Program-made: the position numbers and the translations under genes
IMG/VR virus record: IMGVR_UViG_3300005529_000066
Span: 1 to 40,123 of that record
Source: a virus
Direction: 5' to 3' (one strand)
Length of the DNA: 40,123 bases
Shown: piece by piece, positions 1 through 40,123 of the stretch
Layout: every line of letters starts with the position of its first letter
Numbering within the stretch: position 1 is the stretch's first letter
Notes under the pieces: model-generated
What the model saw: the letters and a program-made list of their open reading frames with translations, nothing else
What the model was told of the DNA's origin: nothing
The model's database searches: none

Positions 1-110
1 ACGGCGACGGCTACGGCGACGGCTACGGCGACGGCTACGGCGACGGCTACGGCGACGGCTACGGCGACGGCTACGGCGACGGCTACGGCTACGGCTACGG
101 CGACGGCGAC
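1..110 (+). repeat. Coding tandem array of GGCGAC/GGCTAC hexamers (12-nt unit GGCGACGGCTAC x7, then variants); continuation of the array at 39839-40123
   Basis: Direct reading: nt 3-86 are 7 exact copies of GGCGACGGCTAC, followed by GGCTAC GGCTAC GGCGAC GGCGAC. The first 62 nt are identical to the last 62 nt of the window. Confidence 0.95.
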
Positions 111-473
111 GGCTCGCGACAATATTGGTGTTCGACCATTCCGTACTTTGTCGCGAAGTGGACCTCCGAGCAGATCGCTCGATACGAAGGCGCGAAGGCA
201 GCCGGCGCGACGATCGCCTTTTGGCGATCGGATGCGCGCGGCCAGCCAGCGAACTCAGGGCGTCCGATCGAAGCCGCCGCGCCGGGCGTCGTGCACACCG
301 CACCGGGTCCGCTCGTCCTCTGTCGGGCCGGCACGCTGCACGCAACGTTTCTCCCTCCGAAGTGGGAGGGCGAACGCTGGTGGATCGTCGCGATGCACGG
401 CGAGATCGTCGAAGACGGCGAGGATAACAAGGTCGGCGCCCTCAAACGCGAAATCCTGGGTGAGGCTCTTTAG
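1..473 (+). CDS. 3' part of Gly-Tyr/Asp/Ser repeat protein (gene wraps the window junction; 5' part at 39800-40123)
   Basis: Frame 3 is open from nt 3 to TAG 471-473. It reads (GDGY)7-GYGYGDGDGS-RQYWCSTIPYFVAKWTSEQIARYEG...PLVLCRAGTLHATFLPPKWEGERWWIVAMHGEIVEDGEDNKVGALKREILGEAL. Track ORF 291..473 is only its last Met-initiated piece. Third codon positions are GC-rich. Confidence 0.75.
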   Translation, partial: GDGYGDGYGDGYGDGYGDGYGDGYGDGYGYGYGDGDGSRQYWCSTIPYFVAKWTSEQIARYEGAKAAGATIAFWRSDARGQPANSGRPIEAAAPGVVHTAPGPLVLCRAGTLHATFLPPKWEGERWWIVAMHGEIVEDGEDNKVGALKREILGEAL

Positions 474-517
474 CCTCACTCACCCCTGACATCCCTGACA
501 TCCCAATAACAATCGCC

Positions 518-769
518 ATGTTCGAACATCTCTTCACCTGTGCGCTCTGCGAGCGGCCGGTCAACGACTATCCGAACCGGAACGGCCGTGATCGTCATTT
601 GGCGCCGCTCTGCAAGGGCTGCGAGGGCGAATACAGCAAAGGCGTCGGAGCACCGAAAGCTGGGAGCTTCATGGATAGGCGGCGCGTCGTACAGATCGCG
701 GCGCTGTCAAACGCTCTGCTCTCGATGGCTCACTACATCCGTTGGGAGCAACGCTATGGCAGCGCGTGA
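518..769 (+). CDS. Small Cys-rich (zinc-ribbon-like) protein, 83 aa
   Basis: ATG 518. Two CxxC pairs (CALC ... CKGC). Coding-like codon usage. First gene after the GY-repeat gene. Confidence 0.6.
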   Translation: MFEHLFTCALCERPVNDYPNRNGRDRHLAPLCKGCEGEYSKGVGAPKAGSFMDRRRVVQIAALSNALLSMAHYIRWEQRYGSA

Positions 770-998
770 TTACGAGGCTGCGCCGGCATCGGAGACGCTT
801 GGGCTCGTCGGGATAATTCAAGGGCTGGCGAACGATCTTGCCGAACTGCGTGAAGGCAAGATCAGCACCAATGATGCAATCGCGCGCTCGATGCTGGCGA
901 AGCAGATTTTCAACGGCGTGCGGCTTTACCTGAACGGAACGAAGCTGCTCACCGAAAACGCCAAACAAGTGCCAGCGCTAACGCAGGATCAACAGTAA
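756..998 (+). CDS. Hypothetical protein, 80 aa
   Basis: ATG 756 is preceded by GGGAG. The upstream part of track ORF 540..998 overlaps 518..769 out of frame, so the internal ATG was chosen. The stop overlaps the next start (TAATG). Confidence 0.55.
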   Translation: MAARDYEAAPASETLGLVGIIQGLANDLAELREGKISTNDAIARSMLAKQIFNGVRLYLNGTKLLTENAKQVPALTQDQQ

Positions 999-1252
999 TG
1001 CCCGACAAGAGCCTAGAAGTGTTCCGCCGCGAGGCATGGGTTGCCTACCGAGCCAACCATTTCAGCGACCAGCAACTTGCGCTGATCATCAGCGACCTCC
1101 AGCGCGGATTAGAGATCGCGCGAAATGCTGATCTTGGTCGTATCCTTGTTGGATGGTTTGCGATCGAGCTTTCGTCCGCCGAAAGCATTCGAGACGCGCG
1201 GGCTCGTGACCGACGAGAATCCTCCCTGACGACAGCAGAGCAAAAGCCGTGA
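998..1252 (+). CDS. Hypothetical protein, 84 aa
   Basis: ATG 998 overlaps the upstream TAA. Coding-like codon usage. Confidence 0.6.
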   Translation: MPDKSLEVFRREAWVAYRANHFSDQQLALIISDLQRGLEIARNADLGRILVGWFAIELSSAESIRDARARDRRESSLTTAEQKP

Positions 1253-1423
1253 TCAGCGCACGTCCTCAACCGGCACATCGAGCCGCAGCACGAGCCGGAT
1301 CAGCTTGGCGATCGGCTCCGGCGGTCCTTTGGCTGCGTAGTTCTGCGCGGTCCGGCGTGAGACGCCAAGCCACTGACCCGCACCAACCTGTGTTAGGCCG
1401 AGCTTGTCGATGGCGTCGCAATA
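1253..1423 (-). pseudogene. Start-less helix-turn-helix (XRE/Cro-like) gene remnant
   Basis: The minus frame reads YCDAIDKLGLTQVGAGQWLGVSRRTAQNYAAKGPPEPIAKLIRLVLRLDVPVEDVR*. An in-frame TAG lies at 1424-1426, and there is no ATG/GTG/TTG until late in the frame. Track ORF 1249..1440 (+) is its antisense shadow. The remnant abuts the 5' end of the C5-MTase gene. Confidence 0.4.
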
Positions 1424-1462
1424 CTATCGCAACCTGTTAACCGCCACTGAGCAGGAACCGAA

Positions 1463-2893
1463 GTGATTACCTACCTCTCCGTTTGCAGCGGCATCGAGGC
1501 GGCCACAGCGGCATGGCATCCGCTCGGCTGGTCGCCGTTTGCGTTCGCGGAGATCGAGGCGTTTCCGTCTGCCGTGCTGTCGCACCACTACGGTAGCAAT
1601 CTCATCGGCGAGCCTCTTTCACACAACGCGCCGCCTAACCTCGGCGACATGAACGGTTTCAAGGACTGGCCTGATGCAGCTATCGATGTTCTCGTCGGAG
1701 GAACGCCCTGCCAGTCCTTCTCGGTCGCAGGACTTCGCAAAGGCTTGGCTGACCCGAGAGGCAACCTCGCCGTCGTCTATCTTGCAATCGCTGACCGCTA
1801 TCGCCCCGAGTGGATCATTTGGGAGAACGTCCCCGGCGTCTTGTCGTCGGAGGGAGGACGGGATTTTGGAGCCATTGTCGGAGGGATGGTCGAACTCGGG
1901 TATTGCCCGGCTTGGCGAGTGCTTGACGCTCAATACGTGCGAGTGGACGGATTTGGACGGGCTGTCCCTCAGCGACGACGGCGTGTGTTCGTTGTCGGAC
2001 ATCTTGGAGACTGGCGCCGTGCCGCAGCGGTACTTTTTGAGCGCGAAAGCCTGCAAGGGCATTCTGCGCCGCGCCGCCAAGCGGGGGAAGGAATTGCCCC
2101 GACAATTAGCGCGCGCCCTACAGGCGGTGGCGGACTCGGAACCGACTTCGACTGCGACGGCGGGCTGATCGCCGGAACGCTTGGGCGGCGTTCGGCAGAT
2201 CATCCGAGCGGCCTGAAGTCGGAATCGGAGTTTGTCGTTGCCGTTCCTGACATCTCGCACTGCCTCAATGCTGGCGGCATGGGCAGGCAAGATTACGAGA
2301 CCGATACCGTGATCGCGCACGCGCTGCGAGCTGACGGCTTCGACGCGAGCGAGGACGGGACGGGACGCGGCACGCCGATCGTTCCTGTAGACATCACCAA
2401 TGGCATTCTCGGCGACGGTGTTGCGGGCACTCTTGAGCACGCGCAGCACAAGAGCAATCGCGGGCTTGGAGTTCTCGCCTTCGACACGACGCAGATCACC
2501 AGCAAGACGAACCGCTGCCAGCCACAGCCGGGCGGCCCGTGCCATCCGCTCGCGGCGGGGGCACATGCGCCCGCCATCGCGCAGCCCGTCGCCGACACGA
2601 TCACTGCACATTGGGAGCGCAGCAAGGGCGCCAAGGCTGGAAACCAAGTTGGCCTACTCAATCCGATCATTACGCCCGGCTGGGCCGTGCGCCGCCTCAC
2701 CCCACTCGAATGCGAGCGCCTGCAAGGCTTCCCCGATGGCTACACCGCTGTTCCGTTTCGCGGCAAGCCTGCTGCCGATGGCCCTCGCTATAAGGCGCTC
2801 GGCAACAGCATGGCGGTCAACTGCATGCGCTGGCTAGGATGGCGGATTGAGCTCGTTTCATCGCTAACCACTACTCAAGGGAAAGAACCATGA
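1463..2893 (+). CDS. DNA (cytosine-5)-methyltransferase, 476 aa
   Basis: GTG 1463 follows GAGCAGGA. Diagnostic C5-MTase motifs are present: I (VCSGIEA), IV (GGTPCQSFSVAG), VI (ENVPGV), VIII (QRRRRVFVVG), IX (RRLTPLECERLQGFP) and X (YKALGNSMAVN). Confidence 0.95.
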   Translation: MITYLSVCSGIEAATAAWHPLGWSPFAFAEIEAFPSAVLSHHYGSNLIGEPLSHNAPPNLGDMNGFKDWPDAAIDVLVGGTPCQSFSVAGLRKGLADPRGNLAVVYLAIADRYRPEWIIWENVPGVLSSEGGRDFGAIVGGMVELGYCPAWRVLDAQYVRVDGFGRAVPQRRRRVFVVGHLGDWRRAAAVLFERESLQGHSAPRRQAGEGIAPTISARPTGGGGLGTDFDCDGGLIAGTLGRRSADHPSGLKSESEFVVAVPDISHCLNAGGMGRQDYETDTVIAHALRADGFDASEDGTGRGTPIVPVDITNGILGDGVAGTLEHAQHKSNRGLGVLAFDTTQITSKTNRCQPQPGGPCHPLAAGAHAPAIAQPVADTITAHWERSKGAKAGNQVGLLNPIITPGWAVRRLTPLECERLQGFPDGYTAVPFRGKPAADGPRYKALGNSMAVNCMRWLGWRIELVSSLTTTQGKEP

Positions 2894-3108
2894 GCGTCTT
2901 CGTCGATTACCGGCACCTTCCTGAAAAGACGCGCAATGCACTGGTCGATCTCGAAATCTTCATCGGGGAGATGGACGGCAAGACCATCGGCACTCCGACT
3001 GATTCTAATACCTTTATCGACGAAGGCACGGTAGATGCCGACGACGCTGTGAAGGCGTTCAACGTGATTGTCGCCGCCCTGACCAGTGGTCAACAAAACC
3101 ATGAATGA
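2890..3108 (+). CDS. Hypothetical acidic protein, 72 aa
   Basis: ATGA overlap with the MTase stop. Coding-like codon usage. Confidence 0.55.
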   Translation: MSVFVDYRHLPEKTRNALVDLEIFIGEMDGKTIGTPTDSNTFIDEGTVDADDAVKAFNVIVAALTSGQQNHE

Positions 3109-3316
3109 CCTTGTTGTAACCGAAGGTATCTCGGGAACATGGTTCTATCACCTGTCCCACAACGCGCCGAAGCCGCAACAGCAGAGCGCCCTTTGCGGTG
3201 CGCGCGTGATGCACACGAACATGCCGCGCGACGCTTGGGGCACCGTGACCCATATCGGCGAACGCTGGTGCAAAAAATGCGAAGCGCTAGCACAATCGGG
3301 AGAGCCCCGTGAGTGA
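3101..3316 (+). CDS. Hypothetical protein, 71 aa (alternative GTG start 3086)
   Basis: ATG 3101 overlaps the upstream stop (ATGAATGA). CKKC pair near the C-terminus. Confidence 0.5.
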   Translation: MNDLVVTEGISGTWFYHLSHNAPKPQQQSALCGARVMHTNMPRDAWGTVTHIGERWCKKCEALAQSGEPRE

Positions 3317-3623
3317 CGCAGAAATGACTGATCCGAAAACCTGTAGTCCCCAGGCATGGAGCATCGCCAGCTTGTACAGCTCTGTACTCGGCGACTCTCA
3401 AGCGCGCGGCCTGGCTGAGTACATTGATGCCGCGCTCTCCGGCCTGCGCGCCGAGAATGAGCGGCTGACGGCAGCGCTCAAGAGTGCGAGCGCGCAGTGC
3501 GGAAACGTCATCTTCAATTGCGAGCAGCGGCCCGCGGACAATGCCCGGCACCTCTCATCGTGGCGCGGCGTCAAGGAATTCTGCGACGCGACCCTAAGCA
3601 TTCATGAGCGGGAATCGAAGTGA
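3309..3623 (+). CDS. Hypothetical protein, 104 aa
   Basis: GTG 3309 overlaps the end of the upstream gene. The central region looks coiled-coil. The stop overlaps the next GTG start. Confidence 0.5.
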   Translation: MSDAEMTDPKTCSPQAWSIASLYSSVLGDSQARGLAEYIDAALSGLRAENERLTAALKSASAQCGNVIFNCEQRPADNARHLSSWRGVKEFCDATLSIHERESK

Positions 3624-4171
3624 AGCTGAGCCGCACATGGGCGATGCCGTCGCCAGAGACGTTCTCGATCAAGCCGATCCGAGAGCTGATCGAGCGTTAT
3701 CTATCGGACGGCGTGTGGATTGATCCGTTCTGTCGAAACAGCGTCTTCAAGGGCGCCTGCGCCTACACTAACGACCTCAATCCGAAATTCGCCGGCACGC
3801 ACAACATGGACGCGCTCGATTTCCTCAAGTCCCTGCCGGCGGACAGCGTCGATGGCATCCTGTTCGATCCGCCGTTCTCCCCCAGACAGGTGGTGGAAGC
3901 CTATCAGGGCTTCGGGCCAGCCGACACGACGCGCCGCTTCTATAGCTCTCGCAAGCGCGAGGCTGCGCGGGTCCTGAAGATGGGTGGAATTGCGATTGTG
4001 TGCGGCTGGAATTCCCTGGGGCTCGGCGCAAAGAACGGAATGGAGCTCGAAGAGGTCTTGATGGTGAACCACGGCGACCAGAACGACACGATCGTCACGG
4101 TCGGTCGCAAGGTCGCGCCCAAGCTTGACTTCGCCGCGCCGGCTCAGCTCCCCGAATTGTTAACACCCTGA
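3620..4171 (+). CDS. Orphan amino (N6-adenine or N4-cytosine) DNA methyltransferase, 183 aa
   Basis: GTGA overlap with the upstream gene. An AdoMet-site-like IDPFCRNS is followed by a catalytic DPPF (ILFDPPFSPRQ, the motif IV family DPPY/F/W). The N-terminus TWAMPSPETFSIKPI is typical of small phage methylases. Target specificity is unknown. Confidence 0.7.
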   Translation: MKLSRTWAMPSPETFSIKPIRELIERYLSDGVWIDPFCRNSVFKGACAYTNDLNPKFAGTHNMDALDFLKSLPADSVDGILFDPPFSPRQVVEAYQGFGPADTTRRFYSSRKREAARVLKMGGIAIVCGWNSLGLGAKNGMELEEVLMVNHGDQNDTIVTVGRKVAPKLDFAAPAQLPELLTP

Positions 4172-4181
4172 GAGCAGGAAC

Positions 4182-4391
4182 ATGAGCGACTGGCGACCGA
4201 TCGAGACCGCGCCGAAGGACGGAAGCGACACCCTGCTCTACTGGCCCTTGGCCGGGGCGTCCGCAGATCGTCCCCGCATTAGGATCGGCTACTGGCGCGA
4301 TCCGCACGGCTGGGTTTGGCAGGATCGCGCGGTCCGAAGCTATTCGAGTTTCCCGACGCACTGGATGCCCCTCCCGGAGCCACCGCAATGA
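4182..4391 (+). CDS. DUF551-like phage protein, 69 aa
   Basis: MSDWRPIETAPKDG ... THWMPLPEPP pattern. RBS GAGCAGGA. The N-terminus is paralogous to the gene at 7440. Confidence 0.65.
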   Translation: MSDWRPIETAPKDGSDTLLYWPLAGASADRPRIRIGYWRDPHGWVWQDRAVRSYSSFPTHWMPLPEPPQ

Positions 4392-4672
4392 CCCCCGCCG
4401 CGCTCGAGCGCGAGAAGCCGCTCGCCAAGGACAAGCTATACGTCACCGACGCCGAGCTGATCCGGCTCATCGGAGCCCCGCGCGAGAAGACCCGAAAGAT
4501 GATCAACGCCTTGGACGCTATGCCGAATAGCGGCTTCCCGAAGAAAAACAAAATGTGGGGGGACAGAAGGCATTGGCCCTCTGTCAAAGCCTACTTTGAG
4601 CGCATGGAACAGCGTAGAATGGCGTCCTCATCCAATCAGCGGGGATCCCATGGCAGGCATGCCGAAGTTTGA
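4388..4672 (+). CDS. Putative excisionase / recombination directionality factor, 94 aa
   Basis: ATGA overlap with the upstream gene. It lies immediately 5' of int and overlaps its start. DKLYVTDAELIRLIG... looks like a DNA-binding helix. The call rests on position only. Confidence 0.4.
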   Translation: MTPAALEREKPLAKDKLYVTDAELIRLIGAPREKTRKMINALDAMPNSGFPKKNKMWGDRRHWPSVKAYFERMEQRRMASSSNQRGSHGRHAEV

Positions 4673-5876
4673 GAATGCGCCGGGGCTGAAGGTGCGCGCG
4701 AGCCGCACCGGAACGTTCGTCGCCTATTGGCTGGCGCGCGCGGACTGTGTCAAGCAGGGCTACAAGATGAAGTATTTCCCGCTCTGGAAGGGTGTTGATC
4801 CGACTCCAGAGGAGCGGCTGACCGTCTCCGAGGCGTGCGAGTCCCTACAGTACGAAATGCTCGCCTGGGCCGCTGGCGGCATCGACGGCGCATCGCACTT
4901 CAATGGAAGCGTGAGCAGCCTGATCTTCTGCTACACGCACGACAAGGACTCGCCGTTCAAGAAGCTGCGCTTCAAGTCGCGCAAGAACTACGCCGAATTC
5001 ATGAAGCGGATCGAGGCCGATCACGGCGACGAGTTCATCGCAAACCTCAAGGCGCGGGACATGCTGCGCTGGCACGCGGCATGGAAAGAGCGCGGCGTGA
5101 CGATGGCGCACTCACTGATGCGCATGTTTCGCGGGCTGCTGAGCTTCGGCATGACGATCCTCGATGACGAGCACTGCACGCACCTCTCAACGGTTCTCGG
5201 CAAGATGCGGTTCGAGATGGGCAAGCCGCGCACCGAGCGGCTGACCGCCGAGATGGCGAACGCCGTCCGAGCGCTCGCACACCAGAAGGGCTTGCACTCG
5301 ATCGCGCTCGCTCAGGCGTTCCAGTTTGAGGGGATGCTACGGCAGAAAGACGTGATTGGGAGCTGGGAGCCACTGACCGAGCCTGGCCCGTCTTTCGCGA
5401 CCTACCGAGACATGAAGTGGCATCGCGGCCTGCTGTGGTCCGAGATCGATGACAACCTGATCCTTCGCCACGTCACCAGCAAGCGGCAGAAGCCGATTGA
5501 GATCGACCTGAAGCTTGCGCCTATGGTGATCGAGGAATTCGACCGCATCCGCTCCGAGCTCGGCGCGCTCCCGAAGTTCGGACCAGTCGTGGTCTACGAG
5601 AGCACCGGCCGCCCCTACTCCGAGGAATACTTCCGCCAGTTCTGGCGCGAGATCGCGGACGAGTGCGGCATCCCCAAGACCGTGCGCAATCAGGACAGCC
5701 GAGCCGGCGCAATCAGCGAGGCGACCGATGCCGGCGTTCCGCTCGAGCACATCCGCCACGCGGCGACACACTCCGACATCGCGACCACGCAACGCTACTC
5801 GCGCGGCTCAGCGGAGAAGACCGCGACCGTGCTGACGATGCGCGCGGCGCACCGGAACAAAGGGGGAAACCAGTGA
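4650..5876 (+). CDS. int: Tyrosine recombinase / phage integrase
   Basis: C-terminal catalytic region RNQDSRAGAISEATDAGVPLEHIRHAATHSDIATTQRYSR (R...HxxR...Y signature). The start is ambiguous: TTG 4596, ATG 4650 or ATG 4659. Confidence 0.9.
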   Translation: MAGMPKFENAPGLKVRASRTGTFVAYWLARADCVKQGYKMKYFPLWKGVDPTPEERLTVSEACESLQYEMLAWAAGGIDGASHFNGSVSSLIFCYTHDKDSPFKKLRFKSRKNYAEFMKRIEADHGDEFIANLKARDMLRWHAAWKERGVTMAHSLMRMFRGLLSFGMTILDDEHCTHLSTVLGKMRFEMGKPRTERLTAEMANAVRALAHQKGLHSIALAQAFQFEGMLRQKDVIGSWEPLTEPGPSFATYRDMKWHRGLLWSEIDDNLILRHVTSKRQKPIEIDLKLAPMVIEEFDRIRSELGALPKFGPVVVYESTGRPYSEEYFRQFWREIADECGIPKTVRNQDSRAGAISEATDAGVPLEHIRHAATHSDIATTQRYSRGSAEKTATVLTMRAAHRNKGGNQ

Positions 5877-6071
5877 CGAGCCAAAACCGCGAACATGCGA
5901 TGGGTAGCAAATGGAGCAAGGCCGCTGACTATATGCTGGTATTCCAGTTTCTCTTGCTGATGACCAGTAAATTTTTTGTTGAAAGATTTCTAAGGGCTTG
6001 CTCCCCGTCGCGCTACCGATCCGCACCATCGCGTACCGACGTGACCGCCTCGTGCGGCGTGGAGGGGTGAG
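5877..6071. other. Candidate attP region
   Basis: A 195-bp gap lies directly 3' of int. It has a locally AT-rich core (about 5921-5995) in an otherwise >60% GC genome, and no coding-like ORF. This is the canonical attP position. The core sequence is not identifiable without the host attB. Confidence 0.35.
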
Positions 6072-6332
6072 ATGAAAGACCCAGCAATCCTGTTCTGCAA
6101 GCCGCAGGCGATCGACGATGCGAGCAAGGCGGCGCTGACCAAGGCCGGCGTGATCGTGGTTGAGGTCGCCGAGCCCCATGACGTGAAGCTCGTCCGACCG
6201 ATGGCCGATCTTCCAGGCTCAACGCTTCTGCGGATCGCAGCCGAGACGATCATGAAAAACGGGACTGACAGCACGCGCGAGCGGTTCGGTTGGCGCGTGT
6301 GCGAAGCCCTGACCACCGAGAAAGACGCCTGA
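6072..6332 (+). CDS. Hypothetical protein, 86 aa
   Basis: RBS GGAGGGG upstream of ATG 6072. Coding-like codon usage. Confidence 0.6.
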   Translation: MKDPAILFCKPQAIDDASKAALTKAGVIVVEVAEPHDVKLVRPMADLPGSTLLRIAAETIMKNGTDSTRERFGWRVCEALTTEKDA

Positions 6333-6348
6333 CAACAGGTTAGCAGGA

Positions 6349-6762
6349 ATGACATTCGCATCCAAAACCAAGGTCCCGGCCGAGCAGACGAAGACCGAGA
6401 TTGAGCGCACACTCAAGCGCTACGGCGCCGCACGCTTTGCCTACTTCACTGAACCCGACCGCGCGATCATTGTGTTCGAGGCGCATGAGCGGCGGCTGCG
6501 GTTCGATCTTCCGTTGCCGGCCGGCGAGACCGATCGGGAGATGCAGGTTGTCCGTGCGAAGTGGCGCGCGCTGCTGCTGTGCATCAAAGCCAAACTTGAG
6601 GCCGTTGAGAGCAAGATCGAGACGTTCGAGGAGGCATTCCTCGCTCATGTCGTCATGCCGGACGGCCGCACCGTTGCCGAACATGCGCAGCCGCGCATTG
6701 CATCCGCCTACGAGAGCGGCGAGGTGCAAGCTCTCTTGCCGCCGCCGAAGGGAAAATCATGA
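6349..6762 (+). CDS. Hypothetical prophage protein, 137 aa
   Basis: RBS AGCAGGA. Compact globular-looking sequence (…KWRALLLCIKAKLEAVESKIETFEEAFLAHVVMPDG…). Function unknown. Confidence 0.65.
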   Translation: MTFASKTKVPAEQTKTEIERTLKRYGAARFAYFTEPDRAIIVFEAHERRLRFDLPLPAGETDREMQVVRAKWRALLLCIKAKLEAVESKIETFEEAFLAHVVMPDGRTVAEHAQPRIASAYESGEVQALLPPPKGKS

Positions 6763-6968
6763 AGACGATCACAACCACCGGATTTGCTGGCGTGAACATT
6801 TGGACAGTGCCGCCGCACATCATGGCTTGGTCAACTCGCGGAACGGCTGGACAGGCTCGGAAGGCAGTCGCTGAAAACTGGCCCGACGGTGCGACCGAAG
6901 CCGAACGATGGAAAGCAGCATACCGCGCCGGGGTTCGCATTCGCAAAGTTCAGATCGCGACCCGCTAA
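6759..6968 (+). CDS. Hypothetical protein, 69 aa
   Basis: ATGA overlap with the upstream gene. Confidence 0.55.
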   Translation: MKTITTTGFAGVNIWTVPPHIMAWSTRGTAGQARKAVAENWPDGATEAERWKAAYRAGVRIRKVQIATR

Positions 6969-6983
6969 CCGGAGAGGTGAACC

Positions 6984-7412
6984 ATGAAAGCGATTTCGCT
7001 GTGGCAACCGTGGGCCTCACTCTGGCTCACCGACGCCAAGATCCATGAGACGCGGCACTGGCCGACCTCGCATCGCGGCTGGCTTCTCGTGCATGCCGCG
7101 AAGCGCCAGATCGACGATTACGACGGCGATCGGATTGACGAAATTTGCGAAGGCATCTGGGGCAACCATTGGGGCCAAGACCTGCCGCGTGGCGCACTGA
7201 TCGGCACGGTCAATCTCGTTGACTGCGTGCGCGTCGAGACCATGCCGGCCGGGCACCACGAAACGGACGACTACGAATGCGGCAACTTCGCAGACGGTCG
7301 CTATGCATGGCGGCGGGATGCATTCCGGTTATTCCAGCAGCCGATCCCATACCGCGGGCAGCAGGGCTTCTTCGAAGTTCCGGACGACATCCTGCCGAAG
7401 CTCGCAGCCTGA
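6984..7412 (+). CDS. ASCH (PUA-like) domain protein, 142 aa
   Basis: N-terminus MKAISLWQPWASLWLTDAKIHETRHWPTSHRGWLLVHAAK matches the ASCH pattern (S/L-xQPWAxLI..G.K..E.R.W.T..RG.LLIHA). RBS GGAGAGG. Confidence 0.8.
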   Translation: MKAISLWQPWASLWLTDAKIHETRHWPTSHRGWLLVHAAKRQIDDYDGDRIDEICEGIWGNHWGQDLPRGALIGTVNLVDCVRVETMPAGHHETDDYECGNFADGRYAWRRDAFRLFQQPIPYRGQQGFFEVPDDILPKLAA

Positions 7413-7439
7413 TTACTGTTACCGGGGAAGGAACCATAA

Positions 7440-7751
7440 ATGAGCGATTGGAAACCGATCGAGACCGCGCCCGAAAATCCGACTGTGCGCTATCTCGTGG
7501 TGGACTGCCTCGGGAACGTGACCCTCACTCAGCACCCGCGCGCTACGCTGATGCACGCGGGATGGGCAGAAGCGTGGGCGCCGGTCCCTGAGTGGATCAA
7601 ACCACAGCCGCCGATCGAACCCTATAGCCCACAGAAAGGCGGACGCGAGATCGCGGCGATGCACGCTCGGGAGTTCAAGCGTCTGGTGAAGGGCCACGGC
7701 ATCGCGCACGAGACGATCGAAGGCGTCAAGGTCGTGCGGTCGCAACGTTAA
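7440..7751 (+). CDS. DUF551-like phage protein, 103 aa (paralogue of 4182..4391)
   Basis: MSDWKPIETAPENP..., compared with MSDWRPIETAPKDG at 4182. RBS GGGGAAGGA. Confidence 0.6.
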   Translation: MSDWKPIETAPENPTVRYLVVDCLGNVTLTQHPRATLMHAGWAEAWAPVPEWIKPQPPIEPYSPQKGGREIAAMHAREFKRLVKGHGIAHETIEGVKVVRSQR

Positions 7752-7770
7752 TCAATCAGGAGCGATAAAG

Positions 7771-7968
7771 ATGGATGTTGTTCTTCCCGATCGAGAAACT
7801 GCGGTCAAACGTGGATGGACACATCAGGTCCAATGGATCGATGACGGCAAGCCGTGCTTCGTCCGATGCAGGTCAGGACGCGAAGCTGACGCGCGGGCCG
7901 ACAGGCTGAAAGCGATCGGCGCAAAGCCCGTCGTCTTCGATCTGCGCGACGCGCTGCAACTTCACTAG
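7771..7968 (+). CDS. Hypothetical protein, 65 aa
   Basis: RBS CAGGAG upstream of ATG 7771. Confidence 0.5.
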   Translation: MDVVLPDRETAVKRGWTHQVQWIDDGKPCFVRCRSGREADARADRLKAIGAKPVVFDLRDALQLH

Positions 7969-7991
7969 TTACTGCTCTCGAGGAGGTAGCC

Positions 7992-8189
7992 ATGAAAGAC
8001 GAACGCTATCCGCCGCCGTCGAAGCTGGACCCGGCCCTCAGGCTCCAGCGCATTGAGGAGAAGCTATGCGAGTGCAGTGCGGTTGGAAGCGGCGAAGGAC
8101 ATTCGTCCGATTGTCCAGCCAAGAAGTTCGACCGCATTCCGCGCAACATGACGGCCGCCGCGGCGCTGGCGCAGCTCGGCTATCGCTAA
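7992..8189 (+). CDS. Hypothetical protein, 65 aa
   Basis: RBS GAGGAGG upstream of ATG 7992. Its stop lies inside the left 16-bp direct repeat. Confidence 0.5.
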   Translation: MKDERYPPPSKLDPALRLQRIEEKLCECSAVGSGEGHSSDCPAKKFDRIPRNMTAAAALAQLGYR

Positions 8190-8197
8190 CTGCAAAT
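8182..8197 (+). repeat. Left copy of 16-bp direct repeat ATCGCTAACTGCAAAT
   Basis: 15/16 identical to 8572-8587. Contains the TAA stop of gene 7992..8189. Confidence 0.9.
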
Positions 8198-8571
8198 CAG
8201 GAACGCCGGGTGACACACCCAATCGCACGCACCGAACCGTTATGCTTCTGCCATGTGGACGGATACCCGAAGCCGGCGGCGACAAGAAGTTCAAGGTGGT
8301 CGCGGGCGGCGAGCTCTAAGGAGAGAACATGTTCAGCGGAGCGGAGTCGAAGGGAAGCCCGGTAAATGAGAAAACCCGTGGCCCCGCGCCTTCGCGCTAC
8401 AGCAGGGGGCGGCTACGCCCGACAGGGAAGCGGCATAGCGGCCAAGGCATGGTCATCACGACCATGCCTTTGCTGCGCGGCGAACTTCTCGGATGTCGGC
8501 TACGTCGCAAAGCCGCAGTGGAGCCCGACCGGCCATCGCGCTTCGCACCCTCCGGCTCTGCTCCGCTGAGC
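8198..8571. mobile_element. Putative secondary insertion (MITE-like element or structured-RNA moron) between duplicated gene-junction sequences
   Basis: Flanked by the 16-bp direct repeats. All forward frames have visibly poorer GC3 (~70% by my count) and rare codons. Contains a long inverted repeat and hairpins. Confidence 0.4.
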
Positions 8572-8573
8572 AT
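8329..8573 (+). ncRNA. Inverted-repeat-bounded ~245-nt module; candidate structured RNA (alternatively TIRs of a MITE, or ORF 8329..8589, 86 aa)
   Basis: 8333-8354 pairs with 8548-8569 over 22 positions: 19 WC, 2 GU and 1 mismatch. The helix can be extended to 8329/8573. There is an internal perfect 11-bp hairpin at 8444-8470. The RBS+ATG TAAGGAGAGAACATG (8317-8331) would be partly sequestered. Confidence 0.3.
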
Positions 8574-8587
8574 CGTTAACTGCAAAT
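8572..8587 (+). repeat. Right copy of 16-bp direct repeat ATCGTTAACTGCAAAT
   Basis: 15/16 identical to 8182-8197. Supplies the first 2 nt (AT) of the ATG (8586-8588) of the next gene. Confidence 0.9.
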
Positions 8588-8816
8588 GAAGGATAATGAC
8601 GCCATGACGAAACTTCGCGAAGGTGAAAGCTACTCGCACGAAGGCCCGGAATGTCCGAAGTGCGGCTTCACCTTCATGCCCGACGACTCGATCTACTACG
8701 ACGAGAACCGCTACACCGAGGAGACGTGCCAGGAGTGCCAGACAAAATTCAAGGTTGAGGTCTACCACTCCACGAGCTGGACCTGCACGATCCCCGAACC
8801 GGCTGCGGCTGGTTAA
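8586..8816 (+). CDS. Zinc-ribbon protein, 76 aa
   Basis: CPKCG ... CQECQ pairs. Coding-like codon usage. Confidence 0.6.
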   Translation: MKDNDAMTKLREGESYSHEGPECPKCGFTFMPDDSIYYDENRYTEETCQECQTKFKVEVYHSTSWTCTIPEPAAAG

Positions 8817-8840
8817 GCCTCAGGAAACAGGGAGAGCGAT

Positions 8841-9026
8841 ATGCTAGACGCCGCATGGATGCACCGCGATGAGCGCCCGCTCGGCACGCGGCTGAGCGAT
8901 ATGAAGGCGCATGCCGAGCACTGTCGGCGCGAGGCTGTCCGCATGGAGCGCGAGGCGTCGCGCCTTCGCAACGAAGCGAACGAGACTGAGCGGCAGATCG
9001 AAAATCTGCGGCGCGCTCATAGTTAG
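8841..9026 (+). CDS. Hypothetical coiled-coil protein, 61 aa
   Basis: RBS GGGAGAG upstream of ATG 8841. Confidence 0.5.
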   Translation: MLDAAWMHRDERPLGTRLSDMKAHAEHCRREAVRMEREASRLRNEANETERQIENLRRAHS

Positions 9027-9241
9027 ATAGAGTCGAACCGATGGTATGGAAGACGAAACGCGGGAAGTGGGACTGGCGCAGATTCCTCACCGCGGAAGAG
9101 GCGTCGCTGATCCGTGCTGCCGATCGTGGTGGCGCGAAGAAACAGCGCCGTGACCCGTCCGGCCGGTGACACCGCACATAGTTCCCATCCCTGCGCCAGC
9201 GCCGGCATCAGCGCGAATACCAGGGCGAGCGCGCGGATCAT
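9023..9241 (-). CDS. Small secreted protein, 72 aa (last gene of lysis cassette)
   Basis: ATG 9241 in ATGA overlap with the stop of 9238..9594. N-terminus MIRALALVFALMPALA/QG looks like a Sec signal peptide. GC3 falls off in the distal half. Confidence 0.4.
   Translation of the reverse strand: MIRALALVFALMPALAQGWELCAVSPAGRVTALFLRATTIGSTDQRRLFRGEESAPVPLPAFRLPYHRFDSI
9041..9169 (+). CDS. Possible small ORF, 42 aa (MVWKTKRGKWDWRRFLTAEEASLIRAADRGGAKKQRRDPSGR)
   Basis: ATG 9041 to TGA 9167-9169. Below the track threshold. Overlaps the convergent minus ORF 9023..9241, so at most one of the two is likely real. Confidence 0.25.
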   Translation: MVWKTKRGKWDWRRFLTAEEASLIRAADRGGAKKQRRDPSGR

Positions 9242-9594
9242 GGGTGCGGCCTCATCGTCGCCCACTCGGCTAGCTTGCCGCCGACGTACACCACAAGCCC
9301 GCCAACAACGCCGGCCGCCGTATAGAGCCAGCCAGCAAGGCGCGCGGCGCCTCGAGCTTCTGCCCGCTTCTCCCGATAGTCATCCGTCAGCGGCTTCATC
9401 TCGGCGATATCGCGGGCGACGTTGCGCATGGCCTCGCTAGTCGCCACCACGATATCATGGACCTTGCGATGCTCCTCCGTGCTGGCTTCCTGAAGCCTGT
9501 GAAAATCTTCGCGCAGGTTCTCAACTTCGGCCTGCAAGATGCCGATGGCGACGAAGAGTCGGTTTTCCTCTACGGCCATCAGGGCGCTTCCCAT
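9238..9594 (-). CDS. Coiled-coil protein with C-terminal transmembrane anchor, 118 aa (lysis-cassette associated)
   Basis: Helical N-terminal part. C-terminal TM segment LAGWLYTAAGVVGGLVVYVGG. RBS AAAGGAG upstream. Confidence 0.6.
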   Translation of the reverse strand: MGSALMAVEENRLFVAIGILQAEVENLREDFHRLQEASTEEHRKVHDIVVATSEAMRNVARDIAEMKPLTDDYREKRAEARGAARLAGWLYTAAGVVGGLVVYVGGKLAEWATMRPHP

Positions 9595-9716
9595 TGACGT
9601 TGACGCTCCTTTAACGGCGCGCAGTTAGCCTGTGATATAGCCATTGCTTGTTGCCCCAAGCGACAAGTTGTGGTCAGGCTCGGCGGCGTGTTGGTCGCAC
9701 GTCGCCGGGCCGCTCG

Positions 9717-10124
9717 CTATTTCTGTTTGATCAGCTTCGTGATGCCGACCGCGCCTTCGTACAAGAAGTAGAATCCCAGCACGACTTGGATCACCTGCCA
9801 GAGATTCGGATCAAGAGCGTCGGTATGGCCTGCGGTCCATTGACCGAACGCCTTGTCCCACACATAGATTTTCCAGAACAGAATGCCGATCGGGAGGGCG
9901 ATGAAGGTCCGAACATAGGTGTTCGCCTTCGAAACGCCTGCCTCGGCTATCAAGGTGTCGCGGCGGGCTTGAAGCGTAGCGACGCGTTCGTTCGCCGCAA
10001 TGCGCTCTTGCTCGGTCGTCGCGCCAATTGCTGCAATCTTGGCATTCGCGAGCGCGTTGCTAACGCTCGTGATAGCATCACTGAAGCCCGTCAGAGCCTT
10101 GATACCGCCAATGATCCATTCCAC
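9717..10124 (-). CDS. Membrane protein, holin candidate, 135 aa
   Basis: N-terminal helical region, then hydrophobic segments (FIALPIGILFWKIYVW; LWQVIQVVLGFYFLY). Sits in the lysozyme cassette. Confidence 0.5.
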   Translation of the reverse strand: MEWIIGGIKALTGFSDAITSVSNALANAKIAAIGATTEQERIAANERVATLQARRDTLIAEAGVSKANTYVRTFIALPIGILFWKIYVWDKAFGQWTAGHTDALDPNLWQVIQVVLGFYFLYEGAVGITKLIKQK

Positions 10125-10128
10125 GGCG

Positions 10129-10476
10129 TTAAACCTTCGGCCGCAGCCGAGCCCAAATGGTCAGAGCCGAGAATGCCATCGCGGCGATCATAACGTTCGT
10201 GGGCGTGAAGTAAGCCGAGATGAAACCATTCGCCTTGGCCGCAAATTCCGGATCACCGGAAAGGGTGGCGATCAGGTCGGTCCCCTTTCCGAGCGCAACT
10301 CCGACAGCGCTGACCAGGATCGTCACCTTCTGCAGCAGAATGACCTGCATGCCGCGCTCGGCGGCGACTATGCGCTGCCATGTCGTTCCGGTCGCGGCGC
10401 GGTATCGGACATAAAATCCGATACCGACCCACAGAACGACGGCGGCGGCGGCCAGAGTGAATGCAAGGCTGATCAT
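10129..10476 (-). CDS. Multi-pass membrane protein, holin candidate, 115 aa
   Basis: ATG 10476 in ATGA overlap with the lysozyme stop. About three hydrophobic helices (MISLAFTLAAAAVVLWVGIGFYV...; ...NVMIAAMAFSALTIW). The upstream part of track ORF 10129..10740 is out-of-frame overlap with the lysozyme gene. Confidence 0.6.
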   Translation of the reverse strand: MISLAFTLAAAAVVLWVGIGFYVRYRAATGTTWQRIVAAERGMQVILLQKVTILVSAVGVALGKGTDLIATLSGDPEFAAKANGFISAYFTPTNVMIAAMAFSALTIWARLRPKV

Positions 10477-11006
10477 GTTTTCCTCGCGAATATGGACAGG
10501 ATTGCGGAGAGCCAGCCCGACGGCGGCGCCGGCTGCGGAGATGGTTTCGGCTCGAGTGGCGGGGGCGGCGGAAAGACGTAAGGCGTCTTGAACTGAGCAA
10601 CCTCGCCGCGGCGCCGCCCTAGGATTTCCGGTGGCTTGCTCCACATCAGGAAGGCGTCGGCCGCGCCGGCCATGTCGACCGAATTGATGCGCTTGGCGAC
10701 GGTCGAGCGAGAGAAGCCGGACGGGCCAATGTTGTAGCAAAGGCTCACGCAGGCATCGAACTGGTTTTGGCTGAGTGGCACCTTAACGGCGCTGTTCACC
10801 GCCGTCTCGTATTTCACGAGGTCGAGCGCGAAAATCTCGTCGCATTCGGCCTGCGTGATGGTCAGGCCGGGAGTTACTTCGGGAGGTCCGGCCGAGCTAG
10901 TGTGACCTACCCCGATCGTAAGGACACCCACGGAATCGCGATAGGCTTTGAGCCTAACCCCTTCGCGCGCCATGAGCCGCTTACGGCCTTCATCGCTCGT
11001 CTTCAT
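10473..11006 (-). CDS. Phage lysozyme (GH24-type endolysin) with Pro-rich linker and hydrophobic C-terminal tail
   Basis: EGVRLKAYRDSVGVLTIGVGHT catalytic-region motif. ATG 11006 in ATGA overlap with the upstream gene (alternative GTG 11015). C-terminus PPPPPLEPKPSPQPAPPSGWLSAILSIFARKT. Confidence 0.9.
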   Translation of the reverse strand: MKTSDEGRKRLMAREGVRLKAYRDSVGVLTIGVGHTSSAGPPEVTPGLTITQAECDEIFALDLVKYETAVNSAVKVPLSQNQFDACVSLCYNIGPSGFSRSTVAKRINSVDMAGAADAFLMWSKPPEILGRRRGEVAQFKTPYVFPPPPPLEPKPSPQPAPPSGWLSAILSIFARKT

Positions 11007-11200
11007 CGCAAACACGCCCTCGCCTGGCGGATCATCTTCCGCGTGACGTGGTACTTGCGAATGAGATCGCGTTGCGCCTTCGCCGAAGCAAGTCGAAGTA
11101 CGGGAGCCATCTGCCGCACCGTCTCACACGAAACGGGAAGGTCAGACCCCGCCCATGACGCGGGCGACACAAGCAACAGCAGCACAAGGGCGCGGATCAT
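11003..11200 (-). CDS. Small secreted protein, 65 aa
   Basis: ATG 11200 overlaps the fibre-gene stop (TGATG). Signal-peptide-like MIRALVLLLLVSPASWA/GSD. Confidence 0.55.
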   Translation of the reverse strand: MIRALVLLLLVSPASWAGSDLPVSCETVRQMAPVLRLASAKAQRDLIRKYHVTRKMIRQARACLR

Positions 11201-12330
11201 CACTGCCCCCTCGTGTCGTACCAACCCTGCGTCTCGATCGAGTAGCCGGTCGAAGTGCTGTAGACCATCTTGGTCAGGATTTGTGCAGACGAGTTTGTGA
11301 CGACCTGAAACTCCCCGGTTGATGGTGCACCGGGCAGAGCGCACTGAAGACTTAGGCTCGGAGAACCAGACGTGTAGAACGGATAAATCTGCAGCGTTGA
11401 AGCACCGCCGCTGATGTAGGTAACGCTCGCCGTAAGCTTTGCGATGATGCCGCTGATCTGCGGCACCGTGACCGTGACGTTGTTCTGGTTTCCGCTGACC
11501 GGAACGCCGTTGTTCACGTCAAGAACGCGCGTTCTCCATTCGAACAGGTTTCCCGTCTGTTGGAATGTAGTGATCGCGGAGCCGAGGGTCGTACGAAAGC
11601 ATCCTATGCGCCGGAATGCGCTCGTTCCCGCTGGTGCGTTGGATGCGACCGATGACGTGTCGAAATAAACGTCAGCCACGCCAGCATTGATGATCGCAAA
11701 CACGTAGTACCAGGTGCTCGGCTGGATCGTGAGGCCCGATCCCATACCGGCATTTCCGGAACCAACGACCCATGCGCCGCTGGTGTTTTTCGTGAAAGCG
11801 CTGCTCAGTCGGATCAGCGTGGCGTTGGTGGAATTGAGCGCAGCGCCGGCCGCAATATCGAGCACTGTGTTAGGGCTACCACCGTCGTTAGAGAGCGTAA
11901 ACCCTCCGAGGGAGCCGGGGACGAATTGCGCGTTTGATACTTGAACGGACGGCTGTTCGAGAAAGAACCCGCCGTTGTTGCTGTTCAGCGTTTGACTGAA
12001 GATCAGCCCGTACTTTTGGCCCTGGAGCACGTTGCCGGAATTTGCCTGGGTCACGCCGTCGGCCAGATAGACCGGAAGTGAACCGAGAGCGCCGACTTGA
12101 GCCAGAACGGGGCCGGTGGCATTCGCCGCGGCTTTGAACGCGAATCCGCAGAGTTCAGTATAACCAGCAAGAACGGGCGCGAACGTGAACGGCGTCAGCA
12201 CAATGCTATTAGTGCCGGCCGCCGTGCATGGGATGTAGATCTCGCCCGCGAGATCGTTGAACATATTGTCGAACAGCGACAGCGCGGCTTGCGGTCCAGA
12301 GAGGTTTGCAAATGTGGTTCGGAATGCCAT
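11200..12330 (-). CDS. Putative distal tail fibre / receptor-binding protein, 376 aa
   Basis: G/S/T/N-rich beta-type composition. Coupled to the upstream fibre gene (TAG-CCA-ATG). Last virion gene before the lysis cassette. No specific motif recognised. Confidence 0.5.
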   Translation of the reverse strand: MAFRTTFANLSGPQAALSLFDNMFNDLAGEIYIPCTAAGTNSIVLTPFTFAPVLAGYTELCGFAFKAAANATGPVLAQVGALGSLPVYLADGVTQANSGNVLQGQKYGLIFSQTLNSNNGGFFLEQPSVQVSNAQFVPGSLGGFTLSNDGGSPNTVLDIAAGAALNSTNATLIRLSSAFTKNTSGAWVVGSGNAGMGSGLTIQPSTWYYVFAIINAGVADVYFDTSSVASNAPAGTSAFRRIGCFRTTLGSAITTFQQTGNLFEWRTRVLDVNNGVPVSGNQNNVTVTVPQISGIIAKLTASVTYISGGASTLQIYPFYTSGSPSLSLQCALPGAPSTGEFQVVTNSSAQILTKMVYSTSTGYSIETQGWYDTRGQ

Positions 12331-12333
12331 TGG

Positions 12334-14313
12334 CTAGAACAACCTGATGGCAGTGACGGTCGACGCCTTGGCGACGCCGGAGGTCGAACTCGACATCTGT
12401 CCGTTGGCGGATGACCCGTCCGCGCAAGCCATGCGAATGTTACCGGCCGGGGATGTGATCGGACCGGACAAACTGATGCTGGCAATCTGATTGGCTCCGG
12501 TTGTCGTCTGCCCACCGCTCGCGATGACCGTGGTTCCGTCGTAGAGCTTGCAGGCAAAGCCCGCGGCGGCCGACGTATCAAACAGGCTAACAGTCCCGCT
12601 TGCGAACCATGTTCCGATCGTTCCCTGCGCAACGCTCGGGCCGTCCGTGAAGTTGTTGGCAGCTCCCGTGGCAGTCTGAACGCCGAGCGAATTGGTCAAG
12701 GTCGCCGTCAGTGCCGGAATGACGCGGCCGCCGTTGGAAGTCGCTCCCGTGGTCGCGCCGGGGAGAGCCGTCACGCTCGTGATGTCCAACACGCCGTTGC
12801 CGGAAACGCTGTACTGCGTGCCGGTTGACCCGGATCCCGATCCCGTTCCGCTAAACGTGGTGTTGACCATGTACGCAAGGCCGCGGTCGGCAACGGTGAC
12901 GAAGTTCGTAAAGGTCAGAGAATTCGGGAGGCTGACCGACGCGCCCTGCATTTCGAAGATGCCGCCAGTAACCGAGATCGGCAGCGCGGCGTTGCCGTTG
13001 AAAACCAGCGTCCCGCCTTCCCAGACGAAATGGCCCCACACCACGGAAATGTGCGTGCCGCCGGTGAAGGTGTTGAACTGCAGGTTTTCTCCCGCGAGGT
13101 CGGCATACTTCACCACCTGCACGGCGGTTTGGCTCGACCCCGACGACGCGAACGTGAAGCCGTTCAGTATCACGCAAGCATAGTCGGTCAGCTGCAGGCC
13201 GGTGAATGCCCCAGAGGCCGCGGTCGTCCAGACCGTGTTCGTCGGCGTGACGGGCGAACCCTGAATGATGACGCAGCCGCCGCTTGCGCTGTTGAAGGCG
13301 CCGACAACGCTGACGTTCTCGGTGAACGTCTCCGCGGCGTTCTGGCAAGTCGGCTGCTGCCCGACGTTGGTTACTTGCGCATGAAGGACATCGACGCAGT
13401 GCTGAAGCGTAGCGAACGCGCTGGCCCCGGTCGCAAGGCCGTCGTTCGTCGCAGCGTCGCTCCCAGATGCGTGGTTGACTTGGAAGGTAACGCCCGAGGA
13501 CGATTGCCACTTTCCGGGATTGACGGCCGTCACCCACGCGCCATTGACGATGCGGACCTGACCAAACTGCAGCGGATAAAGGATTGATCCTCCGGCGCCG
13601 AAGTCCGAGGGAAAACCGGAAATGACCTTGCCGCGGGTCGAATCTCCGTTCTTGACCGAGACGACGCAGTTGCTCGCGAACCCAGTGACGGCGGGCAGCG
13701 TCAGCGTAAAAAGACCTGTCGATCCCGTGCCCGCTTGGATGATCTTGCCGCAGTCGCTGGTCTGGATCGTGTACCCGGTGGTCTGCGTGTTGAGAACGCT
13801 GGCGTCGACGCCGGACGGCAGGCGGGCCGCGTTCAGCGTCCCGCTCGAGATGTTGCTCGCGTTCGTAGTGTCGGTGGTCGCCGAGGCCGCAAGCGTGATG
13901 CACTGCAGGCCGGTTCCGGACAGCCACTGCAGAACCTGAGCTGGCGCGGCCTGGCTGCACGATGGCGCGGCGAGGTCGGCCTCGGCCGTCCCGTTGATGG
14001 AGCCCTTGACCGTGTTTGCCAAACCGGGCGCGAGCAGTGCGTTGGTGACGCCGAGCGCCGCAATGCTGATCGTGCAGACGGGGCCGACGCAGTTGATCGA
14101 GATCCCGGCGCCCTGAAGGATGTTGCCGGGGAAAGCCTGCTGCACGAACGCGGTAGACGCAGCCTGGTTGTTGCTGGTGCCGGCCGGCGCCGTCGGAACG
14201 ATGCAGTTCGGGTTGCTCGGGCCGCAGCCCTGCGCCCGCGCCGCCGGAGCCCCGAATAGGGCCGCCAGAAGCAGCAGAAGGACACCTACGCGCGGAAGGA
14301 TCGACGGCAGCAT
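12334..14313 (-). CDS. Tail fibre / tailspike-like protein with beta-helix-like region and signal-peptide-like N-terminus, 659 aa
   Basis: Fibre-type motifs TSNNQAASTAFVQQA and ISSGTLNAARLP. A long G/T/S/N/V-rich repetitive beta region. N-terminus MLPSILPRVGVLLLLLAALFGAPAARA/QG. Served by its own promoter module. Confidence 0.6.
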   Translation of the reverse strand: MLPSILPRVGVLLLLLAALFGAPAARAQGCGPSNPNCIVPTAPAGTSNNQAASTAFVQQAFPGNILQGAGISINCVGPVCTISIAALGVTNALLAPGLANTVKGSINGTAEADLAAPSCSQAAPAQVLQWLSGTGLQCITLAASATTDTTNASNISSGTLNAARLPSGVDASVLNTQTTGYTIQTSDCGKIIQAGTGSTGLFTLTLPAVTGFASNCVVSVKNGDSTRGKVISGFPSDFGAGGSILYPLQFGQVRIVNGAWVTAVNPGKWQSSSGVTFQVNHASGSDAATNDGLATGASAFATLQHCVDVLHAQVTNVGQQPTCQNAAETFTENVSVVGAFNSASGGCVIIQGSPVTPTNTVWTTAASGAFTGLQLTDYACVILNGFTFASSGSSQTAVQVVKYADLAGENLQFNTFTGGTHISVVWGHFVWEGGTLVFNGNAALPISVTGGIFEMQGASVSLPNSLTFTNFVTVADRGLAYMVNTTFSGTGSGSGSTGTQYSVSGNGVLDITSVTALPGATTGATSNGGRVIPALTATLTNSLGVQTATGAANNFTDGPSVAQGTIGTWFASGTVSLFDTSAAAGFACKLYDGTTVIASGGQTTTGANQIASISLSGPITSPAGNIRMACADGSSANGQMSSSTSGVAKASTVTAIRLF

Positions 14314-14336
14314 GCGGGCGCCTTCGGGTTGAAGAC

Positions 14337-14384
14337 GCCGAATTGATATTCAGGTTTAGGAAACTAGGTCAATGCACTGATCAA
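14337..14384 (-). promoter_or_regulatory. Late promoter module, copy 1
   Basis: The minus strand reads TTGATCAGTGCATTGACC-N18-TATCAA-TTCGGC. The -35 is at 14367-14372 and the -10 at 14343-14348. It is 41/48 identical to 28082-28129 and lies upstream of ATG 14313. Confidence 0.6.
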
Positions 14385-14394
14385 AAAAAGGAAC

Positions 14395-14694
14395 TTAGGC
14401 GACCCATTCCAGCGTTGAGATGTTCCCGGTCGAGCTGGCCATGGCGGCATTCCAAGCGCATGTCGCCGGCAAACCGTCAAACATACGGTCCCCTCCTGGG
14501 AAGATCAGAAGCCATCCCGCCCCGCCCGGAGCGGTCGTCACGTTGGCCGGGGCCACGTAGATGCTGATCGTTGCGTGGGGGTTGTGCAGAATCAGCCCGC
14601 GGCGGCTTGGGTTCGGTCCAATGGCCTGACTGGATGCGGTGGTCAGGGCCGCACCGGATCCGACGGGCTGGATCTGGGTCGATCGTGCCGACAT
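14395..14694 (-). CDS. Small beta-rich virion-module protein, 99 aa (paralogue of 15129..15512)
   Basis: RBS GAGGA. Shares the pattern RRxLxIxN...I.V.P..VT.A...G...I.P......AWNA.A....N.T..E with the 127-aa protein. Confidence 0.6.
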   Translation of the reverse strand: MSARSTQIQPVGSGAALTTASSQAIGPNPSRRGLILHNPHATISIYVAPANVTTAPGGAGWLLIFPGGDRMFDGLPATCAWNAAMASSTGNISTLEWVA

Positions 14695-14703
14695 ATGGTG
14701 TCC

Positions 14704-15129
14704 TCAGTATGAGACGACGGCGTTCATGGCGATGGTGTCGGCGGCGTGGTCGATGTCGGCGTTATCGAACACCGTCACGGTCGAGTTTGCCGGGCAGCTG
14801 AACCCGTCCGGGATCGGAGCAAACAGCGTTGCCGGCGTCGCTGCGGCGGTCAGCGGCACGCTACCGCCGAGCGCGATGCGGGTTGTCGTGTTAGCCGCGG
14901 CCGTCGTGCTCATCGACGCGGACCATAGGATGTTGCCTGATGGGTCCTTGATCTGCACGACGGGCACGCGACTGCCGGCTGTCGCGCTCGCCACGTAGGT
15001 GAACAACATCGAAGCGACCAGCACCCATTGGTTTGCGGCGCCGCCCAGGCTCATCGCGCGGCCCGCCGTGACGCCGAGCGCAGCCGCCGCCACGATGACG
15101 GACTGCGGAGTGCCCAGCCGGTTCGACAT
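14704..15129 (-). CDS. Hypothetical virion-module protein, 141 aa
   Basis: ATG 15129 overlaps the upstream TAA (TAATG). The upstream part of track ORF 14704..15339 is out-of-frame overlap. Confidence 0.55.
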   Translation of the reverse strand: MSNRLGTPQSVIVAAAALGVTAGRAMSLGGAANQWVLVASMLFTYVASATAGSRVPVVQIKDPSGNILWSASMSTTAAANTTTRIALGGSVPLTAAATPATLFAPIPDGFSCPANSTVTVFDNADIDHAADTIAMNAVVSY

Positions 15130-15512
15130 TACGGGTACTCCCACACGGTCACGTTCGTCGCGCCGCCGGTTGCAATAGCGTTCCATGCCGCGGTGTTGAG
15201 GCCGGGAATGGCTGGGAACGGATCGCAGGAAGTGACGTTCGACGCCACAGGCGCGATGACGAAGCAGCCGGCGGCGTTCGCGGCGGGCGTCACGCCGGCC
15301 GGGCAAATCCACACCGGATTGGTCGCGCCTGCGTTGCATATTTTCAGGAAGCGCCGCGTCGGATTCGCGGCCACCAAGGCGGTCCCGCCGGCCGTGGTCG
15401 GGATCGACAGCGACTGCGCGGCGAGCGGCGAGGATTGCGTCGGCGCGCCTTGGGCGTTGGCCGCACCGATCAGCGCGGCTGAGATCAGCAGGGAAGCGAG
15501 AAGCGACTTCAT
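15129..15512 (-). CDS. Secreted small beta-rich protein, 127 aa
   Basis: RBS AAGGAGA. Clear Sec signal MKSLLASLLISAALIGAANA/QG. The mature part is paralogous to 14395..14694. Confidence 0.65.
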   Translation of the reverse strand: MKSLLASLLISAALIGAANAQGAPTQSSPLAAQSLSIPTTAGGTALVAANPTRRFLKICNAGATNPVWICPAGVTPAANAAGCFVIAPVASNVTSCDPFPAIPGLNTAAWNAIATGGATNVTVWEYP

Positions 15513-15525
15513 GGCTTGGTTCTCC

Positions 15526-15879
15526 TTAGCCTCGTTTCAGGTAGAGCAGGATGGTCGGAATGAGCGCGGTCCCGGAGAAGCCGAGAGCCGCATAGGTGCG
15601 CGTGGCGTCGGGCTGGTAGACCGCAAATCCCCACAGCAGGCACGCCGCAATGGTGGCGATCAGCGCCGGCAGGCGAGCCGCAACCACGTCAAGTGCGGCG
15701 TTGATCGTAGCCACGTACTGCTTGTTCACGCGCGGGCGCGGTGCAGCGACTTCCTCGATCGGCGCGCTGAACAGCGGCCGGAGCGGCGTGACGTTGCCGG
15801 GCTGCGGGCCGTCGTAGCCTTCCGCCTCGTAGTTCACGGGGGCGGGTTGACCCGCTTCCTCAACCGAAAAACGACTCAT
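15526..15879 (-). CDS. Membrane protein, 117 aa (two C-terminal TM helices)
   Basis: RBS GGAGAG. TM helices LPALIATIAACLLWGFAV and GFSGTALIPTILLYL. Confidence 0.55.
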   Translation of the reverse strand: MSRFSVEEAGQPAPVNYEAEGYDGPQPGNVTPLRPLFSAPIEEVAAPRPRVNKQYVATINAALDVVAARLPALIATIAACLLWGFAVYQPDATRTYAALGFSGTALIPTILLYLKRG

Positions 15880-16057
15880 CGTCTTTCTCTCCGGGTTTGA
15901 GATTCAACTTGGCGCGCAACGCACAGACCTTCACGCCGAGGTCGATCGCCTTCAGCACATCCGCCGCCTTCGTGTCCTTGTATTTGTTGCCGAGCACGTC
16001 GCGCACCTTGCGCTCAAGCAGCCGCGCGAACGTGTCCGGGGTTTTCTTCTCGGTCAC
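15860..16057 (-). CDS. Hypothetical basic protein, 65 aa
   Basis: ATGA-type overlap with the upstream gene end. Coding-like codon usage. Confidence 0.5.
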   Translation of the reverse strand: MTEKKTPDTFARLLERKVRDVLGNKYKDTKAADVLKAIDLGVKVCALRAKLNLKPGEKDDESFFG

Positions 16058-17712
16058 GGCGCAGCGCTCCCGCGGTCCAGAGCCATGTCGGCAACCAGGC
16101 CACCGCGCAGAGCGGACGAGCTTGCGGACGGCATACCCTCAAGCACATGAGTCAATGCCTGATTTTTCAGGTACTGCTGCCCGAGATCGGACAGAAGAAA
16201 CCGACCAGCGACGCCCGGTGCAAATGACCCGGCAATCGCGGCCGGAACGTCTACGGCGGCCCCATGACCAAGGGCGGCCCCGCCGGCGGCACCAAGCCCG
16301 GCGCTAATCCCGGTTAGCGCGCCGCGTGCCGCAGTTCCAGATTCCGGTAGCGGTGCGAGGATCGCGTTTCCAGCATGCGATAGGTCGGTGAAGTCGCCGC
16401 GGCCGCGCACGTATCCGCGCTTGTCCTGCCCAACGGCAGCCTGCCGCAATTTGGCCGGCGTGACGACCCCTTGCGCAACCTGCTCCCCACCGCCCGCCAT
16501 TGCGGTTTCGATCACCAGCATGTTGCGATATTGGTTGCGCACATCGCGCCACGCGCCGAGATCGGACGGGTTTGCTTTCGCAATGCTACGTTCCATCAAC
16601 CCGTCCATTGCATCTCGCACCTCGGCGAGAAACATCGACATTTCGGGGTCTTGCTTCTGTCCCCGACGCATACGCTCGATGCGTGAGCGCACCGCCTTGT
16701 AGACCTCACCATCCATCGTCCGGCTTTTGGCCATTTGGTTGAACGCCTGGTCGACGACGGCCTGTACCATCGGCTTCTTGAATGGGTCGACAAACAGGTG
16801 ATTGTATTCGTCCTGCGCCTTCAGGATGTCCTGTGCGTATTGTTGATCGATCGTCGCCTTGTTGTTGGCGGCAAGTCGATCGAACTCGCTGCCGATCCGG
16901 GTGAAGGCGCGGTCGACCACCTCCGGCGTTGCGCGGTCGGCATCCTCTCCGACTCGCTTGAGCGCCGCGCGCGTGAACTCGCTGCTAATCCGGTCAACCG
17001 CCTTCTCGCGCGCACCACCAGAGCCCGGCATTTGGCCGAGTTCGCTTTCGGCATAACGCAATGCGCGACTGCCGGTAGCCTGTCCTGCGGTCGGCTCAAT
17101 GCCTTCCGACCGCAGCGTGTCGACCAAGCCTTGACGTTCGACTGAAATCGGGTTCGGCGTTATGGTGCGCGCAGCCGCACGCGGAGCGGTGCCGCCGATG
17201 ATGCCGCCGATGATGCGCGCGTAAGGTTCGGCGTTCGTGCCTTCGAACATCTGCCCGCCGGCCTCCGAGCCAAGCGCACCAGTGACCGCCATGACCCCCT
17301 TCGTAATTGGTCCGCCAGGTCCGACATAGCTCAGTGGGTTGCCCAGAAATTCGCCTGTCGTTTCGCCAAACCGTCCCGCGCGCGTCGTCGGCTTGTGCAG
17401 ATCGCCCGTGACGTTCTTTTCAAGGATGTCGGTCGCCTGCGCCGGCGTCGGAATGTCCTTCACCATCTCGGGGTCGGCCGCGCCCTCGGCCATGGTGGAT
17501 TGACCCGTTGCGCTGAGCGTCGCGCCCATACCCTGCACGATGCCGCGCGGGATCGACTTGAAGAAGTCGCCCGCGCTTTCAGAAAACGACGGCGCTGACT
17601 TCTGCGCCTGCTGCCTCATCACGCGCGCCAGAGCGTCCTGAGCGGTCGCGCCCTCTGGGGCTTCCACTCGGAATTTCTTCCCGTCAGGGGCGCTGATATC
17701 GAAGGTCGGCAC
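16054..17712 (-). CDS. Large virion protein, 552 aa (internal/ejection-protein candidate)
   Basis: GTG 17712 lies directly after the upstream TAG. Third of three consecutive large low-complexity proteins between the tail and fibre genes, an arrangement typical of podovirus internal virion proteins. Confidence 0.5.
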   Translation of the reverse strand: MPTFDISAPDGKKFRVEAPEGATAQDALARVMRQQAQKSAPSFSESAGDFFKSIPRGIVQGMGATLSATGQSTMAEGAADPEMVKDIPTPAQATDILEKNVTGDLHKPTTRAGRFGETTGEFLGNPLSYVGPGGPITKGVMAVTGALGSEAGGQMFEGTNAEPYARIIGGIIGGTAPRAAARTITPNPISVERQGLVDTLRSEGIEPTAGQATGSRALRYAESELGQMPGSGGAREKAVDRISSEFTRAALKRVGEDADRATPEVVDRAFTRIGSEFDRLAANNKATIDQQYAQDILKAQDEYNHLFVDPFKKPMVQAVVDQAFNQMAKSRTMDGEVYKAVRSRIERMRRGQKQDPEMSMFLAEVRDAMDGLMERSIAKANPSDLGAWRDVRNQYRNMLVIETAMAGGGEQVAQGVVTPAKLRQAAVGQDKRGYVRGRGDFTDLSHAGNAILAPLPESGTAARGALTGISAGLGAAGGAALGHGAAVDVPAAIAGSFAPGVAGRFLLSDLGQQYLKNQALTHVLEGMPSASSSALRGGLVADMALDRGSAAP

Positions 17713-19236
17713 CTAGTGAACCTCCTGCACGGACCATCCGTCATTCGACGGCGGCGGAGTCATGCCCGGCACGGGCGAATTGATGTCGCCGCTGGTGCGA
17801 CCTTCGCGGGTTTGTACGACAGCTTTCTTCGACGCCTGCACCTCTTTCCAGAGACGCTGAACTTGCACCTCGTAAGCCTGCGGGCTGTTCGCCTCGCTCA
17901 GGATGCCGATAGCTTTCTGCTCGAGCCGCTCGGCGATACGTGGCACGCCCTGCGGGTTCATGGCGCGCGTGTAGGCGTTGATCAGCGCGAAGTTCGCCAT
18001 GATGAAGTCGTTGTAAGCTGGGTCGCTCGTGCCCTGTTGCCACGACTGGATAAGCTTGTTGAGCGGAACGATCTGGCCGCGCGGAAGATTGCGTGACGAC
18101 TCGATCGCTTGGGGCAGCACCTGCACAACCTCGTTTGAGGCGTTCTCAACGCGCGCGCCCATTCCGCCTGCCGTGCGCTGATATGCCGTGTCGCCGACGT
18201 ATTGTTGATCGACCTTGGTAAGGTCAGCGCCAGTCATGCCGCGCTTTTCCATCTCGGCGGCGAGTGCGTTGTTGAACTCCTGCACATTCGCTGCGCCCTG
18301 TATGCCGCGCCCGATGTTCTGCAGGACAGTCTTGTCACCGGAGAGGCGCCTATCGACCATCTGCTTGAGCGTCAGTTGTTCGAGACCGCCCGTCGTGTTG
18401 CCCGCGAAGATGTGGTTATAGGCCGCCTGCATCGATTTCTTCTTTTCAGGGTCCTGTTCGCTCTGGATTGCGGCAAGCCACTTCTGCGCGTTCTCCGGCG
18501 TCTTCATGCCGGCGACCTTCGCCTCCATCGCCTCGCCCTGCAGCTTCATCTTCTCGTAGGCTTGGTTCAGCCGCTCGGTTTGCATCTCCTGCCGCTGCAG
18601 GACTTGCGCGACCATCGTGAAGTTCTTCTGCGCCGCCGCCTCATAGGTCATGCGGTCCTGATACTTCGCGGCGATCAGCTGGATTTCGTTCATCTTCTGA
18701 TCGATGGAAAGCTTGCGGTTTTTCCAGACAGCGTCGTACTCATCGAGCGCAGCCTTGTTGTTCTGGATCGCCTTTTTGCTGTTCGCCTCCCATTCGCGGT
18801 ATTTCTGCTCGTACTGCGCGAGGTTGCCGGCCTTGTAACCTTCGACCGCCGATGAGAAGGCGTTCAACGCACTCGTGACATGCTGGCGCGTGAAGGCCCC
18901 GGCGAGCGCGGAAAGCACGATCGCCGGCATCAGCCATTCCTGCATCGCTTGGCCCGTGTTGGACTTCGGCGGCTCTCCGACCTTTTCCAGCTGCGGCGCC
19001 TGAGGCAGCGGCTTCGCATTCTCGGCGCGCGCGGCTGAAATCACGGGCTGAGTCTCGCGCTCCTTCGCGGCCAGCGTTCCCTGCATGCGCTGGTCGAGCG
19101 CGCGCATCCCGCCGGCAAAGTCGAACCCGCCGCCACCGGCCGGAGCCTTGGCGGGGGGTGCCGCGGGAGGACTGTCGATCGCCGTCATCCACTGCGCGGC
19201 GTTCGGTGCGTCAAGGGCTGCGTCGGCTGTTGCCAT
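17713..19236 (-). CDS. Large virion protein, 507 aa (internal/ejection-protein candidate)
   Basis: Helical, Q/A/K-rich, with one hydrophobic segment WLMPAIVLSALAGAF. Called from position. Confidence 0.5.
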   Translation of the reverse strand: MATADAALDAPNAAQWMTAIDSPPAAPPAKAPAGGGGFDFAGGMRALDQRMQGTLAAKERETQPVISAARAENAKPLPQAPQLEKVGEPPKSNTGQAMQEWLMPAIVLSALAGAFTRQHVTSALNAFSSAVEGYKAGNLAQYEQKYREWEANSKKAIQNNKAALDEYDAVWKNRKLSIDQKMNEIQLIAAKYQDRMTYEAAAQKNFTMVAQVLQRQEMQTERLNQAYEKMKLQGEAMEAKVAGMKTPENAQKWLAAIQSEQDPEKKKSMQAAYNHIFAGNTTGGLEQLTLKQMVDRRLSGDKTVLQNIGRGIQGAANVQEFNNALAAEMEKRGMTGADLTKVDQQYVGDTAYQRTAGGMGARVENASNEVVQVLPQAIESSRNLPRGQIVPLNKLIQSWQQGTSDPAYNDFIMANFALINAYTRAMNPQGVPRIAERLEQKAIGILSEANSPQAYEVQVQRLWKEVQASKKAVVQTREGRTSGDINSPVPGMTPPPSNDGWSVQEVH

Positions 19237-19237
19237 G

Positions 19238-20599
19238 TCACGCCACCTTCAGGCTTACGCCGCCGCCCGCGAGAAGGCCGAGCGCCTTGATCGCGTTGCC
19301 AAGCGAGGTTTGGAAATTCTGATCCTGCTGGATCTGCATCTGCGCCGTGCTGAGCAGCGTGCTATTGGCCGCACTCAGTTCGGTGTTACCCACGCTGGTG
19401 AGCGTGCCGGTGCCCTGCTGCGTCTCGGCCAGTCCCGTTTGGATCAGCTGGTTGACGAACTGCTGTCGCATAGCGACCGCTTGGCTCTCGATGTTCTGCA
19501 GGCCCTGCAAATAGTCGCTGTCTCCGCTCGGATCGCGGCCCGATCGCGCATACTGCTGATAGAGCGCGTTTTTCTGCTGGCTCACCCACGTATCGATCTG
19601 CGCGGCCTGCGCTGGGCTGATCTCGTTGTTCGCTGCGGCCGTGAGGTTCTGCGCGCCGGTAGCGAGCAGCGGCGCCGCGGCCGAACTCGCCGCGTTGAGG
19701 TTCTGCGTCGAAGCGGCTGCATTCGGCCCGGCGAGGTCGAGCGCCTGGTTGGCCTGCGGCGGCAACTGCCCGCCGGCCCCGCCCTTGTTCGCGAGCGAGT
19801 AGCCTAGCAAGCCGAGCGATCCGACGGCCGCGGCGGGCTGGAGCCAGTCCTTGGCGGTCGACAGGAATCCCTTGCTCGCGGTTCCACCGCCACTCGATCC
19901 TGAGCCGCTGGTGGCCTCTCCCGCCCCGCCGGCCGCCGTGCCGGTCGCGCCGGTTCCTGCGTCCGTCGGTGCAGCGTCGAGCGCAGCTGTCGCCAGCGGC
20001 TGTCGATCGGCTAGCCCCTGCGGAAATGCCGATCCAAGATCGCTGCCAGCCGCGCTGGCCCCCGACTTCGCCGACAGATCAAGGCTCTTGGTCGGATCGA
20101 GAAGGTCGGACGCCGGAGAGGCGTCCAGAGCCGACGTGACCGGACTCGATGCGCCGACGACATCCAGTGGCGCCGACACAGCGCCGGTGCTGGCGCCCAG
20201 ACTGGCCGCCGGTGCGGCTACGCTGGGCGCTGCGGCAGGCGCCGCGGCATCAAGCGCTGCCGTGCTGCTCGATGTCGGCAGGGAGGACAGCGAGGTCCCG
20301 ATGTCAGTCACGGCCGGAGTGGCGGCCGTCAGCGCGTCCGTACCGAGCGCGGCGGCGCCGCTGAGCGCCGCATCAGCGCCCGCGCCGATTGCGCTATCAG
20401 CAACCGCGCCAGCCCCAACGCCGGCCGCGGCAGAGAGCGCAGAAGATGCCCCGGCATCGATCGCCGCGGTCGCCCCGGTATCGGCCGCGGCGCCAATTGC
20501 GCCCTCCCCCAAGAAGCTGAGGGCGCCCTCGATGAGACCGCCGAAATTGCAGTAGAGCTGCGGCGGCTCGGTGATGTCGGTCAGGCGCGATCGGATCAT
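19238..20599 (-). CDS. Ala/Ser/Gly-rich low-complexity virion protein, 453 aa
   Basis: ATGA overlap with the upstream gene. About 250 aa of A/S/G/T low complexity, followed by a Q-rich helical C-terminus. Confidence 0.5.
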   Translation of the reverse strand: MIRSRLTDITEPPQLYCNFGGLIEGALSFLGEGAIGAAADTGATAAIDAGASSALSAAAGVGAGAVADSAIGAGADAALSGAAALGTDALTAATPAVTDIGTSLSSLPTSSSTAALDAAAPAAAPSVAAPAASLGASTGAVSAPLDVVGASSPVTSALDASPASDLLDPTKSLDLSAKSGASAAGSDLGSAFPQGLADRQPLATAALDAAPTDAGTGATGTAAGGAGEATSGSGSSGGGTASKGFLSTAKDWLQPAAAVGSLGLLGYSLANKGGAGGQLPPQANQALDLAGPNAAASTQNLNAASSAAAPLLATGAQNLTAAANNEISPAQAAQIDTWVSQQKNALYQQYARSGRDPSGDSDYLQGLQNIESQAVAMRQQFVNQLIQTGLAETQQGTGTLTSVGNTELSAANSTLLSTAQMQIQQDQNFQTSLGNAIKALGLLAGGGVSLKVA

Positions 20600-21054
20600 G
20601 GGTCAACCACCATGGAATGCACGGTTTCGATGGGCACAAACCCGATTTCAGCAAGTATTCTATCGATGATAGGTTGGTTTTTTGAAGCGTACTTGTAATA
20701 TCGTACGCCCATCGCCTTGAAAAAGCGAACGCTTTCCCTGATCATCCCCCGCACGATTAGTCCCCGGATCGGGTCTTTGTCGGCGTACAGGAAGCGCGAA
20801 AACGCCGTCGACACGCCCTTGCGGTGCGGGTCCGTGCCAACGATCGCTCCGAAATACCCCACCAGCACCGCGCCTCTCCGGGCGGTGATCACGTAGAGCT
20901 TGCCGGCCTTCGCCAGCCCCAGATACAGGTCCCAATCGACATCCATCCCGAAGGCGTCGCGGTCCGACGCAAACTCCTGCCAGTGCGCGGCGACCCGCGC
21001 GCGCAGCTCGGGCATGAGATCGGCAAACGGCTCGGCCTGGTAGTTGACGCTCAT
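20596..21054 (-). CDS. GNAT-like acetyltransferase-fold protein, 152 aa (tentative)
   Basis: ATG 21054 in ATGA overlap. The beta-alpha pattern ...LYVITARRGAVLVGYFGAIV...RGLIVRGMIRESVRFFKAMGV... resembles the GNAT core. Called by eye only. Confidence 0.4.
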   Translation of the reverse strand: MSVNYQAEPFADLMPELRARVAAHWQEFASDRDAFGMDVDWDLYLGLAKAGKLYVITARRGAVLVGYFGAIVGTDPHRKGVSTAFSRFLYADKDPIRGLIVRGMIRESVRFFKAMGVRYYKYASKNQPIIDRILAEIGFVPIETVHSMVVDP

Positions 21055-21401
21055 GGCACCCCCAAAACCTGCTCGAGCGCAACATGCTCGGCCGCGTGCG
21101 CGTCCATCCACAGGAGCCACGATGCGGCGTTATCGAGATCAACCACGGACAGGTCGATCCCCGAAACTCCGGTAAGGTTGCGCAGCGTGTTGTGGATTTC
21201 CTGGTGCGAATTGAGCCACGCCGTTTGCTGCGCCGGCTTGTCGCTCCACGACTGCAGCGCATAGTCCGGAATGAAGGTCGGCGGGGTCAGGTTCAGACCG
21301 ATCTGCACGAACTGCAAATGCTCGCGGTAGTGCTCGATCAGCCAAATCCCGAATCCGTTCGGATCGTCGGGTAGGACCACGTTATGAAAGAAGATCGGCA
21401 T
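21051..21401 (-). CDS. Hypothetical protein, 116 aa
   Basis: ATG 21401 overlaps the upstream stop (TGATG). The N-terminal part of track ORF 21051..21620 overlaps the upstream gene out of frame. Confidence 0.55.
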   Translation of the reverse strand: MPIFFHNVVLPDDPNGFGIWLIEHYREHLQFVQIGLNLTPPTFIPDYALQSWSDKPAQQTAWLNSHQEIHNTLRNLTGVSGIDLSVVDLDNAASWLLWMDAHAAEHVALEQVLGVP

Positions 21402-23152
21402 CAGCGCGCCCCCGTCGAAACCATGGGAGCCGAGTCCTCGTACTCCACCACGACCGCATTGATCGTGTAGCCGAACAGCGACCCCGAGAGCGTCGCCCCA
21501 AGGGTGATCCCGGACGCCTTCGCGTCCTGCCGCTGCCACAGAAATCCCACGCCAACGAACGTAACCGGATTGTTGCTGTTGTTGAGCCACGCCACCACAG
21601 AGCCGACGTTGTTCGTCCACTGGATCGGGTTGGACACGGAATATTGCGCCTGCTGCGATCCGTTCTCGCTATCGGCTGTCAGCGTCACATTGCCCTGGCT
21701 CGCCGACGACTGCGCCACGCCGATGCGCTGCGCGCGCTTTTGCTGATGCGGGTTGCCGTTCGATGAAAGTGCGGTGCGCAGCAGAAACGAAATGGCTGTC
21801 GTGGTGGACTGGATCAGCTGCGTCACGTCAGATCCCGACGATCCAAACGTCTCATAGACGCCGCCGACGATTGCCGAGCAGATCGCGCGCAGCCCGTTGC
21901 CTTGGCTCGTGACGAACCACTTTTCGTTCTGAAACACCATCATGATCGACCGCTCGCCCTGCACCGGGTCGATATAGCGGGCAAGAAGCAGATAGCAGCG
22001 AATGTTGTTGATGTCGTTCAGGGCGGCCTGCAACGGCTGGGAGAAGTCCGTCGCCTGAAAAATTCCGTCCATCTTGTCGCTGATCTTCTGCACCGACGCG
22101 CCGAAGATCGCGTACACCCCGACAGTGTTCGCGAACAGCACAAGGCGATTGTACGACGCGATCGACTGCGGAAACGTCGTGCCCTGATCCGAAGACAGGG
22201 TGATGATGGTGAACAGCGTCGTCGAGCCGGATACTGCGATAGTGCCGATCTGCTTGATCGAGGCATCGCCGAAGATGAACAGGTAGTTGTTGAGCGCGCG
22301 CAAAGCTGTGATCGAGTGCACGAGATCGGCATCCGAAAGTGTCGTCTGTCCAGAGGCGTTGCCCGCGCTCGAATCATCGAACCCGCCGGTTCCGGTCCAG
22401 AACAGAGCGCGCCCGGCAGCGAGCCACACGCGACCCTGAAACACCGCAATCGTCGTGGGGGAGATCGAAAGGATTGGCCACACCTTGCCCGTCGCGGTCG
22501 CTCCTGAACCGCCGGACACGGGGCTGATCGTCACCGTGATCGTGTCGCCCGCGTGATAGCCGGACCCCGCGTTAGTGAGGACGATTCCGGTGACGACGCC
22601 ACCAACCACCGTTACGGTACCGGCCGCGCCAGACCCTGATCCGCCGCTGAAGCCGACCGTCGCGCCGCTCGAATAGCCAGACCCGCCGGCCGTGATCGTG
22701 AAGTTGGGCGATAGACCGCCCGGCTTCACAAACACCGTACCGTCCCATGTCGAATATCCCGCAGTAGGGTCCGCGATCAGGATGCGCGACGACTGCCATT
22801 GCGTCATATCCGGGTTGGTGAACGTGCCGGCGAGCGCGAATTTAACCTGCGCACCATTCGAGAGGTTCACCTGATAGGCCGCACCCGACTGGCAGAACTC
22901 GACGACATAATCCACGCCGCCATAATTCGCGTAGAACTTCTTCGTCACGATCTCGCCGGTGAGCGTGGTGAGTGCGGCAATCGGAGCCGGCATGATCTGC
23001 AGCCGGTTCTTTGAGATCGGTTGCAGGTTTTCGAGCCACGCCGCCGCCTTGGACGGCAGGTCGTACCGCGAGCCTTGCGTGTCCATCGTCTCGATCTCGT
23101 TGAAGACGATGTATTTTTTCTGCGGGATTTGTTGTTCTTGCGGGGCCGGCAT
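21401..23152 (-). CDS. Large tail protein, ~583 aa (tail tubular/nozzle candidate)
   Basis: ATG 23152 overlaps the upstream stop (TGATG); alternative GTG 23155. Contains the NAGSGY...TITVTI module shared with two neighbouring genes. Called from size and position. Confidence 0.5.
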   Translation of the reverse strand: MPAPQEQQIPQKKYIVFNEIETMDTQGSRYDLPSKAAAWLENLQPISKNRLQIMPAPIAALTTLTGEIVTKKFYANYGGVDYVVEFCQSGAAYQVNLSNGAQVKFALAGTFTNPDMTQWQSSRILIADPTAGYSTWDGTVFVKPGGLSPNFTITAGGSGYSSGATVGFSGGSGSGAAGTVTVVGGVVTGIVLTNAGSGYHAGDTITVTISPVSGGSGATATGKVWPILSISPTTIAVFQGRVWLAAGRALFWTGTGGFDDSSAGNASGQTTLSDADLVHSITALRALNNYLFIFGDASIKQIGTIAVSGSTTLFTIITLSSDQGTTFPQSIASYNRLVLFANTVGVYAIFGASVQKISDKMDGIFQATDFSQPLQAALNDINNIRCYLLLARYIDPVQGERSIMMVFQNEKWFVTSQGNGLRAICSAIVGGVYETFGSSGSDVTQLIQSTTTAISFLLRTALSSNGNPHQQKRAQRIGVAQSSASQGNVTLTADSENGSQQAQYSVSNPIQWTNNVGSVVAWLNNSNNPVTFVGVGFLWQRQDAKASGITLGATLSGSLFGYTINAVVVEYEDSAPMVSTGAR

Positions 23153-24054
23153 CACATCCTCGCGAACCGGCGTCGCCAGTTATTGTACACGCTCATCACG
23201 CGCGTGCTCTGCTTCGTGGCGGTGATTTCGGTCAGCCGCTCGCGATATGCCTTCTTGAAGAACTCGGCCTTGCCGAGCTCCTGCAGCTTCAACACCAGCA
23301 GATGGCACGCCCACCACTGCACGGCGTCGCTCACCGGATCGAGTATTTGCAAATCAACGTCCGTCTGGTTGACCAGCGGATTCGGCGTCGTGATCGCCTC
23401 GATGTCGAGCCCGTATGGCTGATCGGGGACGGGATAGAGATAGATCTGCGCCATCTCCCAAAAAACCGTCCACACGCCGGGGTATCGGAATTGCGACGTG
23501 TTGGCGCGGCAGAACGCCTGATACGGCCCCCACGGCATCCAATCCGCGGTCCAGCGCTCGACGCCCCAGATCGGCGAGATCGCCTTGATGTCGATGACGT
23601 TCACCATAGCGCTCGCCGTTCCGCTCGCGCCGGTGCCCGCGCTGTCGGTAATGACTACGTTCGGGGTCGAAACGTACCCGAGCCCCCAATTGATCATGTT
23701 GAACGCCGTGATGACGCCGTTCGTCACCACGGCCGACGCCGTTGCCTGCGTTCCGCCGGCAGGGGGCGCGTCGATCGTGACCGTCGGGCTGACGTAGTGC
23801 GCGCCGCCGGCCCCGAGCGTGATGCCCATCACGCCGCCGGTGAGCGGGTAAGTCTCCTGATTGGAGATCGTCGATCCGCCGTACACGTTCGGAGACGTGT
23901 AGGTCGAATAGAGGCGACGAACGCAGTGAGTATCGAGAGCGACGCGCTTGCGGCCAGCGTTGACCGCGTTCGTCATCTCCTGCAGCGTCCAATCGACGTT
24001 AGCGAGATCGTGCAGAAGCTCCTGGCACTGCAGGATGTAGTCGGACAGCTGCAC
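23152..24054 (-). CDS. Virion protein, 300 aa (head-tail adaptor / tail tubular A candidate)
   Basis: GTG 24054. Helical N-terminus MQLSDYILQCQELLHDLANVDWTLQEM. Contains the GLGYVSTPNVVI module. Confidence 0.5.
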   Translation of the reverse strand: MQLSDYILQCQELLHDLANVDWTLQEMTNAVNAGRKRVALDTHCVRRLYSTYTSPNVYGGSTISNQETYPLTGGVMGITLGAGGAHYVSPTVTIDAPPAGGTQATASAVVTNGVITAFNMINWGLGYVSTPNVVITDSAGTGASGTASAMVNVIDIKAISPIWGVERWTADWMPWGPYQAFCRANTSQFRYPGVWTVFWEMAQIYLYPVPDQPYGLDIEAITTPNPLVNQTDVDLQILDPVSDAVQWWACHLLVLKLQELGKAEFFKKAYRERLTEITATKQSTRVMSVYNNWRRRFARM

Positions 24055-24060
24055 CGATCA

Positions 24061-24465
24061 TCACGCGCCCGCGCGTCGCGCCCCTGGCTTCTGGATCGGG
24101 TTCGGCAGTTCTTCCGGCGCCTCGTCCTCGTCGGACATTTCCACCATCCGGAATCGCACCGGCTTGAACTCGATCGCCTTGAACCACTTCAGATGGTTGC
24201 CGGACTTGATGATGTCCGGAGTGTTCCAGCCGTGGCGCTTCTGGCAGTACACGAGCATGTCGTTCGTGGCGTGCTCGGGCGCCTCGTCGTCGCCGTGATG
24301 GCGCCAGCCGAAGATGTGGTTCGCGGCGTCCGGCGGGATCGTCACCGACTTGCCCGGTTCGAACGTGAACGGCACGCCGTCGAAGCGGTCGCGGATCACG
24401 AACTCGTTCTTGTTCGTGACGCGCACGCCGCCCACGATCGGGCCGCGGTCCTCGGTCATGTCCAT
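24061..24465 (-). CDS. Hypothetical protein, 134 aa
   Basis: ATG 24465 overlaps the upstream stop (TGATG). The N-terminal part of track ORF 24061..24990 is Arg-rich out-of-frame overlap. Confidence 0.55.
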   Translation of the reverse strand: MDMTEDRGPIVGGVRVTNKNEFVIRDRFDGVPFTFEPGKSVTIPPDAANHIFGWRHHGDDEAPEHATNDMLVYCQKRHGWNTPDIIKSGNHLKWFKAIEFKPVRFRMVEMSDEDEAPEELPNPIQKPGARRAGA

Positions 24466-25688
24466 CAGTCCACCATCATCTGCAGGATCGACGTGTCGGT
24501 GATGCCGCCCATTGAAATGGCCGAGAACACGATTGAAGTGGTGCCGATCGTCGTTCCCTGCGCGACGCCGAAGTTGCCGGCGACGAGGACCTTCTGCATC
24601 CCGAAGCCGCCGTCCTCGATCGACAGCGCTCCGACCGTGGAGGTGAGCACGCCGCGCGCCGGGCGCGGCTGGAACAGGTTGTTGTTGTTGAAGTTCGTCG
24701 TGCCCGGCGTGAGGAATCCCATCGAGGACTCCCACACGTTGCCGATCGTGTAGGCGACGCCAGAGCCGCCGGTGAGCGCGGTCACGCCCCACGACATGAT
24801 CGAGGTCGCGGCGACGCCGCCGGCCAGCGCGCCGGTCGTGTTGGCAAACGTGATAGCGGGCACCGTCGTGTAGCCGTAGCCGTAGTTCGTCATCACCACG
24901 CCGGTGAGCGTGCCGGAGCCGGCGAGCGCCGGGCCGGTGACGAGCGCGCCCGCGGTCGTCGGGAACGCGGGCGAAAGGCCCATCATCCACGGCGCCGGCG
25001 GGTTGTTGGCGATCGTGCCGGCCGGGAAGTTCGGTTGCGTGCCGCTTCCGACGGGCGGATTCGTCGGAGCACCCGGATAGTTCAGGAACTGCGGCACGAC
25101 GTAAAAATTCGGCACCGACGTATAGCCCGCGCCGGGGTTGACCATCGTGACGGCGTTCAGCGCGCCGCCGGCCGTGATCGTCGCGGTCGCGGTCGCCTGA
25201 ATGCCGCCGGGCGGAGGGGGGTCGATCAGGATCAGCGGCGGAACCTGGAAGCCCGATCCGCCCTGCGTGACCGTTGCCGAGCCGCCGGCCGTGCCGACCG
25301 CACCGCCCACAATGACATAGCCCGTAGCGGTGCCGCCCGGCCCAGTGCCGCCGGCCGCAAACGTCACCGTCGAGCCGGTCGCCGTCGGTCCGATGCCGTT
25401 GGTTCCGCCCGAGCCCGCGTTCGTGATCGAGGCCGCAGCCACGATGCCGCTCGCGTTGACCAGGCGCCAGTTGAAGCCGTCAACCGAGATCTGGAACGTC
25501 TCCGCGTTCGGCTGCGCGACGTTGCGCCAGCTGAAGTTCACCGGGTCCCACCATTGCAGGCAGGTCTGTGCGCCGAGCGTCATCAGGTAGTTGCCGGCCG
25601 GCGGATAGCAAATCTGTCCGCCAGCCAGAGACACCGGAAACGCGCCCGAGAAATTGAACGGGAAGGCGCCGCCAATCCGCATACCCAT
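24465..25688 (-). CDS. Gly-rich virion protein, 407 aa (capsid-associated fibre/decoration candidate)
   Basis: RBS GAGGAGG. Immediately follows the capsid gene. Repeated modules NPGAGYTSVPNFYV and NYGYGYTTVPAITF. Confidence 0.55.
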   Translation of the reverse strand: MGMRIGGAFPFNFSGAFPVSLAGGQICYPPAGNYLMTLGAQTCLQWWDPVNFSWRNVAQPNAETFQISVDGFNWRLVNASGIVAAASITNAGSGGTNGIGPTATGSTVTFAAGGTGPGGTATGYVIVGGAVGTAGGSATVTQGGSGFQVPPLILIDPPPPGGIQATATATITAGGALNAVTMVNPGAGYTSVPNFYVVPQFLNYPGAPTNPPVGSGTQPNFPAGTIANNPPAPWMMGLSPAFPTTAGALVTGPALAGSGTLTGVVMTNYGYGYTTVPAITFANTTGALAGGVAATSIMSWGVTALTGGSGVAYTIGNVWESSMGFLTPGTTNFNNNNLFQPRPARGVLTSTVGALSIEDGGFGMQKVLVAGNFGVAQGTTIGTTSIVFSAISMGGITDTSILQMMVD

Positions 25689-25700
25689 GATCGAGCCTCC

Positions 25701-26708
25701 TCAGATCGGCAGGAAGTTGAGCCCGTCAATCTTCTGGTGCGCCTTGCACTTGACGTTGACGAGCTGGATGAGAGTGACGACGGCGCCGAGGTAGCCAAGC
25801 TGGCCGTTGACCAGCGTGGATTCGAAGCCGGTGAACGAAAACGCGGCCTTCTCGCCGATGTAGGCCGAGAGGTAATTCGTGTTGATGAGGTAGAGCGTAC
25901 CCTCGGGGCAGTACGGGTCCGGGTAGAACGGCACGCCGGCCACGTCGAGCGCTTCGAACAGCGCTTCCACCTTCGTGTCGCCGAACGATTGGGTCGGCGT
26001 GACGACGTAGCGCTCGCTCGACGTGAAGTCCTGCGCGAGGTTCGCCCAGGTGCCAAAGCCCATCAGACCTATCACCGGCTTTTCGCCCGTGACCTTGGTG
26101 CACTGCGCGATGTACTGCAGCATCAGGTTGCGGGTCGGCGCGACCGTGCCGCCGTTGTGGACGTAGGTCGACTTCCAGAACGTGTTCGACGAGCGCGTGA
26201 TGCCGCCGTAGGTCGCCGCGAACGTGCCGTCGTCGATCGCGGCCGGCAGGCCCACCATCGACTGCGTGTTGGAGATGTTGTTGTAGATGTCGGTCGCGAA
26301 ACGATCGAGCGTGACGTTGGTCACGTCGTTCATGCGCGCCTCGATCAGCGGCACCACCGAGTAGTCCAGCTGCACCATGCCCTCGAGGCCGAGGAACGGG
26401 ATCGCCGAGAGATAGCCCGCCAGGTTGAACTCGGCGTTCTGCAGTCCCGGAATGGTGCCCGGCTGGTTGAACGATCCGTCGTAGCCGATGTTCTGGATCG
26501 TCACCATCGGGTTGCCCTGCAGGGGCACCGTGATCGGCGAGAGGCCACCGCTCGCGACCTGCGCGTGAGCGAGGATCGCCGCCATGAAGGGCGTCGACTT
26601 CCACAGCTGCACGTACACCTTCGGCAGGAAGGCGCGACGAGTGACGGCGGCAAGCTCGGATGCGATCGAGCTCTGGGCCGGAACGATTCCACTGCCAAAC
26701 TGCGGCAT
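25701..26708 (-). CDS. Major capsid protein, 335 aa
   Basis: RBS AAGGAGA. Follows the scaffold-like gene. Size and composition are typical of HK97-fold MCPs. Its antisense ORFs in the track are Arg-rich shadows. Confidence 0.75.
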   Translation of the reverse strand: MPQFGSGIVPAQSSIASELAAVTRRAFLPKVYVQLWKSTPFMAAILAHAQVASGGLSPITVPLQGNPMVTIQNIGYDGSFNQPGTIPGLQNAEFNLAGYLSAIPFLGLEGMVQLDYSVVPLIEARMNDVTNVTLDRFATDIYNNISNTQSMVGLPAAIDDGTFAATYGGITRSSNTFWKSTYVHNGGTVAPTRNLMLQYIAQCTKVTGEKPVIGLMGFGTWANLAQDFTSSERYVVTPTQSFGDTKVEALFEALDVAGVPFYPDPYCPEGTLYLINTNYLSAYIGEKAAFSFTGFESTLVNGQLGYLGAVVTLIQLVNVKCKAHQKIDGLNFLPI

Positions 26709-26720
26709 AGCTCAGTCTCC

Positions 26721-27218
26721 TTACGCCGCGCGCTTCCCGCGCCGGATCTCGGTGATGACGTTGAAAGCTTCGTTGCGCGCGGCACCTGCCGGGTCCTCGA
26801 TGAGGTTCGGCAGCGTCGGGAAAGTCCATGTCGCGGTCGGACCGTCGGCGGGCGGTGAGGGCGGCTTGCGCGCCTGCCACAGATCGCGGGCGGCCTCATA
26901 GTCCGTGAGGCCGTAGGTCGTCATCACGGTCTCGACTTCCTTCAGCTCTGCCTCGCTGAGGCCCAGGCTCGCGCGCTGCTCCTCGAGCTTGCGCAGCGTC
27001 GCCTGCTTCTGCTCCTCGAGCTTGCGCTCCTCGTCCTTCGCCTTCATCTCCTCACGCAGATCGTCGATGTCCTGGCTCGGGAAGCGGCGCGACGGGTCGA
27101 CCTTCTTCACCGCCTTCAGGAAGGTCGATCGCGTATCGGCATTGGCCGCGAGCTTCATCGCGAGCTCGGCCAGATCATCGCGCACGTCCGGCGCCATGTT
27201 GTCGATCATGCGCGGCAT
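26721..27218 (-). CDS. Scaffolding protein candidate, 165 aa
   Basis: Highly charged coiled-coil centre (DDLREEMKAKDEERKLEEQKQATLRKLEEQRASL). Lies directly upstream of the MCP. Confidence 0.6.
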   Translation of the reverse strand: MPRMIDNMAPDVRDDLAELAMKLAANADTRSTFLKAVKKVDPSRRFPSQDIDDLREEMKAKDEERKLEEQKQATLRKLEEQRASLGLSEAELKEVETVMTTYGLTDYEAARDLWQARKPPSPPADGPTATWTFPTLPNLIEDPAGAARNEAFNVITEIRRGKRAA

Positions 27219-27427
27219 CAGAGCGGCTCCCCTTTGCGTGCGAAGTAGCTGGCCGTTCCGACCACTCCCGCGCGCGTGTAGCCGCGGCGGCTTCCTGGGC
27301 TGCGGTCGAGCTGCAGGCCGTTCAGGCCGGGATTGCTGGGCGGGTTCGCGTAATGCGACGCCCGCTTGGATTCCTTGGTGCCCTTGCCGCCGATGCGGCC
27401 GGCGCGGATTTTCGGACAGCCGAGCAT
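27218..27427 (-). CDS. Small basic disordered protein, 69 aa
   Basis: TGATG overlaps at both ends. K/R/G-rich. Confidence 0.5.
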   Translation of the reverse strand: MLGCPKIRAGRIGGKGTKESKRASHYANPPSNPGLNGLQLDRSPGSRRGYTRAGVVGTASYFARKGEPL

Positions 27428-27630
27428 CAGATTGGCTTGCCCTTCTGCGCGGTCGGGGACTTCTCCAGCGCCATCGACGGGTTCTGCGTCGCGCGCATCT
27501 TCGCTGAGGAGGAGAAGCCGCCGAACTGCGGGTAGCTCGGGATGTTCTTGAAGGCGCCGTTCACGTCCTTGCGCTCGCCGATCGAGCCGGCCTTGACCTT
27601 CGGGCGGAACATGTTGCCGTTCGTCGCCAT
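27427..27630 (-). CDS. Small basic protein, 67 aa
   Basis: RBS AAGGAG upstream of ATG 27630. Confidence 0.5.
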   Translation of the reverse strand: MATNGNMFRPKVKAGSIGERKDVNGAFKNIPSYPQFGGFSSSAKMRATQNPSMALEKSPTAQKGKPI

Positions 27631-27639
27631 GATGGCTCC

Positions 27640-28059
27640 TTACGCTGCTGCCAGTGCTGAGGGATCGGGGGGCGGACCGCCTGCGGCGACCACGCCGGGC
27701 GGCGGCGCGGACGCCATCGGGCCGCCGGTGTTGGCCGAGTGGGCGAGCTGCTGAACAGCGGCTGGAACGAGCGATTGGCGCGTCTCCTGCCCGAACTCCG
27801 CGGTCAGCGAGGAGAGCGCGCGCATCACGCCCTTGTATTGCTTCGAACCAATCTCGTAGGCGCTGAGCGCCTTGTGCAGCGCGGGGATGACAGCCTTCAC
27901 CAGCGCGTCGGCCGCGGCCTTGTTGCCGGCACCGTCACCGGGCGACATCGCGGGGCTTGATCCGGGACCGCTCGGCCCGCCCGCCATGTTGCCGGGCAAC
28001 GCTGGCTTGGGAGGCATAGCCCCCCCTAGGGTAATCGGCGCTGAAGGCGGCAGCGGCAT
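27640..28059 (-). CDS. Pro/Gly-rich protein with helical core, 139 aa
   Basis: ATG 28059 was chosen because the track start at 28098 lies inside the promoter -10 region. First gene downstream of promoter copy 2. Confidence 0.55.
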   Translation of the reverse strand: MPLPPSAPITLGGAMPPKPALPGNMAGGPSGPGSSPAMSPGDGAGNKAAADALVKAVIPALHKALSAYEIGSKQYKGVMRALSSLTAEFGQETRQSLVPAAVQQLAHSANTGGPMASAPPPGVVAAGGPPPDPSALAAA

Positions 28060-28081
28060 TGCGTGGTCCTGATAACTCAGG

Positions 28082-28129
28082 GCCGAATTGATATTCACCT
28101 TTAAGAATGAAGGTCAATGCACTGATCAG
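28082..28129 (-). promoter_or_regulatory. Late promoter module, copy 2
   Basis: The minus strand reads CTGATCAGTGCATTGACC-N18-TATCAA-TTCGGC. The -35 is at 28112-28117 and the -10 at 28088-28093. It sits immediately after the terminator. Confidence 0.6.
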
Positions 28130-28160
28130 AAAATGAAAACCCCCGCCGGGACGACGGGGG
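28130..28160 (-). terminator. Intrinsic terminator
   Basis: Minus strand CCCCCG-UCGUCCCGG-CGGGGG (6-bp GC stem, 9-nt loop), followed by UUUUCAUUUU. Confidence 0.75.
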
Positions 28161-28245
28161 AGGGCGACCGTGAACGGGGGTTTCCTACACACTCCACCCG
28201 GCCGACGACGCAAGCAGGGCAGAGAAAGCTTTGTCGGTCAGCGCC

Positions 28246-28290
28246 TTAGCGCTTGTGCCGACGCTTGCCGCGACGATGACGACGCGCCAT
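28246..28290 (-). CDS. 14-codon Arg/His/Lys-rich micro-ORF (MARRHRRGKRRHKR)
   Basis: AAAGGAGGG RBS lies 5 nt upstream of ATG 28290; TAA at 28246-28248. It sits between its own promoter and terminator. The ~200-nt transcript could instead act as an sRNA. Confidence 0.4.
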   Translation of the reverse strand: MARRHRRGKRRHKR

Positions 28291-28339
28291 GATGCCCTCC
28301 TTTGGTTGCCCGTCTTTGCGGGTGGGATGGACTTCGCAC

Positions 28340-28387
28340 TCCGATGATAAATCGGTTGAGCGATCAATTACAATGCACTGATCACTA
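28340..28387 (-). promoter_or_regulatory. Late promoter module, copy 3
   Basis: The minus strand reads GTGATCAGTGCATTGTAA-N18-TATCAT. The -35 is at 28368-28373 and the -10 at 28344-28349. It overlaps the portal stop codon. Confidence 0.5.
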
Positions 28388-30094
28388 AGCCGCTTTCTCC
28401 TTCTTGCCGCGCTGCTCCGGCACCTGACCGGCAGCGCGCGCCGCCTGCAGCGCCTTCATCCGCGCGCGAAGCGCGTGGATCATGTTGTCGGCGTTCGGCG
28501 GGTTCATCATGCGGATGAACATCTCCTGATCGATCGCCTGTGCCTTCAAGAGCGCGCCGGCCAGTTCCTTCGACTCGTCGGCAAACAGCGGCGAGTGCGA
28601 GTGGCCGGCAATCCGCATCTTCCAGCCGTCCGGCAGCTGCGCGAGCAAGAACTCCTGCCCCATGTCGGACTTCAGCTTCGTGTCGTCGTTCTTCGCCTTC
28701 AGCTTCATCCCGATGTCGCCGAGCTTCACCAGCGACTGCTCTAGCCCGACGCCGACTTTGCGGATGCGCGACGATCCGGTGGTCGCTAGTTGCTTCGCGT
28801 GTCCGCGCCCGCGCACCCCGGATTCGCCCTTGCCGGTGACAGTTTCCGTCAGGCCCGACGCCTCGAGGAAAATCTGGCCGATCTGATTGAACTCGGCGAA
28901 CAGGTCTTCCGGCATCTTCGGCGCTAGCGTGTCCACCTTCGCCTGCGTGTTCATTGGTTCGATCACCCACGAGCCCGGACCGCCGAGCGCCGACGCCTTC
29001 TCGTCGGCGAGACCCATGAAGCCCGCGAACACCTTCGCGGGGTCAACCTGCCGCTCCAGAATGTCGGCGATCTGGTCAAGCCGCTCGTTCGACCAGCGCT
29101 GCAGCGGTATCAGCCGCTCGATGTGCGCCTCGCCCCAGAAATATTCCGGCAGCGGGTACGGCGTGATCGGAACGAACGGATGCTCATCGGGGAGGAACAG
29201 GTTGGAGTGTGACCCCCATTTCCCGGCGATTTTGTCCGGAACGTCCTTCGCCATCTTATCGACCGTCTCGCGCGAGTCCGCGATCACAATCCCCGGCTCG
29301 ACCATCACAAACGTCGCGTAGTCCTCCGCGATGTCGTCCCATATCCACACCTCGGTGAACTCCGCGCCGGGCGCATCGCTCATCGGCTCGTAGGTGGGCT
29401 TGGGCTCGTAGTCGAGCGGCACCGACCCCACGACCGGGCCGGACAGGTTCGCGCCGCCGGTCTGCGAAATCTCCATCATATGCGCCAGCACCGGCGGGTA
29501 GTCGCTGGTCTTTGGCCCATGCACGAGACTGAGCTTCGGCAGCAAGTCCTTCTGGCCGGCGCGCACCAGGCGCAACACCGTGTTGTCCCAGTCGAGCGTA
29601 TAGCGATGGGCGAACGCCTCTTGGCTGTCGATGTCGGGCTCCGACTCGTCGAACACGCCGAACGACGACGGCAACACCGTGCGGCCGAAAAGCTCATCGC
29701 GCTCGCTGTTCCATCCGAGCTTGAGGAACATCGTATCGTAGACGAGCGACCAAGGTAGGGCGTTGCCGTAGGCGGTGCCAAGACCGCTGTCGCGGAACGT
29801 GTCGTTCCATTCCTCCTCGGCGGCGAGCGTCTGCTTGATCACCGCCTCGTCCGAGTTGCGCGGTGCCGAGATCGAGTACCGCGCGTGATCCTCGGCAAAC
29901 AGGAACGACGCAACGAGATCGGTGTGCGCGTACAGTCGATTGTAGCGAACCGTCTCTTGGCCGTAGGTGCCGTAGAGAAAGTAGCGCTTGCGCCGGTCGT
30001 AGATTTTCTTGCGGTCCTCATTGGACTGCATGCAAACGTCGGCGACCCACTTCACCTTTTCGTCGCGCTTCTTCGGATCACGGGGGATGATCAT
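28385..30094 (-). CDS. Portal protein, 569 aa
   Basis: Size and position: downstream of terL and upstream of scaffold/MCP. ATGA overlap with the upstream gene. No named motif verified. Confidence 0.7.
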   Translation of the reverse strand: MIIPRDPKKRDEKVKWVADVCMQSNEDRKKIYDRRKRYFLYGTYGQETVRYNRLYAHTDLVASFLFAEDHARYSISAPRNSDEAVIKQTLAAEEEWNDTFRDSGLGTAYGNALPWSLVYDTMFLKLGWNSERDELFGRTVLPSSFGVFDESEPDIDSQEAFAHRYTLDWDNTVLRLVRAGQKDLLPKLSLVHGPKTSDYPPVLAHMMEISQTGGANLSGPVVGSVPLDYEPKPTYEPMSDAPGAEFTEVWIWDDIAEDYATFVMVEPGIVIADSRETVDKMAKDVPDKIAGKWGSHSNLFLPDEHPFVPITPYPLPEYFWGEAHIERLIPLQRWSNERLDQIADILERQVDPAKVFAGFMGLADEKASALGGPGSWVIEPMNTQAKVDTLAPKMPEDLFAEFNQIGQIFLEASGLTETVTGKGESGVRGRGHAKQLATTGSSRIRKVGVGLEQSLVKLGDIGMKLKAKNDDTKLKSDMGQEFLLAQLPDGWKMRIAGHSHSPLFADESKELAGALLKAQAIDQEMFIRMMNPPNADNMIHALRARMKALQAARAAGQVPEQRGKKEKAA

Positions 30095-30594
30095 GACGTT
30101 CCCTTATGTCGCGCAACTACTTGCGCTTTCGGCCCGCCGAGCGGGGCCATCACGGTACGATCCCCCTGCCGCACCGGCACCGCAGCCGATGGGGTGAACT
30201 TCTGCGTCTGATTTGGCGCCACGTTCGCGGTAACGCGCTGGCTCATCCCGTTCGGCTCGCACGACGCCACCGGAGAACCATTCGACGCAATGCCCACCTT
30301 GCCCCTGAATGATCCGATCTGGCGCTCCTCGAATTTCGCGGCGCGCGGACCTTCGTAGCGATGCGGCGCGGCGCGCTCCCCGTGCCGCGGCTCGTTCATG
30401 TTCGTCAGGCCGGCGCGGTCGGTGAGCGTTCGGATTGTCGCGTCGTATCCAGGCGCCTTCTTCATGATCGCAAATCCCTTCGGGACCCACTTCACGCGCA
30501 AGCCCTTGCAGCGCGGGCACGACGGATGGTTCGCCTCGCTGTCGAACTCGTTCCGACAGTTGCGGTTGAGACAGGCGTATGTGCGCGTCACCAT
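30091..30594 (-). CDS. Zinc-ribbon protein, 167 aa
   Basis: ATG 30594 overlaps the upstream stop (TGATG). N-terminus CLNRNC...CPRC. Confidence 0.55.
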   Translation of the reverse strand: MVTRTYACLNRNCRNEFDSEANHPSCPRCKGLRVKWVPKGFAIMKKAPGYDATIRTLTDRAGLTNMNEPRHGERAAPHRYEGPRAAKFEERQIGSFRGKVGIASNGSPVASCEPNGMSQRVTANVAPNQTQKFTPSAAVPVRQGDRTVMAPLGGPKAQVVARHKGTS

Positions 30595-30890
30595 CAGATC
30601 ACCCTCGTTGCTGCGCCTTCCACATTCCACGTCTGCCCGTGCCGCACGAACTTCAGCTTGCCGTTGCGGATCGCCATGATCGCATCGGATAGCGGCACGA
30701 TCCGGCGCTTGGGTATGCGTCCGTAGAAGATATAGCGGTGAAGACATTCGCGCCGGATGCCCAGATAGTCGGACAGCCCCTTGATCGGCACCCGACCGCG
30801 GCCGGTGTTGTCGATGTCGTGCGGGTCGTAGCGGTAGCGTTTGAGTTCGCGCACGATCTCAGCTTCCGGGAGAGCAATTGCCCCTGTCAT
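30594..30890 (-). CDS. Hypothetical protein with HTH-like segment, 98 aa
   Basis: ATG 30890 in ATGA overlap with the terL stop. IKGLSDYLGIRRECLHRYI segment. Confidence 0.55.
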   Translation of the reverse strand: MTGAIALPEAEIVRELKRYRYDPHDIDNTGRGRVPIKGLSDYLGIRRECLHRYIFYGRIPKRRIVPLSDAIMAIRNGKLKFVRHGQTWNVEGAATRVI

Positions 30891-32770
30891 TGCATCGGCA
30901 CCCCAATTTTCACGGTCTTCAGGTAGTTGATCGCCATGTCCTCGAGCTGCTTCTGCGTCTTGTTCATTTGCCGCTCGCCATCCCGCATCGCTTTCGCAAG
31001 CGTAAGGCCCTGCATCATCAGCTTGGGCTGAACCCAGCGCTTCCATGCCTCATGCGCGAGCGCGGCGCCGATCACGCGATCGTCGTGCCCCCTGCCCTGC
31101 GCGTGGATCTGGCCCTCCTCGGTGACGATCGACTTCATTTCCTCGAGGCAGTAGAGGGATCGTATCTTGATCAGCTGTAGGTCAAACGAGTCCTTGAAGC
31201 GGTTCATCAAGGGCGCCTTGGTCGAGGCGTTGGTCTGCCAGTGAAAGAAGCCCTGCCCCGACGACATCGAGTCCGGCCGACGATAGATGAAATATCTGAT
31301 CTGCTGCAGGCACGAGCGCACGCTCGCGCCGCCCTGGTGCTCCTCGCCGTCCGGCACGGTCAGCATCTGCTGCGCCTTCATGCGCAACTCGTCGAGCTCG
31401 CCCAGCACTGCCTTGCCCGGACCGTTCGTCTCGAGGTTCACCATCACGTTGCGATAGAGGCCGGAAAGATGCGCCAGCACCCAGGCGCAGTGGTAGGTCG
31501 ACGCGATCGACGAACAGAACTCGGCCACCTGATACTGGCAATCCGCAAAGCAGCGGAACACGCTGATCACGTTGCGGTCGGCCTCGTCGCTCGATCCATA
31601 TGACGGGTCACAGCCGATCGTGTAATGACCCTCGGGATCAGGAAATTCCCACACCTTCAGGTCGGCGCGCTTCGCGTCCTTGAGCGCCACGCACTCGGTC
31701 TCGTTCCACTGGCGCGTCAGGATGTAACGGAACGGCCGGAACGCCGAACCGCGAGCAATCCGCATCGCGTCGGTCAGGCTCTCGTTGGTGAAGAATTTCG
31801 AGCCCGTCGCCACGAATGCGTCTTCCGGCATCCATGGGAACATCTCGTCCATCTTCATTTGGTCGCCGTCGCACTCCTCATCGAGCTTCCAGCGATACCA
31901 GGCTATCTGCTCGGGGGTGATCGTGAAGCCGTAGGTTTCCTTCACCATCCGCGCGCGTTTGCGTTCGAGCGGCGTCAGCGTCGTGTCGCGTCCGTCCGGC
32001 ATGTAGATCGGGAAATACGGGTGCGTCTGCGCGTAGGCGTAGTGATCGTGGCGCCACCAGCCCACGAAAATAGCCCGCTGCGTCGGACTGTCGACCGCCT
32101 TCTCCCACATCTCCTGGAAGTGGTTGAAGCCGTTAGCCGTCGTCTCATAGACCTGCAGCCGGTGCGGGTAGTGCGTCGACAGCGTCGCCCGCAATTCCTT
32201 GAGGTCTTCCTCGTCGCCCCAGAACGCTACCTCGGTTGCGTGCAGGAAGTTGCTCGCGCCCGACCGGCCGAGCCCGGCCTTCGTCTTCTTCTTCACCCCG
32301 GCCACGAGATAGCGGAATAGCGAACTGTTCTTGAGGATCAGCATCGAGCGGTTGTGCTTCTCGTAGCCGATCCGAAACCCCTTCGGCAGGTTCGCGAACA
32401 GCACCTCGATGATGTTGCGGAACTGCTCGCGCGACTGCTCGTCGTGCGTCGCGAACGAACCCGCAAGCCCGCGGTGCTCCATCGCCCAGAAGATGTCCAG
32501 CACCACAAAGAACGTCGAAATCCCCAGCTGCCGCGCCTTCAGGATCACAAACGTCGTGCACCCCTCGGCCAGCCCTTTGCAGATCTCGTTGAGGATGTAG
32601 ATCTGCGTCCCCAGCATCTCGAGCGGCATCAGCCCGAAGTCCTTGGTGAGGATCTTCACCTTCGAACAGAACTTCAGAAACCGCTCGCGCGGGAACGGTG
32701 CAACCCCCATCGCCGGAGCCGGCTCGATCATCTCCCCCTCAAGCGGAAGGTCCGGCGCGATCTCCTCCAT
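30887..32770 (-). CDS. terL: Terminase large subunit, ~627 aa
   Basis: Walker-A-like ILKARQLGIST, Walker-B/catalytic LHATEVAFW, coupling motif YETTANG. ATG 32770 was chosen because the 56-codon upstream extension in the track (to 32938) has poor GC3 and a Gly-rich nonsense-like sequence. Confidence 0.9.
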   Translation of the reverse strand: MEEIAPDLPLEGEMIEPAPAMGVAPFPRERFLKFCSKVKILTKDFGLMPLEMLGTQIYILNEICKGLAEGCTTFVILKARQLGISTFFVVLDIFWAMEHRGLAGSFATHDEQSREQFRNIIEVLFANLPKGFRIGYEKHNRSMLILKNSSLFRYLVAGVKKKTKAGLGRSGASNFLHATEVAFWGDEEDLKELRATLSTHYPHRLQVYETTANGFNHFQEMWEKAVDSPTQRAIFVGWWRHDHYAYAQTHPYFPIYMPDGRDTTLTPLERKRARMVKETYGFTITPEQIAWYRWKLDEECDGDQMKMDEMFPWMPEDAFVATGSKFFTNESLTDAMRIARGSAFRPFRYILTRQWNETECVALKDAKRADLKVWEFPDPEGHYTIGCDPSYGSSDEADRNVISVFRCFADCQYQVAEFCSSIASTYHCAWVLAHLSGLYRNVMVNLETNGPGKAVLGELDELRMKAQQMLTVPDGEEHQGGASVRSCLQQIRYFIYRRPDSMSSGQGFFHWQTNASTKAPLMNRFKDSFDLQLIKIRSLYCLEEMKSIVTEEGQIHAQGRGHDDRVIGAALAHEAWKRWVQPKLMMQGLTLAKAMRDGERQMNKTQKQLEDMAINYLKTVKIGVPMQ

Positions 32771-33473
32771 CACACCACCCCCAGGAATCCGTACCCAGGC
32801 CGCGGCGCGTGACACTCCGGACAGAACCACCGCCCGCCGAGCGCCCACCTCTGGAAATGCCACCCGCGACGCACCGGCAGCCCAGCCCGAAACCGCGCCG
32901 ATACCGCCCCGAAAACACGATCCAACAAAGTCGGGCAAAATCGCGCCGAACAGCGCGCACAGCGGACTTGTGTGCCAACCTCAAACACAGACCAAGCCCC
33001 TGACAGACATCATATTTTTTTCTGGGGTGGGGGCCGTGGGGGGCGCCTTTCTCACTGCCTTGAGGACCCATCGGCTGAGCGCGCCCGCGCGCGCCGTGGG
33101 GCCAATCGGGGACCATTGTGGAAAAACCGTATTAATGTCAGAGGGTTGCCTGTGTCTACTAACACCTTGGTTCATCGTGCGGCGGCGCAGCAAATACGCT
33201 TGCGCCTGGCTATCCGATCGCAAAGCCATTGAAATCATTGGGTTTCCGGTTAAGAGCCTGTTAACCGCCCATGAGCAGGAGATCCGATGGGGGCTTAGTC
33301 GGCCGGTCAGGGGCTGGTCCGCCCCGCTTCTGACACCCGCGTTGTTGGCCTGCTCGGTTGGCTGCCTTGTGCTTGTCGTCCGCTCTATGGCGGACTGGAT
33401 TGAGCGGCCAGAGGTGCGCGGGGAACGGCTTGTGAGGGAGCCGCGCGCGAGGAGGCGGTGCTGATTGTGCGAT

Positions 33474-33536
33474 GTCAATGCACTGATCCATGATGCTGTT
33501 ATCATTGGCGTATCGACGATTTTCCGATCAGTGCAT
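33474..33536. repeat. Inverted pair of the promoter-box sequence (ATGCACTGATC ... GATCAGTGCAT), 37-nt spacer
   Basis: 33478-33488 and 33526-33536 are exact reverse complements. The left copy continues as TTGACA on the minus strand, but no -10 follows it. Confidence 0.85.
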
Positions 33537-33541
33537 GTAAC

Positions 33542-33550
33542 ATTATAACA
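33542..33550 (-). promoter_or_regulatory. Extended -10 promoter element (TGTTATAAT) facing the late region
   Basis: The minus strand reads TGtTATAAT, a perfect -10 with the TGn extension, just upstream of the inverted pair. No convincing -35. Confidence 0.4.
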
Positions 33551-33575
33551 TACCATTCATTCGTACACGAACGAT

Positions 33576-33794
33576 CTATGCCTCGCTCTCGGTGATGAAG
33601 GCGTGCAGGTCGCGTGCGAGCTTAACGAGGTCGTCGCCGTGGCAGTTGAGGCTCGCGGCGGCCTGGATTGCCTTCTCGACTGCGTAGGTACGTGTCGCGC
33701 GATCGGCGGCCTTGACCTGCTGCTGCTGCACGGTGGTGATGCGTTGGTCTGCTGCCTCGAGGGCGGCCTGCTGTTCTACTTCGGTCAGCGCCAT
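33576..33794 (-). CDS. Hypothetical coiled-coil protein, 72 aa
   Basis: RBS AGGAGG upstream of ATG 33794. The track start at 33866 overlaps the upstream gene. Confidence 0.6.
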   Translation of the reverse strand: MALTEVEQQAALEAADQRITTVQQQQVKAADRATRTYAVEKAIQAAASLNCHGDDLVKLARDLHAFITESEA

Positions 33795-33810
33795 GTCTGT
33801 CCTCCTGTGA

Positions 33811-34449
33811 TCATTCCGCGGCCTCACTCTGCGGCTGGCCGGTGAGATCAGCCTTGAGCTTGGCAAATCCGTCTAGGATGTAGGCGCGCTCCTCCGGGCT
33901 CGGCTCGCGCATCGCCTCATCGATCGGCACCGCAGCGATCAGATTCTCGAGGTGCAGCACCGTCGGCCTGAGTGTGGCGATCTCGGCCATCGCGATCTTG
34001 CGCAGCACGGCCGGCGCCGGCGGCCAGCGGTAGTCGTGCTCGTCACCAGCAGCTCCGCGATTCCAACAGCGCACAGCGCCTTGCAGCGCCCATGGCGGCA
34101 CGTCGTCGAGCGCGTCGAGATACGTTTCACCGCGTGCTCGTCCGCTCTCTGCCGACGCATTCGCGATCGGGTAGGCGAGCAGCATCTTGCTGATGATGCC
34201 GAGCCGCTGCTTGCGCGTTTCCGCGGCGTCGTCGGAGGTCATCTCGAGCTGCATCCGGGCGAGCGCGCGCTGTGCGTCGGCGCGCTGCTCATCCGTCAAT
34301 TTCAATCCTCCCGCGAGGTATGTCCGCATCGGCTGGCCCGGCCACTGCACTGTCCCCACAGAGATCTTGCGCAACCGAACTAAGCCCGGCGAAGAAATCA
34401 TCTGCGCCAGATCGTCGAGGGCTTGGTGCTGCGTGAGTTCGTTGGCCAT
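33811..34449 (-). CDS. Replication-module protein of unknown function, 212 aa
   Basis: RBS GGAG upstream of ATG 34449. Good GC3 from the first codons. Follows the iteron-containing gene. Confidence 0.6.
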   Translation of the reverse strand: MANELTQHQALDDLAQMISSPGLVRLRKISVGTVQWPGQPMRTYLAGGLKLTDEQRADAQRALARMQLEMTSDDAAETRKQRLGIISKMLLAYPIANASAESGRARGETYLDALDDVPPWALQGAVRCWNRGAAGDEHDYRWPPAPAVLRKIAMAEIATLRPTVLHLENLIAAVPIDEAMREPSPEERAYILDGFAKLKADLTGQPQSEAAE

Positions 34450-34948
34450 TCGAGGCTCCGGTCTGCTGGTAGGGCGACGTCACCCAGTTGCGCCATGCGG
34501 CCTCGAGGCCGACGAAGCCGCGATGTCTCCTGCCTTTCGCGATGCCGTGATCGCGAAAGCGCTGCCATTCGGTTTGAATTCTTGTGAGTTCCCAGCGGTG
34601 CTCGATTGCGGCGAAGTTCATCGCCTTCTCGGTCGGCCGATCGGGTGTCTCGATAGATACTTTAACTTTCTTCTCTTTCTTACTTTCTTCTATATTGTGC
34701 GCGTCACATGTGACGCTTTGTGACGCTTTGTGACGCTCGGTGACGATTGGGTTTTGCGTCACTTGGCCGTCACTTTGTGACGCTTTGTGACGCCCGCGCC
34801 AGCGCGCCGTTCGGATCGCGCCGGGTGATTTTCGGTATGCGGCTGTGGCGGCACCGGCGGCGACTGCGGCCGCGATGATCTCGCTCGCCTCGGCGATCGA
34901 GAGGCCGACCTCGACCAAGCGCTCGACGAGATCTCCGACGTTGCTCAT
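34289..34948 (-). CDS. Putative replication initiator (lambda O-like arrangement: origin inside the gene), 219 aa
   Basis: ATG 34948 in ATGA overlap with the rusA stop. Iterons and an AT-rich tract lie inside the ORF (RHKASQS encoded twice). WRNWV near the functional end. The last ~160 nt overlap the next gene out of frame with poor GC3. Confidence 0.55.
   Translation of the reverse strand: MSNVGDLVERLVEVGLSIAEASEIIAAAVAAGAATAAYRKSPGAIRTARWRGRHKASQSDGQVTQNPIVTERHKASQSVTCDAHNIEESKKEKKVKVSIETPDRPTEKAMNFAAIEHRWELTRIQTEWQRFRDHGIAKGRRHRGFVGLEAAWRNWVTSPYQQTGASNGQRTHAAPSPRRSGADDFFAGLSSVAQDLCGDSAVAGPADADIPRGRIEIDG
34653..34794. repeat. Putative origin of replication: AT-rich tract (34653-34698) plus GTGACGC iterons (34701-34794)
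   Basis: Palindrome GCGTCACATGTGACGC at 34701-34716. GTGACGC at 34710, 34720, 34730 (variant at 34740), 34778 and 34788, giving 10-bp phasing. Inverted copies at 34757 and about 34767. Confidence 0.7.
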
Positions 34949-35319
34949 GCGATTCCCCGAATGTGGACGCGGCAGCCTTGCGGCGCGTCGCCCCATTCGA
35001 CCGTCAGCTTTCGCAGGCGCGGTTGGTCGTCGCCCTCGATCGCGTCGATGCGGTGCAGGTAGTCGATCAAGCTCTTGATGCCGTTGTCGAGGTCGATGCC
35101 CGTGTGGGCTTCGGACATGACGATCAGCAGCTCGTAGGGGCCGTAAATCTTGCGCGGCTGGCCGCGGCGTTGCAGCAGCACGAATCCATTCGCGCCACGC
35201 TTCCACTTGTCGACCAGCTTCTGTGATTTCCAATCGACTCGCCGCGTGCGGTTGACGCTCGGCGGCGCTGGTAGGTCGAACACGATGACCGGCGGCACCG
35301 CGAAAGGCGGGTCCGTCAT
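34945..35319 (-). CDS. rusA: RusA-type Holliday junction resolvase, 124 aa
   Basis: LPAPPSVNRTRRV... and GIDLDNGIKSLIDYL...GDD motifs typical of RusA. ATG 35319 was chosen because the upstream track extension overlaps gcrA. Confidence 0.85.
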   Translation of the reverse strand: MTDPPFAVPPVIVFDLPAPPSVNRTRRVDWKSQKLVDKWKRGANGFVLLQRRGQPRKIYGPYELLIVMSEAHTGIDLDNGIKSLIDYLHRIDAIEGDDQPRLRKLTVEWGDAPQGCRVHIRGIA

Positions 35320-35342
35320 CGACACCGAAGATGCTGCCAGCT

Positions 35343-35792
35343 TCAAGCGTGCGTGCTTTCGCTCCGATACGCGATGGCGTGATGAGCGGCGCAATACGAG
35401 ACGCCGTCGGCGATGATCTCTCCGCAGAACAGGAAATGCGCTTCCCCGTAAGGGAAACGGCACTGGTTGGCGCACATGTGCTCAAGGTCGACGCTGCCTT
35501 GCGCCGGCGCGTCCGGAGCCGGGACGCACTCGAATTGCGTCGCCGCACGTTTGCGTGAACGCGGTTGCCAGCCGCGCTTGTTGCCGGTGCGATTGGAGAG
35601 GCCGAGCCGCGCGAGCTTGCCGGACACGACGCCGCGCGAGTTGAGGCCGAGCTCGCCGCAGATTTCAGCCTGCGACCATCCGGCGGACCAAAGCTCTTTC
35701 AGCCGCTCGACGCGCTCCGGCGTCCATGTGTCCCATTCGTGCGCCGGGCGCTGTCCCTGCGTGCGGGGCGGTAGATCAACGGTGTCGGTCAT
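35343..35792 (-). CDS. gcrA: GcrA cell-cycle regulator homologue, 149 aa
   Basis: WTPERVERLKELWSAGWSQAEICGELGLNSRGVVSGKLARLGLSNR N-terminal domain. C-terminal CRFPYGE..FLFCGE....SYCAAHHAIAY. This is the canonical GcrA architecture. Confidence 0.9.
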   Translation of the reverse strand: MTDTVDLPPRTQGQRPAHEWDTWTPERVERLKELWSAGWSQAEICGELGLNSRGVVSGKLARLGLSNRTGNKRGWQPRSRKRAATQFECVPAPDAPAQGSVDLEHMCANQCRFPYGEAHFLFCGEIIADGVSYCAAHHAIAYRSESTHA

Positions 35793-35819
35793 GGGTCCCC
35801 AGCCCTTCCCTCAGTTCAA

Positions 35820-36089
35820 TCATTTCCGCACAGGCCGCCGCGAGCGGATGATGATCCGCTGCATCTCGACGTAGACGATCGGGTCGGCGTCGGACTCGTG
35901 CGCGAGCCATCGTCGCGCGGTGCGCACATCGCATCCCGCAATCGCGGCGATTTCGGCGTCGGTGTTGACCGGCCAGATGACTTTGCAGACCGGCCCGAAG
36001 AGCGGGCGGACAATTTCGTCCTCCCCAGGGCGGAAGCGTCCGCCGATTTCGTTGGCGACAAACTCGGAATTCCCGAATGGTGCACGCAT
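35820..36089 (-). CDS. Small HTH DNA-binding protein, 89 aa
   Basis: RBS AGGGGGA. TDAEIAAIAGCDVRTARRWL helix-turn-helix-like segment. Confidence 0.55.
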   Translation of the reverse strand: MRAPFGNSEFVANEIGGRFRPGEDEIVRPLFGPVCKVIWPVNTDAEIAAIAGCDVRTARRWLAHESDADPIVYVEMQRIIIRSRRPVRK

Positions 36090-36200
36090 GAACAGTCCCC
36101 CTGATCACTCACGCGACGCGACAACACGCTCGCGTACAAACTCGCGATGAACATGCGCCCGCTCATGCGGAACCCCGTTGCAACCGAAGGTCGATTACAG

Positions 36201-36214
36201 GTAGGGTGCAAGGA
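36201..36214 (+). repeat. 14-nt motif GTAGGGTGCAAGGA covering the RBS/start of the 37-aa peptide gene (copy 1)
   Basis: Recurs with a 1-nt deletion at 36382-36394. Both copies are preceded by TTAC(N)CAG. Confidence 0.7.
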
Positions 36215-36327
36215 TGAGGATATTCGTGGGCACGACGCTGCTGATCGCTGTGCTGGTCGGGGCGGCGGTGTTCTTCACCCGCAACACGCCGCCCGCGATT
36301 GTCGACGTGGCTCCCATCCGGCGCTAA
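36214..36327 (+). CDS. 37-aa single-TM hydrophobic peptide (MRIFVGTTLLIAVLVGAAVFFTRNTPPAIVDVAPIRR)
   Basis: ATG 36214 to TAA 36325-36327. 33 of 37 codons end in G/C. Antisense to the surrounding minus-strand early operon. Below the track threshold. Confidence 0.5.
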   Translation: MRIFVGTTLLIAVLVGAAVFFTRNTPPAIVDVAPIRR

Positions 36328-36381
36328 CCCTGTTAATTGCGGGGACAACCGACCATTCACGCTTGATTGATGCTTACCGCA

Positions 36382-36394
36382 GTAGGGTGCAGGA
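36382..36394 (+). repeat. Copy 2 of the motif (GTAGGGTGCAGGA)
   Basis: Direct comparison with 36201-36214. Confidence 0.7.
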
Positions 36395-36599
36395 CCTTGA
36401 GTCGTTTCTCGGTCCCTTGTGGCAACCCAACCCAACCTATGGGATTTTCCCGATTGTTCCGACCTCAAGTTGCGCGGAACCAACATACAACGTGAGTTAT
36501 TTTGCCTATTGGATAGGCGCAGACGAGGCCCGTAAGCTACCGGCGGGGCGAGGAAAACAGCCGGGGCAATCAAATGGGCAAGGTTCTGCCGTTCCGCCG

Positions 36600-36812
36600 T
36601 CATGCGCGCGCCTCAGCGGCGAGCTCGGCCAACGTCTCGAGCCGAATATCCACACCCTTAGCGGCGGCGATCCGGATCAGCGCAGACCAATGCGGAGCCG
36701 GAATGCCGTTCGGCCGCGTGCGCCATCCGCTGACCGTCGAGAGCGACAGTGAGAGCGCGTCCGCAACTTCGCCGGTGCCGCCGAGGGCGTCGATGATCGA
36801 GCCTGGGGTCAT
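36600..36812 (-). CDS. Cro/YdaS-like HTH regulator, 70 aa
   Basis: GGTGEVADALSLSLSTVSGWRTRPNGIPAPHW is the typical Cro/YdaS-type HTH. ATG 36812 was chosen because the track start at 36833 lies inside the promoter. The ATG is 8 nt after the -10, so the mRNA is probably leaderless. Confidence 0.75.
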   Translation of the reverse strand: MTPGSIIDALGGTGEVADALSLSLSTVSGWRTRPNGIPAPHWSALIRIAAAKGVDIRLETLAELAAEARA

Positions 36813-36820
36813 AGCGCCGC

Positions 36821-36849
36821 TTAATATTCGCACCGTGCGAATAAGTCAA
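36821..36849 (-). promoter_or_regulatory. Early-left promoter with operator O1 in the spacer
   Basis: The minus strand reads TTGACT (36849-36844) - 17 nt - TATTAA (36826-36821). The spacer holds the palindrome ATTCGCACCGTGCGAAT (36826-36842). Confidence 0.65.
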
Positions 36850-36903
36850 GCTGTCGCAAATCGCGAAACGACTTTCCCGGTCGACCGTGGTGCAATCTGG
36901 CCC

Positions 36904-37167
36904 ATGGTGGATTCCCCGAAAGTGATCGGGCCGCGGCTCAAGGAGCTGCGCATCGCGCTCGGCTTCAAGCGGCAACTCCACTTTGCGCGCGAAATCGGCA
37001 TCGAGCCGCAAACCTACAATCCTTGGGAAAAAGGCAAGCGCCCCCTCACCTTTGAGGGCGCCTGCCTGATCCGCAAGAAGTTCCGCGTGCCGCTCGACTA
37101 CCTGTTTTTTGGCGATGTCGGCGAGCTTCCAGTGCGGTTGCACCGCAAGCTCGAGAAGGCCGCATGA
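36904..37167 (+). CDS. XRE-family HTH repressor (CI-like), 87 aa
   Basis: IGPRLKELRIALGFKRQLHFAREIGIEPQTYNPWEKGKRPLTFEGACLIRKKFRVPLDYLFFG is a classic HTH_XRE. Divergent from the Cro-like gene. No SD; TGCAAT lies 7 nt upstream of the ATG. Confidence 0.85.
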   Translation: MVDSPKVIGPRLKELRIALGFKRQLHFAREIGIEPQTYNPWEKGKRPLTFEGACLIRKKFRVPLDYLFFGDVGELPVRLHRKLEKAA

Positions 37168-37361
37168 CGCGCTTGGCCGCAGCGGCGATCGTTGCGGCGG
37201 CGCTGGCCGGGTGCGCGCTGTCCCCTGAAGACCGTGCTGCCCTGCGCGAGATGTCGGCCCAGGTCGGCGGCGCGGTCGCCGCCTCCCAGCCCGATCGCCC
37301 GCCCGAGATCAATTGCACCACCACGACGAACGGACCAATCGCGCGCACGAATTGCCGCTGA
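37164..37361 (+). CDS. Small lipoprotein, 65 aa (superinfection-exclusion candidate)
   Basis: ATGA overlap with the repressor gene. Signal plus lipobox MTRLAAAAIVAAALAGC. Confidence 0.7.
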   Translation: MTRLAAAAIVAAALAGCALSPEDRAALREMSAQVGGAVAASQPDRPPEINCTTTTNGPIARTNCR

Positions 37362-37364
37362 ATA

Positions 37365-37385
37365 AAATTCGCACCGCGCGAATTT
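37365..37385. promoter_or_regulatory. Operator O2
   Basis: AAATTCGCACCGCGCGAATTT contains ATTCGCA-N3-CGCGAAT, a variant of the O1/O3 palindrome. Confidence 0.6.
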
Positions 37386-37390
37386 AGTTG

Positions 37391-37419
37391 TTGACTTATT
37401 CGCAAGGTGCGAATTATAT
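37391..37419 (+). promoter_or_regulatory. Early-right promoter with operator O3 in the spacer
   Basis: TTGACT (37391-37396) - 17 nt - TTATAT (37414-37419). The spacer holds ATTCGCAAGGTGCGAAT (37398-37414). Same architecture as the early-left promoter. Confidence 0.65.
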
Positions 37420-37443
37420 GGCCCCAGCACACAGGGGCCGCAC

Positions 37444-37773
37444 ATGCCTTACCACGATCTCCTCAACGCCGACGGCTCGGTCAACGCCGCCGAATACGAC
37501 AAAATCCTCGAAAACCGCGTCACCCATGAGGTGAACCTGCGCCGCTGCAACGAGGCGCGCATCCACGCGCCGCACCATGTTCCGCTCGGCTGCGTCGCGG
37601 TGTTCTACGCGATGATGGTCGACCAGATGCGGCTCCCGGAACTGCCGGCCGCCGAGATCGATCGCATCCGCCGCCAGCAGACCGTGGCGCTCAATGACTG
37701 GGTCGGCGCCATGTCGGTCGCTGCCGCGAAGCAGCGGCGCGCCATGCTGCGGGTGGAGCGCAAGGCGTCATGA
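37444..37773 (+). CDS. Hypothetical early protein, 109 aa
   Basis: First ORF downstream of the early-right promoter. Coding-like codon usage. Confidence 0.6.
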   Translation: MPYHDLLNADGSVNAAEYDKILENRVTHEVNLRRCNEARIHAPHHVPLGCVAVFYAMMVDQMRLPELPAAEIDRIRRQQTVALNDWVGAMSVAAAKQRRAMLRVERKAS

Positions 37774-37946
37774 ACACTCGCACCGAGGCCGAGATGATCT
37801 ACTTCGAAGCGCACAACATGCGCAAGGAAGACGCGATCAGCCTGATCGAGGCTCGGCTCAAGCATCTGTTCGTCAACGGCCAGAAGTCAGGGATCGAGGA
37901 AGCCGCGCAGAGCATTCGTGCGGTCGGCGAACGGCAGGTGGCGTGA
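37770..37946 (+). CDS. Hypothetical protein, 58 aa (MNTRTEAEMIYFEAHNMRKEDAISLIEARLKHLFVNGQKSGIEEAAQSIRAVGERQVA)
   Basis: ATGA overlap upstream and TGATG overlap downstream. Below the track threshold. Confidence 0.5.
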   Translation: MNTRTEAEMIYFEAHNMRKEDAISLIEARLKHLFVNGQKSGIEEAAQSIRAVGERQVA

Positions 37947-38716
37947 TGAGTGATCTTCTGCAACGCCTTTCGGCGCCATTCGATCCTGACCGCGTGTCAT
38001 GGCGCGTCGGGCCGACCAACGGCAACAAGACGAAGGGAATGGCCCTCGCCTACATCGACGCCCGCGACGTGATGGCGCGGCTTGATGAAGCCTGCGGCGT
38101 TGGCGGCTGGCAATGCTCCTATCCCCACGCCAACGGAAAGACTGTCTGCAGCATCGGGATCAAGATCGGCGACGAATGGATCTGGAAAGCCGATGGCGCT
38201 GGCGATACCGACATGGAAGCCGAGAAAGGCGCGCTCAGCGACGCATTCAAGCGCGCTGCCGTCCGTTGGTCTATCGGCCGCTATTTGTACGACATGCCAT
38301 CACCCTGGGTCGAGATCGAGCAGCACGGCAAGTCGTATTCCATCAAGGACGGCGAATTAGTGAAGCTCGCGCGGCTCCTCAGTCACGCGGCGCCGGTCGA
38401 GATCAAGCGGCCGAATCCCCACGTCACCAAGCCGGCTGACATTGTCCCGGATGTCGAATACGACGACAACGGCCAGCCGGTTGACAATATCCCCTCAGGC
38501 GACCCGAGCATTGAACGGTTGCCGAAAGCAAAAGCTCGCGAGGATTTCGCGTCGGCACAGAACGAACTCCGGTCAACCGTCACCATCAAGCAGCTCGAGG
38601 ACTGGGGCGCGCGCAACGCGAACCGCGTCGAAACCTTCCCGGCTGATTGGGCTGCAATCCTGCGCGGCATCTACATCGAGCATCGCGACAGCCTGCGCAA
38701 CGGGAAGGCAGCATGA
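37946..38716 (+). CDS. Rad52/Sak-type single-strand annealing protein, 256 aa
   Basis: LSAPFDPDRVSWRVGP...ALAYIDARDVMARLDE...GWQ...EKGALSDAFKRAAVRWSIGRYLY is the signature of the Rad52/22 family. ATG 37946 was chosen; the upstream track extension is out-of-frame overlap. Confidence 0.9.
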   Translation: MSDLLQRLSAPFDPDRVSWRVGPTNGNKTKGMALAYIDARDVMARLDEACGVGGWQCSYPHANGKTVCSIGIKIGDEWIWKADGAGDTDMEAEKGALSDAFKRAAVRWSIGRYLYDMPSPWVEIEQHGKSYSIKDGELVKLARLLSHAAPVEIKRPNPHVTKPADIVPDVEYDDNGQPVDNIPSGDPSIERLPKAKAREDFASAQNELRSTVTIKQLEDWGARNANRVETFPADWAAILRGIYIEHRDSLRNGKAA

Positions 38717-39114
38717 GCCGCGCGACTGTCATCATCAACGGCAATGCCGCTCGATTGCGAGTCGCCAAGTGGGCATCAAGTGCTCCCTATGGCACGCGCG
38801 TCGAGTTTCGGCAGACGAAGCGTTCAATCCCTCAAAACGATCGCATGTGGGCCATGCTGACGGATGTTGCCGCACAGAAAGAGCACTGCGGCCGCAAGTA
38901 TTCACCCGAGATTTGGAAGACCTTGTTCCTCCACGCCTGCGGCCGGGAAATGCAATTCGTTCCGACGCTCGACGGGACTTCGTTCATGCCGCTCGGCTAT
39001 CGGTCGTCCGAGCTCTCCAAGCAGGAGATGAGTGCGCTGATTGATTTTATCGGGTGCTGGGGCGCACAAAACGGCGTCGTCTTCCACGATCAGGAAGCGG
39101 AACGCGCGGCATGA
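38713..39114 (+). CDS. ninB: NinB/Orf-family recombination protein, 133 aa
   Basis: ATGA overlap. KRSIPQNDRMWAMLTDVAAQ motif (RSxxQNxxxWA.L.DIA.Q) and SSELSKQEMSALIDFI. Confidence 0.8.
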   Translation: MSRATVIINGNAARLRVAKWASSAPYGTRVEFRQTKRSIPQNDRMWAMLTDVAAQKEHCGRKYSPEIWKTLFLHACGREMQFVPTLDGTSFMPLGYRSSELSKQEMSALIDFIGCWGAQNGVVFHDQEAERAA

Positions 39115-39437
39115 GACGCGATTTCCCCGCCAAGGTCAAAGCTGCAGCGGCGCTCCGCGCTGGCGGCCACTGTGAAGCTTGCACTCGCAAACTCATGACC
39201 GGCGACTATCACTATGACCACGATACGCCGGATGCAATGGGCGGTGAGCCGACGCTTGAGAACTGCAAGGTGCTCTGCCGCTCATGTCATTCGGTCAAGA
39301 CGCTCCGCCAGGATGTTCCGCGGATCGCGAAAGCCAAAAGGCGCGAGCGCAATCGGTTGGGGATTAAGAAGCCGCGCACGATAACCCGGTGGCGCCGTTT
39401 TAATGGCGACGCGGTTTATGCCGAGCGTAATCGTTAG
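39111..39437 (+). CDS. HNH endonuclease, 108 aa
   Basis: ATGA overlap. CEAC...HYDHDTPDAMGG...NCKVLCRSCHSVKT (HNH with two Cys pairs). Confidence 0.9.
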   Translation: MRRDFPAKVKAAAALRAGGHCEACTRKLMTGDYHYDHDTPDAMGGEPTLENCKVLCRSCHSVKTLRQDVPRIAKAKRRERNRLGIKKPRTITRWRRFNGDAVYAERNR

Positions 39438-39491
39438 TTGCCGATTAACAGTAATCCCGCGCCTCGGGGATCAGGGGCAGGAGAACTGGAA

Positions 39492-39803
39492 ATGACGAAC
39501 CACCCGAACCGGAGCAAGAGCAACGGCAAGGAACGCGCCGTTGTCGTGACCACGGCGCACAGCGGCGTATTCTTCGGCTACGCCGCCGACACCGAAGGCG
39601 AGAGCATCAAGCTCCGCGCTGCACGGAACTGCATCTACTGGCCGGTCGAGAACAAGGGCTTCATGGGTCTCGCCGCCATGGGGCCGGTAAAGGGCGCCCG
39701 CGTCGGCCCGGCGGCCGACATCTCGCTGCGCCACATCACCAGCGTGATCGAATGCTCGCCCGACGCCGTGACGGCATGGGAGGCGGCGCCGTGGAGCCGG
39801 TGA
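39492..39803 (+). CDS. Hypothetical protein, 103 aa
   Basis: RBS AGGAGA 7 nt upstream of ATG 39492 (track TTG start at 39438 is less likely). The stop overlaps the GTG of the repeat-protein gene. Confidence 0.6.
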   Translation: MTNHPNRSKSNGKERAVVVTTAHSGVFFGYAADTEGESIKLRAARNCIYWPVENKGFMGLAAMGPVKGARVGPAADISLRHITSVIECSPDAVTAWEAAPWSR

Positions 39804-40123
39804 TACTTAGAGGCGAGCCAGCGAAGCTGGCGAGCCAATACGGCTACGGCTCCGGCTACGGCTCCGGCTACGGCTCCGGCTACGGCTCCGGCTCCGGCTC
39901 CGGCTCCGGCTACGGCTCCGGCTCCGGCTCCGGCTCCGGCTACGGCTCCGGCTCCGGCTACGGCGACGGCGACGGCTACGGCTCCGGCTCCGGCTACGGC
40001 TACGGCTACGGCTACGGCTACGGCGACGGCGACGGCTACGGCTACGGCTACGGCTACGGCGACGGCGACGGCTACGGCGACGGCTACGGCGACGGCTACG
40101 GCGACGGCTACGGCGACGGCTAC
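39800..40123 (+). CDS. 5' part of Gly-Tyr/Ser/Asp repeat protein (continues at 1..473)
   Basis: GTG 39800 in GTGA overlap with the upstream stop; in-frame ATGs at 39776 and 39752 are also open. Reads VILRGEPAKLASQ-(YG/SG/DG)n to the last base. Not in the track because it has no stop inside the window. Confidence 0.7.
   Translation, partial: MILRGEPAKLASQYGYGSGYGSGYGSGYGSGSGSGSGYGSGSGSGSGYGSGSGYGDGDGYGSGSGYGYGYGYGYGDGDGYGYGYGYGDGDGYGDGYGDGYGDGYGDGY
39839..40123 (+). repeat. Coding tandem array of GGC-TAC / GGC-TCC / GGC-GAC hexamers (95 codons)
   Basis: Blocks run GYGS x4, GSGS runs, GYGY runs, then GYGD x4-5. The last 62 nt equal the first 62 nt of the window. Confidence 0.95.

Follow-up and report, generated by a model that had tools for sequence, protein, structure and literature searches.

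The window, the whole stretch of 40,123 nucleotides that was analysed, is the genome, of about 40 kb, of a temperate phage of a soil bacterium, whose sequence is identical in three assemblies (Logan, JGI and ENA/NCBI) and which NCBI has binned to a Pseudolabrys sp. MAG. Numerous small genes, among them two DNA methyltransferases and a tyrosine integrase, make up an early operon on its plus strand at about 500-9200; the lysis and structural genes follow on the minus strand, and a Rad52-family recombinase (an annealing protein), NinB and an HNH protein are encoded near the right end. The feature under study lies in this rightward operon, between a 65-aa gene and a 70-aa zinc-ribbon gene that are separated by a gap of about 390-396 nt, and the genes downstream of it encode proteins of 70, 61 and 42 aa. 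The 65-aa gene has three related protein clusters, at 66-71% identity, and coding-like GC1/2/3 values and codon score. No sigma-70-like promoter or intrinsic terminator was found in 7400-9400. The features of the locus are as follows.

7992-8189, plus strand: 65-aa early gene (VFB45_15325, from the ORF list), with its stop codon inside the left direct repeat
8182-8197, no strand assigned: left 16-nt direct repeat, ATCGCTAACTGCAAAT, containing the stop of the 65-aa gene
8198-8328, plus strand: 131-nt spacer with no significant RNA structure
8318-8331, plus strand: Shine-Dalgarno (SD) sequence AAGGAG and ATG 8329 of ORF86, both paired in the long helix
8320-8354, plus strand: 5' arm of the long-range helix (core inverted-repeat arm 8329-8354)
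8329-8589, plus strand: ORF86, an 86-codon open frame running from arm to arm, probably not a gene
8444-8470, plus strand: central perfect 11-bp hairpin with a 5-nt loop, extending to 8438-8476 with mismatches
8548-8583, plus strand: 3' arm of the long-range helix (core arm 8548-8573), overlapping the right direct repeat
8572-8587, no strand assigned: right 16-nt direct repeat, ATCGTTAACTGCAAAT, overlapping the 3' helix arm
8604-8816, plus strand: 70-aa zinc-ribbon gene (VFB45_15330), with its start at ATG 8604 and the SD sequence AAGGA at 8590-8594

The most distinctive element of the gap is an inverted repeat. Its arms (8329-8354 and 8548-8573) are 26 nt long, 85% complementary and separated by 193 nt; as the original prediction described, 8333-8354 and 8548-8569 pair through 19 Watson-Crick and 2 G-U pairs with 1 mismatch, four more pairs reach 8329/8573, and pairing continues outward beyond these positions to 8320/8583. 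The inverted repeat is unique in the window at a threshold of at least 22/26 Watson-Crick pairs (or at least 25/26 counting G-U) and ranks top of the repeat listing for the window, and such repeats arise 0.04 times per window in simulated sequence (first-order Markov, 40 kb). The perfect 11-bp hairpin between the arms, formed by 8444-8454 and 8460-8470, was likewise confirmed. Its centre (8457) and that of the inverted repeat (8451) are 6 nt apart, and by our own estimate a perfect 11-bp hairpin has a probability of about 6e-4 of occurring by chance within the 190-nt interior. The possibility that the whole is a decayed long palindrome was rejected, as comparison of the left with the right interior gave z = 0.6.

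In plus-strand RNA the arms are predicted to form a helix of about 28-31 bp, made up of 21 contiguous pairs, 4 pairs across one mismatch and 3-6 outer pairs, with probabilities of 0.95-1.0 for the pairs of the closing helix. The fold of 8320-8590 has a predicted dG of -141.4 kcal/mol and a z score of -6.35, with a centroid nearly equal to the minimum free energy (MFE) structure, and the 270-nt plus-strand window that starts at 8326 ranks 1 of 1772 for GC-adjusted stability, at -3.75 SD. The minus-strand RNA fold is weaker and poorly defined (z -3.6), and both DNA folds are also weaker than the plus-strand RNA (z -3.9 and -4.2). Positions in the arms that are not Watson-Crick paired favour the plus strand in three of four cases (p about 0.3 by our own count), which is weak evidence as to strand. 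The 193-nt interior taken alone gives z scores of -1.9 on the plus strand and -1.0 on the minus strand, with a centroid far from the MFE structure, and the 136 nt upstream of the helix fold with z +0.26. The predicted structure is one long-range helix with a central hairpin, and not a complex multi-domain RNA. RNase III sites call for double-stranded RNA that is nearly unbroken over about 20 bp or more, which the predicted helix supplies at pair probabilities of about 0.95 or more.

The 16-nt direct repeats were found where the original prediction had placed them, at 8182-8197 and 8572-8587, and the two copies match at 15 of 16 positions. Simulated windows contain on average 0.43 pairs that match this well at a distance of up to 500 nt, with at least one in 30% of simulations, and about six other non-tandem pairs of such quality are present in the real window; for this particular AT-rich 16-mer, however, the expected number of second copies is only 0.01 per window. 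As evidence the direct repeat ranks below the inverted repeat, and alone it is only marginally significant. It is also placed asymmetrically relative to the inverted repeat, with the left copy 131 nt upstream of the left arm, and no third copy of the arm was found beside this left copy. We rejected the 16-mer, or its 11-nt core, as a recurrent junction linker in the phage, there being 10 matches against 8.9 expected.

The right repeat had been thought to supply the first nucleotides of the start codon of the next gene, at 8586. This is not so: all eight of eight members of the family begin with MTKL or MxK, which corresponds to ATG 8604, and this ATG is preceded 9 nt upstream by the AAGGA SD sequence and heads the 70-aa form annotated by NCBI. 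The duplicated 'stop-CTGCAA-ATG' junction that was read from the repeats is thus wrong in detail, since it needs a start at 8586 that the gene family does not use. Removal of one repeat copy together with everything between the copies gives TAA-N24-ATG with the AAGGA SD sequence, a normal, compact junction for this operon, and this makes an insertion plausible, if not proven. A duplication of 16 bp is long for a transposase footprint and would better fit Campbell-type or relaxed homologous integration, a route that the Rad52 and NinB genes of the phage would favour.

Consideration of ORF86 gives insight into whether the stretch codes for protein. The consensus ribosome-binding site and ATG of the original prediction, TAAGGAGAGAACATG at 8317-8331, are present, and the SD sequence and, as had been proposed, the ATG are buried in the long helix, with pair probabilities of 0.96-1.0. 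GC1/2/3 values of ORF86 are 0.61/0.62/0.70, against about 0.65/0.46/0.77 in neighbouring and most other genes checked. The low GC3 noted earlier is borne out as a value, 0.70 against 0.75 and 0.79 in the flanks, and the clearer contrast is in GC2, at 0.62 against 0.44-0.53. On a codon score calculated as a codon-usage log-likelihood trained on the long genes of the phage, ORF86 reaches -0.098 per codon where real genes average +0.35; it scores lower than 96% of in-frame gene segments and higher than 96% of off-frame ones, as expected from non-coding sequence, and the other frames on both strands score no better. We note that the neighbouring ORF at 7771-7968, which is called as a gene, also has a low codon score (0.05).

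Protein searches, which together cover about 15 billion predicted proteins, gave no credible homologue of ORF86. Among 5.8e9 protein clusters it matched only itself, and a HMMER pass over 1.84e9 representatives gave one other match (P0014), a repetitive, junk-like ORF of 433 aa that we rejected as a relative, its E-value being inflated because one weak match is counted seven times over. ORF86 belongs to no Pfam or PHROG family. PGAP makes no call between the flanking genes, whose locus tags are consecutive, and Prodigal-type callers predict ORF86 in three assemblies. The AlphaFold model is almost all coil, with a pLDDT of 58.7, a value that discriminates little for an orphan. By our own estimate an open frame of 90 codons has a chance of about 8% per frame at 63% GC; the occurrence of a strong SD sequence, an ATG and an 86-codon open frame in so small a gap is itself improbable by chance. 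The earlier judgement that ORF86 is unlikely to be a real protein agrees with its want of homologues, its non-coding-like codon usage and its omission by PGAP, and on these grounds the stretch is very probably non-coding.

Upstream of ORF86, the stretch that had been taken for the tail of a lost gene is indeed an open frame on the plus strand, ending in GDKKFKVVAGGEL and a TAA at 8317-8319, and it may be such a tail. This stretch (8242-8319) has GC1/2/3 values of 0.69/0.44/0.76 and a codon score of +0.215 per codon over only 25 codons, and its peptide has no tblastn match in phages. It may represent the 3' remnant of a gene, and the left part of the insert stretch may derive from a real gene junction, given that a good SD sequence and ATG are preceded here by 25 coding-like codons.

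To look for relatives of the insert, we searched sequence collections and the neighbourhoods of both flanking genes. BLASTN with 11-nt words gave no match to the insert in 50,697 phage records, and there was none in 72,556 plasmids; each arm alone gave chance-level matches only in 7.3 Gb of plasmids (E of at least 2), none of them at a transposon end. Searches of IMG/VR and of the species genomes at the DNA level used exact patterns only. The hairpin, the arm consensus and a gapped two-arm pattern gave zero matches in IMG/VR as exact or degenerate patterns, and back-translated patterns of ORF86 found no relative in IMG/VR or the JGI metagenomes. The arm consensus, searched as an exact pattern in 185,579 species genomes, gave four matches, each to a single arm (in Stellaceae, Terriglobales, Thiocystis and Anaerolineales, four unrelated lineages), which we dismissed as chance; three of them apparently lie inside coding sequence.

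In addition, 19 loci with relatives of either flanking gene were retrieved, and neither the insert nor an analogous inverted repeat is present in any of them. Relatives of the 65-aa gene have small membrane proteins, a methyltransferase or immediately some other gene downstream, and those of the 70-aa gene mostly overlap a different upstream gene or come directly after it. Both flanking genes sit at mosaic boundaries, in different contexts in every relative. An empty site with a single ATCGYTAACTGCAAAT, which was to be expected from the original prediction, was not seen, as the flanking genes are adjacent in none of the 19 loci. Of the proposed secondary acquisition, the lineage-specific part stands: judged by its absence beside all retrieved relatives of the flanking genes, the insert is lineage-specific. 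The insertion itself we infer, no empty site having been seen. A single sequence of the insert is known.

The classes of element put forward for the insert fared less well than its anatomy. A scan of the whole window against Rfam at gathering thresholds gave no matches, and at E of up to 10 the region 7900-8900 gave only noise (tfoR, 16.7 bits with the threshold at 70; a snoRNA model, 14.8 with the threshold at 88); ARAGORN found no tRNA-like element. A structured non-coding RNA moron is not borne out, given the interior z score of -1.9, the lack of an Rfam match and the lack of a promoter or terminator of its own. MITEs are non-coding elements of roughly 50-800 bp with terminal inverted repeats, and the insert resembles them in its 26-nt arms and span of 245 bp. 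However, a target-site duplication should abut both arms, and no short direct repeat flanks 8329 and 8573; nor do the 16-nt repeats abut both arms. Searches of phages, plasmids, IMG/VR, JGI metagenomes and 185,579 species genomes (DNA searches of IMG/VR and the genomes being by exact pattern) turned up no second copy, and the window ORFs scanned include no transposase. The anatomy of the insert is therefore MITE-like, and membership of a MITE or RIME family is not supported by the sequences searched, in the lack of further copies, of a duplication abutting both arms and of a cognate transposase.

Several further candidates were rejected. For an integron cassette (attC), the boundaries of the insert read GCTAACT and GTTAACT, neither of which fits the core site GTTRRRY, and the only recombinase of the integrase kind is a phage-type tyrosine integrase 2.3 kb upstream. 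A dif/Xer reading was dropped, as the insert does not appear to fit the core-site consensus. No domain of the RVT reverse transcriptase type was found in any window ORF scanned, including the large ORFs, and a retron was rejected for want of an adjacent reverse transcriptase, the downstream genes being those for the 70-, 61- and 42-aa proteins. Identity with MPME1 or MPME2 was rejected too, as the insert gave no BLASTN match across the 50,697 phage records, which cover the phages that carry these elements.

Taken together, our data show that the feature is real and was correctly described except for the downstream start codon, and that it is a one-off of ordinary parts. The stretch is most likely an insert, and most likely non-coding. 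We propose, with a probability of roughly 0.4, that it is a singleton, non-coding insert bounded by inverted repeats, which is co-transcribed with the early operon and forms a stem of the RNase III type. According to this proposal the gap between the 65-aa and 70-aa genes would be filled by a non-coding insert, specific to this lineage, within the early genes read rightward, with a core cassette of 245-265 bp (8320/8329 to 8573/8583) that has 26-nt inverted repeats at its ends and the 11-bp hairpin at its centre. The cassette would be read through as part of the early transcript, which is most likely because neither a promoter nor a terminator belonging to the region was found. The arms would then pair in the RNA to give a helix of about 28-31 bp, burying the SD sequence and ATG of a spurious ORF86, and a helix of this kind is the long double-stranded RNA that RNase III would be expected to cut. 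The likeliest consequence, if any, is a control of processing or stability that uncouples the upstream and downstream cistrons, as in Correia elements and the intercistronic sites of T7.

Four other explanations bear on the same evidence. ORF86 could be a real orphan gene, now or until recently, for a small, very basic, disordered protein whose SD sequence and ATG are closed by the fold-back helix and opened by mRNA processing, or by a ribosome finishing the 25-codon upstream frame with its stop at 8317-8319. The near-optimal spacing of AAGGAG from ATG 8329, the 86 open codons, the Prodigal-type calls in three assemblies and a helix that covers exactly the SD sequence and ATG all fit a gene, and the low score of the called neighbour at 7771-7968 softens the codon-usage argument. 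We nevertheless consider a gene unlikely, as there is no homologue among some 15 billion proteins and no Pfam or PHROG family, the GC2 (0.62) and GC3 (0.70) are unlike those of the neighbours, the codon score falls below 96% of in-frame segments, PGAP omits the frame, the pLDDT is 58.7, and chance alone would open 90 codons in about 8% of frames. Alternatively, the cassette may be one of a family of mobile MITEs, with 26-bp terminal repeats on which a transposase from the host genome acts, and may have transposed into the phage. Its arms, its size of about 245 bp and its non-coding, hairpin-rich interior suit such an element, all four arm mismatches are transitions, as in a decaying repeat, and the insert is present in this phage only, among the loci compared. 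This origin becomes improbable when the searches are considered: phages, plasmids, IMG/VR and JGI metagenomes hold no other copy, the ORF86 protein search, which is able to catch mis-annotated copies in that frame, found none, and the four arm matches in genomes are chance. Furthermore, there is no short target duplication next to both arms, the 16-nt repeat on the left being 131 nt off with no third arm copy beside it, and the window ORFs scanned encode no transposase.

The remaining two explanations differ in how much function they grant the stretch. The well-defined plus-strand ensemble (z -6.35), in which a closed junction encloses five or six hairpins, and the better fold of the transcribed strand over the other strand or DNA would suit a dedicated gene for a structured non-coding RNA, in which an RNase III stem releases a stable RNA of about 190 nt (a small RNA, a decoy or an anti-defence RNA). 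Against this, the interior by itself folds no more stably than shuffled sequences do (z -1.9) and its centroid differs from the MFE structure; with no Rfam family, no tRNA-like element, no promoter or terminator of its own, and no homologue and hence no covariation, we consider such a gene improbable. At the other extreme, the stretch may be a functionless leftover of illegitimate or relaxed homologous recombination at a mosaic boundary, its repeats coincidental or neutral. The different mosaic contexts of the flanking genes in every relative, the Rad52-family annealing protein and NinB encoded by the phage, the gene-tail-like fragment that precedes the cassette and the statistically uncompelling direct repeat taken alone all point this way, but a coincidence would have to bring a rare inverted repeat (0.04), the central 11-bp hairpin and a rare 16-mer (0.01) into the same 400 nt, and we regard this origin too as improbable. 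A more ambitious version, that the stretch is a new phage-borne RNA module from which RNase III excises an RNA of about 190-250 nt, or a hok-style gene for a basic protein held shut by fold-back, delivered by an insertion that left the 16-bp direct repeats, seems to us improbable; if it were true, the product could be, for example, an anti-defence decoy or a regulator.

Should the stem of the proposed non-coding insert be processed, the locus would be another case of a small inverted-repeat insert rewiring mRNA processing in a phage early operon, a tidy and unsurprising outcome. As a sequence with no relatives, the insert is at present uninformative on a family, on how such elements might move and on a conserved RNA. 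The main practical value is one of caution: Prodigal-type callers annotate an 86-codon frame here that very probably is no protein.

Comparison with known systems places the insert more precisely. In retrons, as here, terminal inverted repeats (a1/a2 of the msr-msd) close an RNA of about 200 nt with small hairpins and one long one; the likeness is superficial, as the insert has no reverse transcriptase downstream or among the window ORFs scanned. A closer parallel is offered by MPME1 and MPME2, which like the insert are ultra-small, have inverted repeats at their ends and lie at junctions between phage genes. MPMEs carry a small conserved ORF, whereas the ORF of the insert is an orphan; the insert itself resembles no deposited phage in sequence, and for it no precise empty site is known. 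MPME1 has 439 bp. These ultra-small, inverted-repeat-bounded elements at phage gene junctions occur in some phages and are missing from close relatives; several phages carry identical copies, and 6 bp are added at the left inverted repeat (PMC3029335).

The R-sites of T7 and sib of lambda share with the insert a double-stranded RNA stem between cistrons of an early operon that has no promoter or terminator of its own. The RNase III sites of T7 and lambda are local hairpins of about 50-60 nt, whereas the insert would form a long-range helix enclosing 193 nt, whose cleavage by RNase III is predicted only. Correia elements are 100-155 bp long, show a target duplication of TA and number in the hundreds per genome; the insert differs in its length of about 245 bp, in having no target duplication at its arms and in being a single copy without relatives in the collections searched. 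The resemblance to Correia (NEMIS) elements of Neisseria lies in the build: both are small, non-coding and located between genes, with inverted repeats of about 26 bp. For transcribed Correia copies, cleavage by RNase III at the terminal repeats is documented (PMC10969869). In those elements the co-transcribed arms form a long double-stranded RNA stem, and the arms of the insert would do the same within the early transcript that we predict to run through it.

The protein-library match to ORF86, the 86-codon open frame at 8329..8589 (+) that is probably no gene, covers residues 26-66 of the frame at 40% identity. The matching protein, P0014, is a 433-aa ORF built of tandem repeats (CRPYGTRKHGLAIIATNMPSLRDSE...); seven repeats inflate the score of the match, and P0014 itself resembles the translation of an array of DNA repeats.

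When 270-nt windows are ranked by the stability of their predicted RNA folds, the regions next behind the inverted-repeat spacer lie at 10171-10486 (+) and 36811-37576 (-), with GC-adjusted stabilities of -2.7 to -3.3 SD. At 37362-37419 a promoter-like TTGACT...TATAT lies between two operator-like palindromes, AATTCGCAC-CGC-GCGAATT and ATTCGCA-AGG-TGCGAAT. This region adjoins an HTH_3 ORF and is a likely immunity switch. The region 34640-34800 consists of an AT-rich stretch and, after it, around seven copies of a 10-nt iteron, TGTGACGCTT, accompanied by inverted copies (GCGTCACA); replication might start here, or the repeats might be bound by a repressor or partition protein, so that the region is a candidate for either role.

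A recombination module at 37694-39437 groups NinB and an HNH endonuclease with an annealing protein of the Rad52/22 family, and it could favour exchange at short homologies. Both ends of the window carry the same 6-nt tandem repeat, ACGGCG/ACGGCT, with 19 copies at 1-113 and 47 copies at 39839-40123. The phage genome is therefore probably circular or permuted, and the assembler probably broke it within a repeat-containing gene to give this contig.

The 65-aa gene (7992..8189 (+) in the window) has homologues in relatives, and there one or two tiny predicted membrane proteins of 38-48 aa typically come next, as at these retrieved loci:

L012-L014, downstream of the 58-aa homologue: small predicted membrane proteins
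L021, 881-1027: small predicted membrane proteins

The inverted-repeat spacer occupies their place in the window. On the other side of the spacer lies the 70-aa zinc-ribbon gene (8604..8816 (+)), and in another phage-like contig (L003, 2651-4230) an RtcB RNA ligase gene lies directly downstream of a homologue of it.

Follow-up and report, generated by a model that had tools for sequence, protein, structure and literature searches.

The closest described counterparts of the locus analysed here are the late regulons of Mu (C protein; Plys, PI, PP and Pmom) and of P2/P4 (Ogr/Delta; PP, PO, PV and PF): in these, the morphogenesis and lysis operons have several separate promoters that each carry the same short site next to or over the -35 hexamer, and the sigma-70 polymerase of the host cooperates at them with a small activator that the phage encodes and produces at an earlier stage. 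Asymmetric repeats of 13-14 bp in short intergenic gaps, oriented with transcription, are also found as the stoperators of cluster A mycobacteriophages (L5 gp71), in which the sites differ between related phages together with the binding protein. To our knowledge, almost nothing is known about the timing of late genes in phages of soil Alphaproteobacteria. A comparison from an alphaproteobacterial host is the gene transfer agent (GTA) of Caulobacter crescentus (GafY, IHF and GafZ), in which phage-like structural genes are transcribed by sigma-70 polymerase from a promoter whose -35 is degenerate or assisted; IHF has its element ahead of this core promoter, a different element occupies the -35/-10 spacer, and the cluster contains internal terminators (PMC11150451).

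In the window, that is the whole 40,123-nt stretch of DNA of an uncultured soil phage analysed here, a short box fused to the -35 hexamer recurs in modules that, judged by their sequence, appear to be of a known kind, the activator-type phage late promoters. The reading that we favour, with some reserve, is that these modules are the promoters of a structural-gene regulon and that the box is bound by a trans-acting factor, probably a sequence-specific one and most likely encoded by the phage. The locus nevertheless differs from each of the described systems. Mu and P2 sites are dyads whereas the window box is asymmetric, the -35 is good in the clade of the window rather than absent, and no C, Mor or Ogr homologue was found in the window. 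Stoperators are sites of the immunity repressor, with about 20-30 in each genome, whereas the family of the window has two to five sites, each fused to a -35. In the Caulobacter GTA, GafY binds at -123 to -113, the IHF element lies unfused between the GafY site and the -35, and the 14-kb cluster is transcribed from a single promoter with the aid of antitermination (PMC11150451), compared to four promoters in the window; no GafY or GafZ homologue was recognised in the gene annotation of the window. The box lends itself to testing, with four start sites predicted, variants of it occurring naturally in relatives and few candidate readers.

Box copies and promoter modules in the window

The exact 14-mer box TGATCAGTGCATTG is present at three minus-strand sites (in P_fib, P_head and P_pep, copies 1 to 3; Table 1), together with a one-mismatch copy at P_ter and an inverted copy with three mismatches. 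These sequences and positions are direct observations, as is their excess over chance: under a first-order Markov model of the window, the 14-mer was seen 3 times compared to 0.0003 expected and its core GATCAGTGCAT 5 times compared to 0.022 expected (P = 4e-11). In a cruder test, some 14-mer was present three times in 9 of 200 simulated sequences, which places the statistical strength of the box in the particular word and its positions. All copies lie in gene-free gaps, four of the five being oriented with the downstream genes, and every copy contains GATC and the central bases TGCA between variable flanks.

Table 1. Coordinates of the features discussed, as positions in the window.
Feature	Position	Strand	Details
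P_fib module	14337-14384	-	box 14370-14383; -35 TTGACC 14367-14372; 18-nt spacer; -10 TATCAA 14343-14348
P_head module	28082-28129	-	box 28115-28128; -35 TTGACC 28112-28117; -10 TATCAA 28088-28093
Intrinsic terminator	28130-28160	-	9-bp stem (8 of the pairs G-C) followed by TTTTCATTTT; immediately precedes P_head
Micro-ORF	28246-28290	-	MARRHRRGKRRHKR and stop; strong Shine-Dalgarno AAGGAGG; hairpin in 5' leader
P_pep module	28344-28384	-	box 28371-28384, directly after portal stop; -35 TTGTAA 28368-28373; -10 TATCAT 28344-28349
p98	30594-30890	-	98-aa helix-turn-helix protein, between terminase and portal
P_ter box	33476-33489	-	GGATCAGTGCATTG, then TTGACA; upstream of terminase large subunit, p98, p167 and portal genes
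Inverted degenerate box	33525-33538	+	CGATCAGTGCATGT; back-to-back with P_ter box, 35 nt apart
GcrA homologue	35343-35792	-	PF07750, E = 3.6e-23
Leftward early promoter PL	36821-36849	-	TTGACT-17-TATTAA; palindromic operator ATTCGCACCGTGCGAAT in spacer

A previous interpretation made from the letters of the window without database searches (the sequence-only reading) had described a conserved module of about 48 nt recurring in unrelated gaps, and this description holds: the 48-mers 14384-14337 and 28129-28082 are indeed 41/48 identical, and a repeat search extends the alignment of copies 1 and 2 to 57 nt at 84% identity. The inverted box pair that it placed at 33474-33536 is real as well, with coordinates as corrected in Table 1, and neither member of the pair has a recognisable -10; the third copy, said to overlap the portal stop codon, in fact abuts it (TAG 28387-28385, box from 28384). 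The likeness of copies 1 and 2 over the whole 48-57 nt, spacer included, is as expected after a recent duplication and, along with the near-consensus -35 TTGACC, is what plain unregulated promoters would offer if the box were a remnant of promoter duplication or gene conversion with nothing bound to it. We regard this reading as very unlikely, given that copy 3 and both 33.5-kb copies share the box alone, in flanks that are unrelated, and given the state of the box in other lineages (see below).

The -35 and -10 hexamers with their 18-nt spacer, also described in the sequence-only reading, are present as stated (TTGACC-18-TATCAA twice and TTGTAA-18-TATCAT once). The sigma70-type geometry ascribed to them applies in part: a consensus scan (hexamers 16-18 nt apart, -10 with A second and T last) accepted TTGTAA-18-TATCAT with a score of 9/12 and rejected both TTGACC-18-TATCAA copies, in which the -35 matches at 5/6 positions but the -10 is without the final T (-7). 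The operator-controlled early promoters of the window phage have the form TTGACT-17-TATTAA/TTATAT, from which it follows that the host polymerase reads promoters of this type. Among these early promoters, PL provides a reference for an unassisted promoter in this phage.

Several other identities for the box or its promoters were considered and rejected. The immunity-type operator of the window phage is a different palindrome, ATTCGCAC-N-GTGCGAAT; integrase arm sites are not in question with boxes 9-29 kb from the integrase gene; the replication iterons are a separate repeat at 34706-34796; and CtrA, LexA and FNR boxes do not match. Promoters of a phage sigma factor or polymerase were likewise rejected, no such gene having been found among the approximately 60 window ORFs scanned. 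Searches of the window also revealed no Rfam family and no tRNA.

Transcription-unit layout

The P_head, P_fib and P_pep modules occupy non-coding gaps and point at downstream structural and lysis genes. P_fib, with a predicted start near 14336, precedes a 659-aa fibre-like gene, a lectin-like gene and lysis genes; the earlier label of "fibre" for the gene at 12334-14313 did not find a family match. The predicted start of P_head lies near 28081, ahead of the ATG of the first gene at 28059 and of the head and tail genes beyond it. P_pep (predicted start near 28337) is followed after about 200 nt by a strong terminator, the only such element that a terminator scan detected in 26000-37600, and the sole coding content of this transcription unit is the micro-ORF, which specifies a 14-aa Arg-rich peptide.

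We propose that host RNA polymerase carrying the housekeeping sigma factor would initiate at the modules. Each module would comprise a -35-like hexamer, a spacer of 16-18 nt and a weak -10, with a recognition box of 11-14 nt (about -47 to -34) fused to the upstream side of the -35, and a trans-acting factor on this box would help or license the polymerase in a manner resembling class II-type activation as in the late regulons of Mu (C protein) and P2 (Ogr). A leftward early transcript from PL (36849) would cover the genes for regulators and replication as well as those for terminase, p98 and portal, and would halt at the terminator, so that the head, tail, fibre and lysis genes would depend on P_head and P_fib; P_pep would separately drive a short terminated transcript for the Arg-rich peptide. 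We infer the transcription starts, the late timing, activation as opposed to repression and the identity of the factor. A near-consensus -35 is atypical of activator-dependent promoters, and its presence in the clade of the window (TTGACC/TTGACA) counts against this mode of regulation. Of the sequence-only reading, which saw a late-promoter signature with a regulator-binding box, the signature is indirectly supported by the position in gaps, the terminator and the recurrent layout, whereas the regulators and the methylation that it named are not (see below).

The position of the terminator about 200 nt after P_pep also allows a reading in which a processive antiterminator, akin to lambda Q or GafZ, would load at the modules, with P_pep and the terminator in the roles of PR'-6S-tR'. 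Its binding element would then be the sequence TTCYTAAAssTGAA, which is common to the spacers of P_head and P_fib, the two long-operon promoters, and is present in the close relative L022 too (L066, L064 and L061 have the similar CTnAAAGsnG 6 nt past their -35). The lambda Q binding element lies between -35 and -10, and the same is true of the GafZ element (PMC11150451). We nonetheless consider antitermination to be very improbable: a second full promoter directly follows the terminator, which would make antitermination unnecessary, there are four promoters instead of one, no Q-like or GafZ-like protein was recognised in the window, no second -10-like pause element occurs at a constant place downstream of the start, and P_head of the close relative L043 is without the spacer element. 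In addition, the Arg-rich micro-ORF is conserved as a peptide of 11-14 aa among related genomes, which makes the short P_pep transcript an mRNA and not merely a leader. The Q-type loading site entertained in the sequence-only reading hence fits poorly with the four promoters, with a small opening left by the conserved spacer element. The 212-aa protein encoded upstream of the 33.5-kb box pair was rejected as a Q analogue (it adjoins the iterons and has no counterpart in relatives), and the hairpin in the micro-ORF leader was not recovered by RNAalifold from a MAFFT alignment.

Comparison with related genomes

The phage family of the window is large and, as far as we know, without a cultured member; 2489 capsid homologues were obtained at E <= 1e-50. 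A DNA search of window positions 26500-34000 against GenBank phages gave only chance 38-nt matches, GTDB genomes searched with the portal revealed no prophage relative, and an ejection-protein query returned a single relative, too distant for use. The exact box plus TATCA has just three matches in IMG/VR, all of them unrelated and coding.

In about 15 related genomes we found a common layout: portal, promoter, Arg-rich micro-ORF, intrinsic terminator, second promoter and head genes, with a hairpin and T-run equivalent to the window terminator in the relatives examined. What persists across the lineages is the layout, the box being private to each. In most of the genomes compared, a box of 10-16 nt abutting the -35 is common to P_pep and P_head and varies by lineage. 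In the closest relatives, L022 and L043, variant boxes stand at the same three places as in the window, with the invariant columns A-CAG...AT, and copies equivalent to P_ter are found at 6630 in L022 and 3047 in L043; four window copies, and three each in L022 and L043, have the TTG of the -35 as their final bases. The boxes of more distant relatives are unrelated: TGACCTGGRTTTG in L044, GACYTGRCACTATTCGC in L034, ATGTGTCATAAT in L031, TCTGTCTCT in L030, TCAWGTGTAACT in L053 and CTGTAAGCTGAC in L061, each occurring exactly twice per locus, at P_pep and at P_head. Promoters of the sigma-54 type were considered for the L034 lineage and rejected, the GG/GC spacing being 10 and not 12.

This co-variation of the P_pep and P_head boxes across relatives is directly observed: the alignment of the two promoters has a mean score of 21.1 within genomes compared to 15.9 across genomes, and none of 20000 permutations reached the observed sum (p < 5e-5). 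A box that is shared within a genome and differs between lineages argues for a co-evolving trans-acting reader, and the recurrence of the promoter layout with lineage-specific boxes fits promoters that carry the site of a specific factor. Concerning the duplication or gene conversion discussed above, box pairs are present in about ten further lineages in which only the box is common to P_pep and P_head, despite the cassette being ancient, and gene conversion would have homogenised the flanks as well. Furthermore, the central four bases of the box are nearly invariant within a genome (TCAA/TAAA in L022 and CACA/TACA in L043) amid flanks that vary, which argues for selection by a genome-specific reader and against gene conversion.

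The core promoters vary in their own right: the -35 is degenerate in many relatives (GTACTT, ATTCGC, ATGCAG and GGAGTG). In many relatives, too, a distance of 6-8 nt separates the P_head -10 from the start codon (ATG) of the head gene that comes first; this implies a leaderless mRNA and would place the box at about -48 to -37.

Candidate readers of the box

The core of the clade box, ATCAR-N4-TTR, equals the IHF core consensus, and a host protein may for this reason be the reader. The box would then be a host IHF site at which bending either keeps the -35 silent pending the action of a phage factor or gives the promoter a shape suited to an activator upstream, the latter as IHF does for GafY at the Caulobacter GTA promoters. 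The conserved positions of the window, L022 and L043 boxes (ATCAG-N3-ATTG) coincide with the IHF core WATCAR-N4-TTR, the variable ones falling on its Ns; ATCARNNNNTTR is matched exactly by 9 of the 10 clade promoters and with one mismatch by the tenth; and the distant relatives L066 (AATCAGGCAGTTGACG) and L064 (TTCAACGGCTTGACG) show an IHF-like core in the same register with the -35. There are 10 IHF-core matches in the window compared to 2.1 expected, and T-rich tracts stand ahead of two copies. Overall, all clade copies agree with the IHF site WATCARNNNNTTR at eight of its nine specified positions; however, the exception, the W that opens the consensus, is always G or C and never A/T, so that 0 matches to the consensus in full occur in the window. 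The four bases at N positions are nearly fixed within each genome and different between genomes, which IHF alone does not explain, and the boxes of other lineages, at the same position, contain no IHF-like motif. IHF usually represses from a site overlapping the -35, as in E. coli and Mu examples, and the box has just this overlap; moreover, the match was a post hoc finding, with many consensus sequences open to comparison. Taken together we judge IHF to be an unlikely reader, albeit one with a precedent, as IHF is required at phage-like late promoters of an alphaproteobacterium (PMC11150451). Were IHF the reader, the IHF dependence of the Caulobacter GTA would extend to true phages.

The sequence-only reading had named two phage proteins as possible readers, a GcrA homologue and the product of 35820-36089 (89 aa), with activity dependent on adenine methylation of the GATC in TGATCA. 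The identity of the GcrA homologue is supported by its PF07750 match. GcrA is reportedly a sigma-70 cofactor that aids open-complex formation, which would suit a weak -10; it is also the sole non-structural protein common to the window and L022, whose boxes are nearly the same, and the gene at 3620-4171 encodes a DNA methyltransferase with a DPPF motif, GATC being present in all five window copies. In spite of this, the GcrA model matches the window and L022 only, none being found in what is sequenced of every other relative; L043 shares the box type, but the gene at its syntenic place is not GcrA (this contig is incomplete), and the DNA-binding segments of the two homologues differ markedly. 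GANTC, the canonical GcrA/CcrM mark, occurs 60 times in the window compared to 202 expected and 0 times in or near any of the five box copies. The GATC is replaced in relatives, by CATCAG in 2 of the 3 L043 copies and by GAACAG in 1 of the 3 L022 copies, which leaves the methylation link without support. The 89-aa protein, which the sequence-only reading called an HTH protein, has no Pfam or PHROG match and five homologues, none in the related loci fetched; a word-indexed homologue search with it returned almost nothing. A role for either protein, or for methylation, in reading the box accordingly seems to us very doubtful, and late promoters are probably not read by the GcrA homologues that such phages commonly encode.

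If the factor is phage-encoded, as the reading favoured here would have it, the leading candidate is p98, an assignment that we make tentatively. A profile of p98 has a match to the headpiece of the Lac repressor (E = 1.3e-4), and the protein is hypervariable in its recognition helix; AlphaFold2 modelled the protein on its own with a pLDDT of 40, and a word-indexed homologue search returned almost nothing. The protein could alternatively be a small terminase subunit, as none has been identified so far. Box similarity is correlated with the p98 recognition helix (partial Mantel r = 0.19, p = 0.026) and about as well with the rest of p98 (p = 0.037), so this covariation is weak, and the window and L043, whose boxes are nearly the same, have recognition helices only 33% identical. 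It is conceivable, though we would not presume it, that the approximately 40-kb alphaproteobacterial podophages possess an undescribed late-gene switch in which p98 reads a lineage-private, -35-fused box at two to four promoters, protein and box co-diversify, and a cassette of promoter, poly-arginine micro-ORF of 11-14 aa, terminator and promoter yields the peptide as an abundant late product; this peptide would, for example, act as a DNA counter-ion in the capsid. A phage-encoded reader that co-diversifies with its box would make the relatives a natural series of orthogonal promoter-regulator pairs. Among the 27 sequences scanned, p98 was found in 21, and the relatives without it (L064/L065 and L039) have no shared box and a consensus -35.

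Repeated box and predicted promoter modules

The 14-base box TGATCAGTGCATTG was found in three exact copies in the window, all on the minus strand, together with a one-mismatch copy and an inverted three-mismatch copy that form a pair at 33.5 kb; sequence matching thus bore out the positions proposed in the sequence-only reading. The core GATCAGTGCAT common to the copies is seen five times, against 0.022 expected from a first-order Markov model of the window (P=4e-11); as a blunter control, some 14-mer was present three times in 9 of 200 simulated sequences, so that the evidence depends on this particular word and on where its copies sit. The 48-mers 14384-14337 and 28129-28082 share 41 of 48 bases, and their likeness runs on to 57 nt. 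Of the promoter geometry claimed for the modules, only that of the third passes a consensus promoter scan, because TATCAA, the -10 of the other modules, has no T at -7; neither of the 33.5-kb copies has a -10. The third copy, described earlier as overlapping the portal stop codon, in fact abuts it.

Coordinates of boxes, genes and other features in the window
Feature	Position	Strand	Detail
Tandem repeat, 12/18 nt	39785-40123 and 1-167		Encodes GYGSG/GDGY repeat protein
Integrase-like, Rad52-like, NinB, HNH and two methyltransferase genes		+	
Methyltransferase	3620-4171		
'Fibre' protein	12334-14313	-	
Spacer element CTnAAAGsnG	28088-28106 and 14343-14361	-	
Box 1 (P_fib)	14370-14383	-	Exact copy
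Box 2 (P_head)	28115-28128	-	Exact copy
Terminator	28130-28160		
Micro-ORF	28246-28290	-	Peptide MARRHRRGKRRHKR
Box 3 (P_pep)	28371-28384	-	Exact copy
p167	30091-30594	-	
p98	30594-30890	-	Between terminase and portal
Region upstream of terminase	32940-33575		
L022-like stretch	33014-33093		
P_ter box	33476-33489	-	One mismatch
Inverted box copy	33525-33538	+	Three mismatches
72-aa acidic protein	33576-33794		
Iterons, 10-nt CTTTGTGACG	34706-34796		At least four copies; 500-nt gap upstream of 212-aa gene
PL promoter-operator unit	36821-36849	-	TTGACT-17-TATTAA, palindrome in spacer
Cro/CI-type helix-turn-helix gene	36904-37167		Between two palindrome copies
PR promoter-operator unit	37391-37419	+	TTGACT-17-TTATAT, palindrome in spacer

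A shared cassette with lineage-specific boxes

No cultured relative of the phage was found, and its capsid protein has 2489 homologues in metagenomes at E<=1e-50; some 25 related loci were retrieved via the portal, capsid and p98 proteins (p98 being a 98-aa helix-turn-helix protein). Besides the window, a conserved micro-ORF was found in L022, L043, L044, L034, L031, L030, L014, L053 and L059, and further in L061, L010, L013, L027, L029, L046, L047, L064 and L039 (25752-25911). The order in these loci is portal, micro-ORF, G+C-rich hairpin with T-run and first head gene, and in many a -10-like hexamer follows the terminator 6-8 nt ahead of the ATG, an arrangement that implies leaderless mRNA and locates the promoter without recourse to the box. 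The micro-ORF comes with a strong Shine-Dalgarno sequence, a terminator of its own and a leader hairpin, after which the sequence is rich in CAAC; it encodes 11-14 residues, nearly all Arg, His or Lys (MARRRRHRRGRR in many relatives), and occurs in two copies in some genomes (L061, MW202825). Its use of all four Ala codons and of both CGN and AGR Arg codons indicates selection on the peptide. It has no Rfam match, and we found no publication on it.

In most genomes compared, the segments upstream of the micro-ORF (P_pep) and after the terminator (P_head) have in common a box of 10-16 nt that directly adjoins the -35 position and varies in sequence by lineage: CAGTCAATTGACA in L022, CATCAGYACATTG in L043, TGACCTGGRTTTG in L044/L060, GACYTGRCACTATTCGC in L034, ATGTGTCATAAT in L031, TCTGTCTCT in L030, TCAWGTGTAACT in L053 and CTGTAAGCTGAC in L061, each of these lineages having its own box exactly two times within roughly 9-21 kb. 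Alignment of P_pep with P_head gave a mean score of 21.1 within genomes as against 15.9 with the P_head of other genomes; the within-genome sum was reached in none of 20,000 permutations, and the own P_head was the top-ranked match in 7 of 14 genomes. The box has been kept while spacers and -10 elements diverged freely: this argues against a mere duplication remnant and for co-evolution of a cis site and the trans-acting factor that reads it.

The window's own clade comprises L022 (portal identity 78%) and L043 (capsid identity 95%), in both of which boxes occupy the same three sites: upstream of the terminase, after the portal and after the terminator. Across the 11 aligned copies from the three genomes A-CAG...AT is invariant and T, T and G are nearly so, while the bases immediately flanking the box centre vary. 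The central four bases are fixed per genome (TGCA in all five copies of the window; TCAA/TAAA in those of L022; CACA/TACA in those of L043) and differ between genomes, a pattern that again points to a genome-specific reader. In the clade the -10 is embedded within a conserved TGAAnATCAATT. The GATC in the box, on which a dependence on adenine methylation had been proposed, is not kept (CATCAG twice in L043, GAACAG once in L022), leaving the methylation link without comparative support; the methyltransferase itself is real, matching PHROG 11619.

Candidate readers of the box

Since no sigma factor or RNA polymerase gene was found among ~60 ORFs scanned, host polymerase must read the box sites. 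Both regulators previously put forward fared poorly. The GcrA homologue (PF07750) is the only non-structural protein common to the window and L022, but a two-sequence model of it matches nothing further, the syntenic gene of L043 is not GcrA, and none of the 60 GANTC sites of the window lies near a module; the 89-aa protein has neither a family nor a counterpart in relatives. The 72-aa acidic protein, whose gene lies immediately ahead of the 33.5-kb boxes, was found only in the window, L022 and L043 and does not resemble a DNA-binding protein.

Our best phage-encoded candidate, put forward tentatively, is p98, which was detected in 21 of the 27 sequences that were scanned. Between a conserved N-terminal EIVRWFRRFRYDPEF-like motif and a C-terminal beta-hairpin it has a core whose profile matches the Lac repressor headpiece (PDB profile search, E=1.3e-4). 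No Pfam or PHROG family includes it, and scanning a set of 1.84 billion representative proteins in full gave 38 clusters at E<=1e-3. The recognition helix is the most variable region of the protein. Alike helices (PRxN[LV]YxI[LM]) accompany alike boxes (GTGT[ACG]A) in L031, L014 and L053; L059 is close to L014 in its flanks, but has an altered helix (PRRNLHYIL) and a different box (GCTATTT); and relatives lacking p98 (L064/65, GenBank MW202825) have no shared box and a consensus -35. The formal test is weak: the correlation of box similarity with helix identity is r=0.35 and drops to a partial r of 0.19 (p=0.026) on controlling for the rest of the protein, which itself does about as well. In the window and L043, similar boxes go with unlike helices. 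Alternatively, p98 might be the small terminase subunit, which is otherwise unassigned in the genome.

The main rival to p98 is host IHF, a reading we consider improbable. The conserved box positions of the clade, ATCAR-N4-TTR, are the IHF consensus core, which is matched exactly in 9 of the clade's 10 promoters and recurs in two distant relatives in the same register with TTGACG; gene transfer agent promoters of Caulobacter require IHF, with GafY and GafZ (PMC11150451). Several points speak against IHF reading the box alone: the first position of the consensus is matched by no copy, the bases at the N positions depend on the genome, the site extends into the -35, and unrelated boxes hold the same position in other lineages. 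IHF may also act jointly with a phage factor.

Two further proteins were noted. p167, the neighbour of p98, is conserved among the relatives at 33-76% identity; it has an N-terminal zinc ribbon (C-X4-C-X12-C-X2-C) and no family match, and is possibly another regulator or a structural protein. L022, the nearest relative in IMG/VR, has a gene for a stand-alone OmpR-type winged-helix protein (Trans_reg_C, E=8e-9) at 5834-6121, shortly ahead of its first box, with no counterpart in the window.

Gene order and proposed control of the late genes

Each copy of a palindrome, ATTCGCAC-N-GTGCGAAT, lies within the spacer of a good promoter, and the two near-identical promoter-operator units around the Cro/CI-type gene look like an immunity switch. 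From PL, the minus strand carries the 89-aa protein, the GcrA homologue, a RusA-like gene, replication-type iterons, the 212-aa and 72-aa proteins, the 33.5-kb box pair, terminase large subunit, p98, p167 and portal, followed by box 3, the micro-ORF, the terminator, box 2 and the head, tail and ejection genes, and lastly by box 1 with the 659-aa fibre-like, lectin-like, endolysin and DUF1515 genes. The iteron region and the 212-aa gene are probably the replication origin and its initiator.

From this arrangement we infer that the PL transcript would pass the regulators, terminase, p98 and portal and stop at the terminator, the only strong one within 26000-37600. The box promoters would then be acted on by a product of this transcript or by a factor of the host: P_head and P_fib would drive long morphogenesis and lysis operons, and P_pep a ~200-nt terminated mRNA for the Arg-rich peptide, while the 33.5-kb pair may give feedback on the terminase-p98-portal unit or be binding sites only. 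A Q-type antitermination scheme is unlikely because a full promoter comes after the terminator, though a spacer element common to P_head and P_fib, and in part to distant relatives, leaves it some room. This element, CTnAAAGsnG, lies ~6 nt past the P_head -35 in the window, L022 and the distant relatives L066, L064 and L061.

The closest known systems are the late regulons of Mu (C) and P2 (Ogr), each with several promoters, and, in Alphaproteobacteria, the regulation of the gene transfer agent by GafY, IHF and GafZ; the likeness is one of promoter layout and does not imply that the regulators belong to the same protein family. Judged by sequence comparison, the repeated modules are real and, read as predicted phage late promoters with a regulator box, ordinary in kind, the regulators and methylation link first proposed for them being mostly unsupported. 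What deserves follow-up is the comparative picture, together with the p98 family and the micro-ORF cassette.

Further features of the genome

The window has far fewer GANTC sites than expected (60 against 202) and more GATC sites than expected (373 against 252), which suggests selection tied to a host CcrM-type or HinfI-type system. One window protein has an identical counterpart in a metagenome-assembled Pseudolabrys sp. genome, where it is encoded on a 40,142-nt contig. The 'fibre' protein has no family match; it starts with a hydrophobic segment (MLPSILPRVGVLLLLLAALFGAPAARAQ) that is like a signal peptide, which is unusual among virion proteins.

The window is an entire phage genome, circularly permuted, and the same tandem repeat was found at both of its ends; where the ends meet, the reading frame of this repeat shifts, which may mean that the repeat was collapsed or misjoined during assembly. 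The ~600 nt upstream of the terminase show no convincing coding signal, the codon-position G+C pattern of the 191-aa ORF called there being wrong. An 80-nt stretch of this region, G+C-rich with an A-run at its end, resembles L022, and a short motif of the region, CCGATGGGTC, recurs also in L043; this may be a cos or pac region.

Follow-up and report, generated by a model that had tools for sequence, protein, structure and literature searches.

A conserved polycationic micro-gene between the portal and head genes of uncultivated podovirus-like phages

In the genome of an uncultivated virus (IMG/VR record IMGVR_UViG_3300005529_000066; the window, i.e., the whole analyzed stretch of 40,123 nucleotides), we found a minus-strand unit composed of a promoter-like site, a 5′ hairpin, a Shine-Dalgarno (SD) sequence, a very short ORF, a terminator and then the promoter motif once more. 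Comparison with related genomes shows that the ORF is a real, hitherto unannotated protein-coding micro-gene, with purifying selection acting on the peptide and specifically on its cationic charge. Hundreds of uncultivated phages retain the micro-gene among their clustered head genes. These form a large, podovirus-like set, and the comparison shows the micro-gene to belong to their virion structural module. The features of the unit and its flanks are as follows:

28385..30094, minus strand: portal gene (569 aa), directly upstream; weak SU10_portal match and annotated portal homologues
28384-28344, minus strand: late-type, sigma-70-like promoter of the micro-gene, supported by promoter scan, by its repeat family and by a core kept in the closest relative (L001)
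28384-28374, 28373-28368 and 28349-28344, minus strand: upstream motif TGATCAGTGCA, -35 box TTGTAA and, after an 18-nt spacer, -10 box TATCAT of this promoter
28309..28322, minus strand: small 5′-UTR hairpin CCCG-CAAAGA-CGGG, read from the sequence and directly followed by GGGCAAC
28291..28308, minus strand: A/C-rich, U-poor leader, with the SD AAGGAGG at 28302-28296
28290 (ATG) to 28246 (TAA), minus strand: micro-gene of 14 codons plus stop, encoding MARRHRRGKRRHKR
28197..28220, minus strand: decayed trace of the terminator hairpin ancestral to the clade (GCCCTGCTTGCGTCGTCGGCCGGG), recognized by alignment with L001
28130..28160, minus strand: intrinsic terminator with stem CCCCCGTCG/CGGCGGGGG, loop TCC, then TTTTCATTTT
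28088..28128, minus strand: second promoter copy (TGATCAGTGCA, -35 TTGACC, 18 nt, -10 TATCAA), assigned to the head-gene operon
27640..28059, minus strand: downstream partner gene (139 aa, ATG at 28059), first gene of the head operon by tblastn synteny

On re-inspection, the positions that a preliminary description had assigned to the ORF, the SD (5 nt separate GGAGG from the ATG), the terminator and the promoter copies all proved correct. The encoded peptide, MARRHRRGKRRHKR, has a mass of 1.9 kDa and contains nine Arg/Lys and two His residues but no acidic ones; Met1 and Ala2 are its only hydrophobic residues, and it possesses neither an amphipathic part nor a signal sequence. The peptide is shorter than the minimum length accepted by gene callers, and the micro-gene was not called on the source contig. 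An exact look-up of the capsid protein traced the window only to a metagenome assembly, SRR5581483. CGT accounts for four of the seven Arg codons, but for just 5% of those in the large genes of the window (Fisher p = 6e-4), and the preference extends across the family (34% vs. 10% background). This choice of codons had been put forward as a reason for caution; the bias is real, yet it does not count against translation, since it is common to the whole family.

Relatives were retrieved with the portal protein, and a second, peptide-blind sample with the capsid protein, through which roughly 600 relatives can be defined. A further set, collected with a back-translated degenerate DNA pattern, was ascertained by peptide sequence, which leaves the portal and capsid samples as the only unbiased ones; as the sequences are phylogenetically related, p-values are optimistic. 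Every portal-ascertained relative that reaches far enough (portal identity 51–78%) carries the ORF, in all cases with a consensus SD (AGGAGG/GGAGG/GAGGAG) at unchanged spacing. In the capsid-fetched sample, an SD-preceded ORF of 8–25 aa with at least 55% R/K/H lies upstream of the capsid gene in 37/57 loci, as opposed to 0/57 on the opposite strand; under looser criteria, with no SD required, many of the other loci possess candidates of 14–38 aa with a polycationic tail in the same place. All stretches recovered from viral contigs with the degenerate pattern (64/64) are ORFs of 10–17 aa. Applied to bacterial genomes (596 Gb, 185,579 species representatives), the same pattern gave around 90 stretches, essentially all of them chance occurrences with no convincing member among them, and consequently this search yielded no prophage copy and no host assignment.

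The pattern of substitution points to selection at the peptide level. Entropy by codon position equals 0.35/0.11/1.40 bits, and in the portal-ascertained set pS reaches 0.65 vs. a pN of 0.11. The core of the peptide hardly varies, and Ala2, His and Gly are conserved along with the Arg residues, while Arg codons switch between CGT, CGC, CGA, CGG, AGG and AGA and third positions are saturated. K/(K+R) climbs as GC content falls, from 0.24 in the high-GC to 0.52 in the low-GC phages (Spearman -0.64), a Lys-rich example being MARAKRKGRKARK in GenBank MW202753.1; Arg/Lys exchange thus tracks GC content, as expected of selection on charge over exact sequence. The net charge of the peptides has a median of +8 and ranges from +6 to +11, with D/E present in 2/59. 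Tandem arrays of 3–5 or more micro-genes, most with their own SD, occur in the relatives L019, L034, L042, and L065, and some lineages add a short N-terminal extension, resulting in an anchor-plus-tail arrangement (MSLMWTKLFANADE-RRRRHRRGRRR and MNIKAEIAAREAAI-RSRRGRRRHRRR). In some distant relatives the next gene starts 4–10 nt past the stop codon and lacks a good SD.

The preliminary description had hesitated between a translated micro-protein and a small RNA with an incidental ORF. The former is borne out by the retention of ORF, SD and start codon across deep divergence, the saturated third positions, the tandem duplicates and the GC-dependent Arg/Lys exchange; the same comparative evidence for translation and peptide-level selection leads us to reject the latter. 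It had also named loss of the ORF, RBS or terminator in relatives as an argument against the unit, and suggested comparing codon with stem conservation. The ORF and RBS were present wherever we looked and the terminator throughout the closer clade, and the relatives display synonymous drift with a fixed peptide on the one hand and compensatory changes in the terminator stem on the other.

As for the regulatory elements, exact copies of the 14-mer TGATCAGTGCATTG are located at 28384-28371, 28128-28115 and 14383-14370, and copies with 1–2 mismatches at 33489-33476 and 2947-2934, in all cases on the minus strand. The same promoter motif is located ahead of packaging, head and other minus-strand operons. 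We deduce the late timing of the micro-gene from this structural-operon motif. In other relatives, lineage-specific direct repeats flank the unit at equal distances, and the promoter-ORF-terminator-promoter layout is kept with repeats that differ by lineage. The 5′ hairpin of L001 has an identical stem and a different loop, and many relatives carry a hairpin of unrelated sequence in the equivalent 5′ position; 50-nt 5′ segments are slightly more stable than shuffled ones (mean z -0.68, for sequences that are not independent). The last 22 nt of the leader comprise 35% A and 9% U.

The terminator stem (28160-28140; 9 bp, 8 of them G-C) begins 85 nt past the ORF stop, and 28160-28130 is the strongest terminator-like site within 26–31 kb. 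In relatives, the distance from stop to terminator is only 1–45 nt; the longer spacer of the window is a lineage-specific insertion of around 45 nt, which contains the GCCCTGCTTGCGTCGTCGGCCGGG remnant. A predicted pairing of the SD with this spacer, considered as an attenuator or anti-SD device, was discarded, as it falls within the insertion specific to the window and is not conserved. The conserved terminator family of the clade, CCCCGGC-TTGCG..GC-GGCCGGGG, exhibits compensatory changes at 7/12 pairs. In one large subclade, its apex TGCG..GC is fixed while the stem co-varies; this apex is absent from the window. We detected a terminator in the equivalent place in about 40/55 distinct units: it is present throughout the closer clade, many other members have a different terminator or none, and distant relatives have none. 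The 211-nt unit as a whole folds somewhat better than its shuffles (z = -2.9). The proposal of an insulated transcript of ~200 nt holds only in part: no terminator separates the portal stop (28385) from the promoter, and transcription running on out of the packaging operon would take in the ORF as well and stop at this terminator.

The portal stop codon abuts the promoter motif. Even in phages with a portal identity as low as 25–30%, the micro-gene is positioned between the portal gene and the head operon, and it stays beside the homologue of the 139-aa gene when insertions follow the portal gene (layouts L001, L008, and L076). In the L019 lineage it follows a homologue of the window's 584-aa ORF at 21401-23155. 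Among the neighboring genes, Pfam and PHROGs recognized only the terminase, a weak portal, the major head protein and Ig-like structural domains, with no assignment for the downstream 139-, 67-, 69- and 165-aa proteins. The 139-aa partner has Pro/Gly/Met-rich ends; the idea that it might be an acidic partner of the peptide was abandoned, given its pI of 9.2. PHROGs revealed no recognizable lysis cassette or spanin in the window, and no tRNA genes were found there. The phage is likely temperate, as an integrase is present. The position of a gene is suggestive of its role rather than proof of it.

No annotation, family model or paper was found for the micro-gene in the resources that we searched. 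At the DNA level, the only match to cultured or deposited phages was a spurious one of 38 nt to Gordonia phages, INPHARED contained no close relative, and, apart from very distant matches, searches with the portal and capsid proteins gave only two 'Bacteriophage sp.' genomes of metagenomic origin, so that these searches supplied no isolate, virion proteome or structure for comparison. The sole Rfam 15 entry was a plant-virus pseudoknot on the opposite strand (21 bits, E = 0.79), a sub-threshold chance match. Relatives of 26–55 aa and a doubled version of the window peptide matched no Pfam or NCBIfam model, bTHX and bS22 included, at E <= 10, although bias filters penalize such a composition. 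The record MW202753.1 has no annotation for its micro-ORFs and places two minus-strand CDSs across the interval that they occupy. A collection of 15 billion proteins holds only variants of at least 30 aa, labeled 'hypothetical protein.' The literature search returned no paper with the peptide strings or describing phage-encoded polyarginine micro-genes.

The reading that we favor, though without calling it probable, is that the peptide serves as a stoichiometric polycation during head morphogenesis, likely binding phage DNA and/or the acidic capsid interior. It would be produced late and in bulk, from a gene that is equipped for high late expression by its own copy of the structural-gene promoter, the 5′ hairpin, an unstructured A/C-rich leader and a consensus SD, to which a terminator of its own adds in this clade. 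The peptide would bind DNA and/or the acidic capsid interior, end up inside the head and there screen the charge of the DNA as a phage-encoded 'mini-protamine,' comparable in function to protein J of phiX174, adenovirus mu/VII or the basic internal proteins of T4, with its dosage presumably set by promoter strength and tandem duplication of the micro-gene. Of the two roles initially suggested for a micro-protein, charge neutralization probably fits best, while an RNA-binding Arg-rich motif (ARM) is disfavored by the tolerance of Lys, the failure to find a conserved target loop and a length of 10–17 aa, too short for an effector part. To our knowledge, no DNA-binding counter-ion of this kind is encoded by tailed phages. 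Against the favored reading, the general view of tailed phages that package DNA with a motor is that they have no cationic partner of this kind and depend on Mg2+ and polyamines (PMC7096446). It also leaves the route of a free peptide into the head unaccounted for, and charge alone does not explain the conserved His and Gly positions (RRHRRG). Moreover, a cytoplasmic polycation would attach to ribosomes, to RNA and host DNA and, once the cell has lysed, to LPS as well, so that the composition of the peptide suits other targets equally well. The fuller statement, namely that a large set of uncultivated tailed dsDNA phages of soil and fresh water encodes its own 'protamine' in stand-alone genes of 10–17 codons, with a product made in bulk, packed with the genome or lining the capsid interior and adjusted in dosage by duplication, we regard as possible but doubtful.

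A peptide of this composition could instead be directed at the envelope or the host, permeabilizing the outer membrane/LPS late, at lysis, or compacting the nucleoid and binding host polyanions, without being a virion component. The pure polycation with interchangeable Arg and Lys, high late expression and copy-number gain would suit bulk, charge-driven activity on any polyanion, and the failure to recognize a lysis cassette or spanin in the window leaves room for a missing lysis function. On the other hand, having no hydrophobic or amphipathic part and no signal, the peptide would have no access to the envelope until the inner membrane and wall had been breached. Across very deep divergence, its gene keeps company with the portal-to-capsid interval or with other structural genes, not with putative lysis genes, and host shut-off functions are usually encoded by early genes, not under a structural-gene promoter. 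We thus consider this explanation unlikely. A regulator of the ARM type, which would bind its own 5′ hairpin or the terminator apex and modulate termination, stability or translation of late mRNA, appears decidedly improbable. An Arg-rich stretch of such length suffices for RNA-hairpin binding, a hairpin recurs just upstream of the SD, the fixed apex of the large subclade could be a target, and the conserved His and Gly could mean specific recognition. Yet ARM-RNA recognition usually tolerates Lys for Arg poorly, and here Lys takes the place of up to half of the Arg residues in low-GC relatives. The loops of the 5′ hairpins are unrelated (CAAAGA, GTCACA, CTCGA, CGTTT, and others), with no conserved boxB-like loop of the lambda-N type found among those of relatives, and many members, the window included, have no terminator or a different one. 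A product of 14 aa (10–17 aa in the family) leaves no part for contact with NusA or RNA polymerase, regions that bring lambda-N-type proteins to ~100 aa in total, and arrays of divergent copies fit dosage better than a specific regulator.

Even less probable, in our opinion, is a ribosome-associated micro-protein, an analogue of eL41, bTHX or bS22 that would insert into rRNA and favor late phage messages. Phages are known to encode small ribosomal proteins, e.g., bS21, and we take the resemblance in size and composition to eL41 and bTHX (RRTRRGK in Thermus Thx vs. RRHRRGK here) as a lead only. The absence of bTHX or bS22 matches at E <= 10 concerns the 26–55 aa relatives, the 14-aa peptide being too short for such models, but the gene is located in the head module and a ribosome ligand needed in fixed stoichiometry would not be expected to vary in copy number from 1 to 5 or more. 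Hardly credible, finally, is an element acting in cis whose peptide is incidental or no more than instrumental, be it an attenuation leader that senses Arg, a uORF coupled in translation to the downstream head gene or a small RNA; the codon-position pattern has already largely refuted it. Consecutive Arg codons with a terminator behind them do resemble a classical attenuator, the unit folds better than shuffles, and coupling may occur in those distant relatives where a gene with a poor SD starts just past the stop. Synonymous sites, however, drift while the peptide is fixed, including Ala2, His and Gly, which carry no Arg codon; a promoter follows the terminator in this clade, which makes read-through control unnecessary; and the short distance from stop to terminator in relatives leaves no room for an antiterminator. 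Conservation of regulatory codons only and genes dependent on read-through, as in attenuation leaders, were not what we found, multi-gene arrays and Lys-rich versions make no sense for Arg sensing, and no Rfam family matched.

The micro-gene represents a class that annotation pipelines cannot see, and ordinary virion proteomics would be expected never to detect its product either, as trypsin would shred a pure Arg/Lys peptide. Should the peptide be a head component, motor-packaging phages would not depend solely on inorganic and polyamine counter-ions, and the picture of DNA charge screening could change. If the 'protamine' reading is true, these virions would have built-in counter-ions in place of Mg2+ and polyamines, and the micro-genes would be the smallest conserved phage genes on record. 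Their variable copy number and charge offer a genetic handle on packaging pressure, capsid stability and ejection. Whatever its function, the micro-gene provides a clear-cut case, conserved to great depth, on which to study functional micro-proteins of ~12 residues, and a compact phage expression cassette (promoter, 5′ hairpin, leader, and terminator).

Among known systems, the ARMs of lambda N, P22 N and HIV Tat/Rev are likewise short, virus-encoded Arg-rich stretches near RNA hairpins. However, they reside within larger proteins with effector regions, recognize one conserved hairpin and act as early regulators, whereas the micro-gene has no conserved target loop that we could find, accepts Lys freely, occurs in multiple copies and is read from a late structural promoter. 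Similar to the his, trp and pheA leaders, it is a 14-codon ORF rich in one residue, with a strong SD and an intrinsic terminator downstream. It differs from them in lacking an alternative antiterminator, in being followed by a promoter and not by a regulated operon, and in having a conserved peptide with Lys-rich and multi-copy versions. The 'disruptin' gp28 of phage phiKT is a cationic peptide that acts by charge on a polyanionic structure. Yet gp28 has 56 aa, is amphipathic and is encoded in the lysis cassette, while the micro-peptides have no amphipathic or hydrophobic face and belong to the head module; instead of an amphipathic cationic helix in a lysis cassette, we found a portal-to-head position in all lineages examined.

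Closer parallels come from proteins that share the capsid with DNA. The internal proteins IPI, IPII and IPIII of T4 are basic proteins of a tailed phage, encoded by late genes and present in hundreds of copies in the head with the DNA. In contrast to the micro-peptide, they are folded, 8–20 kDa in size, far less charge-dense and non-homologous, and carry a capsid-targeting sequence removed by the prohead protease. Adenovirus mu (pX) and protein VII, baculovirus P6.9 and protamines are Arg/His-rich polycations that condense dsDNA inside the capsid, and mature mu, with ~19 aa, is very similar in composition to the micro-peptide. Yet mu, VII and P6.9 belong to eukaryotic viruses, are non-homologous and are cut from precursors or phosphorylated, whereas the micro-peptide comes directly from an independent gene that has a promoter, SD and terminator to itself. 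In protein J of phiX174, a basic DNA-binding part is joined to a short hydrophobic stretch that anchors it to the capsid, and the N-terminally extended variants of the micro-gene recall this two-part design. Protein J of phiX174 and G4 is very small (~25–40 aa), highly basic, needed in bulk and located in the virion with the genome (PMC7096446). The predicted micro-peptides show no sequence similarity to J, and most are shorter (10–17 aa) and anchorless. J acts where ssDNA is packaged during synthesis into a T=1 capsid devoid of portal and terminase, while the gene set here includes a terminase, a portal and an HK97-type head. What the micro-gene has in common with the J-like or protamine-like functional class is a very small, highly basic product, encoded in the head module under a repeated structural-operon promoter motif.

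The micro-gene, a 14-codon Arg/Lys/His ORF on the minus strand between the portal gene and the head operon, is absent from the gene calls on the source contig. We found that all elements listed for this unit in the preliminary description are present at their positions in the minus-strand sequence.

Elements of the micro-gene unit and its borders
28385, minus: portal stop codon
28384-28371, minus: first copy of the 14-mer TGATCAGTGCATTG
28349-28344, minus: -10 (TATCAT) of the promoter core, with -35 TTGTAA and an 18-nt spacer
28322-28309, minus: small hairpin CCCG-CAAAGA-CGGG
between hairpin and ATG, minus: leader GGGCAACCAAAGGAGGGCATC
28290-28246, minus: micro-ORF from ATG to TAA, product MARRHRRGKRRHKR
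between micro-ORF stop and terminator, minus: 85-nt spacer
28160-28130, minus: terminator, 9-bp stem with 8 G-C pairs, plus TTTTCATTTT
28128-28115, minus: second copy of the 14-mer, then TTGACC, 18 nt and TATCAA
28059, minus: ATG of the first gene of the head operon

The transcript had also been taken to be insulated. It does have its own promoter, but no terminator lies between the portal gene and the micro-ORF. The micro-ORF thus closes the packaging operon as its last cistron and at the same time forms a unit under its own promoter. The fold predicted for the 211-nt unit pairs the SD region (28295-28300) with the spacer segment CUCUGCCCU (28216-28224, minus strand), a possible anti-SD; the pairing is probably fortuitous, as this segment belongs to a window-specific insertion.

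The host element, a metagenome-assembled phage (SRR5581483), is a probably temperate, podovirus-like phage carrying an integrase gene (4596-5876, plus), a gene for an Erf-type recombinase/annealing protein (37694-38716, plus) and a long minus-strand structural block that encodes the large terminase, portal, major head protein, Ig-like structural proteins and a 'DNA ejection protein' (16054-17712). No tRNA genes were detected in the window, most of the phage's proteins lack a PHROG or Pfam assignment, and none of 50,697 deposited phage records is related at the DNA level. Only two metagenomic 'Bacteriophage sp.' genomes are clear relatives at the protein level (portal 32%, capsid 52-54% identity). 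Two adjacent basic proteins of 67 and 69 aa (27427-27630 and 27218-27427, minus; pI 10.5 and 11.0) are weak paralogues (30% identity, E = 6e-4) with a common PK(V/I)(K/R)AG.IG...N.PS.P motif; the former is kept throughout the family, and the latter was seen in the window phage and its closest relative, L001, only.

A portal-protein fetch, blind to the peptide, yielded 18 IMG/VR loci, and in every one reaching far enough downstream the micro-ORF follows an AGGAGG-type SD at the same spacing. Its product is MARRHKRGRRRHKR in L001 (78% portal identity) and MARRRRHRRGRR in five lineages at 51-54% portal identity, the set further including MARRHRRGRRR, MARRGRRHRRGRR and MARRRRHRRRR; the peptide is therefore better conserved than the portal protein. 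In one relative (L002, 4588-4623) the start codon reads ATA, which may reflect mutation, an error in sequencing or use of a non-canonical start. Using a degenerate DNA pattern (the back-translated peptides of this set plus GGAG), we determined that 64 of 64 matching stretches in viral contigs are ORFs of 10-17 codons with a stop within a few codons of the pattern. Run over 596 Gb of genomes representing bacterial and archaeal species, the pattern matched 90 stretches; these include no convincing member and lie almost all within long or out-of-frame ORFs, so that the scan provides its own negative control. At the sampling used, members occur in phage contigs and not in prophages: despite the temperate signature, the pattern yields no copy in 185,579 species-representative genomes.

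The second blind fetch, by capsid-protein alignment, returned at least 596 relatives, of which 80 were kept. An SD-preceded ORF of 8-25 aa with at least 55% R/K/H, no more than 4.5 kb upstream of the capsid gene, occurs at least once in 37 of the 57 loci with enough upstream sequence (mostly at 1.2-2.9 kb) and on the opposite strand in 0/57. The preliminary description had expected the ORF and its RBS to be kept in relatives, and the portal-fetched loci bear this out. When the 20 'negatives' were re-scanned with no SD required, many revealed candidates of 14-38 aa in the same place, in which a short N-terminal extension precedes a polycationic tail (e.g., MNIKAEIAAREAAIRSRRGRRRHRRR and MSLMWTKLFANADERRRRHRRGRRR). 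Such variants, seen 1.7-3.2 kb upstream of the capsid gene in L184, L185-L187, L189, L191, L192 and L194, carry extensions of 7-20 aa that are hydrophobic/aromatic (MSLMWTKLFANADE-) or helical and charged (MNIKAEIAAREAAI-), and may be anchor-plus-tail forms.

As to whether the unit encodes a micro-protein or is an sRNA with an incidental ORF, both of which had been proposed, nucleotide entropy over 53 distinct ORF sequences is 0.35 bits at the first codon position, 0.11 at the second and 1.40 at the third, and the six Arg codons replace one another at the same positions. For the 12 portal-ascertained sequences, an unbiased set, pooled pS is 0.65 and pN 0.11. At the level of sequence comparison, a period of 3 such as this rules out that selection acts on a conserved DNA site or a base-pairing RNA; translation is supported, and the incidental ORF is rejected, the unit also having no match in Rfam. 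The 211-nt unit folds moderately better than its shuffles (z = -2.9), and the long-range pairing responsible falls in a ~45-nt insertion absent from L001. The CGT-rich codons that had called for caution are real, yet the bias is family-wide (34% of Arg codons, compared with 10% for the portal, capsid and terminase genes at these loci), and we tentatively read it as a coding-sequence property, e.g., spreading of isoacceptor demand or avoidance of very G+C-rich structure.

Even at 25-30% portal identity, the micro-gene is still found between portal and the head operon; the gene after it begins 4-10 nt past its stop in some of the distant relatives. Insertions of extra genes or homing-endonuclease-like ORFs behind portal (L001, L008, L076) leave it alongside the gene for the downstream Pro/Gly/Met-rich protein; in L002-L004, an opposite-strand ORF resembling a homing-endonuclease insertion separates its terminator from the head operon. 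The L019 lineage carries an array not after portal but after its homologue of the window ORF of 584 aa (21401-23155), where the surrounding genes again have structural-protein matches. In every case examined, the micro-gene belongs to the virion module.

The peptides have a median length of 13 aa and a median net charge of +8, with acidic residues in 2 of 59. Low-GC relatives (GC 0.42-0.50) encode Lys-rich versions such as MARKARKGRKARK and MRKSHKKARKSRR, K/(K+R) being 0.52 there versus 0.24 at GC of at least 0.57 (Spearman -0.64). GenBank MW202753.1 (L170) has two unannotated Lys/Arg micro-ORFs with good SDs, MRKAYKKTRKTRR and MARAKRKGRKARK (4759-4800 and 4879-4920). They follow the portal gene and precede the homologue of the window's downstream gene, an interval over which the record instead annotates two 'hypothetical protein' CDSs on the opposite (minus) strand (4740-4877 and 4874-5038). 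Elsewhere the gene forms tandem arrays, most copies with their own SD (e.g., MARRRRRHRRGRR, MARRRRRGRRGRR, MARKRSKALKMTRRAKRIRARKHKRH and MARRGRRRGRH); some arrays continue with further basic ORFs of 30-55 aa.

Tandem arrays of tiny Arg-rich genes, 3-5 or more per array
L019, 4987-5640: at least 4 copies
L042, about 3100-3320, minus: 3-5 copies
L065, 3466-3764: 5 copies
L034: 3 copies
L024, L026, L031: further arrays

Judged from these sequences, charge density, Arg/Lys exchange and copy-number amplification are as would be expected of a bulk polycation, and not of a sequence-specific recognition motif.

In the window's clade the unit has a conserved order: a promoter and 5' hairpin, then an A/C-rich leader with SD and the ORF, and last a terminator and a second promoter. 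The window holds three exact and two near-exact copies of the 14-mer (28384-28371, 28128-28115, 14383-14370, 33489-33476 and 2947-2934), all on the minus strand and ahead of minus-strand gene blocks. Their consensus is (T/G)GA(T/C)CAGTGCATTG, followed in the best copies by -35 TTGACC, 18 nt and -10 TATCAA(T). GATC is present in four of the five, and the phage encodes a DNA methyltransferase (1463-2893, plus). Relatives carry different repeats in the same places and at constant distances (CAGTCAATTGACA in L001, ATGTGTCATAAT in L014, CACTATTCGC in L005), which points to a late-promoter element that differs by lineage, perhaps an activator site placed ahead of a sigma-70-type core. One large subclade has a common terminator whose stem is kept by compensatory changes (7/12 pairs); the window has replaced it by another, leaving a degenerate remnant at 28220-28197. 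Conservation of the terminator, likewise anticipated, holds within clades but fails in about 15 of 55 distinct units, mostly distant, in which none is detectable, making it a clade feature and the ORF plus SD the invariant core. The terminator apex (T/A)TGCG-N3-6-GC is kept across lineages at only ~50% portal identity while the stem co-varies (L001, L007, L008, L010-L013, L021, L025, L033, L040, L068, L069, L073); intrinsic terminators do not usually show this, and the apex could be a site of binding or processing.

These comparisons characterize the micro-gene as translated-looking, constrained in peptide and charge, part of the structural module and apparently built for high expression. We infer that the peptide would bind some polyanion while the head is being assembled. 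Our first choice for that polyanion is the packaged genome or the acidic interior of the capsid, given where the gene lies, how its dosage behaves, that Arg and Lys exchange, and that the anchor-plus-tail variants are reminiscent of phiX174 J; the choice is tentative, and its grading takes in the core claim of a translated peptide under selection. A late polycation directed at the envelope or the host is unlikely. An ARM-type RNA regulator is more improbable still, given that Lys is tolerated, hairpin loops are not conserved and the peptide has no effector part; a ribosome-binding micro-protein, which HMM searches did not support, is even more doubtful. Least probable is a cis-acting leader or sRNA, with which the codon-position pattern, the promoter after the terminator and the tandem arrays are all at odds.

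The searched literature contains no paper with the peptide strings or describing such genes, and protein databases hold only variants of at least 30 aa, as 'hypothetical protein'. The family is large, deeply conserved, beyond the reach of gene callers and tryptic proteomics, and directly testable. We provisionally place it among the viral polycationic nucleic-acid-binding peptides, as a functional class. Its closest functional analogues, none homologous, include Microviridae J, adenovirus mu/VII and other protamine-like core proteins, and the T4 internal proteins. Motor-packaging tailed phages are described as devoid of cationic arms, with a genome charge exceeding the internal capsid charge (PMC7096446); binding of the peptide to packaged DNA or the capsid interior, if true, would contradict this usual view of DNA charge screening in tailed phages.

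Follow-up and report, generated by a model that had tools for sequence, protein, structure and literature searches.

Paired copies of a late-promoter box at the early/late junction of an uncharacterised temperate phage, a possible DNA-level control node

Genome context of the junction

The stretch of DNA analyzed here (the window, 40,123 nucleotides) is nearly the whole of one 40,142-bp contig in a genome assembly of 5.6 Mb. The ends of the contig lie inside a Gly-Tyr repeat gene, and its break is thus an assembly artefact. The phage that it carries is temperate. Protein-family scans (Pfam and PHROGs, applied to the 39 open reading frames of the window) identified the integrase, structural, lysis, and putative regulatory genes listed in Table 1. 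The early-left genes occupy the minus strand from approximately 36089 down to 33576, and the late genes, which lie on the minus strand as well, run from 32773 down to approximately 9238. The last early-left gene stops at 33576-33578, and the inverted repeat studied here is located exactly at this early/late junction, as a first-pass annotation of the window had stated.

No close phage has been characterised: the best match of the large terminase subunit (TerL) in the phage collection is 41% identical and belongs to uncultured phages, and no closer relatives by DNA were found among 400 family genomes, the phage collection, and the genome contigs. TerL searches led to five related contigs with identities of 62-77% (L037, L038/L039, L040, and L009), the nearest TerL being 77% identical, and a sixth related fragment, L041, was found through the neighbouring small gene of the 72-aa family described below. 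The comparison covers five or six related uncultured phages, which are not independent of one another. They have a common plan, in which the early genes are followed by a gap of 0.7-1.8 kb and then by terL and the portal gene; past the portal gene come a promoter, a micro-gene, a terminator, a second promoter, and then the head genes.

The clade is comprised of uncharacterised, temperate, podovirus-like phages, whose hosts are probably alphaproteobacteria, judging from the presence of a GcrA-like gene and from how few GANTC sites there are. An integrated copy of an L038-type phage was observed terminally in a chromosomal contig of 1.3 Mb (L044, positions 1-9700), where it adjoins genes for an aminotransferase, homoserine dehydrogenase, GlpX, and RecJ; this integrated copy confirms that the clade is temperate.

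Table 1. Features of the window and of its early/late junction (window coordinates).
Feature	Coordinates	Strand	Remarks
Integrase	4596-5876	+	protein-family scans
HTH repressor-like gene		+	protein-family scans
Rad52		+	protein-family scans
Lysozyme	10473-11015	-	protein-family scans
Site 4, complete late promoter	14343-14382	-	box, TTGACC, 18-nt spacer, TATCAA; precedes 659-aa fibre-like gene
Major capsid protein	25701-26708	-	protein-family scans
Site 3, complete late promoter	28088-28127	-	box, TTGACC, 18-nt spacer, TATCAA
Site 2, complete late promoter	28344-28383	-	box, TTGTAA, 18-nt spacer, TATCAT; directly past portal stop
Portal, SU10-like	28385-30094	-	protein-family scans
Terminase large subunit (terL)	30887-32773	-	protein-family scans
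terL leader, untranslated, ~0.7-0.8 kb	32774-33472	-	negative coding scores
Conserved non-coding block in leader	33016-33094		alignment; long invariant runs in five phages
C-rich, G-poor start of leader RNA	33350-33472	-	C/G 1.8-2.1; rut-like
CACAAT, -10-like hexamer (A at position 2, T at position 6)	33464-33469	-	3 bp past TTGACA
Site 1: left box GATCAGTGCAT fused to consensus -35 TTGACA	33473-33488	-	points left; clade-conserved
Left arm ATGCACTGATC	33478-33488	+	plus-strand letters
P_B, extended -10-like TGTTATCAT	33497-33505	+	points right, faces P_D
Right arm = right box GATCAGTGCAT	33526-33536	+	points right; phage-specific
P_D, perfect extended -10 TGTTATAAT	33542-33550	-	points left to terL; poor -35 (TCGTGT)
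Palindrome TTCGTGTACGAA	33560-33571		covers -35/spacer region of P_D
Last early-left gene, 72 aa	33576-33794	-	RBS AGGAGG and ATG; +0.30 bits per codon
GcrA-like protein	35343-35792	-	protein-family scans

The late-promoter box and its copies

The junction carries an exact 11-nt inverted repeat with 37 nt between its arms, and every coordinate given for it in the first-pass annotation agrees with the sequence; the centres of the arms are 48 bp apart. The bare repeat is unremarkable: the window has 22 inverted pairs of 10 nt or more with both arms within 80 nt, this one among them, and another pair just as good occurs inside the capsid gene. What raises it beyond chance is that its arm is the late-promoter box of the phage, as had also been recognised: the same 11-mer is found at 14372, 28117, and 28373. 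In total, the box has five exact copies in the 40-kb contig, all of them intergenic, and only three in the remaining 5.58 Mb of the genome.

The three copies outside the junction, all on the minus strand, consist of GATCAGTGCAT followed by a -35 (TTGACC or TTGTAA), an 18-nt spacer, and a -10 (TATCAA or TATCAT); one of them, site 3, comes after an intrinsic terminator at 28160-28140. At these complete promoters, the box spans approximately -46 to -36, with its centre near -41. Class II activators, such as lambda cI at PRM, bind around this promoter position. Since the box is fused to conserved -35/N18/-10 modules at three copies, it appears to be a DNA promoter element placed near -41, and the late -10 sequences (TATCAA), which lack the T at -7, together with the 18-bp spacers, fit a dependence on an activator. 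The promoter module, including its spacer and -10 region, is kept across the relatives. The box itself varies slightly between phages around a core of ATCAG, four variable bases, and TTG. It is asymmetric, without dyad symmetry, so that the two regulator dimers previously proposed to bind the repeat are not indicated. Sites 2 and 3 of L040 read CATCAG, and GATC itself is thus not required; methylation of GATC as a readout was rejected on account of these two sites.

The host genome lacks such a promoter class. Its other GATCAG-N4-TTGAC matches have no -10 module and look like coding sequence, for which reason a host promoter class or a host factor site was discarded. A copy of the box with one mismatch (ATGCACTGGTC) was also observed at 2936-2946 on the plus strand of the window, in the gap past a C5-methyltransferase gene; its minus-strand reading continues into TTGCGC, and approximately 0.6 such matches are expected by chance.

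With regard to the two copies at the junction, the left one adjoins a perfect TTGACA on the minus strand (33478 to 33473), and the earlier remark that no -10 follows at the proper distance is borne out, the hexamers 16-18 nt past TTGACA being GCCTCC, CCTCCT, and CTCCTC. The right copy has the T-rich upstream flank of strong late promoters, a degenerate -35 (ATGTAA), and no -10; it shares the flank of the strongest late promoter (ATTTTC, one base, and the box) and diverges from it directly after the box. Neither copy is followed, 16-19 nt past the -35, by a hexamer whose second and sixth letters are A and T, and a fixed distance between box and -10 is found at 28383, 28127, and 14382. The inner mini-hairpin described earlier between the arms is present in imperfect form (CCATGAT at 33488-33494 and ATCATTGG at 33501-33508).

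The left copy corresponds to a site (site 1) that is conserved in the clade. A single box with a near-consensus -35 occurs at the early/late junction of L038 (9178, TTGACT), L040 (4176, TTGACA), L009 (5269, TTGACT), and L041 (GTGACA), directly past the last early gene or genes and approximately 0.7-0.8 kb before terL. Site 1 is absent in L037, and the TATCAA module is absent 16-19 nt past site 1 in L038, L040, L009, and L041. The -35 of site 1 is consistently better than that of site 2 (TTGTAA in the window, TTGCGT in L037), which suggests selection for contact with sigma region 4. A sigma70-like -10 was detected 7-13 nt upstream of the box in L038 (TTCGCA-17-TATCAA), L009 (TG-C-AAGAAT), and L041 (TTGTGC-17-TAGAAT), and the box would begin at about +2 to +8 of the predicted promoter. 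These elements score only 8-9 of 12-14 and lie in AT-rich DNA, and L040 has none. The equivalent in the window is the perfect TGTTATAAT, located 45 bp farther upstream owing to the segment that holds the right copy. No relative carries, within 300 nt, its own box in inverted copy, and the right copy is confined to the window phage, being absent in all five relatives. L040 contains a direct copy with one mismatch (GATGAGCACAT, then TGTCG) at 4324-4339, 148 nt past its site 1, so that the leader of at least one relative likewise holds two boxes, there in direct orientation.

The perfect extended -10 noticed on the minus strand just upstream of the right copy, running from 33550 to 33542, was confirmed. 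Elements of this kind are rare, with TGNTATAAT occurring 10 times in the 5.6 Mb and once in the phage. The element, named P_D here, is predicted to be a sigma70 promoter heading the late unit, with a +1 near 33535-33536, inside the right box. Counted from a start at about 33535, the right box, inverted, would occupy +1 to +10, and the left box with TTGACA +48 to +63. A second extended -10-like element, P_B, faces P_D from the spacer; its predicted +1 lies near 33512, which would place the right box at +15 to +25 and the left box at -34 to -24. The two elements form a second inverted pair that is interleaved with the pair of boxes.

The only other TATAAT in the phage, at 37413-37418 on the minus strand, overlaps the third immunity operator (ATTCGCA-N3-TGCGAAT), a placement that fits the use of an E. 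coli-like sigma70 consensus by the host. The palindrome upstream of P_D is unique in the window and may represent either an operator or a weak hairpin with which the early transcript ends. Its half-sites resemble those of the immunity operators, with a different spacing; on the grounds of this spacing and the single occurrence, a site for the immunity repressor was rejected. It was also observed that the predicted leftward RNA would open with AUG CAC UGA (33528-33536, minus strand), a leaderless two-codon start-stop reading frame that is built into the box sequence. The head promoter of L037 has an ATG 7 nt past its -10, and leaderless messages may thus be used in the clade.

Candidate regulators and readings of the junction

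The 72-aa product of the last early-left gene is the only early protein common to every box-bearing phage. Its family (72-89 aa) has six members only, in a search of 5.8 billion proteins, all of them in box-carrying phages, and the homologues in L037, L038, L040, L009, and L041 are invariably encoded last in the early operon. In the AF2 model, the protein forms a two-helix hairpin (pLDDT 87), for which no Pfam match and no PDB fold match was obtained, the fold search being uninformative. By position only, its place mimicking that of lambda Q, this product is a candidate for the late regulator. Scans of the 39 window ORFs against Pfam and PHROGs returned no late activator of the Mor/C or Ogr/Delta type, and the early-left proteins match no Q/AlpA antiterminator family in the same collections.

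A GcrA-like protein is encoded in the window, L040, and L009, and was not seen in the portion of L038 examined. In L037 (803-1147), the closest relative, the protein aligns only from residue 62 of its window counterpart, the usual N-terminal part being seemingly missing, and this phage keeps its head-promoter boxes despite the apparent shortening. One box-less relative, 91% complete, has neither the GcrA-like gene nor the boxes. GcrA of Caulobacter recognises methylated GANTC located near -20 or between +2 and +30 (PMC4647560), a range that does not fit a box at -41. The right copy would lie at +1 to +10 of P_D, yet the box has GATC, not GANTC.

Our preferred reading, held tentatively, is that the site is a DNA-level node, in which paired sites for a late-box factor would tie the terL/portal unit to late control. 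We infer the binding of a factor, the activity of the promoters, and the sign of any effect from the sequence elements, their rarity, and their conservation. Briefly, the left copy would be a docking site, conserved in the clade, for the late factor together with sigma70 region 4; it would hold the binding half of a late promoter and not the melting half, and would be placed just downstream of a sigma70-type promoter. The right copy would be an extra site, specific to this lineage, over the start point of P_D. Both copies would be bound by a single putative phage factor, the one acting from about -41 at the head and fibre promoters. At the right copy this factor would occlude or gate the leftward promoter, and at the left copy it would hold factor and polymerase at the entry to the leader, so that the terL-portal unit and the read-through from the early operon would be tied to the late regulator. 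The right copy keeps all 11 bases of the box (11/11) and the T-rich flank of strong late promoters, which speaks for a DNA element. No relative has an inverted copy, and hence there is no conserved RNA hairpin; most simply, the hairpin is a by-product of two opposed box copies.

Several points weigh against such a node. It is counter-intuitive for a late activator to occlude the promoter that feeds terL; a half-promoter without a -10 has no established operator function; and the right copy could be a neutral scar. Moreover, the boxes are 48 bp apart, or approximately 4.6 helical turns, and would thus lie on nearly opposite faces of the helix, where cooperative binding is not favoured. If the reading is true, it would show how an uncharacterised phage clade turns on DNA packaging. 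A box with a consensus -35 and no -10, located just past a promoter, fits neither the textbook activator nor the Q model, and the approximately 110 bp concerned form a small, concrete target for finding the late regulator, marking the likely start of the late transcript and the bases to mutate.

The first-pass annotation had regarded the site as the possible master of late control. The head and fibre units have complete box promoters of their own at 28383, 28127, and 14382, and a single master site is therefore rejected in favour of a distributed control as in Mu and P2. Like the systems of Mu C and P2/P4 Ogr/Delta, the phage has a short phage-specific box at a fixed place by or over the -35 of several late promoters, sub-optimal core elements, and control spread over several transcription units. 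It differs from this class in its asymmetric box and in the absence of a detected Mor/C or Ogr homologue. It also differs in that site 1 has a box and a consensus -35 without a -10 downstream of another promoter, over whose start point the second box of the window lies inverted. For the geometry of the box, lambda cI at PRM serves as a class II model in which sigma region 4 is contacted.

Two further systems offer partial parallels. The P1 C1 operators are asymmetric 17-bp sites scattered over the genome, some of which form inverted pairs known as 'bivalent' operators. The box is likewise a scattered asymmetric site with one locus where an inverted pair overlaps a promoter. However, the P1 sites belong to the immunity repressor, whereas the window phage has separate palindromic immunity operators at 36.8-37.4 kb, and its box promoters look activator-dependent, not repressed. 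The late activator p4 of phi29 also represses early promoters from differently placed sites, which are inverted repeats, and acts together with protein p6. As with p4, a single factor could combine activation from about -41 with repression, or with a hold on polymerase, at or past the start; unlike p4, no similarity to the window phage in sequence or protein exists.

The analogy with the PR'-qut-tR' region of lambdoid phages, also raised previously, stands in part. The lambdoid Q cassette is composed of the Q gene, PR', the QBE, a sigma-dependent pause element, and tR' (PMC9388147), with sigma region 4 repositioned beside a -10-like element. The junction matches this layout in its position just past a small conserved gene in the place of the regulator gene, in a strong promoter-like element (a sigma70 promoter by prediction) accompanied by box copies, in an asymmetric DNA site beside a -35-like hexamer that sigma region 4 could occupy, and in a long stretch to cross before the late genes. 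A Q-like loading, in which polymerase started at P_D would be captured by a box-bound factor through sigma region 4 on TTGACA and, once modified, would cross the untranslated C-rich leader, a putative zone of Rho-dependent termination, to reach terL, is nonetheless unlikely. The consensus -35 without a melting element beside the box, the CACAAT 3 bp past TTGACA, and a GAAAAT at +13 to +18 of P_D are what such loading would use, and CACAAT is a possible sigma-dependent pause element. In L041, CACCAT stands at the position of CACAAT, but the other relatives do not keep the hexamer, the -10-like element past TTGAC being absent in L038 and L040 and weak in L009. The pause element is thus not conserved, no protein of a Q family is present, and the other late units have promoters of their own, three ordinary ones with the same box upstream of the start, a placement not known for Q-type sites.

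The leader bears on the same reading. None of its six frames scores as coding (-0.23 to -0.9 bits per codon, as against +0.3 to +0.46 for real genes), there is no GC3 signal, the relatives have no protein homologues, and the 0.7 kb are accordingly untranslated, as the loading would have it. Its first 120 nt past TTGACA have C/G ratios of 2.1 and 1.8, late coding windows reaching at most 1.94, and the tract is suggestive of a Rho loading (rut) site. At the same place, L040 has a C-rich tract with a ratio of 2.5-3.5, so that values of 1.8-3.5 are found right past site 1 in these two phages; the tract is weaker in L009, but absent in L038. The terminator-like structure of the lambdoid model is also missing: a terminator scan of 32773-33535 gave no convincing intrinsic terminator, only a weak 5-pair stem at 32934-32922.

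It is similarly improbable that the left copy alone works and that the right one is a recent, functionless inverted duplication at an early/packaging mosaic junction, derived from the upstream half of a late promoter. The absence of the right copy in all five relatives would be expected in this case, as would its identity to site 3, which takes in 7 nt ahead of the box and ends abruptly on the downstream side, and boxes lie at module boundaries, where recombination between phages is expected. On the other hand, all 11 bases of the copy are intact, it falls exactly on the start point of a very rare perfect extended -10, and a single duplication would not easily give rise to the interleaved inverted pair of -10-like elements.

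The predicted hairpin at the repeat (-19.3 kcal/mol, z = -2.1) raises the question of an RNA element, which we regard as quite improbable. In this case, a transcript from about 33535, or early RNA reading through, would carry an 11-bp stem closing a structured loop, and the stem would stabilise the terL leader, serve as a cleavage site for RNase III, or be the target of an RNA-binding antiterminator. The stem would stand at the very 5' end of the predicted transcript, and 5' stem-loops are known to stabilise mRNAs. However, it is conserved in no relative, where no inverted copy exists, and the earlier suggestion of a hairpin read by an antiterminator is not upheld; its arms are explained by a DNA element that recurs three more times without a partner. 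Furthermore, 4 of 200 shuffles fold as well, Rfam gave no match in the leader or at the hairpin, and no U-tract follows the stem, which continues into UGACAUCG on the minus strand and GUAACAUU on the plus strand and is hence not an intrinsic terminator. The fold of the whole leader is no better than that of shuffled sequences (z = -0.06), and with no Rfam family a structured leader RNA was rejected.

P_D and P_B may form a face-to-face pair of promoters with start points approximately 23 bp apart. An interference switch between them, with a rightward RNA running antisense to the early-left operon and with boxes through which the late factor would pick the winner, is distinctly unlikely. Convergent promoter switches are known in P2 and 186. 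The two elements are the only TGTTATMAT sequences in the window, 45 bp apart in opposite orientation, and each -10 has a box downstream in direct orientation. Against this, TGTTATCAT is a single 9-mer in an AT-rich spacer, the rightward element is found in no relative, and neither a product nor a terminator is apparent for the rightward RNA.

Very improbable is a factor with two functions, an initiation activator at about -41 of the head and fibre promoters that would also load onto already started polymerase at the junction, by way of sigma region 4 docked on the TTGACA, and confer resistance to termination, with opposed loading sites leading to terL in one direction and to antisense shutoff of the early operon in the other. 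The plus-strand ORF at 33129-33464 and the minus-strand leader ORFs are non-coding, having negative coding scores and no homologues, so that the repeat does not lie between convergent genes; a convergent-gene terminator was thus discarded, as were an attP, in view of the 28 kb to the integrase gene and the lack of a tRNA in the window, and an invertible promoter switch, a segment of 37 bp being too short to be inverted by a recombinase.

Conserved and recurrent elements of the terL leader

Approximately 250 nt upstream of terL, the leader contains a conserved block with GCGCGCG, CCGATGGGTC, GGCGCC, a C-run, and an A-run, whose counterparts are located at about 3630-3715 in L037, 9680-9760 in L038, 4550-4630 in L040, and 5630-5710 in L009. 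No covariation was detected within the block, which is probably the packaging (cos/pac) site of a clade without a recognisable small terminase.

Other recurrent elements were observed in the leaders. In L038, a hairpin motif composed of GTTCC, a 7-nt loop, and GGAAC occurs twice (9090-9115 and 9545-9570), once directly past the last early gene and again 450 nt downstream; at the equivalent of the first position, the window reads GTTCG-TGTA-CGAA. The last 150-200 nt before terL are G/T-rich (C/G 0.3-0.5) in the window (32780-32960), L038 (9850-9950), and L040 (4740-4800), and short T-tracts similar to TTTTGC recur there every 10-13 bp, which could represent phased bending or terminase-binding repeats.

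Follow-up and report, generated by a model that had tools for sequence, protein, structure and literature searches.

A reversed 37-codon open reading frame, probably a small membrane-peptide gene, in the variable slot after the cro-like gene of a temperate soil phage

We found that the gap behind the cro-like gene in the window (i.e., the whole 40,123-nt stretch of phage DNA analyzed here) holds a 37-codon open reading frame (ORF) on the (+) strand, which is probably a genuine small membrane-peptide gene. The ORF has coding-type statistics, specifies a peptide of membrane character, runs against the surrounding leftward operon, and lies in a slot whose content varies among related phages; no homologue of it was found. 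Our leading, though tentative, interpretation is that it is an orphan accessory gene of the moron type, reversed in the variable slot after cro, that encodes a single-pass inner-membrane micro-protein. An earlier note on this DNA had drawn attention to the ORF together with a short repeat and two hairpins, and among these elements the ORF alone exceeds chance. The coordinates of all features are collected in Table 1.

The phage is a temperate soil phage. Besides a Rad52/Erf recombinase and an integrase, it has a repressor of the XRE type, for which there are three operators. Its sole integrase candidate, located at 4596–5876 on the (+) strand, scored 26–27 bits against the Pfam Phage_integrase model (cut-off, 27.1) and is a divergent tyrosine recombinase. 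In the 40,142-base contig, the first 40 and the last 40 bases fall in the same GGCTACGGCGAC-type Gly-Tyr repeat, so the contig is probably a circularly closed phage genome that was broken within this repeat and is essentially whole.

The leftward genes follow the order cro-like gene, gap, 89-aa gene, GcrA, RusA, and eventually the packaging genes; the first four of these genes are on the (−) strand. The gap of ~510 nt between two minus-strand genes, as previously described, corresponds to positions 36090–36599. A small lipoprotein gene and the XRE repressor gene sit between operator-bearing promoters, with operator O1 and the leftward promoter (9/12 match) together occupying 36821–36849. A scan of the gap itself revealed no operator, no late-promoter box, and no promoter-like site on the (−) strand. 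Since an operator and a promoter are found only upstream of cro and none in the gap, the lytic transcript must cross the 37-codon ORF in the antisense direction, which bears out the earlier claim that the early-left transcript runs antisense through it.

Table 1. Positions of the features in and around the gap after the cro-like gene (window coordinates)
Feature	Position	Strand	Remarks
89-aa gene after the gap	35820–36089	−	L014 and L008 have a homologue in the same place
Stop-free partner frame	36105–36752	+	Codon position 1 on the same column as that of the 146-codon (−) frame
146-codon stop-free frame	36163–36603	−	ATG in overlap (ATGA) with the stop codon of the cro-like gene; crosses the 37-codon ORF on the opposite strand; 74 nt between its end and the next gene
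Weak promoter-like site, TTGCAA-N18-TAGGGT	36178–36207	+	7/12 match; candidate only
40-codon ORF	36195–36317	−	Third codon positions shared with the (+) ORF
First motif copy	36201–36214	+	Holds the candidate −10 element and the badly spaced AAGGA; repeat at chance level
37-codon ORF (P0001)	36214–36327	+	ATG 36214, TAA 36325–36327; single-pass membrane micro-protein (predicted)
Alternative start, GTG	36226	+	33 aa; GAGGA (36216–36220) 5 nt upstream, properly spaced
Second motif copy	36382–36394	+	No usable −35 element upstream; no function indicated
G-run (36561–36564) and ATG 36574, opening a 197-codon ORF	36561–37167	+	Reads the cro-like gene in antisense and continues in frame into the XRE repressor
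cro-like (YdaS-type) HTH gene	36600–36833	−	First leftward early gene; likely start ATG 36812; Pfam YdaS (E = 2e-4), phrog_8008 (E = 2.6e-7); alignment with six relatives
Operator O1, ATTCGCA-N3-TGCGAAT	36826–36842		Inside the leftward early promoter
XRE repressor gene	36904–37167	+	
Operators O2 and O3	37367–37383, 37398–37414		

Further analysis of the ORF, which is present with the start, stop, and 37-codon length given previously, confirmed by recount that 33 of its 37 codons end in G or C (GC3 = 0.89); the GC content by codon position is 0.62/0.49/0.89. The predicted peptide has a single stretch of strong hydrophobicity (Kyte-Doolittle mean over 18 residues, 2.56), in agreement with the single helix described earlier. 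Using a codon log-likelihood model trained on the long genes of the same phage, we obtained a score of +13 bits for the ORF, i.e., 0.35 per codon, compared with 0.14–0.45 for the flanking genes. Among 3,000 Markov-simulated 510-nt gaps, one reached 13 bits or more, and none paired such a score with a membrane-type stretch. Across all six frames of the 40-kb window, no other ORF of 29 to 80 aa has both a membrane-type stretch and gene-like codon usage, and a public gene-calling pipeline also calls the 37-codon ORF, as a singleton cluster. The remainder of the gap displayed no period-3 signal. A small membrane-peptide gene, as the earlier note had proposed, is the likeliest reading of the segment.

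The expression signals around the ORF are less clear-cut. The AAGGA that had been taken as its ribosome-binding site touches the ATG with zero spacing and would be a mis-spaced Shine-Dalgarno sequence, while the properly spaced GAGGA would serve the alternative GTG start. As for transcription, the −10 element of the weak promoter-like site ends 7 nt before the A of the ATG, which fits a leaderless transcript. This site is the only TTG-anchored candidate in the gap on either strand, the two operator-bound early promoters each scoring 9/12, and a stricter promoter scan of the gap returned nothing. An 8-bp palindrome, GTTGCAAC, overlaps the site, but it occurs once and is uninformative.

Because the 40-codon ORF on the (−) strand shares its third codon positions with the 37-codon ORF, we considered whether the real product is encoded there, pointing in the direction of the operon. 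Its statistics nearly equal those of the (+) ORF (GC3 = 0.85; codon score, 0.30 per codon), and the (+) frame is ahead of it by only 2.7 bits (a likelihood ratio of ~3), a margin that is this small in only 4% of true-gene windows. However, GC1 is lower than GC2 in the (−) frame, the opposite of real genes; the frame has neither a ribosome site nor a family match; and its Ser/Thr/Ala-rich composition is what the antisense of a hydrophobic helix is expected to yield, as is likewise seen opposite the micro-ORF of the related phage L013 (see below). A minus-strand product is therefore very improbable in our view, and the combination of GC1 exceeding GC2 in the (+) frame with the 3:1 likelihood ratio favors the (+) strand.

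We next compared the slot among relatives, i.e., phages with homologous pairs of XRE and cro-like genes. The distance from the cro-like gene to the next gene is 31, 97, 142, and 286 nt in L011, L016, L008, and L014, respectively, whereas long gaps, ranging from 499 to ~940 nt, occur in the window, L013, L020, L035, and L032. The window thus contains extra DNA between genes that are adjacent or close together in related phages. The long gaps usually hold one reversed ORF with a positive codon score. Specifically, the reversed ORF is 37 aa in the window (gap of 510 nt) and 29 aa in L013 (499 nt), both of the membrane type, with that of L013 matched in 0 of 3,000 simulations; it is 101 aa in L020 (835 nt), 69 aa in L035 (about 650 nt), and 27 aa in L032 (about 940 nt), the last being a weaker candidate. 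The membrane micro-ORFs of the window and L013 share position and character but no sequence similarity.

The 101-aa ORF of L020 has a 71%-identical homologue; of the codon changes that separate the two, 32 are synonymous and 29 non-synonymous. Six contigs carry the exact L020 protein. The pattern of codon changes indicates that this reversed ORF is under purifying selection and, together with the six contigs, argues that reversed small genes in the slot are real in at least one relative. Two further features of these slots deserve mention. In L035, a more distant relative, the reversed ORF in the cro slot (3139–3348, (−) strand; 53–69 aa) is strongly codon-biased, with a GC3 of 0.94, and is not hydrophobic. 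L020 (~1400–1470) and L028 (~290–360) share an inverted repeat, GACCCGGCAGG ... CCTGCCGGGTC, that is rich in GC and has a T-rich run behind it; it lies upstream of their reversed 101-aa gene and is kept, although the overall identity of these two relatives is only 60%.

Homology searches with the 37-aa peptide recovered nothing beyond the peptide itself. A phmmer search of 1.84 billion representative proteins returned P0001 alone, exact look-ups revealed a singleton cluster and no second contig, a degenerate DNA pattern for the helix had no match in viral contigs, and tblastn on the host genome yielded noise only. The gap itself had no DNA relatives in 61 related genomes or in the phage collection. 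Comparison of the peptide with Pfam and NCBIfam (E up to 10), PADLOC (E up to 1), and PHROGs revealed no match to a toxin or defense family. With neither a homologue nor related DNA, conservation of the ORF cannot be shown; the check suggested earlier, for conservation of the ORF in related phages, came out negative, as neither the ORF nor the motif is kept in any relative. Searches with the surrounding genes were similarly sparse. The 89-aa protein had three weak matches in 401 genomes of the family and none in viral contigs, and its match in metagenomes was rejected as a false positive belonging to a phenylacetate operon. GcrA as a neighbor-gene query and neighbor-gene scans of genome contigs gave no matches, and XRE relatives in another family were without a cro-like gene.

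Taken as an accessory gene, the 37-codon ORF interrupts a repressor-controlled leftward operon in reverse, a layout that corresponds to a "non-contiguous operon". We infer that its transcription would depend entirely on a weak promoter of its own, probably a leaderless one, and would take place when the leftward operon is shut, i.e., in the lysogen or during the establishment of lysogeny. Once the operon is switched on, the gene would be damped both by convergent transcription and by the lytic RNA, which is complementary to it throughout and seemingly is kept translated across the gap. Acting in the membrane, the peptide could serve in superinfection exclusion, in abortive infection, or as a toxin-like effector.

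The closest parallel in layout is taiEcA of coliphage phi80 (He et al. 2024, PMC11364771), likewise a gene of opposite orientation that interrupts a lytic operon; the prophage expresses it, and driving the operon reduces its level. Phi80 Tai differs in being a 26-kDa soluble defense protein that is encoded in a Q-dependent late operon and has a partner counter-defense gene, whereas the window has a 37-aa membrane peptide in an early operon beside cro, with no partner identified. Morons, the lysogenic-conversion cassettes of temperate phages (PMC3594210), including those for membrane exclusion proteins of the HK97 gp15 type, resemble the present case in being extra small membrane-protein genes between genes that are adjacent in relatives, and expression in the lysogen, as for morons, is plausible for the 37-codon gene. 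Classical morons, however, come with a recognizable promoter as well as a terminator, and their base composition often deviates, while the window offers a weak promoter, no terminator, and phage-like codon usage. If real, the gene adds one more orphan membrane micro-protein to the mostly unstudied accessory genes of prophages and would provide a clean alphaproteobacterial case of a gene lying in reverse within an early lytic operon.

The earlier note had gone further and proposed a layout like that of type I toxin-antitoxin modules. Read in this way, the peptide would act as a toxin in the membrane, and its mRNA would be paired, at the ribosome site and start, by an RNA transcribed from around the second motif copy. 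The motif does cover the start region of the ORF and does recur downstream as described, with GTAGGGTGCA present at 36201–36210 and again at 36382–36391. This direct repeat is the best self-alignment in the gap, yet 7 of 60 dinucleotide shuffles matched or exceeded it, and it is one of five similar short repeats there; the duplication is at chance level. The pairing it offers extends over 10 continuous nt, or 13–15 nt with one or two bulges, whereas pairing in ZorO-OrzO, the trans-acting case that has been studied best, requires 15 continuous or 17 discontinuous nt, and 12 fail (PMC3919570).

Both hairpins noted previously exist, GCCTAT-TGG-ATAGGC exactly at 36504–36518 and GGACC-N14-GGTCC at 36392–36415, one base away from the position originally given. 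RNA folding of the gap was no more stable than that of shuffled sequences on either strand (z = +0.8 and +0.6), and the gap contained no Rfam family, no tRNA, no terminator, and no small-RNA gene that we could find. The vicinity of the second copy, specifically, lacks a minus-strand promoter, a terminator, a stable fold, and an Rfam match; the peptide falls outside known toxin families such as Hok, Ldr, Ibs, TisB, Fst, and TxpA; and the motif was not found in relatives.

Type I toxins typically are small and have one hydrophobic helix, as the peptide does, and type I modules do occur in prophages, e.g., hokW-sokW of Sp5 (PMC8621323), yonT/SR6 of SPbeta (PMC5848175), and zorO-orzO (PMC3919570), which share with the window a short one-helix peptide, a prophage location, and an antisense overlap. 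Unlike these loci, the window shows neither a recognizable discrete antitoxin RNA gene nor toxin-family homology, its repeat would pair over 10 nt, short of the working range, and the locus is not conserved. Given a repeat at chance level, no stable fold, and no toxin family, what is left to the type I proposal is the size and hydrophobicity of the peptide, and we consider such a module highly unlikely. If the ORF is an accessory gene, as we tentatively prefer, the 13-nt repeat and the hairpins are incidental, and no dedicated antitoxin RNA would be involved.

The right-hand part of the gap carries a conserved feature of a different kind. In six phages (the window, L029, L030, L031, L032, and L035), a G-run precedes a conserved ATG by 4–8 nt, and the N-terminal motif that follows is conserved. 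This ATG lies 26–38 nt past the cro stop and opens ORFs of 197–240 aa that share third codon positions with cro. A conserved ribosome site and ATG past cro imply that RNA of the (+) strand covers the right-hand side of the gap, and the conserved start suggests an establishment transcript like that from lambda P_RE, from which the 197–240-codon ORF may be translated as an extended form of the repressor. No shared promoter motif was found upstream of the conserved ATG. The long repressor itself is unproven, since the extension has no domain match, the Met that begins the short repressor is conserved as well, and L011 has no extension. Should the conserved start hold, together with the stop-free frames described below, the two arms of the genetic switch would be coded on opposite strands of the same DNA.

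This raises the possibility that the plus-strand unit is chiefly a P_RE/OOP-like transcript that starts beside the post-cro gene, runs antisense through cro, and yields the N-terminally extended repressor, with the 37-codon ORF as its first cistron or a passenger. In lambda, the order is repressor, cro, gap, next gene, with P_RE and OOP, and the order in the window is the same. In the six phages, the ATG behind the G-run shares the frame of the repressor across the entire antisense of cro; the gap has a single promoter-like site on the (+) strand, just upstream of the 37-codon ORF; and no terminator intervenes between that ORF and cro. On the other hand, the conserved ATG lacks a conserved upstream promoter motif, the extension has a composition like that of an antisense shadow in addition to matching no domain, the start of the short repressor is equally conserved while L011 does without the extension, and the strong codon bias of the 37-codon ORF is left unexplained. 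The lambda OOP RNA and the P_RE transcript (and likewise sar of P22) resemble the window in forming a plus-strand unit just beyond cro that is aimed back through cro to the repressor; they differ in being non-coding or leader RNAs with defined promoters and, for OOP, a terminator, whereas in the window a codon-biased ORF comes first and no terminator was seen. On balance, we regard a unit that serves chiefly in this way as improbable.

The accessory gene that we tentatively favor also shares its DNA with a long frame on the other strand. The 146-codon (−) frame that overlaps the cro stop was rejected as an ordinary gene, as it scored −0.55 bits per codon with a GC3 of 0.55, its codon and amino-acid usage is random-like, and its counterparts in other phages cannot be aligned. 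The same (−) frame is nevertheless free of stops in L013, L014, L020, L008, and L016, while the other four frames in the gap, i.e., those besides this frame and its (+) partner, contain stops at the random rate. In Markov simulations of four long gaps, the probabilities of a stop-free (−) frame were 0.021, 0.051, 0.090, and 0.0011, and those of a stop-free (+) frame in the same four gaps were 0.014, 0.015, 0.052, and 0.0012. Neither frame displays period-3 composition or codon bias, both have random-like amino-acid usage, and neither can be aligned between phages. Among newly fetched relatives, the frame is stop-free in L035 (218 codons, to the start of the next gene) and L031 (372 codons), but L036 shows the pattern only in part, and it breaks down in L032. 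In more distant phages, the genes ATGA-coupled to cro are ordinary ones.

The stop-free (−) frame, coupled to cro and spanning the whole gap on the same DNA, bears on whether the 37-codon ORF functions at all. The ORF could be a recent remnant, or a chance product within a long leader whose only importance lies in its RNA or in its being a translated spacer of the leftward operon. Consistent with this, the peptide is an orphan, the ORF has no convincing promoter, Shine-Dalgarno sequence, or terminator, its sense-over-antisense margin is atypically small, and relatives manage without it. However, its codon score and GC3 lie far beyond those of simulated non-coding sequence, the period-3 signal is absent from the rest of the gap, and the ORF is unique of its kind in the window; moreover, comparable reversed ORFs with coding-like statistics occupy the same slot in L013, L020, and L035, one of them under purifying selection. 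We therefore judge a non-functional ORF to be unlikely, although it is an alternative to be taken seriously, and retain the accessory gene as the preferred, if tentative, reading.

What keeps the long frames open is a separate matter. Ribosomes are able, as a general principle, to shield long leaders from Rho, and shielding of this kind is our working idea for the stop-free frames. In its fullest form, which we hold to be rather improbable, the post-cro gap would be a spacer translated both ways, in which selection keeps one frame per strand free of stops without constraint on the protein. Ribosomes would then escort, and shield from Rho, both the leftward lytic RNA, through its ATGA coupling to cro, and a rightward establishment-type RNA that leads from the reversed micro-gene into the extended repressor antisense to cro. 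If the stop-free frames and the conserved start hold, the phage would be using translation without protein-level constraint, with long leaders readable in both directions. Elsewhere in the window, a gene-less region upstream of terL (32939–33578, (−) strand) holds a stop-free frame of 191 codons, and another minus-strand frame of that region contains 11 stops.
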